The notes beneath the pieces are model-generated. The model searched no databases, was not told where the DNA came from, and worked only from the letters and a program-made list of their open reading frames with translations. Below, in pieces: positions 1 to 64,000 of a stretch of DNA of 64,000 nt. The stretch spans positions 12,633,263 through 12,697,262 of the forward strand of contig NC_134028.1 in assembly GCF_964204645.1 (NCBI RefSeq). The letters are read 5' to 3'. The DNA comes from Tubulanus polymorphus (lineage: Eukaryota; Animalia; Nemertea). Within the stretch, counting starts at the first letter, position 1, and each line of letters starts with the position of its first letter. A program made the translations under genes and the position numbers.

Positions 1-3000
1 ATCATCAAAATGTAAAGAAAATGTATTCATTCTGACATGTACATGTCGTTAGTGTGTGTGAACACCCCCTAAGAACAATTTTTTTTCATTGGAATGGTTG
101 CATGGTGTCTGATCATGGCAATAATATATCTGATCTAGTTAAATAAATGAAGAAAGGGCACTTATTTCTAGCGAAAACCCCATGAACTAAATGGTTTTTT
201 TAAAGCCCTTGGAATTGACTGGTGTACGCATGTCGGGGGACACTATTCTAGGCAATTAAACAAAATCATTGGTAAATCCTCTAGTGTGTCAGGGTCGAGC
301 AGATCTTAAAGGATAGGTCTTAAATAAAAAAATTGACCCAAATTTTTTTACTGACTTTGAAGGAACTTCAGGGGGTTAAGCACGACACAAGCCTGGTCGG
401 CACTTGAAGATCACCTTCGGCGATGAGTCGGTTGACTGGTGTCCAAGGATTCTGCCGGATTCGAACCTCTGTGCTGATGCTGACAGCGCGCATTTGTCAT
501 TATTATTTTGCTCTCGTGGCTAAGGGGATTTTAACTATCTTCAGCTCATTTAATCAAGGCACTTGGCGAATGAAAGTTAAGCTAGGCCTATATGCTATAT
601 GGACACACAACTAATCTTAAGACAAAATATACATTAACGCAATTTCTAAGAGGTAAAATAATGTAATGGAGGAGTTCCGTGGCAAACATTGCGACACTAT
701 GCCAATTATAGTAGTGTGTTAAAATAAAATTGTGTTAAAATGAATTGAAATATGTAATAAATTGCCCATGGGCAAAGTGAGGTCTACCTTGAAAGCTAGA
801 GGTTGTTTGGAATAAGGGCATTGTTTGAAAAATCTTTTTAATTAGTGACTTCAAAGTTCCACAAGTTTATATTGTAATTTATCTTTCTTAAAGAATTATT
901 TTGTAGTCAAATAAGACCAAAGATATACATTTGTTTACGATCCACGTCCAAAATTGTGTAGGGTACAGGTAGGCGCGGCGGGGAAACTATTTTATATTTT
1001 TTTTAAAATATGTTTCACAATATGAAAAAATATTCAAATAAGGCCATCCCAAAATAATCGTCTGTTTGCCGTAAACACCGACTCAACTTTTCAGGATGAG
1101 TCAGTAGGCAGGTAGAAATCTTTTTGGGCAAAATTTTTGGGCAAAAAAAAACAAATTTTTCAACTTTGGGCTTTTTTACATGGAAACAACATCGCAAAAA
1201 ATCCTCTTCGTTGTGCACAGGAAATTTGTATAAAAGCGTAGATTTCAAGAATTATTCTAAAATTATAACTTCGTCCATAGCGTCATCTCTGTGTTAAAAA
1301 TGAAACAGTACATTGAATATGATTCATATGATGTCACATATCAGAGGGTGACTGACTATTGGGTCTTGGAAACCTCTTCCAACGTTGGCCGCGGAAGCTG
1401 AAATACCGGTACAGAAGAAATCGGCTATTAGATCGTTTTGAATCCTGGAATTTACCACTACAATATTCAGACATCGACAGACTTATAGTTTGCTGCTTAG
1501 TATTTTCAGGTCACAAGAAATTACAATTTATTACAAATTCTATCGAACAGAAAACACAGCGCTCATCTTCTGCTACGATTATTCAGCCAATTTTCATGTC
1601 AAACGTGCATGCGTTACAGCATCACCCCTAGTAGTGTACTGTACGAGTTTGTGTGTGTGTCGTGTAGCACTCCACACGCACGTGGAGGCCTCGTGTAAGT
1701 GAATATTCGCTTACACCTCAATGTCAATCAAAACAATCACCGGGTATTAAAATTCAACAATACCTATGGCGGATGTGTGAAAAAATTACATCCTCACCAG
1801 CAATGAGCATTTGAAATTCGCACATATACAGCACCTAGTCCAATGAAACGTAGGCCATGCTATAGCCTTCCCATAATTATTTTAGTAGCGCCGGAATTCC
1901 CCGTATATCCCAAAAACAGCCAATCTCATCTGCATCTAGGCCTTGTGATCTGAACTGCGAAGATATCTTTCGATTATTTCTAGACCTATTGAGCATTGGA
2001 ATCTATTATGTCAAGAAATCCTTAAAGTTAGTTCTTGAGTGAGAAATAAGATCAAAATGTAAGCAATTTTTCTTTTTGTTAACACCGGGATAAATGCTCT
2101 TATCCCGGTGATAGTTATCACAGGGATAGCTTAACACCACTTTGAAAAACGCAGGCCAGTACGGTTTTGGCAGGCAAGGGATGAGAAATATCAAACGTAC
2201 CAATACGTATTTGGCAGACAATGAGTTATTTAACTGTGAGTGAACTTGGACGTTAACTCAATGACTACGTTTGCCGCTGCTAGCGGCTCGCCGGTAGATA
2301 CAGTTGCATACGCAAAGCTGCTGAGAGCGGCTTTCATGACGTCACAAATGTAAACACTGCCTACGTTTGAACTACACGTGATTTTAACCAATCAGAATGC
2401 AAGTAAACAATATTATCATAAATTATGTGAGGGAATTGCATGGAATCCTGTACGCAACGCGTCATACACACTATTGATCGAGGGAAGTACCAGAGGGGAA
2501 ACCCTTGTTAACCACTTATTTCTAAATTTCATGATTTAGTGAAATAGATTGCGTTCTTTTAAGTGTCGCAAAATTTGTCAAATTTCCGGTACAAACTAGT
2601 ACGGCATACCTGGATGTCAATCAAGAACTTTTAAAAACACCTGTGAAGGTTTCCTGATCCCCAGTCCCGCCCCTTTTCTGCGAGATCGCCTAGAAGATGG
2701 GCATCTCAAAACTACATTTTTCGAAATCCGCGATGAAGAGTACACGTGCACCTGTCAATCAACAATCTTAAGTTGGCTGGAGTCCAACTTCACCGCGCAT
2801 CAACATGAAATTTTCAACACAGTACAAGATGCTTATTAACTTTCCTCGAAAATTTAGTTCAAGTAGATCGGATGACAATCATTAAAATAATCAAGTTGAT
2901 AACTTTGGAAGTGGGAAAAAATGGCACTATGGCCGTGATATTTTGAATTTATTTGCAGTTCAAATCTAGCGCCATTCTCGCGAGATTATCAACAACCCAG

Positions 3001-3417
3001 AAATAAAATCCAAGCCCATCGCCAAACCCCTGTGGTTGCAGCAGGAATATCAAGTCCCTTAATGTTCTTTTATTTTTTCCTTAATTCTTATCATTCGGGA
3101 ACAACTTTAAATGCAATGGAGTTGAAATAAGACATCAAAATCAAAGAGTGTGTATAACGGTGAAAACTTGCAAACTGTCTCAATAGCTAAATACCTACAT
3201 CTACGTACAGTACGAAATTTACGTAGATACGTAAATCTACGTATTTCAATCGACCTGGTTACTGACTATTGCTACTTTAGACATTGTATTAACAGATTAT
3301 CGTTTTCACATTACCCACAACTCTGATACGAGCCCCTGGACCCTGTGCTCAAAATAAGCCGACCAGAGAGGATATAGGCCTACACGGTAAAATAGGTTTT
3401 TGTGGTGGACCGTAACT

Positions 3418-4907
3418 GCACAGGGGCTCGTATCAGAGTTGTAGGTCATGTAAAAACGATAATCTGTTAATCCAATGTATATAGTATAAAATAACAAGGT
3501 GGCTAACGACGCTCACAAACTACTTAACTTCAGTTGCTTACTATTTTGTTATTTCTCATCCGATTTTGATAATCCAGGCATGATATGAAAGCTAATAGCT
3601 TCCTGCTTCTAACGAAACTAATCCTGTTAACTTCCAATGAATAGTTCATGAATTATATGTCTTTGAACGCGAAATTATATGTCGCCTGGACCGAAAATGC
3701 TATGACGCCGGTTTTTGCCAAATTTCGAAATTTAAAACGTTGAGTTCGACACGAAATCCTTCACCAATTAAGATGGTCGAGGGCTTCAAATGCGCAAAAC
3801 ATTCTATATTTTCTAAATATTGCGGTTGTTTCGTTAATCCATATGATCTCCCAGCTTTGCAAAGCGAATTTTACGATTTTACGTCAATTCACAAACTCTA
3901 TGCGTGATCTCAAAATGGCGACTGTCATCTACCACAATGCTTAGCGCAATGCCGAACCAAATGAATTTTATTTCCAATTTATTTTCTGTGTATATTTACG
4001 TGAAATTCAGAATCTATTATAACCTGATCGTGTTTATTCTAGCTTTAATAAGATAAAACATCATTTGATTGAATTGTTACGAAATAAAATTCACTGCGGA
4101 CCTGTTGCTAGTTCAAGTTCAAGGTCGCCATCTTGAGATCGCGTGTAGTGTGTGTGAATTCGCGTTTGCAAAGCTGGAAGATCGTATGGATTAACGAAAC
4201 AACCGCAATATCCAGATAATATTGAATGTTTTGCGCATTTGAAGCCCTCGATCATCAAAATCGGTGAACGATTTCGTGTTGAACTCAACGTTTTAAATTT
4301 CGAAATCGGCAATAAAACCGGCGTCATAGCATTTTCAATCCAGGCGATTTTGGCCCTAATTTCGCGTTCAAAGACATATAATTCAAGTTCAAGGTCACCA
4401 TCTTGAGATCGCGTGTAGCGTGTGTGAATTGACGTAAAATTCGCGTTTGCAAAGCTGGAAGATCGTATGGATTAACGAAACAACCACAATATCCAGAAAA
4501 TATTGAATATTTTGCGCATTTGAAGCCCTCGATCATCAAAATCGGTGAACGATTTCGTGTTGAACTCAAAGTTTTAAATTTCGAAATCGGCAATAAAACT
4601 GACGTCATAGCATTTTCGGTCCAGGCAATTTCGGCCCTAATTTCGCGTTCAAAGACATATAATTCACGAACTACTGATTGGAAGTTAACTGAATTAGTTT
4701 CGTTAGAAGCAGGAAGCTATTAGTTTTCATAGGCCTATCATGCCTGGATTATCAAAATCGGATGAGAAATAACGAAATAGTAAGCGACTGAAGTTGAGAA
4801 GTTTGTGAGCATCGTTAGCCCCTTTGTTATTTTATATATACTTTATACATTGGATTAACAGCTTATCGTTTTTACATGACCTACAACTCTGATACGAGCC
4901 CTTGTGC
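3418..4907. mobile_element. Non-autonomous fold-back DNA transposon with long (~500 bp) TIRs and an internal ~270-bp tandem duplication
   Basis: 3418-~3920 (GCACAGGGGCTCGTATCAGAGTTG...) is the reverse complement of ~4400-4907; direct flank GTAACT at 3412-3417 and 4908-4913; ORFs 4091-4327 and 4324-4608 are near-identical, showing the duplication; a further end fragment lies at ~3290-3348. Confidence 0.75.
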
Positions 4908-5027
4908 GTAACTAACTTATTGTATGTGTTAGGCCTACTAGTATCCTGAACTTACTACGGATCATAGCGCCGCAGAAGTGAACTGCATTGCATAACCATA
5001 GTGAAAAGCCAAAGTAAGTATACACTA

Positions 5028-7045
5028 ATGTCTATTTATTAATTGATGAGACCTGTTTTTCTTGGATATTTTGCTTACTTTTTGGGGTACATACCTCATT
5101 TATGTCTTAACAGAATGCCAAAAATCGCGGACAACAACTGAATATCCGATATATTTCCAGTTCTGTACCAATTAGATGGATTGGCAAAAAGACTCCTTAA
5201 GTCCAGTTGAATGAGAGAAAATCCTCCATTTTGTCAAATTTCTTGGATTTGAACATTGTTACCATGCCTACGCCACCCTGATTTAGTTGTTGAGACCCCA
5301 CAAGAAAAATAACTTCATTTCGTAGGCATGGTGACAATGTAAAAATTCAAGAAATTTCACAAAATGGAGGATTTTCTCTCTCATTCAACTGGACTTAAGG
5401 AGTCTTTTTGCCAATCTATCCAATTGGTACAGAACTGGAAATATATCGGATATTCAGTTGTTGTCCGCGATTTTTGGCATTCTGTTAACAGTCAGGAACA
5501 CTTTCCAAAAACGGCTTATTCTGCCAATTTCGGCGTTTTCCGCCAATTACGGCAGAATCAGCCGTTTATGGATCACTCAGTTTTGAAACTTTCACAGTCG
5601 TTTATGGCTTAATCAGCCAGTTTCAGCTCACTAAGTTTCGAGTTTTGCTTTAAAGTTTTTTGCGCACTTCCGGTTCAATTAGCGCATGTTGCCGATGACG
5701 TCATAATCTCGAGCAGACGATAAGCTTTCATATGACGCTAGGATGGAAATTTTTGAGCTAGGTAAAGTGGTCAAATTTACGTTTTTCTAAATGATTACGT
5801 CATATGAAGCCCAAAAACTCCGGGATAACTCTCAAAACTACTACAGCATGAAACAAGTTTATTAATCATGATTTTTGTTAAAAATAAATTTGGGAACTAG
5901 TTTTAAAAACTATTATAAAGTTTTCAAGTAAACGTTGCCATGGGTACACATAAAAACATTCGCCATCTCTGGCGTATTCCGCCGTTTTTGGCGTAGTTAG
6001 TTTTATAATCATAAACTATTAAGCCATTATTGGCAGTCCAGTTGTTATATATGAGGATTCCCCCACCCACTTAGACGTTTCCCCTAGTGTCTACACGGTA
6101 CTTTTTTCGGAATAAAATAATTAATTTGCTGAGGTGAACGGATGTGTTAATATTATGTTAAAAATAAAATTATTATTATTATAATTATCATTCTCATAAG
6201 ACAAATCAATCATGGATGTATAAACTAGTGCATCAAAAATCTAGTTTTAAGTTTTGCCCATGGACTTATCTTGCCTAATAAAGCATAGAATGGTTGAGGG
6301 ATATATTGGACTGCATATGATGTTGGTTAATTGAAGGTAATTAACATCTTCGATGCCTCCAAGCTAATTGATGGATTCTTGTGATGGATAGTGATTGAAT
6401 GAATTGGTGGCCGATGACGTTACAACTCAAAATCGATACAGCTGTATCTAGACTCATTTCAAAATACAACAAACATTTTCGAAAAAATTTGGGATACATG
6501 TATGTATATATTTATTTCATAGAATACAGGTATACAGAAAGAAAAGAATTCAAATACATTTGCCATCGGAAACCCATACATTTATATTTAATTCTTTCTT
6601 GAAGCCTGGAACGGATCAATGAGATTAATTTTTCGGCGCAAATATACAAATGTATGCCAGCAGAAAAGCGATGATGTCATAATAGGGACTCCCATCGAAC
6701 TAAGCATTATAAATAGCACCTGTAAAACTATCTAAGCTAAAAACGCCATTTCTGGCGATGTATCATGTAGTTTTAAAAACTGTAACAGCTGAAAACGGCG
6801 TTTTTTAAGAACAAGCCAAAAATGGCAGAAAACGCCGATTTCGGCTAAATTGGCAGAAGCAGTTTAAAACTGAGTAATCCATAAATGGCTGATTCTGCCG
6901 TTATTGGCGGAAAACGCCGAAATTGGCAGAATAAGCCGTTTTTGGAAAGTGTTCCTGACTGGTTAAGACATAAATGAGGTATGTACCCCAAAAAGTAAGC
7001 AAAATATCCAAGAAAAACAGGTCTCATCAATTAATAAATAGACAT
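5028..7045. mobile_element. Sailor/ITm-related MITE (long TIRs) interrupted by a TTAA insertion
   Basis: Ends ATGTCTATTTATTAATTGATGAGACCTG / reverse complement, flanked by c-TA and TA-g; 5111-5275 inverted to 5321-5488; TIR is homologous to the TIR of the large element at 7714/37452. Confidence 0.75.
5489..6962. mobile_element. Non-autonomous TTAA-specific (piggyBac-like) element
   Basis: ~100-bp TIRs (C)CAGTCAGGAACACTTTCCAAAAACGGC...; TTAA at 5485-5488 and 6963-6966; removing it restores the right TIR of the host MITE. Confidence 0.7.
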
Positions 7046-7864
7046 TAGACTAATTAGGCGGCCTACCGTAGACAATGAAATATTCTATTTCATAAAAACA
7101 ATCGGCTACATTTAATATTGACTAGGATACACTTTCATCACCAAAGTCCAATGCTCCATCGATTCAGGATCAATTCAATGCATTTGGAAATCGGCGCTGA
7201 TTGCGCATGCGTATAAAATCAACTTCCCTTCTCCGTTAAAGGGTAGCTCCGAGATTATCCAAAACAGGTCGGGTCTGTCTAAAGAACATACCTCTAAACG
7301 CCAAGTCCACGATTACTCAAAAGAAACGGCCCGATGCTAATTTTGAATTAGTAACTAATATATATTTTATTTTGCAGTATTAACCGCCTGAAATCCGATG
7401 CATATAATTGTAGCGGATTTGGGTAGTAGCGTGGTCCAAACCCGTGGGCGTCCGCTACGGGGTCCGTCCCGGGTCACCTTACTTCGGGGAGTGAAGTAAA
7501 GAAGGAGCTGCCCTAAACTGCAGCTTCCCCGGGAAAAGGATTCATTCGTCAAAAATACTGAAAGTCGAGGATTTTCTGTTGTAAAAAAGGTTTGTCAACT
7601 GTTGTTGCTCCTGCTTTCCCAATGACTCCAGGTTATCTGGCCAGAATAACCACCCCAGCCCCACCTCTTGATGGACCGCTTTCGGAGGATTTCACCATAA
7701 AAATATCCATCTAAAGTCTATTTATTAATGTATGAGACCTGTTTTTTCGCGATATCTTGCTTAGTATTTGTAGTACATACCTCATTTAGGTCTTATCGTG
7801 ACCACAAAAGTCGCGGACGACATATGAATATCCGATATTTTATCCGTTTATCACCGCTTAGAAG

Positions 7865-9349
7865 TGTAGCGGCACGGGGTCGACAGTATATACGGCATTA
7901 AATCTTGGTAGCGAGAGCAGGTAAGTCCAGAATAGGTCCGCTACAGGTGGGTACGCCTAGATCGATTCTGCCCCTGGAGAGGACAGAATAAGGGGTCAAT
8001 GACCGCCCTAGGACAATCGTCGAAAAATACTATGCGATTTGCTAACTCGTGAGATTCGATTCGGTTTCCCCGCCTAAACATAACTCTGACCAGTACAGTC
8101 GGTCGAATTTCTCAAGAACCACAGCCGGAAGTCACCACTTTCGTTACGTCGGCCATTCGTAATCGAATCGACTCCGACCGTAAATTCGAGAGAAACTAAA
8201 AATAGGCGATCGGTTTCTTCGACTATAAAATTCAAGTGCAGTCTGAATTTTATTCCGGTTTCCATAAGCTCTACCGAATCCCACTGAATCTCGCGACAGT
8301 CATAGGCAAATAAGGCAATCGCATTACTAGAATATCATGCTCGAATATATATATACTCCGAAAAATCGAACGCATAATCAAAAGAAGTAACAATTCATAG
8401 TTAAAAATGACATGTATGAATATTTATTGATTTATTCAGGGCGAGAATCGTGGCGAAATGAACAGGCTATTAGGACTTGACTAGGCCTCGGACCTCCGAG
8501 TGATCTCGGGTCGAGAGGCGGCAAGGGCGAGTATCCGACTTCGAGAGAAACCCGCGTTGTCAAGACAACGCAGATTACCCGAGTCATGATTCGAGAGAAT
8601 TCGCTCGAAGTTCAGGCGATGAAAGTCTTCGAGCGAGAAAAGGTAGAGACTAATAATCGAGGCGAGTCCACTCGAAGTCGAATAAACGTAATTCATACGG
8701 GATAAAAGGCTATGATGTTCTTCCATTGCAGTGATCCTTGGTCGGATTCTCCTTTGATTTCGGGTTCAGACGAAGTATTCGAGCGGGGCAGGAGCCCTGT
8801 CCTAGGGACGTGGTTTGAAATGACTTATCGCATCATTCCGGGGTCAATACAGACCTGAATAAGGCAATTAGACTGTGCGTCTGGCGATTTTTAAGAGATC
8901 GATTATTCAGCGAGCGATTACAACCTCTGTCGACGTGTCTCAAACACGGAATGTCAGAAATGCGGTTCTGACCGCTCTTAAATAGGCCGCCTTCTACGCT
9001 GATTGGCTAATAGCCAAATTACTGCGCGATAAAAAATGCCGGCGCACGCGGCTTTGGGTAGGCGTACATGACTGGAATTTTTGATGAACTATCTCGAAAT
9101 CAATCCTCGTTTGGATATTTGCTATTAAAAGAGCAGAAACCCTTCACGGAAAAGACTTGGCAATATCCCAGGTAAAAGGAACTATTCCGTAAAACGGCCG
9201 TCTACATGAGGTGATACGGCACTTCCGGATTTCAGCGATTTTGAATAGTGCGGCTCTGAATTGGCGAGTTTTCCTCAAAAGACGGATATAATGCTATCGC
9301 GGACTGGTCATCAGGTCTGAAGGTTGGTTCCATGGTCAATCTCGCCACA
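7865..9349 (-). repeat. 3' LTR
   Basis: Direct repeat of 15809-17294; TGTAGCGG...CGCCACA. Confidence 0.95.
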
Positions 9350-9350
9350 A

Positions 9351-9363
9351 TACACCCACCCCA
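9351..9363 (-). other. Polypurine tract (PPT)
   Basis: Minus-strand GGGGTGGGTGTA immediately before the 3' LTR. Confidence 0.6.
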
Positions 9364-9626
9364 GACTCTTGTATGTCCTCATACAAGGAAGCATAACGCA
9401 GTCGTACCGGAAGAATAGACACGGAAAATCGAATATTTCTGTGAATGCGAGAAACTGGTGACGGTGTCTTCGACCAAAAGATATTACTACATACAATGTA
9501 TATAATAATAACATTCAATAAACTATATTCTGTATAATAATAAAACATCTAAAACATCTTAATCACTTCTTTGTACAGATTGCACTATCATTTAAATTTA
9601 ATGGTGTTCGCGAGGCGGCGGACGAA

Positions 9627-10703
9627 TTACTGATTTTTAAGTAGAGCGCAGAGTTTAAGTTGATAAAATTCACAGTAGACACACTGGTACTCTGAGCCTG
9701 CGTAGCCGAACAAGGTCATATCGCCGTGTCGATGCAATTCTTTCCACGGTCGTTCTTCTGTTATCTTTCGATCTTCTTTGGTTTGCGTCGAACCGTCTCT
9801 CATATCGTTGTTTTGTTTAATCAGGGTAGAACTGACTTTTCTAAGCGGCATTGTCGGCATTGCATTGTTGGTGAAGGCACATGATTCGATTGATAATTCG
9901 GATTCTGTTGCACTCGATGATGATCCGTTGGTCTCCGGTAGCTTTACACACGGAATGATCGGTTTCTCCGCGGCGAATGATTTCAACTCGGGCACACACG
10001 GTGACTCAATATCGGCTTCGAGCAGCGGTTCGGTTGTTTGGTTGTCTTCTATTTTTGACGCAGCAGACGTTTTTCTTTTAACGGAAATTATCCGCGCGGA
10101 ACCATCCGGACGCGTCACTGTCGTTTTAGACAGTAACTGCAGCGGGCTTGGAGGCATTTCTTTCCTAATTTCCTCTAAAATTCTATGGAGATCGTCGTTC
10201 GTTGGAAATGAAGTTGTTTTATAATGTGGACTCTCTGGCGTCGGTATTTCCTTGGTAATTGTGGGAGTTGCGAGTGGGTTTTCTTCCTTAATTACTGTCT
10301 GTGTCTTCTGCCTTTTGCCGGTTGGAACCTTGTTCTCTTTTCCCGATTTCCTTTTAGTTGGATGAAGGATCGGGGTCTCTGGGCGACTTAAGCACTGGAT
10401 CTCCGGAGGGTCAAATTCAAATTCATCATCGTCGTCTATCGCGACGAGTTTCACTTTTTCGATGATGGATCTGGTATCTTCCGAATGTCTTCTGTGCGTT
10501 TTTCTAGCATGTTGTCGAATCAGGTCTCGACGTCCGTTCTTGTAACTGCAGAGTTTGCATCGATATTCATATCCCTGATGCGGCTTACTCTGACATCTTA
10601 AATCGTGCGACTCGAGGTTCCTCATCGACGCGAAATCTTTCTTGCAGTGGACACATAAAAATGGCGTTGTCCCGTGCATCCTGAAATGTATAATCATTTT
10701 CAA
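9627..10703 (-). CDS. Gypsy ORF3: C2H2 zinc-finger protein with a low-complexity P/S/T/E-rich body
   Basis: 358-aa open ORF; CxxC-x12-H-x3-C and CxxC-x12-H-x4-H fingers at the N-terminus; no signal peptide or TM segment, so not env. Confidence 0.8.
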   Translation of the reverse strand: MKMIIHFRMHGTTPFLCVHCKKDFASMRNLESHDLRCQSKPHQGYEYRCKLCSYKNGRRDLIRQHARKTHRRHSEDTRSIIEKVKLVAIDDDDEFEFDPPEIQCLSRPETPILHPTKRKSGKENKVPTGKRQKTQTVIKEENPLATPTITKEIPTPESPHYKTTSFPTNDDLHRILEEIRKEMPPSPLQLLSKTTVTRPDGSARIISVKRKTSAASKIEDNQTTEPLLEADIESPCVPELKSFAAEKPIIPCVKLPETNGSSSSATESELSIESCAFTNNAMPTMPLRKVSSTLIKQNNDMRDGSTQTKEDRKITEERPWKELHRHGDMTLFGYAGSEYQCVYCEFYQLKLCALLKNQ

Positions 10704-10705
10704 AG

Positions 10706-13700
10706 TTACAGAGCGAGTAGCCGTGGTGGTATAACTCTTCTCCCCGACCTGGTGTAAGTGGGTGGATCTGGACTGGGTTTCCGGAAGGTCAATTCAGCGA
10801 ATTGCGGTCTTGTTTCATTTTCTTGCTTGTATAATTTAAGTCGGTCGAAATGCACTCGTTTAATTTTCTCATTTTTGTGTATCTCATACACCACGTCATT
10901 CACTTTACGTTTGACTGTCCAGGGACCTTCCCATGGATGGTATAACTTTGGTGACATTCCCCGAGGGCAAGCGGGGTTATGAAGCCAGACTAATGCTCCG
11001 ACAGAAAATGCGACTCCGGAGGCTTTAGTATCGTAGTTACGCTTCATTCTCCGAGTCCGAACAGTAGAATTGTGTCTTGCCAAATCGTGCGCTGCACGAA
11101 TACGCTCTCTTAGTTCTACGGTGAACATATTTAAGCTACGAGAGCTTTCGTGAGGCGGGCCTTCATACATTAAGTCGATGGGTAGGCGAATCTCATGCCC
11201 GAACATCAGATAGTTCGGGGTGAATTTAGTCGAATCATGAACGGCCGATCGATAGGCCATAGCGATGAACGGCAATTGTTCGTCCTAGTCAGAGTGATTT
11301 TGATTCACGAACATTGACAAGCTATTAATTAGTGTCTTGTTCATTCGTTCGATCATGCCGTCGGATTGAGGTCTATAAGGGCAAGTTCTCGTCTTCTTAA
11401 TTTCGAGAATCTTACATACCTCAGCCATGAGCTTAGACTCGAAGTTTGCCCCTTGATCGGTGTGCAATTCGAGGGGACACCCTAACTTACAGACGAAATG
11501 CTTTACGAACGCATCGGCGACAGTGAGCGCCTCTTGGTTCGGTATCGGAACGAATTCGACGTATTTAGTGAAATAATCACCGATAACTAAAATATATGAA
11601 TTACCATTATCGGTCTCAGGTAATGGTCCTAATATGTCCATGGCGACTCTTTCGAGAGGTACACCTGAACTTGAGGGTCGTAGTTCAGCCCTAGTTTTTC
11701 GAGCTGGACTCTTTCGCGTTTGACATTCGCGGCAAGTGACGCACCAATCACGCACATCTCTGGCTATGTTATTCCAGTAGAATCTATCGTGAATCTTATA
11801 CAATGTTTTCTTGATACCGAAATGACCAGCTGTTTTTGTCGCGTGAAGTTGGTCGAATACATTTCGGTGGTACGGTTTTGGTAATAACAAGAGCGTCGAC
11901 GTAGGCAAACCCGAACGCTCTTTTCTAATATATAGAACACCGTTGATAAGATGGAGTTTATCCCATCTAGCCCAAAGGAACTTTGTGGCTGAATTCTGCC
12001 CTGATACATTCTCCCAATTCGGCTTATCGTTACTCGGATTGAAATGGCGTATGATCCACTCGAGGTCGGTGTCACGTTTTTGGGCTTGAGCAATAGAAGC
12101 GTCGTTCCAGTCTTCGCACGGCGAGAACTTTATGTGACATGCGCGTGCGATTTCAACCGCACCGGTCGCATTATATCGTCGTTCAGCCCTTTGACACTGC
12201 GAACATGACCGCCTCGACATTCCATCTGCGTTCGAATGTAAGCGCCCCGGTCGATGTTCAATACGAAATGCGAAACCTCCGAGTGTAGTTAACCAACGGG
12301 CTAGTTGACCCTCTGGCTCTTTGAAAGACATAAGCCACCGGAGTGATCCATGATCAGTTCGGAGGAGGAATTCTCGTCCTCCGAGATAGTGTTTAAAAGC
12401 CTTGATGAAGTGTACCACGGCAAGTAACTCGCGTTTCGTGACGCAATAGTTTCTTTGAGCTTTTGAGAGAGCCTTACTAGCATACATGATTACGTGCTCT
12501 TTGTTATCGCCGTGTACTTGCGATAATACTGCACCGATGGATTCGTTACTCGCATCGGTATCGAGAATGAATGAGAGTTTTGGGTCAGGATACGCGAGAA
12601 TCGGAGCAGACACGAGCAGTCGCTTCAGAGCTTCGAAGGCGATCTGACAGTCGTTGTTCCATAAAAACTTCTTGCCTTTTTCGGTGAGTTTCTGAATTGG
12701 TCGGGCAATTTCAGCGTAACCTTTGACGAACGATCGATAATAGGATGAAAATCCTAGGAATGACCTAGCTTCTTTGACACAGCCGGGAACCTTCCAACTA
12801 ATGACTGCTTCGATCTTACTCGGATCGCATTTAATACCCTCTCCGGACACCAGGTGTCCTAAGAATGCAACCGAGGTCTGAAAGAAGTGGCATTTCCTAG
12901 CTTTCAGTTTGAGACCGGATTCTCGAAATCTCTGTAGGACCATTCTAAGATTTTTGATTGTATCATCTAAATCGGATCCGAACACAATAACGTCGTCAAG
13001 GTAGATTAGACAGGCTTCGAATTGAAGGCCGTTCAATACTCGTTCCATGAGACGCTGGAACGTGGCTCCGGCGTTCTTGAGTCCGAAAGGCATTTTGACG
13101 AACTGGTATAACCCGTTATTCGGTATGGCGAAAGCCGTACGTTCTTTCGATTTCTCGTCCAACTTTATCTGCCAATAACCGCTAGCCATGTCTGCGGTGC
13201 AGAAATAGCGGGTACCAGTGAGCGAGCGCAGAGAATCATCGATGCGAGGAAGTGGAAAGGCGTCGATAGGACAGAGGCTATTGACTTTTCGTAGATCGAC
13301 GCAGAACCTCTGACTGCCGTCTTTCTTGGTAACAAGTACGACTTGTGATACCCAACTCGAACTAGAAGGTTCTATAATACCTTTTTCGAGCATCTCTTTA
13401 ACTTGTTTATTTGCCTCGATTTGCTTGTCGTACGCCATTCTTCGGGGTCGATCACGGACCGGGGGTGACTCTCCAGTATTGACTACATGCTCTACCCCAG
13501 CGGCGGTACCGAGGTCGTAATCCGACTTCGCGAATACGTCCGCGAATTCACAAATCACGGCCTCGATTTTTCTTTGTTCGTCGGGTTCGAATCCCTTAGT
13601 ACTTCTTTCGATCAGGTCTTTGACATGGTCTGGGATTTCGGGTTTACTAGAGTGGTCTGGCGACCGACTATTCGTGACGTTATTCACTCGGAGTCCGTTA

Positions 13701-14512
13701 TCTGGACAGGCAATTTTGGAAATCGGAGATATCTTCCCGAGTGTACAACCTCGAAAAACAGTTCTTGGTTGATCGGATAGATTGATTACTCGAATAGGAA
13801 TAACCTCATTCTCCGTGTCTACGATTCCCTTAGCGGCCAAAATATGTTTTGATATAGTCTTCGAGACTGCCGGTTCCACGATAGCCCACTTCCCTAATGA
13901 AGGTGACTTTTCAGCAATACCGGGTAAAATTACTTCGCCCCCAGGCGGGACAGACACGTTCTTTAACGCCGCGACTCGGATGTCTTTATCCGGTGTCTTA
14001 ATGGCACGTGTGTCAATGTACTGACGGCTTTTACTAACGACAGTACGACATTTCGGATAGATCTGACAATCGAAATGCGACAAAAAATCCATGCCGAGAA
14101 TACCGTCTTCGGTGATATCAGCTACGATCAGATCCCAAACTACCGTCTGGTCGAATATTTCAATTTTCGTCGTGATCTTACCGAGCACATTTAGATGACT
14201 ATTATTAGCCGAAATTAGCTTCGACTGGCAAGGCAATAATCCCGGTCTTTCTTTAGACGGGATCTCATAATAACTACGAGAATTCAGTATGGAAGCGCAG
14301 CTTCCAGTATCAATAAGAAAATTTATAGGAACATCGCTGATCTCAGCGGTATATTGTAACGAGTCCGAACTTCCGGATATAATTACCTTATTAACTTCTA
14401 ATTCGACAGCATGCGAGAGATTTAGGGTTTTCTGAGCAGTCGATCGAACTCTCACTGTATCGACTGCTGGGAGTTTCCCGCCGAACCGTTCGAACCTCGA
14501 AGTCGTGGGCAA
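10706..14512 (-). CDS. pol: Gypsy pol (protease, RT, RNase H, integrase) with one in-frame TAG at 11285-11287
   Basis: LIDTGS protease; YLDD RT; TDAS RNase H; HHCC and D..D..E integrase motifs (MDILGP, TDQG, GMIER); GPW (GPY/F-type) C-terminal motif; 10706-11275 continues in the same frame after a TAG at the conserved W position. Confidence 0.93.
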
Positions 14513-15666
14513 TTCGACTTGAAGTGTCCGAACTCTTTACAGTGGAAACATTGTACACGTGAATAATCTCTCTTTGGCCTTGCGTCAAAACGACTTCGTT
14601 CGTTAGGACGTTGCTGCGCTTGTAAAATGTTTTCGAATAACGAGAACATCTTCGAAAATTCGGACTTGATCTCGGCCCTGAACTGTTCGACTTCACTGCC
14701 GACTCGAGCGCCATCTTTGACTTCTCGTACGAACTTCTTAGTTAAGCCATCGCGTTCGTCTTCGAGACGACGATAGCCTTCTAATTCTACCGCCATAGAG
14801 ACTAATTCATTCAGGGTTGTACATCTACTTTGATATAAAGCCATTCGAAGTTCTCGATCGTCTAGCGCATCGAGGAAATGTGTCTTTATTAAACGATCTA
14901 GCTGTTCGGGAGGCATATCAGGGTATGCGAGCAAAGCTTTGGCAGAGAGGTCTTGCGACAATTCTCTGAGCGACTCCCCTCGTTTACGTCTTCGATTTCG
15001 TAATTCGGCTAAATACAGCTCGGCCTGTTGTCCAGGACCGAACCGACTTTCTAACGCTTGGCAAAGTGTATCGAAATCGACTCTTTCGTCAGGTCGGAGA
15101 GTACAGGCTAGTTGGCGAGCTGACCCACGCAAGTGAGTGAATAAAAACTCGGCTTTCATATAACCCGTCCATCCATTTATGCGAGCTATGGAATTGAAGA
15201 CGGTAATATAATCGAGCCATGACTCGTTCCCAGAATAATATTCTGGTTCGACTCTCCCGAACCCTCTCGGAGTTATAGGATTGGGTCTATACATCTCGAA
15301 TTCTTGTTGGCGGGCGCGGCGAAAGATTCGAGGAGTATTCAAAAATGCGCCTTGGTCTTCGTGAACATCATCGGGTACACTTGAATCTTGCGGGACGTTT
15401 CGTGTCTTTCTCATCGTGGATCGTGGGTTTGAACGAGATATAGCTTCGTTCAAAGAGTGGAGTTCTCTCTCTATTAGGTCTCTTGAGGCATCGGGTTCAG
15501 CCCCCCTAAGTCTATTTTCCTCGGATAAAGGCAAAACAATAGAGTCGCCGCAGGCAAGTGAGCGTTCGCTCGATGGGCGGTCACTAGAGATTTTATCAGA
15601 GGCATTTCGACCGTCGGGGTTTTTCGTGGACAGTTCGAATTCGAGCGGATTGCTTCGAGTTTTCAT
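14452..15666 (-). CDS. gag: Gypsy gag
   Basis: 404 aa; capsid-like helical region (YSG..W..Y...F, L.G.A, L..RFG); CCHC knuckle CFHCKEFGHFKSNC. Confidence 0.92.
   Translation of the reverse strand: MKTRSNPLEFELSTKNPDGRNASDKISSDRPSSERSLACGDSIVLPLSEENRLRGAEPDASRDLIERELHSLNEAISRSNPRSTMRKTRNVPQDSSVPDDVHEDQGAFLNTPRIFRRARQQEFEMYRPNPITPRGFGRVEPEYYSGNESWLDYITVFNSIARINGWTGYMKAEFLFTHLRGSARQLACTLRPDERVDFDTLCQALESRFGPGQQAELYLAELRNRRRKRGESLRELSQDLSAKALLAYPDMPPEQLDRLIKTHFLDALDDRELRMALYQSRCTTLNELVSMAVELEGYRRLEDERDGLTKKFVREVKDGARVGSEVEQFRAEIKSEFSKMFSLFENILQAQQRPNERSRFDARPKRDYSRVQCFHCKEFGHFKSNCPRLRGSNGSAGNSQQSIQ
14473..14479 (-). promoter_or_regulatory. -1 ribosomal frameshift slippery site G GGA AAC
   Basis: Minus-strand GGGAAAC lies in the gag/pol overlap in the correct gag phase (GCG GGA AAC), with pol in the -1 frame (GGG AAA CTC). 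Confidence 0.7.
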
Positions 15667-15787
15667 TTTTAGCTTTCAGTTCCTGAATCGTGGACATAGA
15701 AACGCATGTAATATTCTTGTTGAACAAAATGACTTGTTACTTCAATTATGCGTTCAGACATGGAGTATTCGAGCAAAAAAAACGACG

Positions 15788-15805
15788 ATCCCACCGCTGC
15801 CACCA
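15788..15805 (-). other. Primer binding site, tRNA-Leu
   Basis: Minus-strand TGGTGGCAGCGGTGGGAT just inside the 5' LTR, complementary to the eukaryotic tRNA-Leu 3' end (ATCCCACCGCTGCCA-CCA). Confidence 0.85.
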
Positions 15806-15808
15806 ATT

Positions 15809-17294
15809 TGTAGCGGCACGGGGTCGACAGTATATACGGCATTAAATCTTGGTAGCGAGAGCAGGTAAGTCCAGAATAGGTCCGCTACAGGTGGGTACGC
15901 CTAGATCGATTCTGCCCCTGGAGAGGACAGAATAAGGGGTCAATGACCGCCCTAGGACAATCGTCGAAAAATACTATGCGATTTGCTAACTCGTGAGATT
16001 CGATTCGGTTTCCCCGCCTAAACATAACTCTGACCAGTACAGTCGGTCGAATTTCTCAAGAACCACAGCCGGAAGTCACCACTTTCGTTACGTCGGCCAT
16101 TCGTAATCGAATCGACTCCGACCGTAAATTCGAGAGAAACTAAAAATAGGCGATCGGTTTCTTCGACTATAAAATTCAAGTGCAGTCTGAATTTTATTCC
16201 GGTTTCCATAAGCTCTACCGAATCCCACTGAATCTCGCGACAGTCATAGGCAAATAAGGCAATCGCATTACTAGAATATCATGCTCGAATATATATATAC
16301 TCCGAAAAATCGAACGCATAATCAAAAGAAGTAACAATTCATAGTTAAAAATGACATGTATGAATATTTATTGATTTATTCAGGGCGAGAATCGTGGCGA
16401 AATGAACAGGCTATTAGGACTTGACTAGGCCTCGGACCTCCGAGTGATCTCGGGTCGAGAGGCGGCAAGGGCGAGTATCCGACTTCGAGAGAAACCCGCG
16501 TTGTCAAGACAACGCAGATTACCCGAGTCATGATTCGAGAGAATTCGCTCGAAGTTCAGGCGATGAAAGTCTTCGAGCGAGAAAAGGTAGAGACTAATAA
16601 TCGAGGCGAGTCCACTCGAAGTCGAATAAACGTAATTCATACGGGATAAAAGGCTATGATGTTCTTCCATTGCAGTGATCCTTGGTCGGATTCTCCTTTG
16701 ATTTCGGGTTCAGACGAAGTATTCGAGCGGGGCAGGAGCCCTGTCCTAGGGACGTGGTTTGAAATGACTTATCGCATCATTCCGGGGTCAATACAGACCT
16801 GAATAAGGCAATTAGACTGTGCGTCTGGCGATTTTTAAGAGATCGATTATTCAGCGAGCGATTACAACCTCTGTCGACGTGTCTCAAACACGGAATGTCA
16901 GAAATGCGGTTCTGACCGCTCTTAAATAGGCCGCCTTCTACGCTGATTGGCTAATAGCCAAATTACTGCGCGATAAAAAATGCCGGCGCACGCGGCTTTG
17001 GGTAGGCGTACATGACTGGAATTTTTGATGAACTATCTCGAAATCAATCCTCGTTTGGATATTTGCTATTAAAAGAGCAGAAACCCTTCACGGAAAAGAC
17101 TTGGCAATATCCCAGGTAAAAGGAACTATTCCGTAAAACGGCCGTCTACGATGAGGTGATACGGCACTTCCGGATTTCAGCGATTTTGAATAGTGCGGCT
17201 CTGAATTGGCGAGTTTTCCTCAAAAGACGGATATAATGCTATCGCGGACTGGTCATCAGGTCTGAAGGTTGGTTCCATGGTCAATCTCGCCACA
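15809..17294 (-). repeat. 5' LTR
   Basis: Near-identical to 7865-9349 (one 1-bp indel noticed). Confidence 0.95.
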
Positions 17295-18526
17295 GAAGGA
17301 TTGGTAAGAAGTGTAGGAAATCGCATCTTAAATCGGCGAAAACAACCGCCATGTTGAATAATAGTTGTCCCGAGCCGCGGAGCCACCATACAACTTCCAA
17401 TATACGCAAATTTGCGTATTTGTGATTTCCGTTATACGCAAGGACGTGTTGAGTATCACGATATACCGATATTCATCTAATATCCTGAACAAGTGTGGGA
17501 TCGCAAGATATGTTCGATAGATGGCGAACTTGTCGCATGTTTGAAAATTCCCCAAATATGTCCATCAACGACAAGACTTATGTTTATAATTAGATTCCCG
17601 GTACGAATCTTGCAGCAACGACATGAACAAGCAAAGGTTACCTTAGCGAGGTTAGTCCTAAACATTTGGCATATAGGCCTATGGCATTTGGCGTGGCATG
17701 CGAAGTACCAACCATTCAATCAAAATTTAATCATTTCTTGCTTATTTTCTAAATGATGCAATTAAAAAATTTTTTTTCAAATTCGCAATTGAAATTAGAT
17801 TATTTGTTGTTGATATTCTTGTTTTTTCTTTCTAATTGTGCCTTTTTGACAAATCATTCTAGCGGCCTCCTTTTGTCGTCTCCACAGTCAGCAAGCACAT
17901 TGAATAAGTGCGGATTGGTTGATATTTATACTGTGTATCTATAATTCAGTAAAAATAGTTGATTCGCTGCGCCATATGACATGCCATGCCAGGTTAGAAC
18001 TAACCCGTCGCAGAGCAGCCAATTAGTTTGGAATGTTACGTGGGCACTTCAAAGATTCAATCATTGAAAGCCAAGGCGTAAGGTTAATGGTAATCACTTC
18101 ATTTATTCATATAAAAGGAACTCAAACTTTTAAAGAAACATGTAAATAACATACAAACAAGAGTGATTTAAAAGCTATTTATATCACGTCGAGCAAACAC
18201 CAAACTTTGGATACATTTCCTTTCAAAGATTGTGAAATTATATATACAAAACCAGATTTTATATGCCGTTATAGTGGCGTTTAAAAGTTAACGATTAGAT
18301 TCTCATAGAACTCGGGCGTCACTCGCCTCTACGACGCCTCAATTAAGAAATTTACTAAAACTAAATGCATGTTAGCCCTCCTGTTAGTTATTCAGCTAAT
18401 TTTAGTTATGCAACAATAGTTATTCCGTACCATCATCAATCTAAGAACTATATAATTTTTCCGCCATTGAATCACGAGATCCAATATAAATCTAATTGTG
18501 CCTCACAAAATGTAGAACGACGCTGT

Positions 18527-19199
18527 TCAATGCGTATAAAAATTAATGCAGTTGCTGCAGCACCAGTCTTCTCTAATGGCTTGTTCCAATTCCTCGCCGT
18601 GGAGTTTGATACAGATACTATGGTACCACCTGTAGCAGTGATTGCATCCAATCTGTAACAATAATGAAAATGATAGTGCATTATTTAGAATGCAATTCAT
18701 ACTGATATGCGATTGAACATGATAGATTCTTACCCACACTCCATTTTCTCCTCGAGTACAACATTGGGAACAGTCATTCGTCATATCAACTGTAATATTA
18801 CGTTTTAAAATTCTTACTAGGGTACTACTTATTTAAAAAAAAAATGAACATACTCGTTTCTACTGAAAATTCTTAAGTATATTTCCATCTTTACCTTCTG
18901 AATGTAGTAGCAGGTCTGCAGCAATGCGCTTTCTCTCAGCTGCGGGATTAAATCGCTCTTTCGCAATGAATCCCTGTTGCATCAAACATTTGGCAAACTA
19001 AAAGAGGAAGACCGTTAAACAACATTGGGCCGACCCTACTTAAATAATCTCAACAATTTCTACAATACCTACATGCAGAGTATAAACACCGCAGTTGTGT
19101 CCATCTGTCTGTTTGGGGTGATCGATTGACCCAACTGTCCACCGTATTTTGCCAAGGTCAGGCCTTCCTAGTCGGCGTTCTCTAAATTGGAGATATCGC
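18527..19199 (-). pseudogene. 3' part of a spliced Ulp1/SENP-like cysteine protease + PHD finger gene (4 exons)
   Basis: Exons 19199-19073, 18997-18895, 18789-18734 and 18652-18527 join in phase across GT-AG introns; PKQTDGHNCGVY catalytic Gln/Cys motif; PHD CSQC..CNHC..WYHSIC..WCCSNC; upstream exons not found. Confidence 0.75.
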
Positions 19200-19430
19200 C
19201 TAAAAAGAGATGGAAGCAATGTATGAATGGACATTATAGCTGCGATCACACGGAGATGATTTGGCTCGGGCCAATTTGGCACGGATCATAAGAGAGCGCG
19301 TTCACACGTAAACCATTCACTAATACTGATTCTAAACAATGCTCAAACAAAGCGAAGTGGATCATTTCTGGTGCCAGTTGCAATTCAAACGCAATCATTT
19401 CAGGGCAAACAGGCTCGGGCCCATTTTGCT

Positions 19431-19612
19431 ATTCCACTCTCAGGCTTTTGGTTGCGGATATCTATTTTGTGTTCTTTAATACGCTGACTAAGATTACGAC
19501 CCGTTTCGCCGATGTACGTCATATTAGAGTCTTTACATGGTATCTTATAGACCCCAGACTCAATAATCTCACTGTTGGGTTTATTTTTGGTTAAAAAATT
19601 GGTGAGTTTATT
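19431..19612 (-). mobile_element. Penelope GIY-YIG fragment
   Basis: Near copy of 21269-21450. Confidence 0.7.
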
Positions 19613-20824
19613 CAGTATTTGTCACTGTTTGTACAACAATTTGCCATCTGTTTCGGAGTAGTTGTACTGGTCATTTTCTTTGAGACATGTCAGCAGACAT
19701 GTCTTAAACATGTCTAGTTTATGTAAGATATATAGCTTCTAAAATTAAGTGAGAGCAGTCAGAGTTAGACTTTCGTCTTGTATAGATCCTTGCTGTGACT
19801 TGGAATACCCATACCCGATATTCAAAAACACACCGAGATTTTGTTAGCTTTGAATTGTCTGGTTGAAATAAACTACAGTTTCATCGGAGTTGGAGCTTTG
19901 TCGTCTAATTGATCGACAACCTGCAGCTGAAAGTCACAGGTCATCAACGGAATCTGCGACACGTCTTTTTCGCGCGGAAAATCGAGCTAGTTCCTGACCG
20001 ACAAGTAAAAATACTAGTTGTTACATAAGGTCTTCGAAAAGTTATAAAAATGTCGTCATTCTATTCTTGCGGCTTTGTATTCTTCCTGTTTTTATTCTAC
20101 ATGATGCCTGCGACACCATCTGCCCTCTTGGATTGGAAAAACATTCTAAAGAGACTCACGATTTGTTTTAAGGAAAGAACAATAGTTTTGAAAGTTTGGA
20201 ACTATTTTCGTGAGAAATACGTACAAGAAATTGACGGTTAAGTAGATATTTAAACTGGAAAGGCAACGGGTATAAATGAGCGATCAGTTCGTAATATACG
20301 GAAGCAAATGAAGGACACTGGACGATTTTTACATTTTACTTATTGCCTCTCCAGCTGTTTTGTATGTTCTAAATCTAACAGATTCCAGGAAATTGGTCCA
20401 TCAAAACACCCCTGACAACTTCAAATCAAACCTATGAAAACTATATCTAAAAGTTATGCACTCTTTGATATCCCACGAGTTGAAACTAATTCTAAGATAT
20501 ATCTGAAATGCAACAAGGTAGCAAAGCAAATCTGAATTCATTCGTACTCTTGATACCCCTCTTTGCCGTGACTATGGCAACAGCCAGCTGATTTTTGCTG
20601 ACTCACTAAACCCTTGCGCGAGGTCCAGCCACTTCAACTGTCAGTACCAATTAAAGTGTGTACATTTCATAACCTTTGCCTGGGCTGAGACAGACTTCCC
20701 GCCGGGTTGAACAGTACCGGGGTAGTAGTTTTCGAATAAACACTATAATCTGTGTCTACTGAAGATAAATGAAGAAATCCCACACTTCGAATTAAATTAT
20801 AGGATATAATTTATTATTATGAAA

Positions 20825-20866
20825 CCACAACGTTTCAGCTGTTGACTAACAGCCATCATCAGGTGG
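20825..20866 (-). ncRNA. Minimal type I hammerhead ribozyme (Penelope-associated)
   Basis: Minus strand CCAC-CUGAUGA-U-GGCUGUU(AGUC)AACAGCU-GAAA-CGUU-GUGG: stem I CCAC/GUGG, 7-bp stem II, conserved core, palindromic ACGU stem III. Confidence 0.8.
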
Positions 20867-21063
20867 AATGAATGACCAGAACAACAAGTAACAAGGCATA
20901 TAAACTCACAGGATCTAAATTCAAAACTAAAGATAAACGGACTAAGCAATAAAAACAAGGGGTACCGTAGAAAGTTCAGAGTAAAAACAAATTATGTAAC
21001 TAAGTGAAGTGGACTGAAGAGGGTGGCGATAACAGAGTGACACATAGTGACATTAACCCAAAT

Positions 21064-21510
21064 CTAATAGAGAGTTGATGTGTATGGATAATAATTGGTT
21101 ATGTGGAGAAAAAAAACCGTATTTAAATTAGTAGATAAATTGGATATCGAAAGTTTACATATTAGGGCTGATTCCACTATGTGTCTCTTATGAATATCTT
21201 TACAAGGAAAAATAAGTTTTGAATTCTGAAAGTCAAATTGGTGATTGGTTGTAAAGACATGATTTGGTATTCCACTCTCAGGCTTTTGGTTGCGGATATC
21301 TATTTTGTGTTCTTTAATACGCTGACTAAGATTACGTCCCGTTACGCCGATGTACATCATATTACAGTCTTGGCATGGTATCTTATAGACCCCGGACTCA
21401 ATAAGCTCACGGTTGGGTTTATTTTTGGTTAAAACATTAGTGAGTTTGTTATTATACTGAAAGACTAATCTAGTGTCGATGGTGCTTAATGTGGGTTTAA
21501 AGCGTTCCAA
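21064..21510 (-). CDS. Penelope GIY-YIG endonuclease domain (fragment)
   Basis: GVYKIPCQDCNMMYIGVTGR motif. Confidence 0.85.
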   Translation of the reverse strand: MERFKPTLSTIDTRLVFQYNNKLTNVLTKNKPNRELIESGVYKIPCQDCNMMYIGVTGRNLSQRIKEHKIDIRNQKPESGIPNHVFTTNHQFDFQNSKLIFPCKDIHKRHIVESALICKLSISNLSTNLNTVFFLHITNYYPYTSTLY

Positions 21511-21790
21511 AGTAGGTAAATACGGGATAATGATATTCTTTTGAGATCTGCGTTTTGTGGTCAGGTAATTGCGTCTAAAGTGAGAAATTCGGGCTTTGAA
21601 CTAAGATATGTCCAAAATTTTGTCTGGATAGGCTAGTTTCTTGAGGGCAGTTCTTATATGTTAGATTTCTTTATCTAAAAACATTTGATCACAAATACAT
21701 AGAGCTCGAAGAAAAAATCCTTGGGCTATTCCAATTTTGATGTTCAAAGGTGCAAATGAGAAAAAATGAAGATAGGCTTCAGCATTTGTC

Positions 21791-21921
<131 letters not shown>

Positions 21922-22710
21922 ACAATATATAACAACCGTCTTCTCCAAATAGAAGCACCTCTAGGTCAACAGTAACAGAAAACAAAGTCAGATTTTTTTG
22001 AATTCTTTATTAAAAAAGAAGGAAATTAGTATTCTCCAATCGCAGAGAAATCGCGTCATGTCAAGACATCAAGTTGATCGCGTCATGTCCTGAGTTAGCT
22101 AACAAGATAAACCAGGATTGGTACCAAATTATTTTCTTATTGAAATTTCTTTTCAATTCTTGTGATTCATACGAATTCAGTTGATGACTTAACTGCCTTC
22201 CTAATAAAAAGCAAAAAAGAAATGTTTGGTATTAAAACATGCGCATTTAAAGTCTTTAAAAAAAATGTCAAACCACACGAATTTTACTGGTGACACACGT
22301 ATCACTCCGGAGAGAGGGTTTGTTTGGAATAGACAATGATGTTAATTTAGTAATTAATGGCTTTTTTTCCAATACGTTATTGTATCATGCCATCATAAGA
22401 GTTTAAACTATGTGATGATTTCAGATTAAGCCACATCTCAATGAACACTATCATAAAACAAGTTTGTAACAAAAGCAAATCCGATAAATGCTGCTACAAT
22501 ATAGGTCTAAAAGATAAGAATATTGAATATTGCAGTGAAATTTGGGGGGATTTTTACCAGGGAGGATGTTAACCAAACATTCATTAATTGACTCACTCAT
22601 ACCAAGCTATGCGACAGAAACTTAAATTAACAATGAGTAATAATAAAACAATGGGTACCGAAGTAACCGAACCAGTCTAAACAGAACAACGTTATGTAAC
22701 CAATACGAGT

Positions 22711-23095
22711 AAACTTATTTATCCTTGTAAATACATTCATAAGAGACACATAGTTGAATCAGCCCTAATATGTAAACTTTCGAAATCCAATTTATCTACC
22801 AATTTGAATACTGGTTTTTCTCCTCATAATCAATTATTATCAAGACACATCAACTCTTTATTACATTTGGGTTAATGTCACTATGTGTCACTCTGTTATC
22901 TCCATCCTCTTCGGTCCACTTCACTTAGTTAGTCTTACATAATTTGTTTTTACTCTGAACTGTTTAGAATTGCTGTGGTTTCTACGGTACCCCTTGATGT
23001 TTTTATTGCTTGGTCTGTTTATCTTTAGTTCTGACACATCGAACAATTTTATCGTATAATTTTAAAATTCGAAGTGTGGAATTTCTTCATTTATA
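22711..23095 (+). mobile_element. Inverted, internally deleted copy of the Penelope 3' end
   Basis: Reverse complement of 20765-21219 with the ribozyme segment missing. Confidence 0.75.
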
Positions 23096-23130
23096 ACGAG
23101 TAGTAGTGGGGGTACTATATAGACAAATAT

Positions 23131-24770
23131 ATATAGGCAAATAGTCTGCAGATACCAAAGAGCCAGTTTCCAATATAGGCAAATAGTCTCCAGACACCAA
23201 AGAGCCAGTTTCCAATATAGGCAAATAGTCTCCAGATACCAAAGAGCCAGTTTCCAATATAGGCAAATAGTCTCCAGACATCAAAGAGCCAGTTTCCAAT
23301 ATAGGCAAATAGTCTCCAGATACCAAAGAGCCAGTTTCCAATATAGGCAAATAGTCTCCAGACATCAAAGAGCCAGTTTCCCATACAGGCAAATAGTCTC
23401 CAGATACCAAAGAGCCAGTTTCCAATATAGGCAAATAGTCTCCAGACATCAAAGAGCCAGTTTCCAATATAGGCAAATAGTCTGCAGATACCAAAGAGCC
23501 AGTTTCCAATATAGGCAAATAGTCTCCAGATACCAAAGAGCCAGTTTCCAATATAGGCAAATAGTCTCCAGACATTAAAGAGCCAGTTTCCTATACAGGC
23601 ACATAGTCTCCAGACATCAAAGAGCCAGTTTCCAATATAGGCAAATAGTCTCCAGACACCAAAGAGCCAGTTTCCAATATAGGCAAATAGTCTCCAGACA
23701 TCAAAGAGCCAGTTTCCAATATAGGCAAATAGTCTCCAGATACCAAAGAGCCAGTTTCCAATATAGGCAAATAGTCTCCAGACATCAAAGAGCCAGTTTC
23801 CTATACAGGCACATAGTCTCCAGACATCAAAGAGCCAGTTTCCAATATAGGCAAATAGTCTCCAGACACCAAAGAGCCAGTTTCCAATATAGGCAAATAG
23901 TCTCCAGACATCAAAGAGCCAGTTTCCAATATAGGCAAATAGTCTCCAGATACCAGATACCAAAGAGCCAGTTTCCAATATAGGCAAATAGTCTCCAGAT
24001 ACCAAAGAGCCAGTTTCCAATATAGGCAAATAGTCTCCAGATACCAAAGAGCCAGTTTCCAATATAGGCAAATAGTCTCCAGACATCAAAGAGCCAGTTT
24101 CCCATACAGGCACATAGTCTCCAGATACCAAAGAGCCAGTTTCCAATATAGGCAAATAGTCTCCTGACATCAAAGAGCCAGTTTCCAATATAGGCAAATA
24201 GTCTCCAGATACCAAAGAGCCAGTTTCCAATATAGGCAAATAGTCTCCAGATACCAAAGAGCCAGTGACCAATATAGGCAAATAGTCTCCAGACATCAAA
24301 GAGCCAGTTTCCTATACAGGCACATAGTCTCCAGACATCCAAGAGCCAGTTTCCAATATAGGCAAATAGTCTCCGGACATCAAAGAGCCAGTTTCCAATA
24401 TAGGCAAATAGTCTCCGGATACCAAAGAGCCAGTTTCCAATATAGGCAAATATAGTCTCCAGACATCAAAGAGCCAGTTTCCAATATAGGCAAATAGTCT
24501 CCAGATACCAAAGAGCCAGTTTCCTATACAGGCACATAGTCTCCAGATACCAAAGAGCCAGTTTCCAATATAGGCAAATAGTCTCCAGACATCAAATAGC
24601 CAGTTTCCAATATAGGCAAATAGTCTCCAGACATGAAAGAGCCAGTTTCCAATATAGGCAAATAGTCTCCAGATACCAAAGAGCCAGTTTCCAATATAGG
24701 CAAATAGTCTCCAGACATCAAAGAGCCAGTTTCCTATACAGGCACATAGTATCCAGATACCAAAGAGCCA
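23131..24770. repeat. 42-bp minisatellite, about 39 copies
   Basis: Unit ATATAGGCAAATAGTCTCCAGATACCAAAGAGCCAGTTTCCA with a few recurrent variants. Confidence 0.95.
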
Positions 24771-26029
24771 AAAATGCTTTGCTGATGCGGGCTTTTAATT
24801 TTAAAAATTTCATAACGCAGGTGGTATTTGATTTCCATGAGAAACTAGGGTACTGGTATTTTTTGTGTTACCTACTGTGTCCAAACTGATGGAAAAAATC
24901 ACGTTAAATCGAGTAGCCCTATTTTCCACATAAAATGTTCGTAGGACTGCAGAAAAAGAGTTGTTGAATTGCATTAAGATCAAGAAAACTAACTTTTTGG
25001 CAAATCATGAGATCCAAAATTGAGACAGAAATGTGAAAAAAAATGTTTTAATGATTTCAATTTCAATGGAATTTATTCATCATAAATCCAAAGTATAAGA
25101 TTGTGAATGAATTGATATGAATCGTGTGAGGGACTCAAAAAGGGGACAACAAATTTTAAAAAGTAATGATTCTTTAAATGATGTTTTGCCGGAAATTCAC
25201 TTCCTAAGTCCATGGATTAAAAATCATTTATGGTATCAAATGAATATGACACTAAAATAAATTAGAATTTCATCATCTTGTACATTTGGGACACGGTGTG
25301 CCGGTCGTCTCTATCCGCTGAGTTCGGTGTAATCCGCACACCGTATTTATATTGCGGTACTTAGTACTGTACTTCGCTTGCGCATATGAGAAGCTTGGTT
25401 TCCAATATACGCAAATTTGGAGTGAAGTCAATCTTAAGAATCAGCAGAACATGGCGTCACAAGCCCCGGGGCTTGTCACGCCATATCTGACATGGCGTCA
25501 CAAGCCCCGAGTAAAATGCAGACTATATATAATTCACGCGGAACGAAGATATATGTTCGCGTCGAACGGACCACGTTTTTAAGTCCGATACGACGTGTAA
25601 AACCTGAATGAGATAATTTCAAGTACCGGTATCAATGTGTAATAAATTTCTATTTTTTCTTAACTTATTGTCTAAATATATACTTACTAAATATTGTCTA
25701 AATATATGTACTTATACGTTATTTTGAAGTATTCCGTTCAGTGCAACCACTTTGAAAGAAAATTATCTCCCGTTTTTACTTCATAACTATATTCAGATGC
25801 ATATATATCGAAAGATTTTTATGTAAAATTCTTCGAATATGTTTTTCACAGGTTTCCGTTGTGGTGCGAGACGATCAGGAGATCATCAGCTACATTTACA
25901 TAAGCGATTTTTGTATATTTTTACATAGGAACAAAATAGAAACAACGATTTATAAACCTATTTCTAAGACTTAATGATTATTGTACTAATTTAAGATAAT
26001 CAGTCACAATTATTCATTTATTTCTACGG

Positions 26030-27600
26030 AAAACTGATCGGGTCCTCTCACACCATGTAAAAGGCAAATCGCGATTTTTCTAGCAGTATTTGTTTTTTTT
26101 CTTAGACTTTATGATTATGAACAATATATAACTAATTGAAACTAAAGATATGATTAGTGACAATTAATTGCTTCCATAGAAAACTGATCGCGTACTCTCA
26201 CGCCATATGGCGGCAGAACACTTTGGGGCCTGACACGCCATGTAGAGACAGCGTGGTTTTAGGAGCTTTTTGTAACAGTACTTGCTTTTTTTTCTAAGAC
26301 TAAATAATTGACAAATCATATAGAAGGATTAATCTTTGAACATTTAAGACAATTAGTGACAATTATTCATTTGTTTGTATGGAAAATCGTTCGGGTCTTC
26401 TCACGCCATGTCTCAATTGAATCTATTCTGCAGACCGTTTGGGGCCTGACACGCCATATTGGCTGCAGAACATTTGGGGCCTGACACGCCATGTAGAAGA
26501 CAGCGTGATTCGAGGAGCTTTTTGAAACAATATTTGCCTTTTTTCTAAGTCTAAATGATTGACAAACTGATAAATCTTTGAATATTTATGATAATTAGTG
26601 ACAATTATTCATTTGTTTGTAGGAAAACTGATCGGGTCCTCTCACGCCATGTCTTTATTGAAGTTATTCTGCAGACCGTTTGGGGCCTGACACGCCATAT
26701 TGACTGCAGACTGTTTGGGGCTTGACACGCCATGTAGAAGACAGCGTGATTTTAAGAGCTTTTTGAAACAATGTTTGCCTTTTTTCTAAGTCTAAATGAT
26801 TAACAAACCATGTAGAATGATAAATCTTTGAATATTTATGATAATTAGTGACAATTATTCATTTGTTTGTTCGGAAAATCGATCGGGTCCTCTCACGCCA
26901 TGTCTCAATTGAAGTTATTCTGCAGACCGTTTGGGGCTTGACACGCCATGTAGAAGACAGCGTGATTTTAAGAGCTTTTTGAAACAATATTTGCCTTTTT
27001 TCTAAGTCTAAATATTGACAAACCATGTAGAATGATAAATCTTTGAATATTTATGATAATTAGTGACAATTATTCATTTGTTTGTAGGAAAACTGATCGG
27101 GTCCTCTCACGCCATGTTTCAATTGAAGCTATTCTGCAGACCATTTGGGGCCTGACACGCCATATTGGCTGCAGAACATTCGGGGCTTGACACGCCATAG
27201 AAGACAAATCGCGGTTTTTCTAGCAGTATTTGTTTTGTTTTCTAACACTTTGTGATTATCAAATCATGGACAATATATAAACTAATTGACACTAAAGAAA
27301 TGATTAGTGACAATTAATTGCTTCCATAGAAAACCGATCGGGTCCTCTCACGCTATATTGGCTGCAGAACATTTGGGGCCTGACACGCCATGTAGAAGAC
27401 AGCGTGATTTTAGGAGCTTTTTGTTTTTTTCTAAGACTAAATGATTGACAAACCATATAGAATGATTAATCTTTGAACATTTATGTTAGTTAGTGACAAT
27501 TATTCATTTATTTCGGGTCCTCTCAAGCCATGTCTCAATTGAAGCTATTCTGCAGACCGTTTGGGGCCTGACACGCCATGTAGAAGGCTTAGCGATTTTA
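26030..27600. repeat. Degenerate ~240-bp tandem repeat rich in GGGGCCTGACACGCCAT motifs
   Basis: Recurrent GATCGGGTCCTCTCACGCCATGT...GGGGCCTGACACGCCATGTAGAAGACAGCGTG blocks. Confidence 0.85.
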
Positions 27601-29804
27601 GGAGCCATATGACTGCAGATCACACTAGATTTGAGCCTGGCTCACCATATATGTTTTTCTAACATTATCCATGTTCTTCTAAGACTAATTGATCAACAAA
27701 TCATGTGAAATAGATGAATGATTCATAAGATAGTTAATAAAAAGTTAATGTAAGATAGTTAATTAAAATCTTTATTCTGTAAAACTCATTCAGTAGATAT
27801 ATATGTAATGTTTTTGTATTTTTCATATGCTGGCGAAATATATGATTGTTTAAATTGTGTTTCAAAATGTGTGTACACTGCATTAGATTAACAAACAACG
27901 ATCAATTTCTATTCTGTAAAACTCATTTTAGTGTAAATGCGATGTAATATGTAGTTCTTATTATGTATATATAATACGTTGTAAATCATCTAAGACAAAT
28001 TAATATCCAACCGAATATTTCAACTTCGGAAGAAAAACCCGCGAGACGTAGTCGACGTTTCATCTCCTGCATAGGATTTGATTTTCATTTTACGTTTACC
28101 ACATGGCGTGTCAGGCCCCAATATGGCGTGACAAGCCTCGGGGCTTGTGACGCCATATGCAGCAGGTCTTAAGATTGCCCTAGATGCAAATTTGCGTATA
28201 TTGGAAGTTGTATGGTGGCTCCGCGGCTCGGGACAACCCTTTCTCGCCATGTTCGTCTTTTTCCGGCTCATGCATATGCTAATGAGCGTTTTTAGTCATG
28301 TGATCTGGGCGAGTTTATTTTTTGCGGGTTGGTTAGGTTATGCAAACACGTGTGGCTAGCTACCATTTTGCCGCCAACTCTGAGTCTGAAGAACTCCCGA
28401 ACTCTCGTAAAATGCCGTTTTTTTTAGTCGGGATTGGCAAGAAATCACTTTTGTACGTCTTAGACTGAAGCGTAAGCGTGAGTACAATTACCACGTAGTG
28501 TTATTTAAGATGATGCGCTTTTTGTAAAGAAATTGGTAACGCTTTGAAAAACCGCACATATCTTCGATCCCGTAGCATGGATGGATGATGGAGAGAACCA
28601 ACGGCACCGCGCTCTCCTCGTGTGCGCGGCGCGGGGGGAGGTACACAACGCCTAATGTTGCTCTCTGTCGGAAATGCTCAATAAGGTAAGTCATGGACAG
28701 TAACCCTTCATTCAGCTAGTTCGAAATGAATTAAAGACCTAATGCGCAGTTGCTTTTTTTAGTTGAACTGAATTTTTGGGAAGAGAGTTCATGGTCCGTC
28801 CCGCAGTTTTCATCAATCATGGCTGAATATGTAGGTAGTTGGAAAGGAAAGTAGGACATGGACATGGAGTGGAGGTAGGCCTAGATCAAACTTTTTATTT
28901 ACACAATAACTAGTCCACATATAAGTCGTACTTGTTGGACCCAATCAAATTTATTGAACTTACCCGATGTACGGCTTATAGATAAGTTGAATATTTTCGA
29001 TTTTTATGAAATTTACTTTGGTTAAAAACCGGACCAATGGCAATGCATACTGAAAAAGCAATTTGTGCGAGTTTCACTGAATACCATTCACTGTCCTACC
29101 GGTTTTCAAACTAATCCTATTGGATTGTTCATGTAACATTTTCATTTCAGAGTGTGTTCAAGGAGCTTTGCAAGATTACCCAACATTATTGAATGGTTTT
29201 TGGTCTGTCAGATAATTCAAATGCGCATGACATTGAACGTGGTCAAGAAATTGCTGCAAATCGAAGGATCTATACTTCTTGGTTTATTCGGTGTACGCGA
29301 CAAATCATCCACTCGGTAGATTTAAACCAGGATACAGAATATGACGAAGCAAATTTGTGGTCTCAACGAATGCAGTTAATCATCCTAAGTCTAATCGGTA
29401 ATTTATAGCCTGCTTGGCTGAATGCAATTCCGGCTTATTCTGTTTTACCGGGAGTTAATGGGGTCAATTTTGAGGTCTAAATCCTGAGTTCTGTACAGAT
29501 GGTTCCGTTTGCATTTTTATTGAAATTTCTGTAGTACACCTTCGGTAGGGTTCTGTCAAACAGGTTTTTGATCAATGGATGTGTTTCATCAGTTTAGTAA
29601 AAAGGGAAAAAGGTTTATCTTCGAGACGTGTAGACATTTTCAGCCACAATACAAACAATAATAACATAATATAATATTTAATTAACGTTGAACTGTATTG
29701 ACAGATTACAGACAAGATAACATAGATACATAGAGGTTTGCACTATTTACAATTACATTATTTTTTCATGAACATTAAGCATTACAGTGTACGCAATTGC
29801 ACTT

Positions 29805-30480
29805 AGGCCACACCAAAAGAAAACCCTGTTTCTCGGGCCCGACCGACCCGATATTTCCCCATTTCAAATAATCATTTTCAGAATAAAATATAATCGCCTA
29901 CCGACCCTTTTTCAAAATTTTAGGTCAAATAACTCTTTTCAAAAATATATATGTGGCCGACCGAACTCCTTTCTCGTAAATATTTTTTTACCAAATAATT
30001 ATGTCGGCACAGATCAGCATCATAAAAACATTTTATTATATCGGATTTAAAATTTGATTCTGGAAATGGCGCAGCCATGCTCAGACAATAGTAGATAAAA
30101 ACCGACAATAAAAAGAAAAACTATCAACTTAATTCTATGAGCCATTTTCAAAAACTGATTTAGTTTTTGAAAATTGCTCATAGAATTGAGTTGAAACGTT
30201 AAGCTACCAGATAGTTTTTCTTTTTATTGTGGGTTTTTATCTACTATTGATATTGGACAGCCACTTGTCTATGGAAACCAAAATGCTCAGACAACTTTGA
30301 TGGCGACTTTGGATTATCCTTTTATTATTGTGGTCTACTAGCTGTTAATCATATTCCTGACTAAAAATTTAGTCCAGTAAAAATTATTTACGGCAACCTA
30401 CCCACTGATAGAAGAATGAATGATATTTTTTTTCTATAAAAAGTAAAAAAAATGTCCTGCCTACCTACCCATTTTGGTGA
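29805..30480 (+). mobile_element. Harbinger-like MITE fragment; an inverted partial copy lies at 31930-32150
   Basis: TTA-GGCCACACCAAAAGAAAACCCTGTTTCTCGGGCCCGACCGACC start; shared internal segment in the opposite orientation. Confidence 0.6.
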
Positions 30481-31135
30481 TTGCCCTGCCCAAGGAAATT
30501 TCACTTAAAAACAAATGTGTAAACATGGCTAATTATGGCGAACAACAATTGTCGCCACTTGGCCGTATCGAATATTTACGGGTCAGATAAAAACAAGAGC
30601 CCCAAGGGGCACTCGGACTAGTCAATACCTAATAATTAACACAATAGCATATCAAGGTCATCCATCCGATTTGAGAAAAAGCTTTTTTCTATATTCTTTC
30701 TATTTTCTATATTTCTTTCTTCTATATTGAAATAAAATTTTAGATCTTAAAATAAAACCCGGAAGTAAAACAGTTGAAATTACCGCGGGTTCACGTGAAC
30801 ACCTGCTGATCTCTGCGGCGAAGCCAATCATAGAGGAGTCTTTGCTTTCTGATTGGCTTTTTAAAACAGATATTATTGCGATCAGATTTTCGTGAAAAAG
30901 CTCATAAATTTTAACGAGGCCCTTTTTCAAAATTCAGCTACGTAGAGTTTGGAGAATGGGTAATGCTTTAATGAGTGATTTGTATGAATATATGCTCAGT
31001 TGCACAGTCAAAGAGCCTTCGTTCTGGAAACAATGTCATTTAAATTCGATACTTAGAAATAAACCAGTTTAGATGATATATACATGTACATCAAATGATT
31101 GAAGTAAATGAATTTCTAAGATATGATTGGATAAT

Positions 31136-32271
31136 TTACGGTTCCAAAAAGTACATTGATTTGCATAGAATATCTTCACATCTTTTGCATTTGAAATTTT
31201 CTGAATCATGATTGGTTAAACAAGAAACATGGAACCAACGATCACACATACTACAAGCTACCCATTCAACCAGCTGATCATCTCCACAATCATCCTTCTC
31301 TCCACACACTGCACAAACCTCATTCTCGCTCTCATCTCCCTCACTAGATATATTTCCATCTTTCTCACTGTCATGTTCCGCACCCTGATTCTCTCTCTCA
31401 TTTTCTCTCTCATCCTCACTCTCATCACTATCATTCAGATTTATTACAATATGATTAGTTTCAAAATTTTTTACTAGATTGTCTGATAATTTGTCCTTAA
31501 TCCATAATTCGTTTTCGATTTTCTTCACATGATCCTCGTAGTTTCTCCAATTTTCCGCCGTGACTTGTTCTCTCCCTTCAATGATTAGCTTTTCCACATC
31601 CTTCAGTTTATTTGTTGTGTTTCTTTTCTTTGCATATGCTTTCATCTGGTGCCAAACCATTTCAATTGGGTTGAGCTCGCAATGTTTGACTGGTAATATC
31701 AGTAGCTCGTCTCCAGAATCGAGAATCAGCTGCTCTGATTTGTAAAGTTTATTTGGTGACTGAGTTTGACATAGTTTAACAAGTTGTTGTTTGTTTAGAT
31801 TTTGGTCGTATGTCACTTTTTTCTTTTCCAACCATCTCTGAAAAAGAAAATTTAATGTTATTAGCATCATAAGCATACCAAATAGATACTTCATTCCTTG
31901 AACCTGTATGGCACTGTAATAAATGAATGATCCCAAAATGGGTAGGTAGGTAGGACATTTATTTTCTGTATAGAAAAAAAATATCGGTTATTCTTCTATC
32001 AGTGGGTAGGTCGCCGTAAATAGTTTTTACTGGACTAAATTTTTAGTCAGGAATATGATAATTATATTTTATTCTGAAAATGATTATTTGAAATGACGAA
32101 ATATCAGGTCGGTCGGGCCCGAGAAACAGGGTTTTCTTTTGGTGTGGCCTAATGCAATGGTTTTCTGAGATGTTTTCTGAGACATGGGGTTTTCCCTTGG
32201 TTTAAATCTTATATGATGGAATTTATTATTTTGAAACCAGTTTTGAAAAAGTGATTTCATAAATTCTGATG

Positions 32272-32321
<50 letters not shown>

Positions 32322-35300
32322 ATATGTCTTTAAATTTTTCAAAACTGGCCATCTACTTTTTTTAATACCTTGATCTCTTCTTTACTCTGTGAGCTTTTTG
32401 GAGCCTGACTTTCCTTTACTAAGCAGAGATGATATGACGCTTGGTCCATGACTATAAGGGAAGGTTCCTCTAATGCTGGAATCAATTGGTCCTCGAGCCA
32501 TGTTTCGAATATGTCTCCTGAAAAGCACATAGAATATGATTAGTTTCGAAATTGATGATTGATGTAGGCTGTAGGCGATCAGCATTTTTCATACGACTAT
32601 TAGAGAGTGATATTTTTGATGGGTATACTTTTTTGAGATATCAGTTGTCACACAATCAGAGCAATTTATGCTATGGAGGGGCTGGCTGCTCAAAGGTTGT
32701 TTTAAATCAACTTTTGAGCAACCGGCCCCTGGGCCTAGTTTCACAAAAGTTTCACAGTTTGAGTTTAACTCAAACTTCATGTTTTCAACGAGGACAATAA
32801 TTCAAACTTAACCAATAGGACCCTTGCCAGATATTTACCACCAAAACTGACTGAGCTAGGCAATCTGATATGCTCTGAAGCCAAGTTGAAATAGACATTA
32901 ATATGGATATTGAAAACAAAGACTTAATAATATTTACCATCCATTTGGTGATGATAATCTCCAGAACCATTTTTTGCTTCAAAAACCAGGTTTGCACCTG
33001 GCACAAAGCCATTTCGACTTCCTGCATCTAAAATGATTAGGCGTGCACCTTTACCATTTTGCTCTACTCGTCCGCAATCCTTACATGGTGGATGGGAAAA
33101 GTTTGTCATTCCTTTTTCCCAATTTTCTGTCCATTCGCCTGTTGAAGATAATAGTGATTCCAGGTTTAAAAACAGGTAACATACAATGTACTTTGTCTTA
33201 GCAGAGATAAGATGCATGTGAAAAATATGGGGAAAAAATTTCTGAAAACTTAATTTTTGTATGAAAATTTTTTTTCGAACATTTTTGCCTGGTAATTTCT
33301 TTATACAGTCAACCCCGATATACCGCCCTCCCATTTACCGCCATCCCCGCCTTCTGCCAGGTTTTCTCAATGTAATATCTCAATACCAATACATAGTAAT
33401 ACACCCCCGATACACCCCCTATATTCTCTATACCGTCAATATTGTTCTGCATCGATGTGGGCAGTATATCGTGGGGGTTGACTGTAGTTTTACTTGTAGG
33501 CTGTATATGTTCTTCTATCTGTGGGCTCTAATGCTAAGTTATTCTACTATTCAACACCCCCATATGGTGACCATATAGTTTAACTAAGGCTAAAAAAAAT
33601 TGATACCTTGTTTCTCCGCTCTGCTGAGCTTAAATGTTGACCCGGCCGGCCGCCTATCTACTTTATACATTACTTTTTTAAAAATCGTGATCAATTTTAC
33701 CATTACAGACCCGGCCGCTATAGAAATGAACTGTTTACAAAATTTATTACATATTACAAAAATGACCCAGCCGCTGCGGAGAAACAAGGTATCATTTTTG
33801 TTTAGCTTAATGTCCTTAAAACTCACCAAAATCATGGAAGATGTCATGAGCTACAACTTTGTAATTGATTGTGGTAACAAAATATGCATAGGTACAAATG
33901 TAATATAGAAATAATAAGTTATTGTATTATTCAACGCCCCCTGGTGGCCACATGCAAAAACCAATGACCTTGAAACTCACCTAAATCATAGAACACGTTA
34001 TGGGCTACAACTTTCCAATTGAATATAGTAACACAATAATGCTTAGTTATCAATTTAATGTGGAAAAACTTTTTCCTACCTACGAATGAGTACTGATGAC
34101 ACCAAGATGGCCGCCAATTGGCTGATCAAAAATACCTGTCTCAGGTATAAAACATCCCTTTCCAAAGAATATCAATCAGCAATTGCAATGAGAAATGGCA
34201 AACCAGTAGGAAGCTACAGGACTCGGAATTCGGGCCAAAATTAACATTTTTGGGCACTTAAAAGGTCCTAGGACGGCCATCTTGAGTAAGGTTGACCCAA
34301 TTTTTGTTATACTGATGGGCCCTTGGTAGATTCAAATACAAACGAATGATCAAGGTAATTGATCAAAGCGTCTTCAAAATTTCCCTCCAACACTTTAAAA
34401 ATGTGTAAAAAGTGCTAATTTTGGCGAACATCAATGGCTGCCAGTCGGCCATCTTGATTGTGACAGGGCTAGTTTTTGGGCTGAAGATGTGTCTAGGGTA
34501 GATACATGTATAAACCAAATATCAAGACATTACCTTGAAGCGTCTTCAAAACTTCCCAAAATAACTGGATTCCGTCTACGGACGGACGAAAAGTGAACGC
34601 AATAGCCCGCTGGGACTAAGGCTAAACAAAAATGATACCTTGTTTCTCCGCAGCGGCTGGGTCATTTTTTTTTAAATATGATGAAATTTATAAACAGTTC
34701 ATTTCTATAGCGGCCGGGTCTGTTATGGTAAAATTGATCACGATTTTAAAAAAAGTGATGTATAGGGTAGATAGGTTGCCGGCCGGGTCAACATTTAAGC
34801 TCAGCAGAGCGGAGAAACAAGGTATCAATTTTTTTTAGCCTAAAGTCCCAAGTGGGCTAAAAATATGGCATTGTGAAAATGTGGGAACCCTTAATCCCTA
34901 ACTTAGGCTTAGTGTTTTAAAGTTTCACCTTGCATTGTATCTCTTGAATTTATCCTCGTTTCATCCAAATATACGATCTGTTTGTTCTCCTGTCTAGCTT
35001 TTTTTATTTTCCGTAGATAGTTTCTTCTTTGGCGTACAATGTCGGGTCTTTCATGACTAAAGCTGAAAGAAGATACAATGATTTTAGATATTGATCAATT
35101 TGACACATCAATCTTAGGGCATACTGGAAGGGAACAGGGATAATCATTATACAAAGGCCTATGAAACATCAGATAATTAATCAAAATTATCGGATATAAA
35201 ACTGTTTTGCCTACCGTTTTCCACTTTTCTTCAGCCACCTGAACCCAATTCTCCTTATCCATTTCCATATTGAAACTCTTTTCAAGTCAACTGATATTTT

Positions 35301-37070
35301 GTTTTTGATTCTCGCATATATTCTATAGAGATAAATACATAAATATGGAGATCAAATATTTCAAATCTGCTGTACCAAGATGGATGGTAAATTTATAGTT
35401 ACATTTTTGTTGTTAGGCTAAAAAAAATGATACCTTGTTTCTCCGCAGCGGCTGGGTCATTTTTGTAAAATATGATGAAATTTATAAACAGTTCATTTCT
35501 ATAGCGGCCGGGTCTGTTATGGTAAAATTGATCACGATTTTAAAAAAAGTAATGTATAGGGTAGATAGGTGGCCGGCCGGGTCAACAAGCTCAGCAGAGC
35601 GGAGAAACAAGGTATCAATTTTTTTAGCCTTAATATCCATATTTGCACATCCCTCTCAGAAGGGATTCGAAAATGATGGCATCAAGACTGCTGCAGTATG
35701 AAATCCAGCTTGACTAGCCCTAGTGCACAGCTTTGCTGAAAACTTGCTTACCAATTATCAGATAACCTGATCACTTAGGGATCATTCATTTATTACGTAC
35801 GCATGAAATTTGAATTTTTCAACCCCCCTCCCCTCTGTACGCAAAATCGGCCATTTTTTTCATATACACTAAGCATCACAGAACGCAATCGCACTGACCC
35901 CTCCCCGAATGCATACGTAATAAATGAATGACCCCTTAGGCAAATTTTGCGGATAATTATAGTTGAGATAACTTGGACAATGGACATTGATAAGCTAATG
36001 ATGAGCAATGCTTATGTATCCGGGCTACTCTGGCTGGATTTTTGGCTGTGGCGATCTCTTGAAGCAATCATGTTGGAATCATTGTCAGGGAGGATGTGTT
36101 TTGTCTGGCAGTTGTTGATTCTTACCCATCTATTGTAATGTATTTCTTATCTCTGGTCATATCATGAATTTCTCTTCGGATTATATCTTGATCAAATTGG
36201 TCTAGTTCTATAGATGGACGTCCGGTTTTACTAGGTTCAGTTACTGAAGACTTTTTTTCTGAAAATCCATTGAAAATTGAGTTCAAGTTCATTTATCGAA
36301 CCAGCAGGGTTTGCAAAAAAGAGTAAGGCTAAAAAAAATTGATACCTTGTTTCTCCACTCTGCTGAGCTTAAATGTTGACCCGGCCGGCCGCCTATCTAC
36401 CCTATACATTACTTTTTTTTAAATCGTGATCAATTTTACCATAACAGACCCGGCCGCTATAGAAATGAACTGTTTACAAAATTTATCATATTTTATAAAA
36501 ATGACCCGGCCGCTGCGGAGAAACAAGGTATCATTTTTGTTTAGCCTAACTAAAAAGTTTGTAGGCCTATTGTATGATTTTCTATAGGCCTGAATGTAGA
36601 AAACCGGTCTTTAATAATATGTTTTGAAACATGTCTTTTTAATCAAGATTTTTTTTGTAATAGGCCTATGAAAAATAATTACCTTTGTATTTTTGAAGTG
36701 TATATAGTTTATTACTTAAAATGAAATTTATAACAGGCTTTCTCTAGGCCTAAATAATTATATGAAAAATAAAGTGTTTTTAATTGATATGATTGCCATC
36801 AGTTCTCTTCAAATCAATGTTTTTGTTTTTGTGTAGTGAGAGATCCTTCAGCTCGTGGCTAATTATAATAGTAAATAAACAACGCATGACTTCCTTCTAT
36901 GACATACCGTAATTCCTCTTAATCGAATCTGTGGATACTTTTTTCTTGAGAGCGGCCCGAATTTTTTCGTAGGTGTTGTTGTTTGGGATATTTCGGCCTG
37001 TCCTCTCTTCTCGACGTAGGTGTGATGTGAATAGATTTATGATTTCCCATTGTGGTTTTGAAAAGCTCAT
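31136..37070 (-). CDS. Sailor-type DD83E transposase with C-terminal acidic tract and PHD finger, 7 exons, 529 aa
   Basis: Exons 37070-36908, 36258-36126, 35322-35215, 35062-34929, 33138-32938, 32517-32369 and 31837-31136 (1590 nt) all join in phase across GT-AG introns; motifs LDQFD..IIRREIH, IGFRW, IVYLDET, GKGARLII..AGS..GF, GDYH, IVMDQASYH, HCELNPIEMVW; PHD CAVC...CSMC..WFHVSC...CKRC. Confidence 0.88.
33306..33484. mobile_element. pogo/Tigger-like MITE
   Basis: TA-CAGTCAACCCCGATATA...TATATCGTGGGGTTGACTG-TA. Confidence 0.75.
33588..33807. mobile_element. PIF/Harbinger-like MITE, copy 1 of 4
   Basis: TIR GGCTAAAAAAAAATTGATACCTTGTTTCTCCGC; TAA TSD. Confidence 0.85.
33810..34864 (+). mobile_element. 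Helentron/HINE-like non-autonomous repeat (3' part)
   Basis: GGAC microsatellite, then terminal hairpin TAGCCCGCTGGGAC-TAAA-GTCCCAAGTGGGCTA followed by an A-run; the hairpin loop is split by MITE copy 2. Confidence 0.5.
34620..34840. mobile_element. PIF/Harbinger-like MITE, copy 2
   Basis: Same TIRs, opposite orientation; TAA TSD. Confidence 0.85.
35416..35629. mobile_element. PIF/Harbinger-like MITE, copy 3
   Basis: Same family; TTA TSD. Confidence 0.85.
35778..35935. mobile_element. PIF/Harbinger-like MITE, second family
   Basis: TTA-GGGATCATTCATTTATTACGTA...TACGTAATAAATGAATGACCCC-TTA. Confidence 0.8.
36327..36546. mobile_element. PIF/Harbinger-like MITE, copy 4
   Basis: Same family as copies 1-3; TAA TSD. 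Confidence 0.85.
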
Positions 37071-37226
37071 TGTGTTGCGCGTTCGTTTGTACGTGTTTAC
37101 TATTAAGCGATTAACCTGAATGCATATGCATAAGCGCACTATTGCAACACTGTGATTCGTTGAGCATTAATTAAATTCAAAAGCTACCACCCCTACGCAG
37201 AAATTCCGCATCATAGCGCATGCGCA

Positions 37227-37452
37227 CATGAGCCGGAAAAAGACGAACATGGCGGTTGTTTTCGCCGATTTAAGATGCGATTTCCTACACTTCTTACCAA
37301 TCCTTCTAAGCGGTGATAAACGGATAAAATATCGGATATTCATATGTCGTCCGCGACTTTTGTGGTCACGATAAGACCTAAATGAGGTATGTCCTACAAA
37401 TACTAAGCAAGATATCGCGAAAAACAGGTCTCATACATTAATAAATAGACTT
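37227..37452. repeat. Right TIR of the Sailor element
   Basis: Reverse complement of the joined left-TIR pieces. Confidence 0.9.
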
Positions 37453-40400
37453 TAGGGCTCAGTCAATGTCATGACTCCTTACAAGTGCGTTCCGTTGCAC
37501 AATATCGTCCCCCCGTACAATCTCGCAGGATATCTCGCAACAACTAGTCTAGACCTCACATATCTTCAACCTCACAGTCTCGAACTAATAAAAACAAAAC
37601 CACGAATGATGCGACTCTCCTCTCCTCATGTTCCTTCTTCTTCAGACGTGCCCAGCTTCCAAAAACATAACAGACTCGCCATGTAGAAAATATATATACA
37701 ATAGCCATGTCATTAGGCCATTTATTAGGTCGATAAATACAGCATCAACAGGACATTTCCATAGTACAGGACTATGGAAAAATGCATACAAACTGCTCTC
37801 AACCTCGCTCTAAGAGGTTTAACCAATTATTATAAATACATGTATTGCGAAAATTGCAATAAAATATCATGGTGACAGATGGAAATCGCAAGTATCAGCT
37901 TCAATAGGCTATCAAAGCTGGAGAGAAAGTGATTAAGTTCACCCAGCTTCAGAGTTGAAGCAAGAAATGCTTCAGATGCTTTGAAATAAGGATCTCAGAT
38001 AGAAAGCTTCAAATCATGCTTTCAGACGACTGCCAAAGTAACTATTCAGCTAGGCTGTATAAAATTCAGCTAGGCTGATTGGTTGAAAAACCACAGCGAG
38101 GCTCAGCTCTGCACATAAATTATAGAAACAGGAATCGAACCCGCACGGATAATTATTATGAAAACCGCGAGAACTACGCGAATCGAAGCGAAAATAGAAG
38201 TCCCGCGACAGAAATAAAGGTAGATAAATCACTCAAATGTGAATCTATCCACCCCGCGCCTAAATGGTTTAATTAATACAACGCGACATTGCATAAGAAA
38301 GGAAGGCAAAGGAAGAGAGGGGAGGACACTGAAGCGAAAGAAAACAACAAATCAAATCAAAATCAATTTTCGCTACATAAGCCTCGAATTAATTTTCAAT
38401 TATATTTAACACTATTTACACAGTCTGTCATTTCGAACACGTTCACTAAGGTTCCCGGACAACGCGGAGTTCGGGACAAACACGGCGTCAGGGGGGACAA
38501 CCATGTCCGCCGAGGACAACGCGGCGTTCGCCGGGGACAAGACCCTGGACACCAATAAACCCGTGGACAATGTCGGGCAAATAACTATTTACAATGAATT
38601 AGCGCGGTCCGGGTGCCCGCACATTATGAGTTTTCCGGTTTGCTTGGCTACCCGTACTGGCGGGGTAGTCTAGAGAGGCCAGTGAAAACTCCGGTTTGCT
38701 GAACCACCCCTCTTTGCGGGGATGCGGTATGATGTTTGATCTGACAGTTTCAAGTGGTTAATGGCTGTTTCAAGTGCTTACAACGATGCTTATTACTTCA
38801 TGTGGTACATGGTGGTTTAAAAAAGATTTCGTAATAATACGCTCACCGCGTGGGCTTCGTAGAAAGACCACTACCTGTGAACTTCCCAAATTTTAATAGT
38901 CCTGTCCGATTTGGTTTCATCCAATTGAGAGACTGCCTTTTCCAGTTAGGGCATTTTTGGATCACGTCACTCCAGGAAATGACTTAACGCTTTTGGGCCC
39001 CTTCGTCGGTTCCACATGTTTCATTTGAGCTATAGACCACAATGGTGACACCATGATGGTCAGTAACTGACCAATTGAGATATCCCCGAGTCTGAACACT
39101 TGACTTCGAATTTCGCAAATTTATCATGTAATGTTTGTCTTCAAACTACTAAGGAATCATCATTGCAAATTCATCACTGACCACCAATGACCAATTCAAA
39201 CTTCTCGAATATGAAAACGATATACCGCGTTATGGTGTCAAACTAGAAAGGATTCGCCATTAAAATTCATAAATTGACCATCACTGACCACCACTGCCCA
39301 AGTGAAACTTCTCAAATATCGCGGTCGAATTCGTAAGTGCTTGTCGTCGTATTGCTATTTCTAGTAACCAGCAGAAAGTTTTGCTACTGTTTTCGAATGG
39401 CGTTGACATAATGGAAAATTATTACCCATAAATGGACACATCCGGATCACAGCACCTCATATGCCGCAGTGCGTTATTTTCACTGCATAGTAATGCTAAT
39501 ACATAAACTTTTTTACTACTTGACTCGAATCATCTGAACAGTACTGCGTTTGAAAACTCAACGAATAGAAAATGTTTGCGGGAAGCGCCTACAAATAAGT
39601 TATAGGCCTAATAAGATTAATTAATCGATGCATGAAAAACAATTAAATCTCAAGGTGACTAACACCCGTCTTTCAACCAATCTGCGCGATACCAATTAAT
39701 TAAATCATTAAACGCATTGGGTTCCTAATATTTGAAATCATGTGATACAATAGTTGTTCTTTAGACTTGGTCACCGAGGCATTAACCATTCCTTCAAGTT
39801 TTGAAAATTCGATGGTAACGCGGATTCTTCGCCTCTAAAAACTGTTTCGTTAATAGTTTTCTTTATATGAAAAGTGTTCATAGGAATTGAAATTTGGAGT
39901 GATACCAGTCACAGCTGTAACCCTTTTTCATTGTCAGTTCTTTTTTGGAATTCAAGTAGATTAGTGAAAATATCAATGATGAAGTTCACTCATTATATCA
40001 AGTACCGTTTTTACTGTCGCATGCTAGTCGAAACAAAAAGATCTATCCAACTGCATATCTTCAGGTATAAACTGTGATATCCTTCAGTATGTTATGAATA
40101 TCTTTGAAAATTTGTGTTCTAGTATAATACCCGAAGGTTTAACTATCGGACACATAAAAGATTCGCCATAATCAAAGTTTTTAAGAAAATCTTTCTTCGA
40201 GAAAGAAAGATCTTTAAAAGAACGATTGGCGTCAAACTAATCCATAATGGACTATTGTGAATTTATTGAATAATCCACCTGAGAAATTTAAAGATTTCGA
40301 AGCGAAATTTATTCATATAAATCAAAAATGCATGAATAACTTGACGTTATTTGCGGGTCACATGCGTGATTCGTTATAAACAAGGTTAAATTCCTAACGC

Positions 40401-40580
40401 ACATGAAATATGGAGCCTGTATCACACGATATACACATCTTGAATTTTCTCTAACTACGTAGGCCGTTTCCAAATGGGAATTGTTCAGTTTTTTAACGGC
40501 CGACATTCAGAGGCACCTAAAAAACCGGTTGTATAGCACTTGAGATTTACTGTGTAGGGCACATCTCACATCGACTCGGC

Positions 40581-41196
40581 AGTAATAGGGATAATAGGCT
40601 TTCATTCGAAAGGTCGAGCTCGTAAAAAAATGAAAATAATAATTATTTACAGTTGAATTAGTCGCGCACACTCCTAATTCAACATTAAATTATTATTATT
40701 TTCATTTTTTTACTCACTCGCCCCTTCAACCTTTGATATGAAAGCCTATTATCCCTATTACTCTTAAAATATTCATATACATGAATAACATTTAAATTGA
40801 CAGATTATTCAATATAAAAGTGTAAGCTCTTATAGAATAGATATATAGATATATTTACAACATTATTTCAATATTCATATTTGTATGAGTTAGATTTTTA
40901 AACATTAAAAGTGTTAGTAAAGTGTGATTGAAATAATACATGATATAAATCATTGAACTTCTAAAATCAATTTTTAAAAAAAATTTGATATTAAAATGGA
41001 AGCAAATAAGTACTACTGTCCAACATGTAATATCAATATAGATAAATCCCAAAAAGCAAGACACAATAAAACTAAAACACATTTAGAGAATAAATTGAAA
41101 CTAGAATATAAAGATGATATATTAGAAACTAAATTAGATGAATTAAAGAATGAAAAAGAAACATACAAATGTGATACATGTAATCAATCATTCAGT
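40581..41196. repeat. Polinton left TIR (begins with a 182-bp hairpin and includes the polB 5' end)
   Basis: Reverse complement of 59809-60430. Confidence 0.93.
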
Positions 41197-44100
41197 GATA
41201 AAAGATATTATAATGAACATTTAAAATCTAAAAGTCATATTAGAAATATGAATAATGATATTTTAGGTGAAGATTATTTTGATAAAGATAATGATAAGAA
41301 ACAGAAGACAATTAAAAGCATAAAAAATAAATTAAACAATAAAAGACCATACATGGAAGATGTAAGAAATTATATTAATTCATTAGATAATAAAAAAGAT
41401 ATAGAGATAACCGAAGCATTTAAAAGTGATATTGGTCCAGCAGCTATCGAGTTTAAATTTCATAAAGGAAAAACATTAGAAGAAAATAAAAAACATTTAG
41501 AAAATATGAAAGATATTATAAAAATAATTACTGATGTTGAATATCCTAAAATAAGTATATCAGTTAAAGTAAAGTTTATAAAATCTGAAGATAAACCAAT
41601 ATATAATATAAATTCTCATTCACAACATATTATATCTAAACAACATATAGATGATAAATTAGATAAATGTTATAATGAAGTAAAAACTAAAATAGAAGAG
41701 AAATATTTTGAAGGATCTGGTTTAATATTTGATGAAATAATATTTATGACTACATGTTTATAACACAAAATATAATAAGTTAACTAAATCAAAACCAATT
41801 GATGAAAATAATGTATCATATTATAAAGAACCAGATATTGAAGCATTGAGTTATATTAAACTACCATTTAAAACTAATGCTGTTATAAATGTACAAAATG
41901 AAGATGATAAATGTTTTCTATGGGCTATAATAAGTTGTTTACATCCAACAGAAGATATTACACATAGTTGTAGATTAACTCATTATAAACCATTTGAAAA
42001 TAATTATAAGATAGATAAGTATCCTGTTATAATTAAAAACATCCCAAAAATAGAAAGAGATAATAATTTAAGAATAAATGTATTTGATTTAATCAAATTA
42101 CCAAATACAAAAGGTAACAATATAAAACATTATACATTAGAACCTTTATATCTATCAAAAAATTATGATTCAAACGATGTTATAAATATATTATATTATG
42201 AGAATCATTATATGTGGATTAAACAAATAGATTTATTCTTTAGAACAGAAAGTGATCACCATAATAAAATATATCTATGTAGAAAATGTTTACATAGATT
42301 CAGTAATGAAAGTACATTATTAAATCATAAACAATTATGTGAAAATCATGATTATTGTAAATTAGTTTTACCAAATGAAAAAGATAAAATATTAGAATTA
42401 AAAAAATATGATTACAAAAATAAAGTACCATTTGTTATATATGGAGATTTTGAATCATTAAATAAAGAATTAACTGATCAAGATAGAAAAGAAATATATT
42501 AAAAAAGAAAGAAATTAAATTCTAATGAAAATGATTTTTCAGATGAACCACCAAAAACAAATACTATTAAAAAGATTCATCAATCAGCTGCAGCTTTCGG
42601 GTTATATATTAAATCTGATTATCCAGAACTAATTGAAAGTGAATATTATGATTATAGAAATGAAAATGTTATCAATCATTTTTGTGACTTATTAATTGAA
42701 TATGAAATAAGGTTTAGTAAATTATTGAATACAAATATAGAAATTATAATGACAGAAGAAGATAAAGAAGAATTTGCGTTTGCAGATAAATGTTATTATT
42801 GTGAAAAGATATTTAATTATAAAGATAAAAAAGTAAGAGACCATGATGATTTGAATGGAAAGTTTAGAGGCGCCGCACATGAGAATTGTAACTTACAAGC
42901 TAAGAAAATTAATTTTGTACCAGTTATATTTCATAATCTATCAGGATAAGATGCACATTTATTTATCAAACAGTTATGCCATAAAATAGAAGAAATCAAT
43001 AATGAAATAAAAAGATTAAATTCAAATAGATCAAAAGATAAAATACCAACTTATAAATTTAGAATGTTAGCTAAAACATCTGAGAATTATATATCATTCC
43101 AATTTGGGTGTTTCAGATTTATAGATTCATATAGATTTTTAAATAGTTCATTAGATAACTTATCAAAATCATTAGTTGATGATGAATTAAAAATATTAAA
43201 GCAACACTACCCAAATAATGATGATTTTCAATTAATGAGATATAAAGGAGCAATTCCATATTCATTTTATAAATCACATAATGATTTTAACATAACTGAA
43301 TTATTAAAAGAACAATTCTATGATGAATTAAAAAATGAATATGTTAAAGATGAAGTATATAATAGAACATTGAATATTTGGAATCATTTCAAAATAGAAA
43401 ATCATGGACAATTAGTAGATTCATATCTAAAATCAGATGTATTATTATTAACCGATATATTCGAAAGGTTTAGAGATGTAAACCTAAAATATTTCAATAT
43501 TGATCCTTGTCATTGTTATTCAAGTCCAGGATTAACATGGGATTGTGGATTAAAATTTACAGATATAAAAATGGATTTGTTAACAAATATAGATCAATTA
43601 CTATTATTTGAAAAATCTATAAGAGGAGGAGTTTCAGGTGTATTAGGTGATAGATATTTCAATGTAAATGATAACCCTGGATACAAGTTATTATATATAG
43701 ATGCAAATAATTTGTATGGTTGGGCAATGATGGAACCACAACCTTATGGAGTATTTGAAATAAGTGAAGTTTTACAGAATGAAAATAATGACAAATTTGA
43801 TTGGAAGAAAAGAATTCTAGATATTGCAGATGATTCAGATACTGGTTACTTTTTTGTTGTAGATTTAGAATATCCTGAACATATTAGATTTAAATCTAGA
43901 AATCTAGCTTACTGTCCCGAACATAAAACTGTAACTCATGAAGAATTATCAAATTACCAAAAAAGAATTAAACCCGAAAATCATATTCATACAGAAAAGT
44001 TAATGGTAACTCAAGAAGATAAATATAATTATGTAGTACATTATAGAATGTTAAAGTTTTATCTAAAACAAGGAATGATCCTAAAAAAAGTACATAGATA

Positions 44101-45030
44101 TATTTCATTTAGTCAATCTAAGTGGTTAGAAAAATATATAGATTTAACACCAAACAGAGAACTGAAGCTAAAACTGATTTCGAAAAAGATTTCTTCAAGT
44201 TAATGAATAATGCATTCTATGGTAAGACTTGTGAAAATATTAGAAATAGAAATGATATTGAGTTAGTTAGTAATGGTAAAAGAATTAGACATTTACAAAC
44301 ATATCCTAAGTTCATTGGTAACAGAATATTTAATGAAAATTTAGCTGCTGTTAAAATGAGAAGAACATCAATGAAATTTAATAAACCAATCTATGTTGGC
44401 GCTTCAGTTCTAGAATTATCAAAATTACTAATGTATGAATTCTATTATAATGTATTACAACCACTTTTTGGAGAAAAACATATAGAAATATTATATTTTG
44501 ATACCGATTCTTACATATTAAAGATAAAAACTGATAACATAACTAATGATTTAAAAACATTAAAACATTTTGATTTTAGTAATTATCCTAAAGATCATGA
44601 ATTGTTTAGCAATGGTAATAAAAAAGTTCCCGGTAAATTCAAAGATGAATTAGGTGGTGAAGAAATGATTGAATTCATTGGTATTAGATCTAAAATGTAT
44701 TCATATAAAACTAAAGAACATGAATCTAAAAAGTTAAAAGGAATAACCAAAAATGTAGTAGAAAAGAATATTCATTTCAAAGATTACATCAATTGTATAT
44801 TCAATGAAGAAGTTAGAAAACATAAGATGAGATGTTTAAGATCTGAAGATCATGAAATGTTTATTGAAGAAATTGAAAAGATAAGTCTAAACCCATTTGA
44901 TGATAAAAGATATATTTTAGATGATGGAATTCATACAGTTGCTTATGGATGTAATTTAGATGAATACTTAAAATTTAAAAGAGAAGAAACAAAAGAGAAC
45001 GAGATAATGAAAAGAATTCTAACGTGTTAA
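40996..45030 (+). pseudogene. polB: Protein-primed family B DNA polymerase (frameshifts and stops)
   Basis: Pieces 40996-41763, 41846-42502, 42725-42949, 43064-44203 and 44122-45030; N-terminal C2H2 fingers; NVQNEDDKCFLW; Exo motifs YGDFES and FHNLSG*D; EndoVII-like CYYC..VRDH....G.FRGAAH..CN; Pol motifs YIDANNLYG, KLMNNAFYGK, YFDTDS. Confidence 0.95.
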
Positions 45031-45059
45031 TCAAATTTTAATAAAAATATGTATTATAA

Positions 45060-45401
45060 ATGGAGAGTAAACAAGCAAACAGTGAGAACAACAAATTAAT
45101 TCTAGATAGAATTAAAGATATCACAAATGTAAAATCTGTAGATTATAAATTCAAAAAGTTAACAGAATTAACAATTCATAAGAAATATCTAATTACAAAT
45201 ATTGATACAGTTACTAATAACTATGGAGATAAATTAGTTATACACTTAGAATATGAAGGATTAAAAGGAAATACGTATAAATTCAGAACATATTTACCGG
45301 ATAGATTTCATAGATTATCAAGCGAAGACTTAGAAGAATTATGTTCTGGAGATTTCTATTTCGTATACAAAGTAAGAATGAAAAAGGGCACCATGAAATA
45401 G
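45060..45401 (+). CDS. Polinton hypothetical protein (113 aa, possible OB-fold)
   Basis: Open ORF with TAAATG start; beta-strand pattern KY.IT.I..V...YG..LVI.L...YLP; the fold is my inference. Confidence 0.65.
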   Translation: MESKQANSENNKLILDRIKDITNVKSVDYKFKKLTELTIHKKYLITNIDTVTNNYGDKLVIHLEYEGLKGNTYKFRTYLPDRFHRLSSEDLEELCSGDFYFVYKVRMKKGTMK

Positions 45402-45429
45402 ATTTCGAATAAGAAAATATGTAAAATAA

Positions 45430-46188
45430 ATGGCGGAATTAAAAGAATACAGAATATTTGTTGATTCTAGAAGGCTTACAAATTATAAATCTCATAATTT
45501 ACTAGTACAATTAGATAGAGAATTTAAGATTTGTGTAGATTTAAAATTAGTTAATATAAGTTTATGTAATTCTTTTTATAATATATCGGATAAAACTATT
45601 GATCATAATGCTTTTATGATTCATATTAGAAATGTAAATAAATGGTTTCACCTAATTTTAAAACCAGGATTATATAATTTAGAAACACTAGCTCAAGAAA
45701 TTAATAGAAGAGCACGGTTGAAAATTAGAAGTGAAGATAAATTTTTAATTAGAATTATAAAAAGTGATAGCACAAATAAAATTAAAATAAAGGTATATGA
45801 TGAAAGTCAACATGCATTTATAGTGAGAAAACCTATAGCTAAACTGTTAGGAATTGTACCAGATACTGTTACAGGAAACGTAGATGGTAATTCAAATATA
45901 ATACCTTTTACACACTTTTATATTTATTGCAATTTAATCAAGCCTACAAAAACTTTCGAAGCAACTAAAGAAACAATTTGTAGTTCTAGTATACTAAATA
46001 TTTTACCGCTAAAAAATGTTAAACAATTTGGAACTCAAATAAATTATAATTTAACTGAATGTGATTTTAAACCTTGCATTCCTAAATTTAATAATTTTAA
46101 ATTAGAAATAAGAAATCATAATGGACATTTAATTGATTTGAATAACTTTCCTGTAATTTATGAATTAGTTATAAGATGTAGAGAGTAA
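45430..46188 (+). CDS. Minor capsid protein (penton)
   Basis: IFVDS, NSFYNI, PGLY, LLG, YIYCNL, SIL..LP, IR...G.LIDLN pattern typical of Polinton single jelly-roll pentons. Confidence 0.75.
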   Translation: MAELKEYRIFVDSRRLTNYKSHNLLVQLDREFKICVDLKLVNISLCNSFYNISDKTIDHNAFMIHIRNVNKWFHLILKPGLYNLETLAQEINRRARLKIRSEDKFLIRIIKSDSTNKIKIKVYDESQHAFIVRKPIAKLLGIVPDTVTGNVDGNSNIIPFTHFYIYCNLIKPTKTFEATKETICSSSILNILPLKNVKQFGTQINYNLTECDFKPCIPKFNNFKLEIRNHNGHLIDLNNFPVIYELVIRCRE

Positions 46189-46204
46189 TTTTTTCACTAT
46201 ATAA

Positions 46205-46561
46205 ATGAATATAACTGTTGGGCCGAGTATATGTTTTGGGTTTGATTTTAAACGTGAGAAAGAAATGAAATTTAACGTTAATGATGTAATTACACATATC
46301 AAAAATATTGCAATTTCTAATGAAACAACATTTGAGTATGAAACAACAATAGATAAAGAAACTTTTAATGTAGAAAAGATTACTAATTTAATTAGAGAAT
46401 CTTTAAGATTTTATGAATTAGATGAAGATTTTATCATCGATGATATTAAAAGAATAATAATTGAAATATATACAAATGAAACTAGTAATGAAATAAATGT
46501 TGAATTAATCATCACTAAGATAACTAAATATTTTGAAGATAGTAATTTTTTTGATAAATAA
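46205..46561 (+). CDS. Polinton hypothetical protein (118 aa, acidic)
   Basis: Open ORF with T-tract + TAAATG start. Confidence 0.65.
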   Translation: MNITVGPSICFGFDFKREKEMKFNVNDVITHIKNIAISNETTFEYETTIDKETFNVEKITNLIRESLRFYELDEDFIIDDIKRIIIEIYTNETSNEINVELIITKITKYFEDSNFFDK

Positions 46562-46783
46562 ATGAGTGATAATAAGTGGATAATAACTGGATTATATAAT
46601 GGAGCATTACTATCAGTTGGAACTGTTGGTTATTCAATGGTATTAAAAAAAGTATTTAAAATGGGAAGTGTCAATGTTGATAGATTTGATATAAATGATA
46701 TTTTAAAATTAACATTAGCAGTTACTTTATCTAATTTAACTATTGATTATTTAGAAAAACAAAAATATATTCCTCCCATATAA
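46562..46783 (+). CDS. Small hydrophobic protein (73 aa)
   Basis: Open ORF; two hydrophobic/amphipathic helices; TAAATG start. Confidence 0.7.
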   Translation: MSDNKWIITGLYNGALLSVGTVGYSMVLKKVFKMGSVNVDRFDINDILKLTLAVTLSNLTIDYLEKQKYIPPI

Positions 46784-46807
46784 ATGCATAATTATTTTAC
46801 TAAATAA

Positions 46808-47230
46808 ATGGCTTCTGCAATTATAACTACTATAGGATCGGCAATTGTTAACGCTTTAGCATTTACTGGTGGCGGTTATTTATTTAAGCATATTGATAAA
46901 AATAGTTCATTAGGAGAACAAAGAAGACATAACTTAGCATTAGAGAAATATAATAAAGCAGCAGAAGAATATAGAGAAAAAAGGCAAAACTATATGGATT
47001 ATATTAACAAGGAATTATATGATCAGAAGATTTCACATAGAGATTTTCAATCAGTTGATGATGCAATGAGTTTATATAACGCAGTAACCAATAAAGAAAA
47101 ATTACATCTATACAAACCTAAATTATCAGATTATTATACTCCAAGTAATGAACAGAAGAAATATGAAATAATATGGATTTTAGGTGGAACAGTTATTGTT
47201 ATATTTGTTGCTTATAAGTTTACTAATTAG
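46808..47230 (+). CDS. Membrane-anchored protein (140 aa)
   Basis: Hydrophobic N-terminus, coiled middle, C-terminal TM IIWILGGTVIVIFVAY. Confidence 0.75.
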   Translation: MASAIITTIGSAIVNALAFTGGGYLFKHIDKNSSLGEQRRHNLALEKYNKAAEEYREKRQNYMDYINKELYDQKISHRDFQSVDDAMSLYNAVTNKEKLHLYKPKLSDYYTPSNEQKKYEIIWILGGTVIVIFVAYKFTN

Positions 47231-47250
47231 TAATTTTTTTTGCTAAATAA

Positions 47251-47649
47251 ATGGAAGATAAAGTTGATAATATTGATATTATTCCTCATGATATAAATAA
47301 AACCAAATTAAAAACATATTTAGAAAAACAAATATTAGAATTTGAAAGTGACTTAAAGATAAAAAAGAAAAAATATTTAAAAAGTAAAATTATATATTAT
47401 CTTATTATTAGTGGTTCGGTTACAATTAGTTCTGTAATACCATTTCTAGCAATATTCAGTCCATTAACACCTTTAGCTATATCAATTGGCGTATTAGGAT
47501 TAAGTTCAAGTGTATTAACTGGTATAAGTTCAAAATTAAATATAAAAAGTAATAAAGAAAAAATTATAACTAATATAAAAGAAATTAATAAATTAAAGAA
47601 TACACTAACTAGATTATATAATAAGTTTAAATGGTCATATAACAGTTGA
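47251..47649 (+). CDS. Two-TM protein (132+ aa, probable C-terminal frameshift)
   Basis: Two hydrophobic segments flanked by basic coiled regions. Confidence 0.7.
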   Translation: MEDKVDNIDIIPHDINKTKLKTYLEKQILEFESDLKIKKKKYLKSKIIYYLIISGSVTISSVIPFLAIFSPLTPLAISIGVLGLSSSVLTGISSKLNIKSNKEKIITNIKEINKLKNTLTRLYNKFKWSYNS

Positions 47650-47705
47650 AGAACAAGATAAATTACTAAAAGAATTAATGAATTATTAATTTTTTAACTA
47701 TATAA

Positions 47706-49059
47706 ATGGCAGATAGTTTTCCAAAAGCTTTCCAATATGATAAATCAATTAAATATAATATTCCAGCAATAGATTTTAATAAAGATATTACATATAGAAA
47801 TGAAGTTTTAAATTCATTAATTGATTTATATATTTATGTTACTGAAAGTAATAATTTTCATGTAAAGATGGAAAATATATTTCATGTGTATACAATTAAT
47901 TTCAAAAATTTAAATGAGGCAAAACAATGGTTATTAAAATCTAATATGAAGTATTGGCAGAACCAATTAAATTTTGCTGTTTATTGCGCAACAACAGGAT
48001 GTGGAATTAGTTGGAATGATCATTTAAACAAACCAAGTTTACCATTGATGTTATCACTTTTTAGATTTCATACATATTTTCAAACAAAATTAATATTAGA
48101 TGAATTAGAATGTCCTTTATCAGGTTCAAAATATTTTAAAGAATTGAATAATAATATTAATTTTTCTAAGTTTTATAAAATATGTAATGAATTTAATATT
48201 AATTCAAATAAAGATTTTAGAGCAAAAATTGGAACAATGGGTGGATTAGGAATATTATATACTAAAGAGTTTGGAAAAATAATGACAAATTCAGATATAA
48301 GAACACTAAATTGGAATGAATTACCAAAATATTATAATAATATACAACAACAAAACAATAATGGTTGGGTTAATTTCATTTTAGAAAATAGTGAAGGTTT
48401 TACTAACGCTGGAATACAAAGAATAAATCAATCTATTAGAACTTATTTAATTTGTATTTTAGGTGCGCAAGTTGAAACAAGATCCCCAATAATTGGAAAT
48501 GATAACACTTCATTCGATGCGCAGAAACAATTCAAAGTATTATTCGAAGATTCAATTCATAATGATAAAAATAGATCGATTCCGGAAAACATTGTAAGAT
48601 ATCAAAATTATTTAGATAAATCACATATTAGACTAAATTATTGTATAGGCCCTAATCTATTTATTATTTCTAATGATTTAGTATTAAAGATGGGAAACAT
48701 AATTGGTTATAATAATCTAATTAAAACTGCAACAATCAATAATTCATTTGGATTAAATGATATAAATAAAAAGATTATCACTGCTCCAAAATTAATGGAA
48801 GGTGAAAAAAATAAAAAAACACATTCAATCAACTGAAACTAAAACTAATAATATTAAATTAAATAATGATTCTAAAATAAAAGATTACAATACATCAGAA
48901 AATATAAAAACTGATAATGGTGCCGTATGCCACCCACACGGTGATATTCAACATGATATAATTAAACTAAATGATGATAATAAATCCCATGAAAATACTA
49001 AATTAGCTATAACTTGTATAGGAATTGTAATCGGAGGAATATTATATTTTAAATTTTAA
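47706..49059 (+). CDS. Polinton protein of unknown function with C-terminal TM (frameshift near 48810)
   Basis: 376-aa ORF (WQNQLNFAVYCATTGCG, ILGAQ) continued by 48802-49059, which ends in LAITCIGIVIGGILYF. Confidence 0.7.
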
Positions 49060-49677
49060 TTTTTTATTATGTAAATGGCAGAAGGTGGAGAAGATTATAA
49101 AATGGAAGGCATGGGAAATAATAATGAAGGATATATTGATGATGATTATAATGATGCAGAAACTAATATTGATAATGATGATGAATCAGCATATAATTCT
49201 AATTTAGCAGATTGTGGTTCTAAAGGCCAATCAACAGATGAATTTGATAGAAGAACTAGATCGAGAATACCTCCTGAAAATGAAAATCCAGATTTAGTAA
49301 AACAAAATTTAGAATATAATGAATATATTTATAATTTCAAACCTATATTTGAAAAATCTGGATATAATATAAATGCCAGAGGCGCTAGACTTTTAGTACA
49401 AGAATTAAAATCTTTAGATGGTGAATATTATTATCATTTGAAAGATGATTATAATATTGATATCTCTTATAAAAAACATAGAAAAAATATTAGCAGAATC
49501 AACTTTGCTTAAGTTAGACCTATCTAGAATTAAAAGAATAAGAAATAGTAATGAACCAGAAGATGTAACACAAAAAGAAATTATTAAAAATGAAAGAGTA
49601 TTTAAACAAAGAATTAATAAATTATTTGAAACAATCGATAATAATTTAGAAACAGAAACAACTTCTGAACAGAATAT

Positions 49678-50333
49678 GGCATTCCTTTACTTTCGCACCG
49701 CACTATGTTCCACTCTGTCTACGTCCTTCAAACTTGTGTCACTGGTGTATTTTTGTATGAGGAATCTTATGGTGAAGTCCGTTTTTTAATATCTCCAACA
49801 GAAAATAAAATTCGCTTTTTTTTCACAGGTGATGGTCATCTCGTCAGCAATTATTTTTTGGTTGTGTTAAAAAGTCGTAATAGGATCAATTCATTTCAAT
49901 TGATTTTATTGATACAGAAAAGTATGAAAAATATTTCAAGTATTCAACATCTAACAAATAATGTTTGTAAATGTGTAACGTTGTTCATAAAATCCTAAGA
50001 ATAAATTTACAATTTTCCATAAATAGGTTGTTTTTCTTTTTGATATGGGAAAGTCACACGGGCGGCTACTGGGATCCTGGGCATCTCTGTCGGTAGTTAG
50101 TAAGACCGGAGGCCATAGTCCGACTTTTACTGATTCCCAACATGGCGACCATTTGCAGCACGTAAAAACTGGAGGAAGAAAATTTTATAAAAAAGCGAAT
50201 TTTATTTTCTGTTGAGAGATATTAAAAAACGGACTTCACCATAAGATTCCCCATACAAAAATACACCAGTGACATAAGTTTGAAGGACGTAGACAGAGTG
50301 GAACATAGTGCGGTGCGAAAGTAAAGGAATGCC
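49678..50333. mobile_element. MITE with ~140-bp TIRs and 8-bp TSD (Merlin/MULE-like)
   Basis: GGCATTCCTTTACTTTCGCACC... TIRs; TSD CAGAATAT at 49670-49677 and 50334-50341. Confidence 0.9.
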
Positions 50334-50413
50334 CAGAATATAACTTCCAAAACTAGTAAACTTAAATCAAATAAAGTTCCAATTGAAAAACTTTTACCAA
50401 ATGGATTACTTGA

Positions 50414-52790
50414 CGGTTCCTGAACTTCGCTGAAAAAGCTGAAACACTGAAAAGCTGAAACGCTGAAATAAAAACGCTGAAATTTCAGGGAATTTCCGAA
50501 AAACGCCGAAATTTCAGGGAATTCCCGAAAAACGCTGAAATCGTGCTAGGTACATACAATACACGTTTTGAAATTTTTTCCGGGCCGGTGTCCGCTGATG
50601 AGTCCTGAACCGTGTTTTATGCTCTACCTTCGGTTACAGAGACATGCCTTAAGGTCGTCGTCATGATCGACTTGATCGATTGCGGATTGCGTGGATTGTT
50701 AGATGTGTTTTTTGCCATAGTTTTATGTGCATATACCGGTACGATCTAACAATGAAGTTATCACTTCATTTGAATAAATTCTTAATCACAGTAATATTAA
50801 TTCACAATATTTTTTCTTATGTTTGGTGATTTCTTGCAACTTATCATTACCAAGTCTCATACAAGTAGTAGCTGAATGAAAGTACAGTTAGGCTGAACCT
50901 GATAACCCAAATTAAGTGCTAGCATGGAACTAATGATTATTTTGATTCTATTTTCGGTGTCATTGAAATTCGTTAAGAAAGGTTCAACCGTCATAGTATA
51001 CTGTACTTAGCATTGCTACAATTGGGTGCCATATTTCTACAATTTCTACAAGGAGGAAGGAATCTTTAAGTGTCTTTGTTCCCGGGTAGGGTACGGGGTA
51101 AAACCTGGTTCACTTTCTCTTTCGACTTGCCGGAGACTACTATCTGCAATGTATTGCATGCTTTGATGTGTCTGGCCTATAGGAGTCGAACAATATTTTT
51201 TTCCCATACACAGGCTTGGCTTTAGTGTAGATGAAGGCTAGGCACTGCACATTGTGGATTGACTGGAACTCTTAACTCACAAAATTAAACGAGTCAACAA
51301 GAAAGATCCAATAATTGGACATTTGTCTAACTATATTATTTAACAGCTTGAAATAAAACATAACACATTCTGCAAGAGTATACAAAGGAAATCAGTTCTT
51401 ACATTATATCAGAATCAATAGTTCGCTTAACTCTGGCTAGAATTCTGGTTCCATTGCTTCATATTCTAATGAAATCCACTAGTATACCTTAGAATATCGC
51501 TTAGCTTAAGACTAAAAATTTGGTACCAGGAAACAGGGAAGAAAAGTGGGTGTACTGTACATCCGCAATTGACTTATTTCTCTCAGGTTGAATCAAGTTA
51601 TTATTGAAATAGCATTCGAATAGCCATTTTATTTTTAAAAATTGTGTCGTTCAGCTATCCTGCTGCAAATTTCGCAGTTGAAGTTTACTGGTGCCATCTG
51701 ATTTCTCAGTATCTCAAAAAATTTGCACATTCTAAGCCTGAATCTAAAAATAGAAAAAGGTGCATTTTAGTCGGATATAAAAGAATAGTGGCTAATGCAC
51801 CCTGGACTATATAGCCTATGGGGTGGGCCTAGTTTGAAAGCACTGAGGTCCGAGAGAACAGCACTTAGTAAATAAATACTGAAATTAAACTTACAAAACA
51901 CCCAGTACTTGAGATGATGTACTTGACAAGAAGTGTCACCAGCTAAGCAAATCAACTTTGTCTATGACTCCTCCTTTTATAGATTCAGTAGTAGTCTAAA
52001 AATAAGAATCGGTACATTTTTCTAACAGTTGGTATGTCATTTCTTCAAAAAAACTAATTATTATCACGCCACAGCAAACAAATTATTCACAGTTGTTGAA
52101 TGGTTAGCCCGATTTAGATTAATTGGTTGACGCTAATCAGTATGACCCATACGTAGGGGCCTACTGCATGCCATTGGCGTCAATCCATTCCATTCCATTC
52201 CACAGTGAATTAAAAAGAAATTTAGTTAGATCCCTTTTGTCCAAAAGCTGCATCATTTATATAACTAGCCGTCAAATTTAATTTACCTCCTTCAGAGAAT
52301 ACCATAGTGACATAGTCCGTCGCCCATCAACGTGTTGACAAAAGAAAAGTTGCTGCATGTTTTATACATGAACGTTCAAATAAGATATTTTGCGTCTTGC
52401 AGGGAATATTGAGCATAGTGTTTAAGTTGGCTTGCACGGTTTGTGAATGGTTTTTCCTCATTATGCTGCCTGTATGCATTAAAAATCCGGATTTCAAGCG
52501 AATTAATTTGTCCAACAAGTGGCCCTCTAGAAGTATACTCCACACATACTGTCCATGCATGTCTCTGTAACCGAAGGTAGAGACTAAAACACGGTTCAGG
52601 ACTCGGCAGCGGACACCGGCCCGGAAAATATTTCAAAACGTGTATTGTTGGTACCTAGCACGATTTCAGCGTTTTTCGGGAATTCCCTGAAATTTCGGCG
52701 TTTTTCGGAAATTCCCTGAAATTTCAGCGTTTTTATTTCAGCGTTTCAGCGTTTCAGTGATTCAGCTTTTTCAGCGAAGTTCAGGAACCG
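50414..52790. mobile_element. Non-autonomous MULE-like element with ~200-bp TIRs and 9-bp TSD
   Basis: CGGTTCCTGAACTTCGCTGAAAAAGCTG... TIRs with repeated GCTGAAA; TSD ATTACTTGA at 50405-50413 and 52791-52799. Confidence 0.9.
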
Positions 52791-53604
52791 ATTACTTGAT
52801 GCAACAGATCAACAATTAGAAGATTTAAATAATATACTTTCTGATAAAGCAATTAGAGAAATTATTAGTATAAGAAATGAAGCTGATAAAATTGCGCATG
52901 ATAAAAGTATAAGAGATTTAAAAATTAGAACTTCAGAAGATGAATTATTTAAATCAAGAAAAGAATCGGAACAACTAAAATTAGATAGAGATAGAGATAA
53001 TAAAGTTATTGAAGAAATTGAATTTAAAAAAGAAATGCGTATTTAGAAAAAGAAAAAGATGATTTAGAATATAACATAGAATAACAAAAAGAAGAAATTA
53101 AATTATTGTTAAAATCATATGATTATAATATTAATAGATTAAAAGTTATTTTTAAAGATTTGTTGATAAAACCAGATTCTAAAATATCATTAAAAGATAG
53201 AATAAAATTGTTATTTGAATTAGAAGGAATAACAATTCTTTCAATTCTAACAGCTGTAACTATGTTATTTACAACAATTGGTTTAGCAATATCAAATGCT
53301 TTAAAATCTACACCTACTCCCGATAAACCGGATAAACCCCCGAATGATAATAATTCTATACAAGATAAAGTTAAGGATGGTTTAAAGAAATTAGCAAAAT
53401 ATTTATGGGAACTATCAAAAAATCTGCTGCAGCTTTACCAGGAATTATTGCATCAATTGTTGGTTTTATATTGAAATCTGCTGGGAATATTCTTAACTTT
53501 GCTGCTGGACATATTATTTTATTTTTAATTACAGTTGTAAGTGCAATTATTTTTGGGCTAGTTAACATGATAAAAAATAAATAATTAATTTTTTTGTTAA
53601 ATAA

Positions 53605-54853
53605 ATGAGTGGGAGTTATATCAATCCTTCTAAGAATCATAGAATATCTAATGCTATTAAAGCAGAAAGATCACATCATATAATTACTCATAACCCTTCT
53701 AATATTAATCCTGATGAAACTTTATATGTTAGAATCCCTCGATTAACACAAAATACTTTTTATGTTCCAAATAGTATTTATTTATCAGCCGATATAAAAG
53801 TAACCGGTAATAATAATAATTATGTTGTTGATAATGTTGGAAGATATTTGATTAAAAAAATTAACAATAAAGATTGGTCCGGAAACTGTTTTCTCATTAG
53901 ATGATTATAATTTATTTATGCATTATAAAGATTTATGGTTAACTAAAGAAAATAGAAATAATATGATATTTCAAGGAATCCAATCAGAAAACCAAAATAA
54001 ATTAAGATCAGAAGCACATAATGCAATATTAACTAATGCTGTAGATAAATTGATAAAAAGTATATATGGAAGCAAATATAAAATTCCATTAGACTTTGAA
54101 TTGATAAATAACAATGCGCCTTTATATAAATACGCAATTCAAGAAGACGTTATATTCGAAATAACATTTGCTCCTGTAAATGAAATTGTTATATCTAGCG
54201 TTAATAAAGATATGAGTTATAAATTATCGAATATATGTTTAGAATATGATACAGTAACTGATGAAAATATTGCTAACACAATTCAAACTCAATACAATCA
54301 AGGATTTTCATTATTATATGATTATATTGATAAATTTAAAACTGTAACTATTAATGCAAATGATGAAATTATTAATGAGAATATTAACTTCCCAAGAAGA
54401 TCTATTAAAGGTATATTAATATTTTTTACCATTGCAACATATACTAATGGCGCAATAAATGTTGATAATTATTATAATCCTGAAATAACAAAAGTAGAAA
54501 TAACTATCGAAGGAATAGCAAATAAAATATTTTGTCAAGGAATGAGAATGATTGATCAGTGGCCAGAAATTAGAAAACATTTTATGAATGAAAAAGTGAA
54601 ATCATCTGAAAATTGTAATATTAATCAAATTGATTATTATACCGGTAATAAATATGCATTATGGTTAGATTTTAGAACAACAGAAGATAATTCATTACAT
54701 GGTTCTGGAAAAAAACTCCAGAACACTAAAGATGGAATACAATTATTCATGACAAAGAATAAAGGAATCAAAAATTTTAAAATGCACATTTATATTATAT
54801 CTGACGCGCAATTAAATATTGTAAATTCTCAATTAAATAGTGTTATGTATTAA
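53605..54853 (+). pseudogene. Major capsid protein (double jelly-roll), one frameshift near 53860
   Basis: NPS.I...E.LYVR.P.L, NVGR, YKDLWL, IPLDFE, NICLEYD, PRRSIKGIL, NP.ITKVE.T.EG, LWLDFR, LHGSG; size and position fit a Polinton MCP (recognised from memory, not searched). Confidence 0.75.
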
Positions 54854-54885
54854 AATTTTAACTTTAATAAAAATATATATAATAA

Positions 54886-55740
54886 ATGGAAGGAGGTAAA
54901 GTATATAAACATATTCCATACATTGATACACATGAAAATAATGATGGTTTATATTATGTAATACCTTGTAATATAGCTTTGATATTTGATCCTATTTTCA
55001 AAATTTATAAAACTAAACTAATAGAAATCGATAATAATAAAAGTGGTGTTGTTGATAATTTAAGTAATGTAATTGATAATGATGTAATACCTTCTACATC
55101 TAATAATGTAATACCTACTACATCTAATAATGTAATACCTACTACATCTAATAATGTAATACCTTCTTCGTCTAATAATGTAATACCTTCTACATCTAAT
55201 AATGTAATACCTACTACATCTAATAATGAAATAATATTAAATGTTAGTGAAAATAGAAATTATTGTGGATATTGTAAAAGTGAATTTTCAAACGCTACAT
55301 CAAATTGGAATAAACATATGAATACAAGGGTACATACAAATAATGTTATAGAACGTGTTGGTTTAAAAGAAATTATAGAACACCCATTTAGATATGTTAC
55401 AAAGTTTGTTTCAAATCAAAAAGTAAATGGTGAAAAAATATATGAAGATTTATTATTAGCAACACCTAATAAAGATGAATTAGATATAACCGATGCTAAT
55501 GAAATATTAGGATCAAACACTGTAAATGAAATATTAGGAGCAAACACTAATAAAGATTCTATGAAACATAAAGTAGAAAATAATGATAAATTTGATTGGA
55601 TGAATAAGCATAACAATGAAACAACTATTGATGATTCGGTAAAAAGGATGAAAAAGTATAAAAATAATAAAGAATTTGAAGAAGAAAATTCGGTAGAGAA
55701 TTTGAATAAATTGTTAGGGTCTGATAGTGAAAGTGATTAA
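54886..55740 (+). CDS. Hypothetical protein with six VIP(S/T)(T/S)SNN repeats and a C2H2 finger
   Basis: 284-aa ORF; 24-bp tandem repeat at ~55084-55227; CGYC...H.....H. Confidence 0.7.
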   Translation: MEGGKVYKHIPYIDTHENNDGLYYVIPCNIALIFDPIFKIYKTKLIEIDNNKSGVVDNLSNVIDNDVIPSTSNNVIPTTSNNVIPTTSNNVIPSSSNNVIPSTSNNVIPTTSNNEIILNVSENRNYCGYCKSEFSNATSNWNKHMNTRVHTNNVIERVGLKEIIEHPFRYVTKFVSNQKVNGEKIYEDLLLATPNKDELDITDANEILGSNTVNEILGANTNKDSMKHKVENNDKFDWMNKHNNETTIDDSVKRMKKYKNNKEFEEENSVENLNKLLGSDSESD

Positions 55741-56113
55741 GATATTAATTATATTTAACTCAAAAAGTAATAAAGGTTGAAAATTATATAAAATAATAGT
55801 AAATAAAAAAAGGGGGTTTTAAGTTTTTAAGGTATTTAAGGTATCTAATACATATCTAATACATATCTAATACAATCTAATACATAAAATATCTTATTTT
55901 ATAATCTGATATTCATATGGAAATTGAAACCTCAGTAATAATAAATAACCTTTATTATTTTCAAACTTATTCATATATAAGTTGAAAAAATAAAAATGAA
56001 TTGGTTGAAAATTGTATTAATAATATTTATTTTAAAAAAGGGGGTTTTAAGTATTTAAGGTATCTAATAGGGTATCAGGTATTAGGGCATCTAATACATA
56101 GGTACACAAATAG

Positions 56114-56718
56114 TTATTTTATAAATTTATATTCATAGGGAAATTGTAATCTCAGTAATAATTTTGAACCTTTATTATTCTTTAATTTATTCATCATGTA
56201 ATTCAGTGGGTATAATTTGATTTTCTTTCAATGATTGTTGCATAGATTTTCTATCTTTGTTATAAAATAAAACTAGAAATCTTATATTCTCCCTAAAGTC
56301 TTTAACAATTGAATTATGTTTTTGATTTAAAACCCATGTTGTTATCCCAAAATGTCTCCCAGAGAAAGCTAGATAACATAACTCACTTTCTCTAACTTTA
56401 CCTTTCATGTAAATTAGCGCAATCATCTATAATGAATAATGTATTTGATCCGTTATAAGTATCAATTGCTATTTTTATACAATTATATAAATTTTCTTTT
56501 ACTGTTTTAGGATTTAATATAATAAACTTTTTTATCTTAACTATATCTCTATTATATGTTTTATTCATTTCATAAGTAGGACAAAATAATATTATGTTAT
56601 CAAAATGATTCTTATAAATAGTTTCTAACAAATCTAATATGAAATGTGCTTTACCACAATTGGTTACTCCAGTTATTAACATATTATGCGGTTCGAATAT
56701 GAATAAATCTTTATTCAT
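56114..56718 (-). pseudogene. A32/FtsK-like DNA packaging ATPase (frameshifted)
   Basis: Walker A GVTNCGK, Walker B LFIIDD, GRHFGIT..VLNQ motif. Confidence 0.9.
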
Positions 56719-57814
56719 TTATTCTTTTAATTTTACTAGATAAAATCCATTCATTAAATTTATCATCATATCCTTTATATTTCACCAAAGAATACTTTTT
56801 TCCTTTAAGAGTTTGTTTTCAATACTTTTTCTATTTTGTATTCTATTTAATCTAGATTTGGTACAAGTGATAATTCTTGTTCATAGAAATAACCTAATAT
56901 TTCTTCATCTTTTAAATCTTCTAATGGTTTAGTTAATATTATCTTTTTAATCTTGAATATTTCTTCTGTAAAATTAGGGGTATAACCTTTATAAAAGGTT
57001 TTTCTATATTTAGATATTATTACGTGTTGTCCAATTTTGAATTTAGGTTCACCGAAATCATGTGTAACAAACGCTCCATATAAATTATTCCAAACTATTT
57101 CTGAATTATCTTTTCTAGCTTGTATAGGTTTCATATTTATAGAACTATGTTTAGAATTATTATAACCTTTCACTAAATCATCTAACACATCGATATATTT
57201 ATATGTTTCATTAGCAGTAAAATATTTCCACATTCTAGTTTTCAATGTTTTATAAAATCTTTCTATAATAGATGCTTTTTTATCTGAATGTGTTGAAAAA
57301 AATATTCTACATCGCTATCAGATAATAGTTTTTTAAAATGTTTGTTATAAAATTCCTTACCTTCATCAAATTGTATCTTATCTGGAATAGCTTCTTTAAA
57401 TATTGATTTAAAAGCATTTGTAACTTCTATTCCAGTTTTATTTTTGATTGGAATTGACCATGCGTATCTACTGAATATGTCTATAACATTCAGTATCCAG
57501 AAATATCCTTTGTTGTATTCCTCTAAGTTCTTCATGTCAATTAAATCTGCTTGCCATTGTTGATCGATATATGAAACCATAACTTTTCTTGTTAAATAAG
57601 TTTTATCCATTTTCTTGTGGATTTGATATGTTGGTTGATTTTGTAACCATGATTTCAATTCACTATATTTTATACCACCATGTGGGTGCCATACGGCACC
57701 ATTACCATTTTCATTATCAGATTTAATTTTATCCCTTAATTCTGAAACACTAGAATATGATACTTCACTCTCTGGGTTATAATATAAATCTCTTAAATAT
57801 TGTTCTTTTTTCAT
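56711..57814 (-). pseudogene. Retroviral-like (rve) integrase with C-terminal chromodomain (frameshifted)
   Basis: QWQADLIDM, IDIFSRYAW, IQFDEGKEF, YNNSKHSSI.M.P, FYKGY.PNFTEEIF, LVKYKGYDDKFNEW. Confidence 0.93.
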
Positions 57815-57820
57815 CTTATT

Positions 57821-58180
57821 TTAATCCATTAATAATAATCTTGGTTTATTTTCAATGACTTTATCATTTGACTTATTTTCTGGTATGATAGGTTTATTGT
57901 CATTGGAATCATATTTATCATCAGATTTGAATTTTGATTTATATATTACACTGGATAATATAATAACTGTTACTAATCCAATTGTAATATATAATGTATA
58001 ATTACTTCCAGCATTAGAAGAATTAGATGGATTATTATTTGAATCAATACCAGGTGATTCATTTATATCAGTTAATTTCTTTTTCTTAGCTTTTTTTAAT
58101 TCTGAAGATCTTTTACCTAATTCTCTTGCCCATTTAATTTGTTTTTCAGATCTAACCATTTTCTTTACGCTATCACTCAT
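57821..58180 (-). CDS. Single-TM protein (119 aa)
   Basis: Basic N-terminus; TM YTLYITIGLVTVIILSSVIY; TAAATG start. Confidence 0.7.
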   Translation of the reverse strand: MSDSVKKMVRSEKQIKWARELGKRSSELKKAKKKKLTDINESPGIDSNNNPSNSSNAGSNYTLYITIGLVTVIILSSVIYKSKFKSDDKYDSNDNKPIIPENKSNDKVIENKPRLLLMD

Positions 58181-58775
58181 TTATTTTAGTTAATTTTTGT
58201 TCTGATTCATTTTCCGTTTCGACGTTTGGTTGTAGTACATCTGTTTCGTTCTTACCTGATTTATATTCCATAGGCTTGATATTCGAAAATGTAATGACGC
58301 CAGTAGAAATTAATGTCATAACCGATCCTAATTGAAATGAAGCATAACCAACCCATTTTTGTAATTCAGTCATAACTAAATAGTCATTTTTCAAATCACT
58401 ATATAATTTATTTTCATCATCAATTGGTATTAACTGGTTACGTAACTTAGAATAACATTTGACAATACCATCTGAAATAGAATCATTTATTCTAGCTTAT
58501 CTAGCTTCTTCATAAATCTTAAAATATTTTATTACTTTATCGGGTTTCATAGTATCTAGTTCTTGATAAGTTAAAATTTTTCCTAAGAAATCCTTAGATT
58601 TCCCGCCAGCAATTAATAATTGAAGATGATGCTTACAATATAAATAGTATTCATAATCAATATTGTTATTAACTTTAATAGAATTAGAAACAACTGTATC
58701 TTTATTATCGCTTATACCCAAATCATCTAATGTTTTTTCAATATCAATACTATTCTTATTAGATTTCTTTGACAT
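58173..58775 (-). pseudogene. Polinton hypothetical protein, split (58497-58775 and 58173-58394)
   Basis: Two adjacent same-strand ORFs with a single TAAATG start; hydrophobic segment in the C-terminal part. Confidence 0.55.
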
Positions 58776-59019
58776 TTATATTAGAGAAAAAAGCGAAAAA
58801 AAATATAAGTATTATAAAATGATACCAGTATCTCTTTAGATTAATACTGGCTTAGTTAAAGGTAAAGAATTTTAGTATTAGTTATTGTTTTTTTAGTATT
58901 TTTTATTTGTGATATAAAGTATTCTCTTTTGAAAAGAAAGTATTAAAAAAACAATAACTAATACTAGCTAGTTGAAGATATGTAATTTTTAATATATTTT
59001 ATTTGAGATATATTAATCT

Positions 59020-59697
59020 TTAACCACTCAATAAAGATTCAACATATTGTTCATTATTTGGATTATTGTTCCATAATTCAATGAATTTCTTTACTTTCGT
59101 TAACTGTTCTAAATATAACTGTAAATCTAGTTTGTCATGTTTAATCATATTTTCCTTCTTTTCAAGAGGTCTCAGGTTTTTCCAATTCCAAATTAACTTT
59201 TTATCATATTCATCATTCATGTCAAATTTAGATATTGGTAACACATGATCAATATGAAAATAATTGCCATAATTATTTATATTCATTTTATCATCGAATT
59301 GATATATTATCCATGATTTAAAAAATTTATCTGAACAATCCAATAAATGTGCTAGTGTAACTGAGTGGTTTTCTTTACTGAATAATTTTGATACTTTAGA
59401 TCTCAAACATTGTTTCAATTTAAAATTAAAATCTGTATGATATTTTTCATTATGATAATTTCTATTATACACTTTAATATGTTCTAAATGATTTTCTTTC
59501 CATTTCTTATTTTTATCATTGCGCGATTCAGTATTATTTCTATAATTTTGTTTGTCACTTAGTTTACTACAAGTTTTACAATAACTTTGCTTACCATCTT
59601 TCTGAGTTTTATAATTATAATATTCCGAGAGTTGTTTATTTATTTTACATTTAGAACATTTCTTATTGTTTATATTTATAGTTTGTGTACTTTCCAT
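59020..59697 (-). CDS. HNH-type endonuclease with N-terminal Cys4 finger (giant-virus/phage type)
   Basis: KKCSKC...KDG..SYCKTC; HIDHVLPIS.FD, WKNLRPL...EN..K.DK. Confidence 0.8.
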   Translation of the reverse strand: MESTQTININNKKCSKCKINKQLSEYYNYKTQKDGKQSYCKTCSKLSDKQNYRNNTESRNDKNKKWKENHLEHIKVYNRNYHNEKYHTDFNFKLKQCLRSKVSKLFSKENHSVTLAHLLDCSDKFFKSWIIYQFDDKMNINNYGNYFHIDHVLPISKFDMNDEYDKKLIWNWKNLRPLEKKENMIKHDKLDLQLYLEQLTKVKKFIELWNNNPNNEQYVESLLSG

Positions 59698-59808
59698 TTA
59701 TAATATATATTTTTATTAAAAATTGATTAACATTTTAAAATCCTGTTCATTATTTCCTTTTCTTTCTCTTCTTCTCTTTTAAGTTTTAAGTATTCATCTA
59801 AATTGGTT

Positions 59809-60430
59809 ACTGAATGATTGATTACATGTATCACATTTGTATATTTCTTTTTCATTCTTTAATTCATCTAATTTAGTTTCTAATATATCATCTTTATATT
59901 CTAGTTTCAATTTATTCTCTAAATGTGTTTTAGTTTTATTGTGTCTTGCTTTTTGGGATTTATCTATATTGATATTACATGTTGGACAGTAGTACTTATT
60001 TGCTTCCATTTTAATATCAAATTTTTTTTTTAAATTGATTTTAGAAGTTCAATGATTTATATCATGTAGTATTTCAATCACACTTTACTAACACTTTTAA
60101 TGTTTAAAAATCTAACTCATACAAATATGAGTATTGAAATAATGTTGTAAATATATCTATATATCTATTCTATAAGAGCTTACACTTTTATATTGAATAA
60201 TCTGTCAATTTAAATGTTATTCATGTATATGAATATTTTAAGAGTAATAGGGATAATAGGCTTTCATATCAAAGGTTGAAGGGGCGAGTGAGTAAAAAAT
60301 GAAAATAATAATAATTTACAGTTGAATTAAGAGTGTGCGCGACTAATTCAACTGTAAATTATTATTATTTTCATTTTTTACTCACTCGACCTTTCGACCT
60401 TTGGTATGAAAGCCTATTATCCCTATTACT
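59809..60430. repeat. Polinton right TIR (terminal hairpin 60243-60430)
   Basis: Reverse complement of 40581-41196; contains the duplicated polB N-terminus ORF 59794-60009. Confidence 0.93.
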
Positions 60431-63154
60431 CTCGGCTCGCGGTCGGTGGTTTAATGGGAACACATCTGGTTGTTACTAGTTTAACAGTTGACGAATTCAG
60501 AAAACTTTTTTCAAATGTCTTTGATAACTTTTTAAACATAGTATTCTTCTTAATTACATTTCGCTGATTCCATAGATATTTTTTCATGAAAATTGCTCCA
60601 GTTATAACGGATTTAAACACATGTAAAATGATTATTTTCAAAATATTCAATTTTATCCGATTTTGAAGAAATTCTGAAACAATATCATCTCCACTCGACA
60701 CATGATTTTACTTCGGCGCCTTTGAAGGGAGTGTCACTTGTTGTTGGTTCATATTTAGTCAAACAAGAAGATATGCCTGATTCCTTTTTAGAATTTAGAT
60801 TTCGACGGATATCATCAAATTACTAGAAAGGGACAGCAGCTTTCGGTCATCCGCAAAAAAAATACCTAAAATGCTTTCCTAGGGTTACGGAAAAACATGT
60901 CACGAAACATACGGAAAATCCTTTGTTTGGTAGACTGAAATTATTGAACTCTTAAATAGCAACATTCAGCGAAACAAAAACATAAGAATATATTCTCGCC
61001 CACCCTTTAAAAAAACAACGTGATTTCAATTGAAGATGACACGTAGCCTCATATCAAATGATATGAACGCAACAGAGCCTATTCATTCTCTTTACGAGGA
61101 TGGGTCTCCACATTCATAGGATACGATACGAGATTCGTGGGTACGAATGATGAATACAACTGATAAAGCGCCAATTTCACTGATTCTTGCACATAAAGGT
61201 GTTTTAGAGTAATCTAGTTAACAGGTGTGTTTTAGGAGTATTTTGAATTTAAATTGAAATCGGGGTTCATGACGAATATTGAGCATTCTAGGGCTGGAGC
61301 AAGAAACGTGTGGGATCGTCCGCCCAAGAAATAATAAGGAGCCAGTCCGTGGTGGCTATTGAAAGCGACGACCGCATGTGAATGCATTGATTGAATGACA
61401 TCTCAAAAGTCAGATTATATAAAATTGAACATGATATATGGATAGGTTATTCCATACGTCTGGTAAAAACGATGCCCAATATGTGATATGAATGTTCAAT
61501 TAAAAAGTAGAAACCGAATCCATGATTCAGTCTGGTATTGTTATAACATCAACCACTCAAATTTAATCCTTTGTTAGATTGGTAGCCAGTGTAGATTAGC
61601 AAGAATAGTGGTCCCTAATTTTAATGTGGACTGTTCAACAAGTTGGAGTTTGTGTAGAGATGAATGAGTTTAAAATGGAGTGGACTTTAGATAATACTGT
61701 TTGAATGTCTATTACTCAATCTTTTTATTGATCATAAAAAATTGTGGTAAAATATTTGACTCTACGGTTGGTTTTAGATTGTATCTCTCCACGCCAGAGG
61801 TAATCACGGATATTGGACTACACAAAATTCCTTGTGTACAGCTCAACTTATTAAATCCCTGGAAAAGCTCGCCACGGATATATCTCAGTAATGATTAATT
61901 TTCCCACAAATTCTCCCCTTCGAAAAACCTAAACAACCAATGTACGCTTGCTCTAAGTTTGCCAATGCACTATTGTTACCTTTTCTAGCTATTTGCACTA
62001 GCTGTTTGCCGCAAATAGATTGCTTCCTCTATTACAGGAGTAAAGGATGATACAGCTCTGTGACCCGTTTCTCAAAAGATAGTTTAAATTAGACTTACAG
62101 CTTTCTCTATTGGTTAGCGTTGTGATCACTCAAAATTAACCATAAGTTTGAATTCTCACTGATCTACTACATCTCTATAACAAAAATATATTTCATATCA
62201 GGCAATTAGCTTTGATCTGTGGACAGCAGCTACGAAACATTTAAAACTACTACATTATCATTCCATCTATTCATGTATATATAATATGATATGATATCTT
62301 CTTTGTTCAGTTTAAAAGTCTTGATCGTAAAAGTTTGACAAGTCTCGCATGTTGGTACCGATACGCACGTTCACGCGAGTGAAATGTGCACGTTACAGGC
62401 TCAAATGCGCACGTTACAATTACAAATGGAAACGTTGTTCGTTCAAAACCCTACGTAAAAATCTTATGCATTTTAGCGGAATTTCAAAGTTAGCTCGCTA
62501 CCTACAACAAAAATCGGACAAGACTTTTTCAAGCGACACATTTAAATGTAAGAGCTAGTAGTACCAACGAAGGATTCACTAAACATATAAATTACTTATG
62601 GGGGTTCTGGTTAGCACTGGTAACTGGTCTGTAATGGTCAAGCATTGGTCAGTTAAACAATTTTTAGATTAATTCCCACATCCTATCTAGTTATTTGACA
62701 CCAAACAACTTAATTGTTTGCAAACAAATAATTTACTATATGGTCAGTACTGGTCATGCATTGGTCAGTTAAAAGACCATGGTCCACGCCACATTCGATA
62801 CCAAACATGATTGGATTGTGTCGTTTCGAAAATGTATCTGTTGGGCAATTAGTGGTCAGCCCTGGTTCGTTAGGTTCTTATTTTGCGGGCATTTTATCTC
62901 GAACCACCGAAAGACCGAATCACTAATTAATTCACCAGATCGTTAATTGCTGAAAATGAAGATTAGTGTTTAACTAATAGTCCTTGTCTGAACAAAATGT
63001 CTCTGGTATGGGTCCTATGGAATCATGTCCTTAACTGTACACCGTACTGTATCTTTGTACTGTATCTTTTTATGTTCACTACTACCGTAATTGACTATGA
63101 TGTTTTCAAGTGGTCTTAAGTACCGCTAATAGCCGAAAGTCGTTGATTTATGTT

Positions 63155-64000
63155 TTACGATTACGATTACGATTTATTTACACTCCAACCATTTCCATGG
63201 TATATGGAGGAAAACTATTACACATGTATATACAAATATTTACAAAACAACACTGAAATGATTAAAATTTAGAGAATGAAAACGTAACGAAATATATATA
63301 TACATCAACTATTTACAATACTATATATACTATTAAATACATCAACTATTTACAATACTATATATACTATTGGAGGGATCTATATACATCTAAGCCGGTC
63401 TTAATGAATTTAGCTAAGTTGACCGTTGGGTTTTTCAGAATATCAAGGGTATTTAAGGTATTCAAATTCAAAAAGTTTTTGCGTTGTTCGTTAAGTAAGG
63501 TACAGTCAAACAGAAAATGGGATTCGTCACCTAAAGTATTACAAGTGGGGCATATTCTATCGGCTCTGTCTAAATGAAGGTTTGAAAATTTGTTCACAGG
63601 TAAAATATAGGACCCGACCCTAAATTCAAATAAACTAGTTCCTAAGTCATCACCAAGTTCTATTATATACTTCTCTAACCTAATATCATTTTTATATTGC
63701 CTAAAGTTAGTGTATATCGGATTAGTATTTATGGCAGATACAGTTTCTTGAAGGTGCTGGTCACGGAGTATCTGTTTTATTCGTTTTGAAAAAGATTTAC
63801 TGTTAGTCATGAATTGCTGAGTCCAAATGCAGGACAAACCACAGTCATCAAACGTTTTCTTTATATATGATAACCAAGGGCTCTTAAATTTATCCCTTAA
63901 AAATAAATTGAAAGATATTTTATAGAGTATTGAATTAAGTTTGGTTTGCTTTCCAGATACTGTTTAACCCAAAAGTTAATCATCCTGCGTCTAACATCTA
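63155..64000 (-). mobile_element. 3' end of a non-LTR retrotransposon (RTEX/Nimb-like), running off the window
   Basis: ORF 63367-63837 ends with RICPTCN..GDESHFLFDC (ORF2 CCHC); minus-strand AATAAA followed by a (TCGTAA)3 tail. Confidence 0.8.

Follow-up and report, generated by a model that had tools for sequence, protein, structure and literature searches.

Introduction

How cut-and-paste transposable elements choose the chromatin into which they insert is a general question. Transposases of the Tc1/mariner type, which use TA as their target, show little preference for particular chromatin. The PHD finger of RAG2 reads methylated H3K4 and thereby directs a transposase-derived nuclease; however, RAG2 is a subunit of its own within a recombinase that was domesticated from Transib. 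A locus which bears on this question lies in a 64,000-nucleotide stretch of the genome of the nemertean Tubulanus polymorphus (the whole stretch is called the window here), where the initial annotation had described an intron-split transposase ending in a PHD finger. The locus raises two questions: is the finger an integral part of a Sailor transposase and, if so, what would it do there?

Structure of the transposase gene

The transposase gene is on the minus strand. Its seven exons join to give 1590 nt, encoding 529 amino acids plus a stop codon with no internal stops; the phases of the joins are compatible (1,2,2,1,1,0) and all six introns have GT–AG borders. Each of these features had been proposed from the letters of the DNA and each was reproduced. 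Exon 1 (36908..37070; 163 nt), the weakest, contains the ATG and the N-terminal helices of the DNA-binding region; exon 2 (36126..36258; 133 nt) encodes the second helix-turn-helix region; and exon 3 (35215..35322) comprises 108 nt. Exon 4 (34929..35062; 134 nt) carries the first catalytic residue, D168, and R171, which is specific to this copy (W in the reads and in the relatives). Exon 5 (32938..33138; 201 nt) encodes a CxxC-containing insert that is common to bivalve Sailors, and exon 6 (32369..32517; 149 nt) the second catalytic residue, D271. Exon 7 (31136..31837; 702 nt) encodes the catalytic E355, then an acidic linker and the PHD finger (C4HC3), together with a second copy-specific residue, D339 (H in the reads and in the relatives). 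Downstream, also on the minus strand, is the 3′ non-coding interior of the element (28273..31135), in which the first polyadenylation-like hexamer is at 30972.

Against a profile of 38 long relatives, from which the proteins of sister copies were excluded, the seven-exon model scored 432 bits. In a six-frame scan of 28245–37455 with this profile, the top seven of the eleven matches listed were the seven exons in the correct order, thus the gene model exceeds what chance would produce, with exon 1 by itself being weak (E 0.34). A Mytilus protein, P0173, aligns with amino acids 39–520 of the model (36.6% identity, E 7e-104), and in the alignment with the relatives junctions 3–6 lie in well-aligned sequence without large gaps. 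A public gene model from Tubulanus polymorphus, P0002 (XP_074659592.1), matches amino acids 190–529 at 333 of 340 positions (98%) without a gap, so junctions 5 and 6 are used identically in both. By its sequence, P0002 is the product of a sister copy, and junctions 1–4 are predicted from homology only. The reads of sequencing runs X1, X2 and X6 cover the introns as DNA would, and runs X7 and X8 were near-empty. A word-based protein search recovered one protein among 456 candidates with exon 7 and none of two with exon 1, and a search of the ESM Atlas matched nothing usable.

Membership of the Sailor superfamily

The catalytic triad is D168/D271/E355, with 83 residues separating the second D from the E (DD83E). 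The same spacing is found in 30 of the 31 PHD-bearing proteins that could be scored, and lies within the range given for the Sailor (DD82E) superfamily of IS630-Tc1-mariner elements, DD78–111E [Shi et al. 2021, PMC8533490]. The motifs IVYLDET, LIVMDQA (with Q in place of N) and HCELNPIEM fit the published consensus of I/VVYLDET, VIIMDNA and HCELNPIEL (PMC8533490). The N-terminal DNA-binding region, in which two helix triads are expected in a Sailor, appears to be present, as the profile of the relatives gives amino acids 7–133 a score of 60.7 bits. Two unusual motifs, LPVKH and LDAG, were considered as signs of decay and rejected, as both are common to the relatives.

In a tree of the catalytic domains, which held no Tc1/mariner rows and whose two IS630 outgroups are long branches that give no clean root, this protein falls among the Sailors, as had been anticipated. 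Its nearest rows include a family matching Sailor-Mo-Mytcor, and P0021 (Amphibalanus), matched by eye to the element of the Sailor paper, is in the same tree. Relatives were absent from the viral contigs searched and from 601 stretches of prokaryote genomes; plasmids yielded nothing at 1e-5 and, at E up to 10, distant IS630 elements alone.

Motifs, spacing, position in the tree and inverted-repeat ends of 229 bp (described below) thus all fit the membership of Sailor DD83E that had been claimed. The nearest named elements are Sailor-Mo-Mytcor and Sailor-Mo-Limfor (both DD83E), and this element shares with published Sailors the YLDET / MDxAxYH / HCELNPIE motifs, the acidic tail and TIR ends of the type TA-xx-GT (PMC8533490), and with Sailor-Mo-Limfor the same CxxC insert. 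It differs from them in having a C-terminal PHD finger and six introns, where the published account describes ORFs; in its length, 9.4 kb as opposed to 1.4–7.0 kb; and in its host, as Nemertea is outside the phyla listed in that account (PMC8533490).

The ends of the element

The right (5′) TIR is intact (37227..37452, extending to 37455; about 226–229 bp), and is followed by TA and then G. The ATG is 157 bp from its inner edge, in agreement with the earlier estimate of about 160 bp. The left TIR, which had been called broken, is in three pieces split by two insertions: an outer piece (7714..7864, from 7711) preceded by C and then TA, a middle piece (about 17299..17355) and an inner piece (28246..28272). 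The outer and middle pieces are separated by a Gypsy LTR retrotransposon on the minus strand (7865..17294) with a 4-bp duplication, GAAG. A single gap in 1486 bp is the difference between its two LTRs, and this element that broke the TIR is very young. The second insertion (17356..28245) is an element with inverted repeats and a target duplication of 8 bp. With both insertions removed, a substitution and a gap of one base distinguish the left pieces from the right TIR (about 99% identity), and the length of the Sailor element is 9.4 kb.

Both TIR ends read TAAA and then GTCTA. The same nine-letter terminus, CTAAAGTCT, is present at both ends of L009, a Sailor contig that is unrelated; ends of TAAA+GTCTA are given for St-Pytoli and TIRs of 235/237 bp for Mo-Halrub, and Sailor TIRs are described as starting with GT or CC after a four-letter TA-xx block (PMC8533490). 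In run X6, read depth was 87 over the TIR bin and 33–61 over the unique interior, i.e., about twice as high over the TIR. Because the terminus of L009, the published ends and the read depth agree, the TIRs can be assigned to the Sailor transposase. An origin from another superfamily, such as Kolobok, was rejected, as both L009 and the published table show Sailor ends. The ends of a related non-autonomous element at about 5025..7048 (5028..7045) are of the same kind (C-TA ... TA-G), and this element is likely to be a substrate of a Sailor transposase.

The target duplication of Sailors has been published as a 4-bp direct TATA (PMC8533490). In contrast, there is no 4-bp direct repeat at the ends here: TA alone is direct, and it is flanked by C and G in both elements, which would fit a duplication of TA rather than TATA. 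The Aphanomyces records of the Sailor paper start with TATT and end with AATA, i.e., they are inverted; thus, the published 4-bp TATA probably consists of TA and the two outermost bases of the TIR, as the present case also suggests.

The PHD finger and its relatives

The catalytic domain is followed, as originally described, by an acidic linker (amino acids 430–467; net charge −14) and then a C4HC3 PHD finger (amino acids 471–516) in which all eight zinc ligands are present. The finger matches Pfam PF00628 with an E of 3.5e-4 and 21 bits, slightly below the 24-bit cut-off. In the structure predicted for P0002 (mean pLDDT 82), the acidic linker is disordered and joins the catalytic domain to a folded finger, across which pLDDT is 77–90. 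A fold search with this structure returned the catalytic domain of Sleeping Beauty first and PHD fingers next, all of these matches being weak (E >0.001). That the finger is a chance neighbour was rejected, as it is in the same exon and frame as the catalytic E and occurs in relatives.

When exon 7 was used as the query of an exhaustive search, there were 1837 matches at E up to 0.001, and a PHD finger is present in 7 of the best 150. Among 214 collected proteins, 44 have it, many of these being near-copies; the carriers comprise proteins of five species of Mytilus, a cluster from Ruditapes and ENA/JGI sequences, and have about 35–40% identity to this protein. The catalytic region of Sailor-Mo-Mytcor matches P0176/P0177/P0179 by eye, therefore published Sailors belong to the PHD group. 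On this sequence evidence, the finger is a trait of a lineage.

Whether it was acquired once is less simple. A quick tree, with the shared insert kept and the PHD columns excluded (66 Sailor-like rows plus two IS630, nine near-copies dropped), placed 15 PHD rows in one group (SH-aLRT 99). In a second tree of 43 rows, from which the insert and PHD columns, near-copies, fragments and long rows were removed, the PHD proteins grouped with five PHD-less proteins at 80/95. P0105 joins those five once the insert is removed, and a strict single PHD clade is thus unproven, with one clade of the ten PHD rows not being rejected (AU P 0.40). The C-terminal half alone requires five changes and places P0046 elsewhere. 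One gain of the finger with later loss seems likely, and the fragment P0046 may represent a second gain. Transposition does not require the finger, since it is missing from most Sailors, among them a subclade that lies within or next to the PHD group.

The introns had been taken to mark an intron-rich Sailor lineage. The six introns of this family stand, but the introns of its relatives are elsewhere and, in some relatives, the catalytic and PHD region is free of introns. L006 is unbroken across the positions of junctions 5 and 6; the two introns of L009 are placed differently; and in the Mytilus and Limnoperna records of the Sailor paper the first catalytic motif is unbroken, with acceptors upstream of it. 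As far as these sequences indicate, the six introns are a trait of this family and not of all PHD-Sailors.

Fusions of this general kind have precedents. The Ginger1-9_HM and Mutator transposases have a C-terminal PHD and one to four spliceosomal introns; however, they belong to other superfamilies and their PHD accompanies a Ulp1 protease (PMC2836005). Like this protein, piggyBac, PiggyMac (Pgm) and Tpb2 are DDE/D transposases with a cross-brace zinc finger at the C terminus, and Tpb2 and Pgm bind the H3 tail, but their fingers are non-canonical PHDs without the two-tryptophan cage, that of piggyBac binds DNA, and Pgm and Tpb2 are domesticated (PMC8086355). In the Sailor paper, neither “PHD” nor “zinc” occurs in the main text, and none of the eight proteins of its Fig. 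S4 has a PHD (PMC8533490). A literature search, including searches by term in PMC10294476 and PMC8556966, found no PHD in a Sailor; Repbase, most subscription papers and Table S6 of the Sailor paper were outside its scope. Thus, what seems to be new is a PHD in a Sailor, whereas PHD fusions with introns in Ginger1/Mutator and intron-rich Tc1-like elements were known already.

Predicted ligand and role of the finger

The best matches of the lineage's PHD profile in the PDB are the fingers of AL3, KDM5B and KDM5A. Two putative cage tryptophans, W488 and W497, are nine apart and align with the tryptophans of KDM5 and AL3; both are retained in 36 of the 44 PHD-bearing proteins. The fingers of KDM5A/KDM5B PHD3, Alfin-like and ARID5 proteins share the pattern W-x-x-C ... 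W-x-H with both cage tryptophans. KDM5A PHD3 holds K4me3 between W1625 and W1635, with two tryptophans only (PMC9172573), and ARID5 binds it between W688 and W697, which have the same spacing as here (PMC13361950). These proteins differ from the present one in being host chromatin regulators, in having about 24–27% identity to it in structural alignment, and in a residue of the R2 pocket: the residue after the third cysteine is acidic and part of the H3R2 pocket in KDM5A (PMC9172573), and is aspartate in 37 of the 44 PHD-bearing proteins, but serine here. The finger has a net charge of −7, which would suit a basic histone tail better than DNA. From its sequence, it is predicted to be a reader of H3K4me3, or H3K4me2/3, of the KDM5 PHD3 type.

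The chromatin-guided targeting put forward in the initial annotation is thus plausible. The following sequence of events can be envisaged. The mRNA would be spliced and translated into the transposase, the N-terminal helix-turn-helix region of which would bind the TIRs, and the transposase would cut and paste the element into TA (here within CTAG). During target capture the finger, on its flexible acidic tether, would hold nucleosomes near the target via H3K4me2/3. The protein would have been under purifying selection while the family was mobile, and this copy would since have begun to decay.

Perhaps, the finger is not for targeting at all, and instead binds TIR DNA, aids dimerisation or stability, or binds H3 regardless of methylation. 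The cysteine-rich domain of piggyBac folds like a PHD and binds the DNA of the transposon ends, and the domain of PiggyMac binds H3 whatever its methylation (PMC8086355); BHC80, a reader of unmethylated K4, was fifth in the fold search; and Sailors without a PHD transpose. However, the charge of −7, the retention of both cage tryptophans across lineages which are about 35–40% identical, and the AL3 and KDM5 fingers as top profile matches all count against such a role, which is considered unlikely. Since the two-tryptophan cage has been kept and the finger is acidic, tethering to H3K4me2/3 chromatin is favoured. The reading to which slightly better than even confidence is given is, therefore, that of a 9.4-kb DD83E Sailor with a seven-exon transposase, whose lineage-conserved PHD would tether the transposition complex to promoter-type H3K4me2/3 chromatin. 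Against promoter targeting are the surroundings of this copy, which are dense in repeats, have 36 long ORFs of which none is recognised as a host gene, and do not resemble a promoter, and the serine in place of the one R2-pocket aspartate.

Copy number, decay and selection

Over the unique interior, raw reads of run X6 have a depth of 33–61 and variant shares of about 0.2–0.9. In run X1, the majority contigs have depths of 97–239 and the contigs with the window's own letter about 35–40. This suggests roughly four to six close, young copies in the genome, contig depth being a rough guide. A depth-138 contig of X1 extends 27 bases into the MITE of intron 1 (the standard overlap being 31 bases), which suggests that sister copies may share that MITE.

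The right flank (37522–38537) has a depth of 33–59 in X6, equal to that of the element, and the copies may thus have multiplied inside a larger repeat. Taken further, this would mean that the copies stem not from recent transposition but from a larger segment, or a host element, that was duplicated together with an already immobile Sailor inside it. The equal depth of the element and 1 kb of right flank is seen in both X6 and X1, and the majority differences from the window are similar in the two runs. On the other hand, the main flank contig of X1 begins with 21 letters that misfit the TIR junction, suggesting that other copies of the flank lack the Sailor; the TIR arms are 99% identical; and elsewhere an unrelated gene model has another copy, 88–89% alike, spliced into it. 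Such an origin is accordingly held to be improbable, and recent transposition is preferred.

Relative to the majority of X6 reads, the copy in the window has seven private coding differences, five replacement and two silent, a ratio compatible with neutrality (P 0.41) in a small and partial count that used 40 of 598 variant rows. Two of the differences are at near-invariant residues: R171 is found in none of 67 aligned relatives, 53 of which have W, as do 23 of 23 X6 reads; and where this copy has D339, H is present in 137 of 177 relatives, in P0002 and in 68 of 68 reads.

It had also been noticed that every MITE within the gene is in an intron, and this was taken as a sign of selection on the protein. 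The observation holds. The four copies of 220–230 bp are in intron 4 (33585..33810, a Harbinger/Tourist-like element with a 3-bp TAA duplication, and 34617..34843), intron 2 (35413..35632, with a TTA duplication) and intron 1 (36324..36549), and the other repeat blocks are also intronic. Insertions avoid exons with a P of 0.001–0.03, for 11 approximate blocks delimited by eye. The four-copy family as the sole sign of selection was rejected: 98 of 140 TAA/TTA sites are intronic, so its placement alone has a probability of 0.24 (0.70^4). Selection on the protein of this particular copy is not supported, as the element is multi-copy, its left TIR is broken, its changes look neutral and two near-invariant residues have been hit. 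As insertions avoid exons and the private changes look neutral, selection most likely acted on a mobile ancestor or lineage, before the copies spread.

These data also bear on whether the host has domesticated or co-opted this copy and keeps it under selection, in the manner of the TLEWI elements with their introns. The latter are likewise IS630-Tc1-mariner transposases of marine invertebrates/bivalves that are split by several GT–AG introns; they have two to five introns and were proposed as co-opted, but are DD36E and lack TIRs, and a PHD is unmentioned in their description (10.1101/656579). The open frame, the six introns, the broken left TIR and the confinement of insertions to introns speak for co-option. 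However, both TIRs are present here and are 99% alike, the LTR element that broke one of them is very young, the reads contain several near-identical copies, and the private changes (five replacement, two silent) have hit W171 and H339. A domesticated gene would be a single copy that had lost its TIRs and was under purifying selection at its locus, and this copy does not have that profile; co-option is regarded as very improbable. Neither is it an active autonomous transposon, which would have two intact TIRs in addition to an intact transposase. The preferred reading is that the copy inserted recently and is now, probably, immobile.

Significance

This case shows that surveys based on ORFs miss intron-split transposases together with their tails. 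The occurrence of PHD-bearing and PHD-less Sailors in related genomes provides a natural comparison of insertion sites, and the PHD is a small domain which is suited to testing in vitro. In its broadest form, the scenario is that a lophotrochozoan Sailor clade captured a KDM5-type PHD, reads H3K4me3 and targets active promoters as a single-protein IS630-Tc1-mariner transposase, having persisted vertically and gained six introns while mobile; this is put forward tentatively, as possible rather than probable. If the reading of H3K4me3 is true, the family would parallel RAG2 by independent capture, and would offer a naturally chromatin-tethered transposase scaffold.

Termini and Flank of the Sailor Element

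The four bases described as the target site duplication of Sailor transposons appear to form an inverted block that is constant within each family (TATT...AATA, TAAA...TTTA), as seen in Data S1 and Table S3 of Shi et al. (2021; PMC8533490), in the window (positions 7711–7720 and 37446–37455, and the related non-autonomous element at 5025–7048) and in an unrelated Sailor contig, L009 (positions 1–25). The true target duplication is probably TA, lying inside CTAG in the window. IS630 elements target TA within CTAG.

Outside the right TIR, the flank (37456–38537) is a low-copy repeat, with a read depth equal to that of the Sailor element in both sequencing runs, X1 and X6. Repeated GGACAA motifs occur at ~38455–38570 in the right flank.

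Neighbouring and Nested Elements

The left TIR is interrupted by a very young Gypsy element (7865–17294; LTRs 99.9% alike), which carries gag, pol and, on the same strand, a 388-codon frame (9627–10793) with zinc-finger-like Cys/His spacing, for which no Pfam match was found at 0.001. It is also interrupted by a 10.9-kb inverted-repeat element (17356–28245; 8-bp duplication), which contains a GIY-YIG (Penelope-like) fragment (21064–21600), a 42-bp tandem array (~23000–24800) and an array of 240-bp units (~26000–27700). The Polinton/Maverick-like element at 40581–60432, with inverted ends of 660 bp, encodes an integrase and a type B DNA polymerase, the latter in pieces.

Four MITEs at 33585–36549, mutually 92–95% alike and with TAA/TTA duplications, occupy three places in introns of one gene, and one inside another repeat; this suggests local hopping of a Harbinger-type family.

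Sailor Relatives and Possible PHD Capture

P0001, a public aminopeptidase isoform model, opens with ~62–65 residues belonging to exon 7 of another, more diverged Sailor copy (88–89% alike). P0001 may represent a chimeric, transposon-derived transcript, or the fusion may be a gene-prediction artefact.

PHD-lineage transposases share an insert C-terminal to the first catalytic D (here in exon 5, ~33060–33100), with a full or partial CxxC motif; this could be an extra metal site, and the structure model has low confidence there. P0046, a PHD-bearing Sailor fragment, clusters with the PHD-less relative P0025, outside the main PHD group; its lineage may have captured the PHD finger independently.

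Follow-up and report, generated by a model that had tools for sequence, protein, structure and literature searches.

A Polinton family with a fixed-spacing TAAATG start signal resembling poxvirus late promoters, in the nemertean Tubulanus polymorphus

Introduction

Polintons or Mavericks (Polintoviricetes; adintoviruses, PMC8502044) occur in multiple copies in eukaryotic genomes and carry a DNA polymerase B (polB), an rve integrase, an A32 ATPase and a double-jelly-roll major capsid protein (MCP), with terminal inverted repeats (TIRs) and a 6-bp duplication. The element described here shares all these characters, and differs from the adintoviruses in having no detected adenain protease and in being saturated with TAAATG promoters. 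Promoters and helpers are not discussed in the adintovirus paper of Starrett et al. (PMC8502044). Mavirus and the endogenous mavirus-like elements likewise combine nuclear-integrated polB, rve integrase and capsid genes, and one conserved upstream motif is read there as a helper late promoter, mavirus-type elements sharing the late promoter of CroV (PMC8547959). In mavirus the motif is TCTA and the helper is proven, the virus being a virophage of CroV in a flagellate, whereas our element has TAAATG, an animal host and a helper predicted from its sequence. Polinton-like viruses also occur in entomopoxvirus occlusion bodies and are proposed, like our element, to be poxvirus hyperparasites (Barth et al. 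2024, PMC11296320); that study contains no promoter or transcription analysis. Unlike our element, those viruses were physically found with a poxvirus and encode an adenovirus-type protease; their integrase is either absent or a tyrosine recombinase. The yeast cytoplasmic pGKL1 and pGKL2 (PMC6211774) are comparable as linear elements with a TAAAN initiator, at which slippage produces the 5' poly(A) leaders of pGKL transcripts.

Results

A decayed, multicopy Polinton occupies positions 40581-60430 of the window, i.e. the whole stretch of 64,000 nucleotides that was analysed. Protein-primed polB, rve integrase, TIRs of about 620 bp, 6-bp duplication, double-jelly-roll MCP and A32-type ATPase identify it as a Polinton/Maverick. 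Its insertion is confirmed by empty sites, as 656 reads of run X5 pass from 40580 straight into right-flank sequence, and 48,748 reads, mostly of 90-99% identity, indicate that it is multicopy in the host species. Run X7, tentatively an RNA run, contributed one contig, which speaks neither for nor against transcription. The terminal palindrome (40582-40762), folded as DNA, reaches -58.3 kcal/mol (z=-17). As the earlier note had claimed, the element is more AT-rich than its surroundings, with a GC content of 0.234 in the core against flank values of 0.391 and 0.346. The range given in that note (45030..59720) was too narrow, and two nested DNA transposons and the broken genes were unmentioned there. 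The genes for polB (several stops and frame changes), MCP (frameshifted within the first third), integrase, ATPase and four other proteins are broken, and this copy cannot yield intact capsid, polymerase or integrase proteins. The features are listed below; T-tract and A-tract designate the form of the promoter.

40581-60430: decayed Polinton, whole element, 6-bp target-site duplication on both sides
40575..40580: target-site duplication CTCGGC, left copy, 6 bp
40581..41196, plus: left TIR, begins AG, contains polB start 40996
40581..40762: imperfect palindrome of ~180 nt at element end, predicted hairpin, second copy at right end
40996..45030, plus: polB, protein-primed DNA polymerase B (Pfam PF03175, E=2e-9), N-terminal Zn fingers
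45042..45401, plus: 113-aa ORF of unknown function, A-tract, TAAATG, ATG 45060, homolog in L003
45412..46188, plus: 252-aa ORF, putative minor capsid protein, A-tract, TAAATG, ATG 45430
46187..46561, plus: 118-aa ORF, T-tract, TAAATG, ATG 46205
46544..46783, plus: 73-aa hydrophobic ORF, T-tract, TAAATG, ATG 46562, TAA being the stop of the 46205 gene
46790..47230, plus: 140-aa ORF with hydrophobic ends, T-tract, TAAATG, ATG 46808
47233..47690, plus: gene for two-TM SLATT-like protein, T-tract, TAAATG, ATG 47251, 3'-end frameshift
47688..49050, plus: gene for conserved ~440-aa protein of unknown fold, T-tract, TAAATG, ATG 47706, 3'-end frameshift
49057..53584, plus: gene for ~485-aa protein with hydrophobic C-terminus, T-tract, TAAATG, ATG 49075
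49678..50333: nested non-autonomous TIR element, 8-bp target duplication
50414..52790: nested TIR transposon, 234-bp TIRs, 9-bp target duplication, GC 0.38
53587..54853, plus: MCP, double-jelly-roll major capsid protein, T-tract, TAAATG, ATG 53605
54868..55740, plus: gene for Zn-finger protein with 24-bp repeat, A-tract, TAAATG, ATG 54886
56110..56736, minus: gene for A32-like packaging ATPase (PF04665, E=7.5e-6), ATG 56718, frameshifted
56719..57814, minus: gene for rve integrase with C-terminal chromodomain (PF00665, E=1.5e-9), frameshifted, start TAAGATG
57821..58198, minus: 119-aa ORF, one hydrophobic segment, TAAATG, ATG 58180
58173..58793, minus: ~200-aa gene with internal stop, T-tract, TAAATG, ATG 58775
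59020..59715, minus: 225-aa ORF, HNH-endonuclease-like by eye, no Pfam match, A-tract, TAAATG, ATG 59697
59663..59804, minus: inverted duplicate (82%) of polB 3' end, 45060 promoter and first codons, heading the 59697 ORF
59809..60430, minus: right TIR, ends CT, truncated polB-start copy at 60009
60431..60436: target-site duplication CTCGGC, right copy, 6 bp

Several genes have no assignment. The product of the 45430 gene matches Parvo_coat weakly (E=0.15), and the L003 homolog of the 47251 product matches SLATT models with E=4e-5 and E=0.0013, both below the model cut-offs. The 47706 product has 1321 homologs; a well-folded model of a 442-aa homolog gave no BFVD match at E<=0.001 and a best VIA Z of 4.1, and this homolog has no PDB profile match and no Atlas match. 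The 49075 gene is split by the two nested insertions and by frameshifts; its 485-aa protein has 277 relatives, all unnamed, and no match in the Atlas. The model predicted for an intact MCP homolog, P0001 (pLDDT 86.9), resembles capsids of NCLDV and virophages (E down to 5e-17); Foldseek places the iridovirus and PBCV-1 capsids above those of mavirus and Sputnik, a ranking that does not classify the protein, and BFVD contains no close match among named adintoviruses. The integrase chromodomain is detected in the L001 and L003 homologs. The claim that the T-tract promoters belong to a class of membrane or virion-like genes was overstated, the MCP fold alone being confirmed. No adenain-type cysteine protease was recognised with Pfam or NCBIfam protease models, and no gene for an RNA polymerase or a transcription factor could be recognised in the element. 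Searches of IMG/VR, GTDB and the phage collection for the MCP or ATPase revealed no relatives. The nucleoside kinase of L003 has 22 matches, with no named viral relative among them.

The start codons reported earlier were all found to lie in TAAATG at their 14 listed coordinates, polB and the integrase having TAAAATG and TAAGATG, respectively. TAAATG is thus present at 14/16 gene starts versus 43/683 other ATGs of the element core (Fisher p=1.2e-14). In two cases its TAA is a stop codon, that of the neighbouring 46205 gene at 46562 and that of the integrase at 56718 (ATPase); without them the motif is still found at 12/14 starts (binomial p=3e-13). A run of at least five T is located upstream of 8/14 start TAAATGs and of 0/43 non-start ones (p=2e-6). 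The A-tract form precedes 4/14 starts and 0/43 non-starts, a pattern defined after viewing the starts, and these cases amount to three independent ones because the 59697 promoter is the inverted duplicate of the 45060 promoter. As regards the start positions, tblastn of relatives' ORFs reaches the N-terminus or nearly so for most of the genes tested (polB start left out), the alignments for 45060 and 59697 being internal only. A TATA-like word 20-40 nt upstream was found at 1/16 starts. The baculovirus-type DTAAG signal was rejected, being start-adjacent only at the integrase, a position at which TAAATG or a close variant stands in the relatives. Sense strands are not clearly depleted in the early terminator TTTTTNT beyond codon shuffles (2 versus 4.7 in polB).

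Close relatives share the signal. TAAATG is found at 50/55 starts in 12 loci versus 75/1880 background ATGs, and at 1/15 starts in distant Polintons. A T located 9 nt before TAAAT is present at 61/64 motif starts versus 40/118 non-start TAAATGs (p=2e-17), including 14/14 in the window and 26/29 at starts of the non-structural class; A is also preferred at -1 and -15. The motif is kept across differing gene order and GC content, and the orthologs of the 46562 ORF in L003, L006 and L007 retain TAAATG though no gene abuts there. Divergent gene pairs in L008, L009, L011, L013 and L014 have TAAATG on both strands of spacers of 24-30 bp. In an MCP tree the motif-bearing loci group to one side; branches are long and the support is weak (77/98). 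The start signal T-N8-TAAATG is a conserved, fixed-spacing element of this Polinton family. No published description of such Polinton promoters was found in our literature search.

Discussion

With the first A of TAAAT numbered +1 (PMC12917281), the conserved T stands at -10. In vaccinia late promoters the 10th nucleotide upstream is reported to be a conserved T; the match is exact, or one position off, according to how that source counts (PMC11980589). Between the end of the T-tract and TAAAT lie about 6-8 nt in late cores (PMC12722222, PMC5294985), as in the element. Both therefore share a TAAATG fused to the start codon, a T-rich tract and a single conserved T about one helical turn upstream. 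Unlike the vaccinia late promoter, the motif of the element sits in an integrating element without an RNA polymerase gene, spans nearly all genes rather than a single temporal class, and has an initiator extended to WAWATAAATG. Intermediate promoters have no T at -10 and their A/T-rich core lies 15-19 nt upstream (-26 to -13 in G8R). The A-tract of the element ends nearer, at about -11, and all four A-tract starts carry the late-type T, so that an intermediate class is unsupported. Of the poxvirus-style promoters proposed earlier, the late type is supported by the geometry (TAAATG, T-tract, T at -10), and the division into late and intermediate is not supported, as 14/14 starts have the T.

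The presence of the signal at 14/16 starts and its retention in close relatives make it likely that the family multiplies on the transcription apparatus of a cytoplasmic DNA virus that co-infects with it. We consider it probable that these Polintons are virophage-like, with a large DNA virus of the cytoplasm as the predicted helper that transcribes them. The pox type is the likeliest kind of helper; we give a little less than an even chance to the reading that T-N8-TAAATG works as a poxvirus-type late promoter, read by a co-infecting pox-like virus. Several points count against a pox-type helper: recognised poxvirus hosts, according to PMC12447285, are insects and vertebrates; polB and the integrase of the window copy do not have the exact motif; the provirus is nuclear while the helper polymerase is cytoplasmic; and neither the element nor its relatives yielded a gene of poxvirus origin. 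Subunits of a poxvirus RNA polymerase were not found, a single weak match to Rap94 (E=0.019, below the cut-off) lying in a distant locus without the motif. Two promoter-pattern scans of IMG/VR returned 54 and 57 loci, with no recognisable poxvirus among those inspected; the divergent-promoter scan (57 loci) gave 2 true divergent pairs, TAAATG at 43/420 of the other starts and no candidate helper.

Alternatively, a large DNA virus other than a poxvirus may be the helper, an iridovirus-like one (Pimascovirales) being the most plausible; its late polymerase would start at ATAA/TAAAT beside the ATG. Iridoviruses infect invertebrates, and unselected iridovirus-like loci have TAAATG at 107/435 starts versus 600/16441 background ATGs. 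TAAATG is also enriched in three contigs chosen by one motif match, the matching ORF being left out of the counts: 9/22 starts in G001 and 8/21 in G002 (2-4% in the background), both with an MCP closest to a grouper iridovirus capsid, and 7/10 in the unclassified giant-virus contig L079, 6/7 of these with the T at -9. Moreover, the word AAAATTTGA just before the TAAAATG of polB resembles the delayed-early AAAAT motif of IIV-6 and the mimiviral AAAATTGA, but it is a single instance. Among 31 deduplicated iridovirus-like loci, however, the MCP has TAAATG in only 2/30, the distance between initiator and ATG varies from 0 to 6 nt, and the T at -9 accompanies 56% of the 107 TAAATG starts versus 95% in the Polinton family, and we regard such a helper as rather doubtful. 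Because iridovirus-like viruses favour TAAATG too and the helper was not found, naming a pox-like virus specifically, as the earlier note did, was overstated; a promoter of the cytoplasmic-virus type, as it proposed, is probable.

Nuclear transcription by host RNA polymerase II, perhaps steered by factors of sister Polintons, would require that a core promoter or initiator particular to the lineage converged on TAAATG. The element is an integrating one with a chromodomain in its integrase, and it is multicopy in its host; AATAAA in the A-tract promoters might serve as poly(A) signal for the preceding gene (polB, MCP). Yet the equally integrating distant relatives do not have the motif, the divergent spacers are too short for ordinary leaders, and Pfam models of TBP and TFIIB matched none of 22 ORFs of the window and none of two sets of 26 and 25 proteins, most of them from relatives. 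The T at -3 relative to the ATG makes a poor Kozak context, and trans-splicing was rejected as 14/16 starts have no AG acceptor within 15 nt. We judge this explanation unlikely. A translational or compositional origin of the motif is highly improbable, whether by coupling of stop and start codons, by a stop in frame that shields the start codon, or by chance in AT-rich sequence. AT makes up 77% of the element and 3/64 motif starts are true stop-start junctions (46562 and 56718 in the window and the L003 ATPase), but no gene ends at the TAA in the other 61/64, TAG and TGA do not stand in for TAA at the starts, and TAAATG persists at 9/11 starts in three close-relative loci of 36-44% GC. The fixed T at -9 and the A at -1 and -15 would also be left unaccounted for. 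Neither Kozak context, composition nor stop-start coupling, which the earlier note had itself raised, explains the motif.

If a pox-like helper is involved, its cytoplasmic RNA polymerase would transcribe intact members of the family as giant viruses transcribe virophages. Transcription would start at the first A of TAAAT, and slippage would add a 5' poly(A) leader and take the T at -3 out of the mRNA. The pGKL system has its own RNA polymerase and an early-type upstream element and no capsid or integrase, unlike the present element. All genes may belong to one post-replicative expression class. Replication would depend on the helper and be carried out by the element's own protein-primed polB, followed by packaging in its own capsid and reintegration by its integrase. 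The earlier suggestion that such a hyperparasite might protect the host was overstated, as no sign of protection was found.

A clade-specific signal of 30 bp with fixed spacing makes the transcription of Polintons amenable to reporter and 5'-end tests, and bears on whether animal Polintons live as viruses in their own right or as parasites on larger ones. The motif offers a sequence criterion for sorting Polinton lineages into helper-dependent and nuclear ones. If our reading holds, mavirus-like endogenous virophages would reach from protists to animals, and the motif would predict that these hosts harbour a virus, pox-like or iridovirus-like, that has yet to be seen. More tentatively, this clade of integrating invertebrate Polintons might consist of endogenous virophages, silent until the late machinery of a still undiscovered lineage of aquatic poxviruses reads their 30-bp promoters and then replicating at the expense of this helper. 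If true, Polinton promoters would record poxviruses in animal groups without known ones.

Structure and state of the Polinton

The Polinton and the other repeats of the window are as follows (Polinton genes are named by their ATG positions).

40581–60430: Polinton, ends AG...CT, TIRs of ~620 bp, CTCGGC flanking both sides
40581–40762 and 60241–60430: terminal palindromes of ~180 nt, imperfect (z = −17)
inside gene 49075: two nested TIR elements
55775–56194: two imperfect direct repeats, ~220-bp spacing, between converging gene blocks
59663–60430: right arm, which repeats the left arm (TIR, polB start, polB end and promoter) in inverted orientation and with an internal deletion
9627–16700: LTR retrotransposon with gag, pol and an additional Zn-finger ORF
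23087–24889: long tandem minisatellite array
33585–36555: four related miniature elements, TIR-bounded, clustered, in alternating orientation

The boundaries of the Polinton are confirmed, because 656 reads of a public WGS run with the same species label join 40580 directly to the right flank, as expected for empty sites. The Polinton inserted into a sequence that is itself repetitive. In the host species the family has multiple, diverged copies, since 48,748 reads map to 40000–49000, mostly at 90–99% identity (37,935 reads, and 1,335 at ≥99%). Pfam recognised polB, the rve integrase and the A32 ATPase, and modelling predicts a double jelly roll fold for P0001, an intact homolog with 77% identity to the MCP. 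Comparison with relatives gives 16 genes, with polB, MCP, integrase, ATPase, 47251, 47706, 49075 and 58775 broken. The window copy is defective.

The terminal sequence is present twice at each end, as an imperfect palindrome that contains AAAAAATGAAAA on both strands, similar to the poxvirus early core; these palindromes vary highly among host reads. The promoter of 59697 is an inverted duplicate of that of 45060. In the right-arm copy the promoter now heads a different ORF, a gene capture behind an existing promoter. The repeats between the converging gene blocks are possibly a termination or origin region. In the flank, LTR- and GIY-YIG-type retroelement ORFs were read by eye; the LTRs of the retrotransposon are marked by a segment repeated at ~8481 and ~16425, and its pol is apparently near-intact. 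The retroelement ORFs of the flank, together with a distant MCP homolog from a bivalve, suggest an invertebrate animal as host.

A signal fused to the start codon

TAAATG stands at all 14 start codons where the earlier note had placed it, as reading of the sequence confirmed. It is found at 14/16 gene starts versus 43/683 other ATGs in the element core (p = 1.2e-14), and at 12/14 starts once the two stop-start junctions are removed (p = 3e-13). The T-tract reported upstream was also recovered: T-runs of at least 5 precede 8 of the 14 start TAAATGs and none of the 43 non-start ones.

The signal was then checked in related Polintons. An MCP alignment gave 25 metagenome loci. Seventeen were scored, leaving out near-duplicates (L002, L012, L014) and fragments lacking usable starts (L021–L025). 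Three ORFs were also left out: the L003 integrase fragment (which lacks TAA and whose first ATG is internal), the L001 5568 ORF (which has TAAATG) and the L016 ATPase (no TAA, context identical to that of L015). TAAATG occurs at 50/55 starts in near loci versus 75/1880 background ATGs, and at 1/15 starts in far loci, these starts having been picked from ORF lists after their contexts had been seen; the near/far split is post hoc but tracks MCP identity to P0001 (53–84% versus 36–49%). The motif is kept despite gene shuffling and at 36–44% GC, with 9/11 starts in L005–L007. On the MCP tree a single label change suffices for its presence, with weak support (77/98).

The T located 9 nt before TAAAT is present in 61/64 motif starts (50 from relatives, 14 from the window) versus 40/118 non-start TAAATGs (p = 2e-17, overstated like the other p-values because orthologous starts are not independent). 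A is enriched at −1 (55/64) and −15 (49/64). Five divergent gene pairs, four of them distinct, fit both signals within 24–30 bp; divergent pairs of far loci are spaced by 37–63 bp. A conserved, spacing-locked signal is thus fused to the start codon in this Polinton clade. In the distant relative L018 (1837–1875), the two genes of a divergent pair are separated by 37 bp and both strands read AAAAATG in place of TAAATG, possibly a variant initiator.

Among other genes of the relatives, L003 carries a deoxynucleoside kinase (PF01712; 10340–10981, minus strand) behind a T-tract TAAATG promoter, and none of its 22 homologs bears a viral name. The L003 homolog of 47706 (2996–4321, 442 aa, 1321 homologs, His122 and Glu162 invariant) is confidently modelled; the model had no fold match, papain-like similarity being at noise level (Z<3).

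A proposed late-type promoter and its possible helper

In vaccinia, a late promoter places TAAAT(G) at the start codon, with a T conserved at the 10th nucleotide upstream; that T is missing from intermediate promoters, whose A/T-rich part lies 15–19 nt upstream (PMC11980589). The gap between core and initiator is ~6 nt in late and ~11 nt in intermediate poxvirus promoters (PMC12722222), TAAA spans −1 to +3 and is recognised by the viral polymerase itself (PMC12917281), and TAAAT(G) is also the mark of many genes in salmon gill poxvirus (PMC4542343). The conserved T of the Polinton is at −10 in the numbering seen in PMC12917281, although the count of PMC11980589 may differ. The earlier note had split the promoters into late (T-tract) and intermediate (A-tract) classes. 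This division is not supported: because both carry the late-type T (35/35 and 26/29), we take them as a single late-type promoter whose A/T tract varies. Such a promoter would suit a parasite that packages no transcription machinery and can use only the post-replicative machinery of its helper. Sputnik and mavirus use late promoters (bioRxiv 2022.07.28.501842; PMC8547959). RNA polymerase subunits, TBP and TFIIB were looked for in the window Polinton and its relatives, and none was detected.

That the family is served by a pox-type helper, as the earlier note proposed, has in our estimate slightly less than an even chance. The viral polymerase would initiate in the cytoplasm at the first A and give the transcript a poly(A) leader by slippage; during co-infection the genes for replication, capsid and integration would be expressed, and integration would supply latency. 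The near saturation (~90%) and fixed T (95%) suit the poxvirus description, but TAAATG by itself does not identify a poxvirus. A search of IMG/VR for the complete promoter pattern yielded 54 loci; the 8 richest in TAAATG, which were inspected, resembled non-pox giant viruses. Excluding the motif-selected ORF, two loci with iridovirus-like capsids (G001, G002) have TAAATG at 9/22 and 8/21 starts, and the giant-virus locus L079 at 7/10. A set chosen by capsid homology only (73 loci, MCP ORF in 71, 31 after reduction at 90% identity) also shows enrichment, with 107/435 starts versus 600/16441 background ATGs. This counts towards another large DNA virus, such as an iridovirus-like one, as helper, and AAAATTTGA preceding the polB start adds one weak point, since it resembles the delayed-early motif of IIV-6 (PMC5294985). 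In the iridovirus-like loci, however, only 2/30 MCP starts have TAAATG and the upstream T reaches 56%, so that the Polinton figures fit the poxvirus description better. We regard a helper among the non-pox large DNA viruses as rather unlikely. A second scan, for back-to-back promoters, gave no helper candidate. Transcription by nuclear Pol II is an unlikely account of the signal, and a translational or compositional motif a very improbable one.

TAAATG is also enriched in iridovirus-like and unclassified giant viruses (L079, L080–L083, L085–L157), where a TCTTG-N-ATATAA word recurs before the MCP gene. This word is a candidate late promoter, for which no description was found.

Significance

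A literature search, largely outside subscription journals, turned up no account of TAAATG promoters in Polintons; the word 'promoter' is absent from the accessible text of Barth et al. (PMC11296320), Starrett et al. (PMC8502044) and a 2026 preprint (10.64898/2026.10.13.758929). The Polinton is real, and its late-promoter-like signal is real and clade-specific. If the helper is confirmed, this Polinton would be a new variety within the endogenous virophages.
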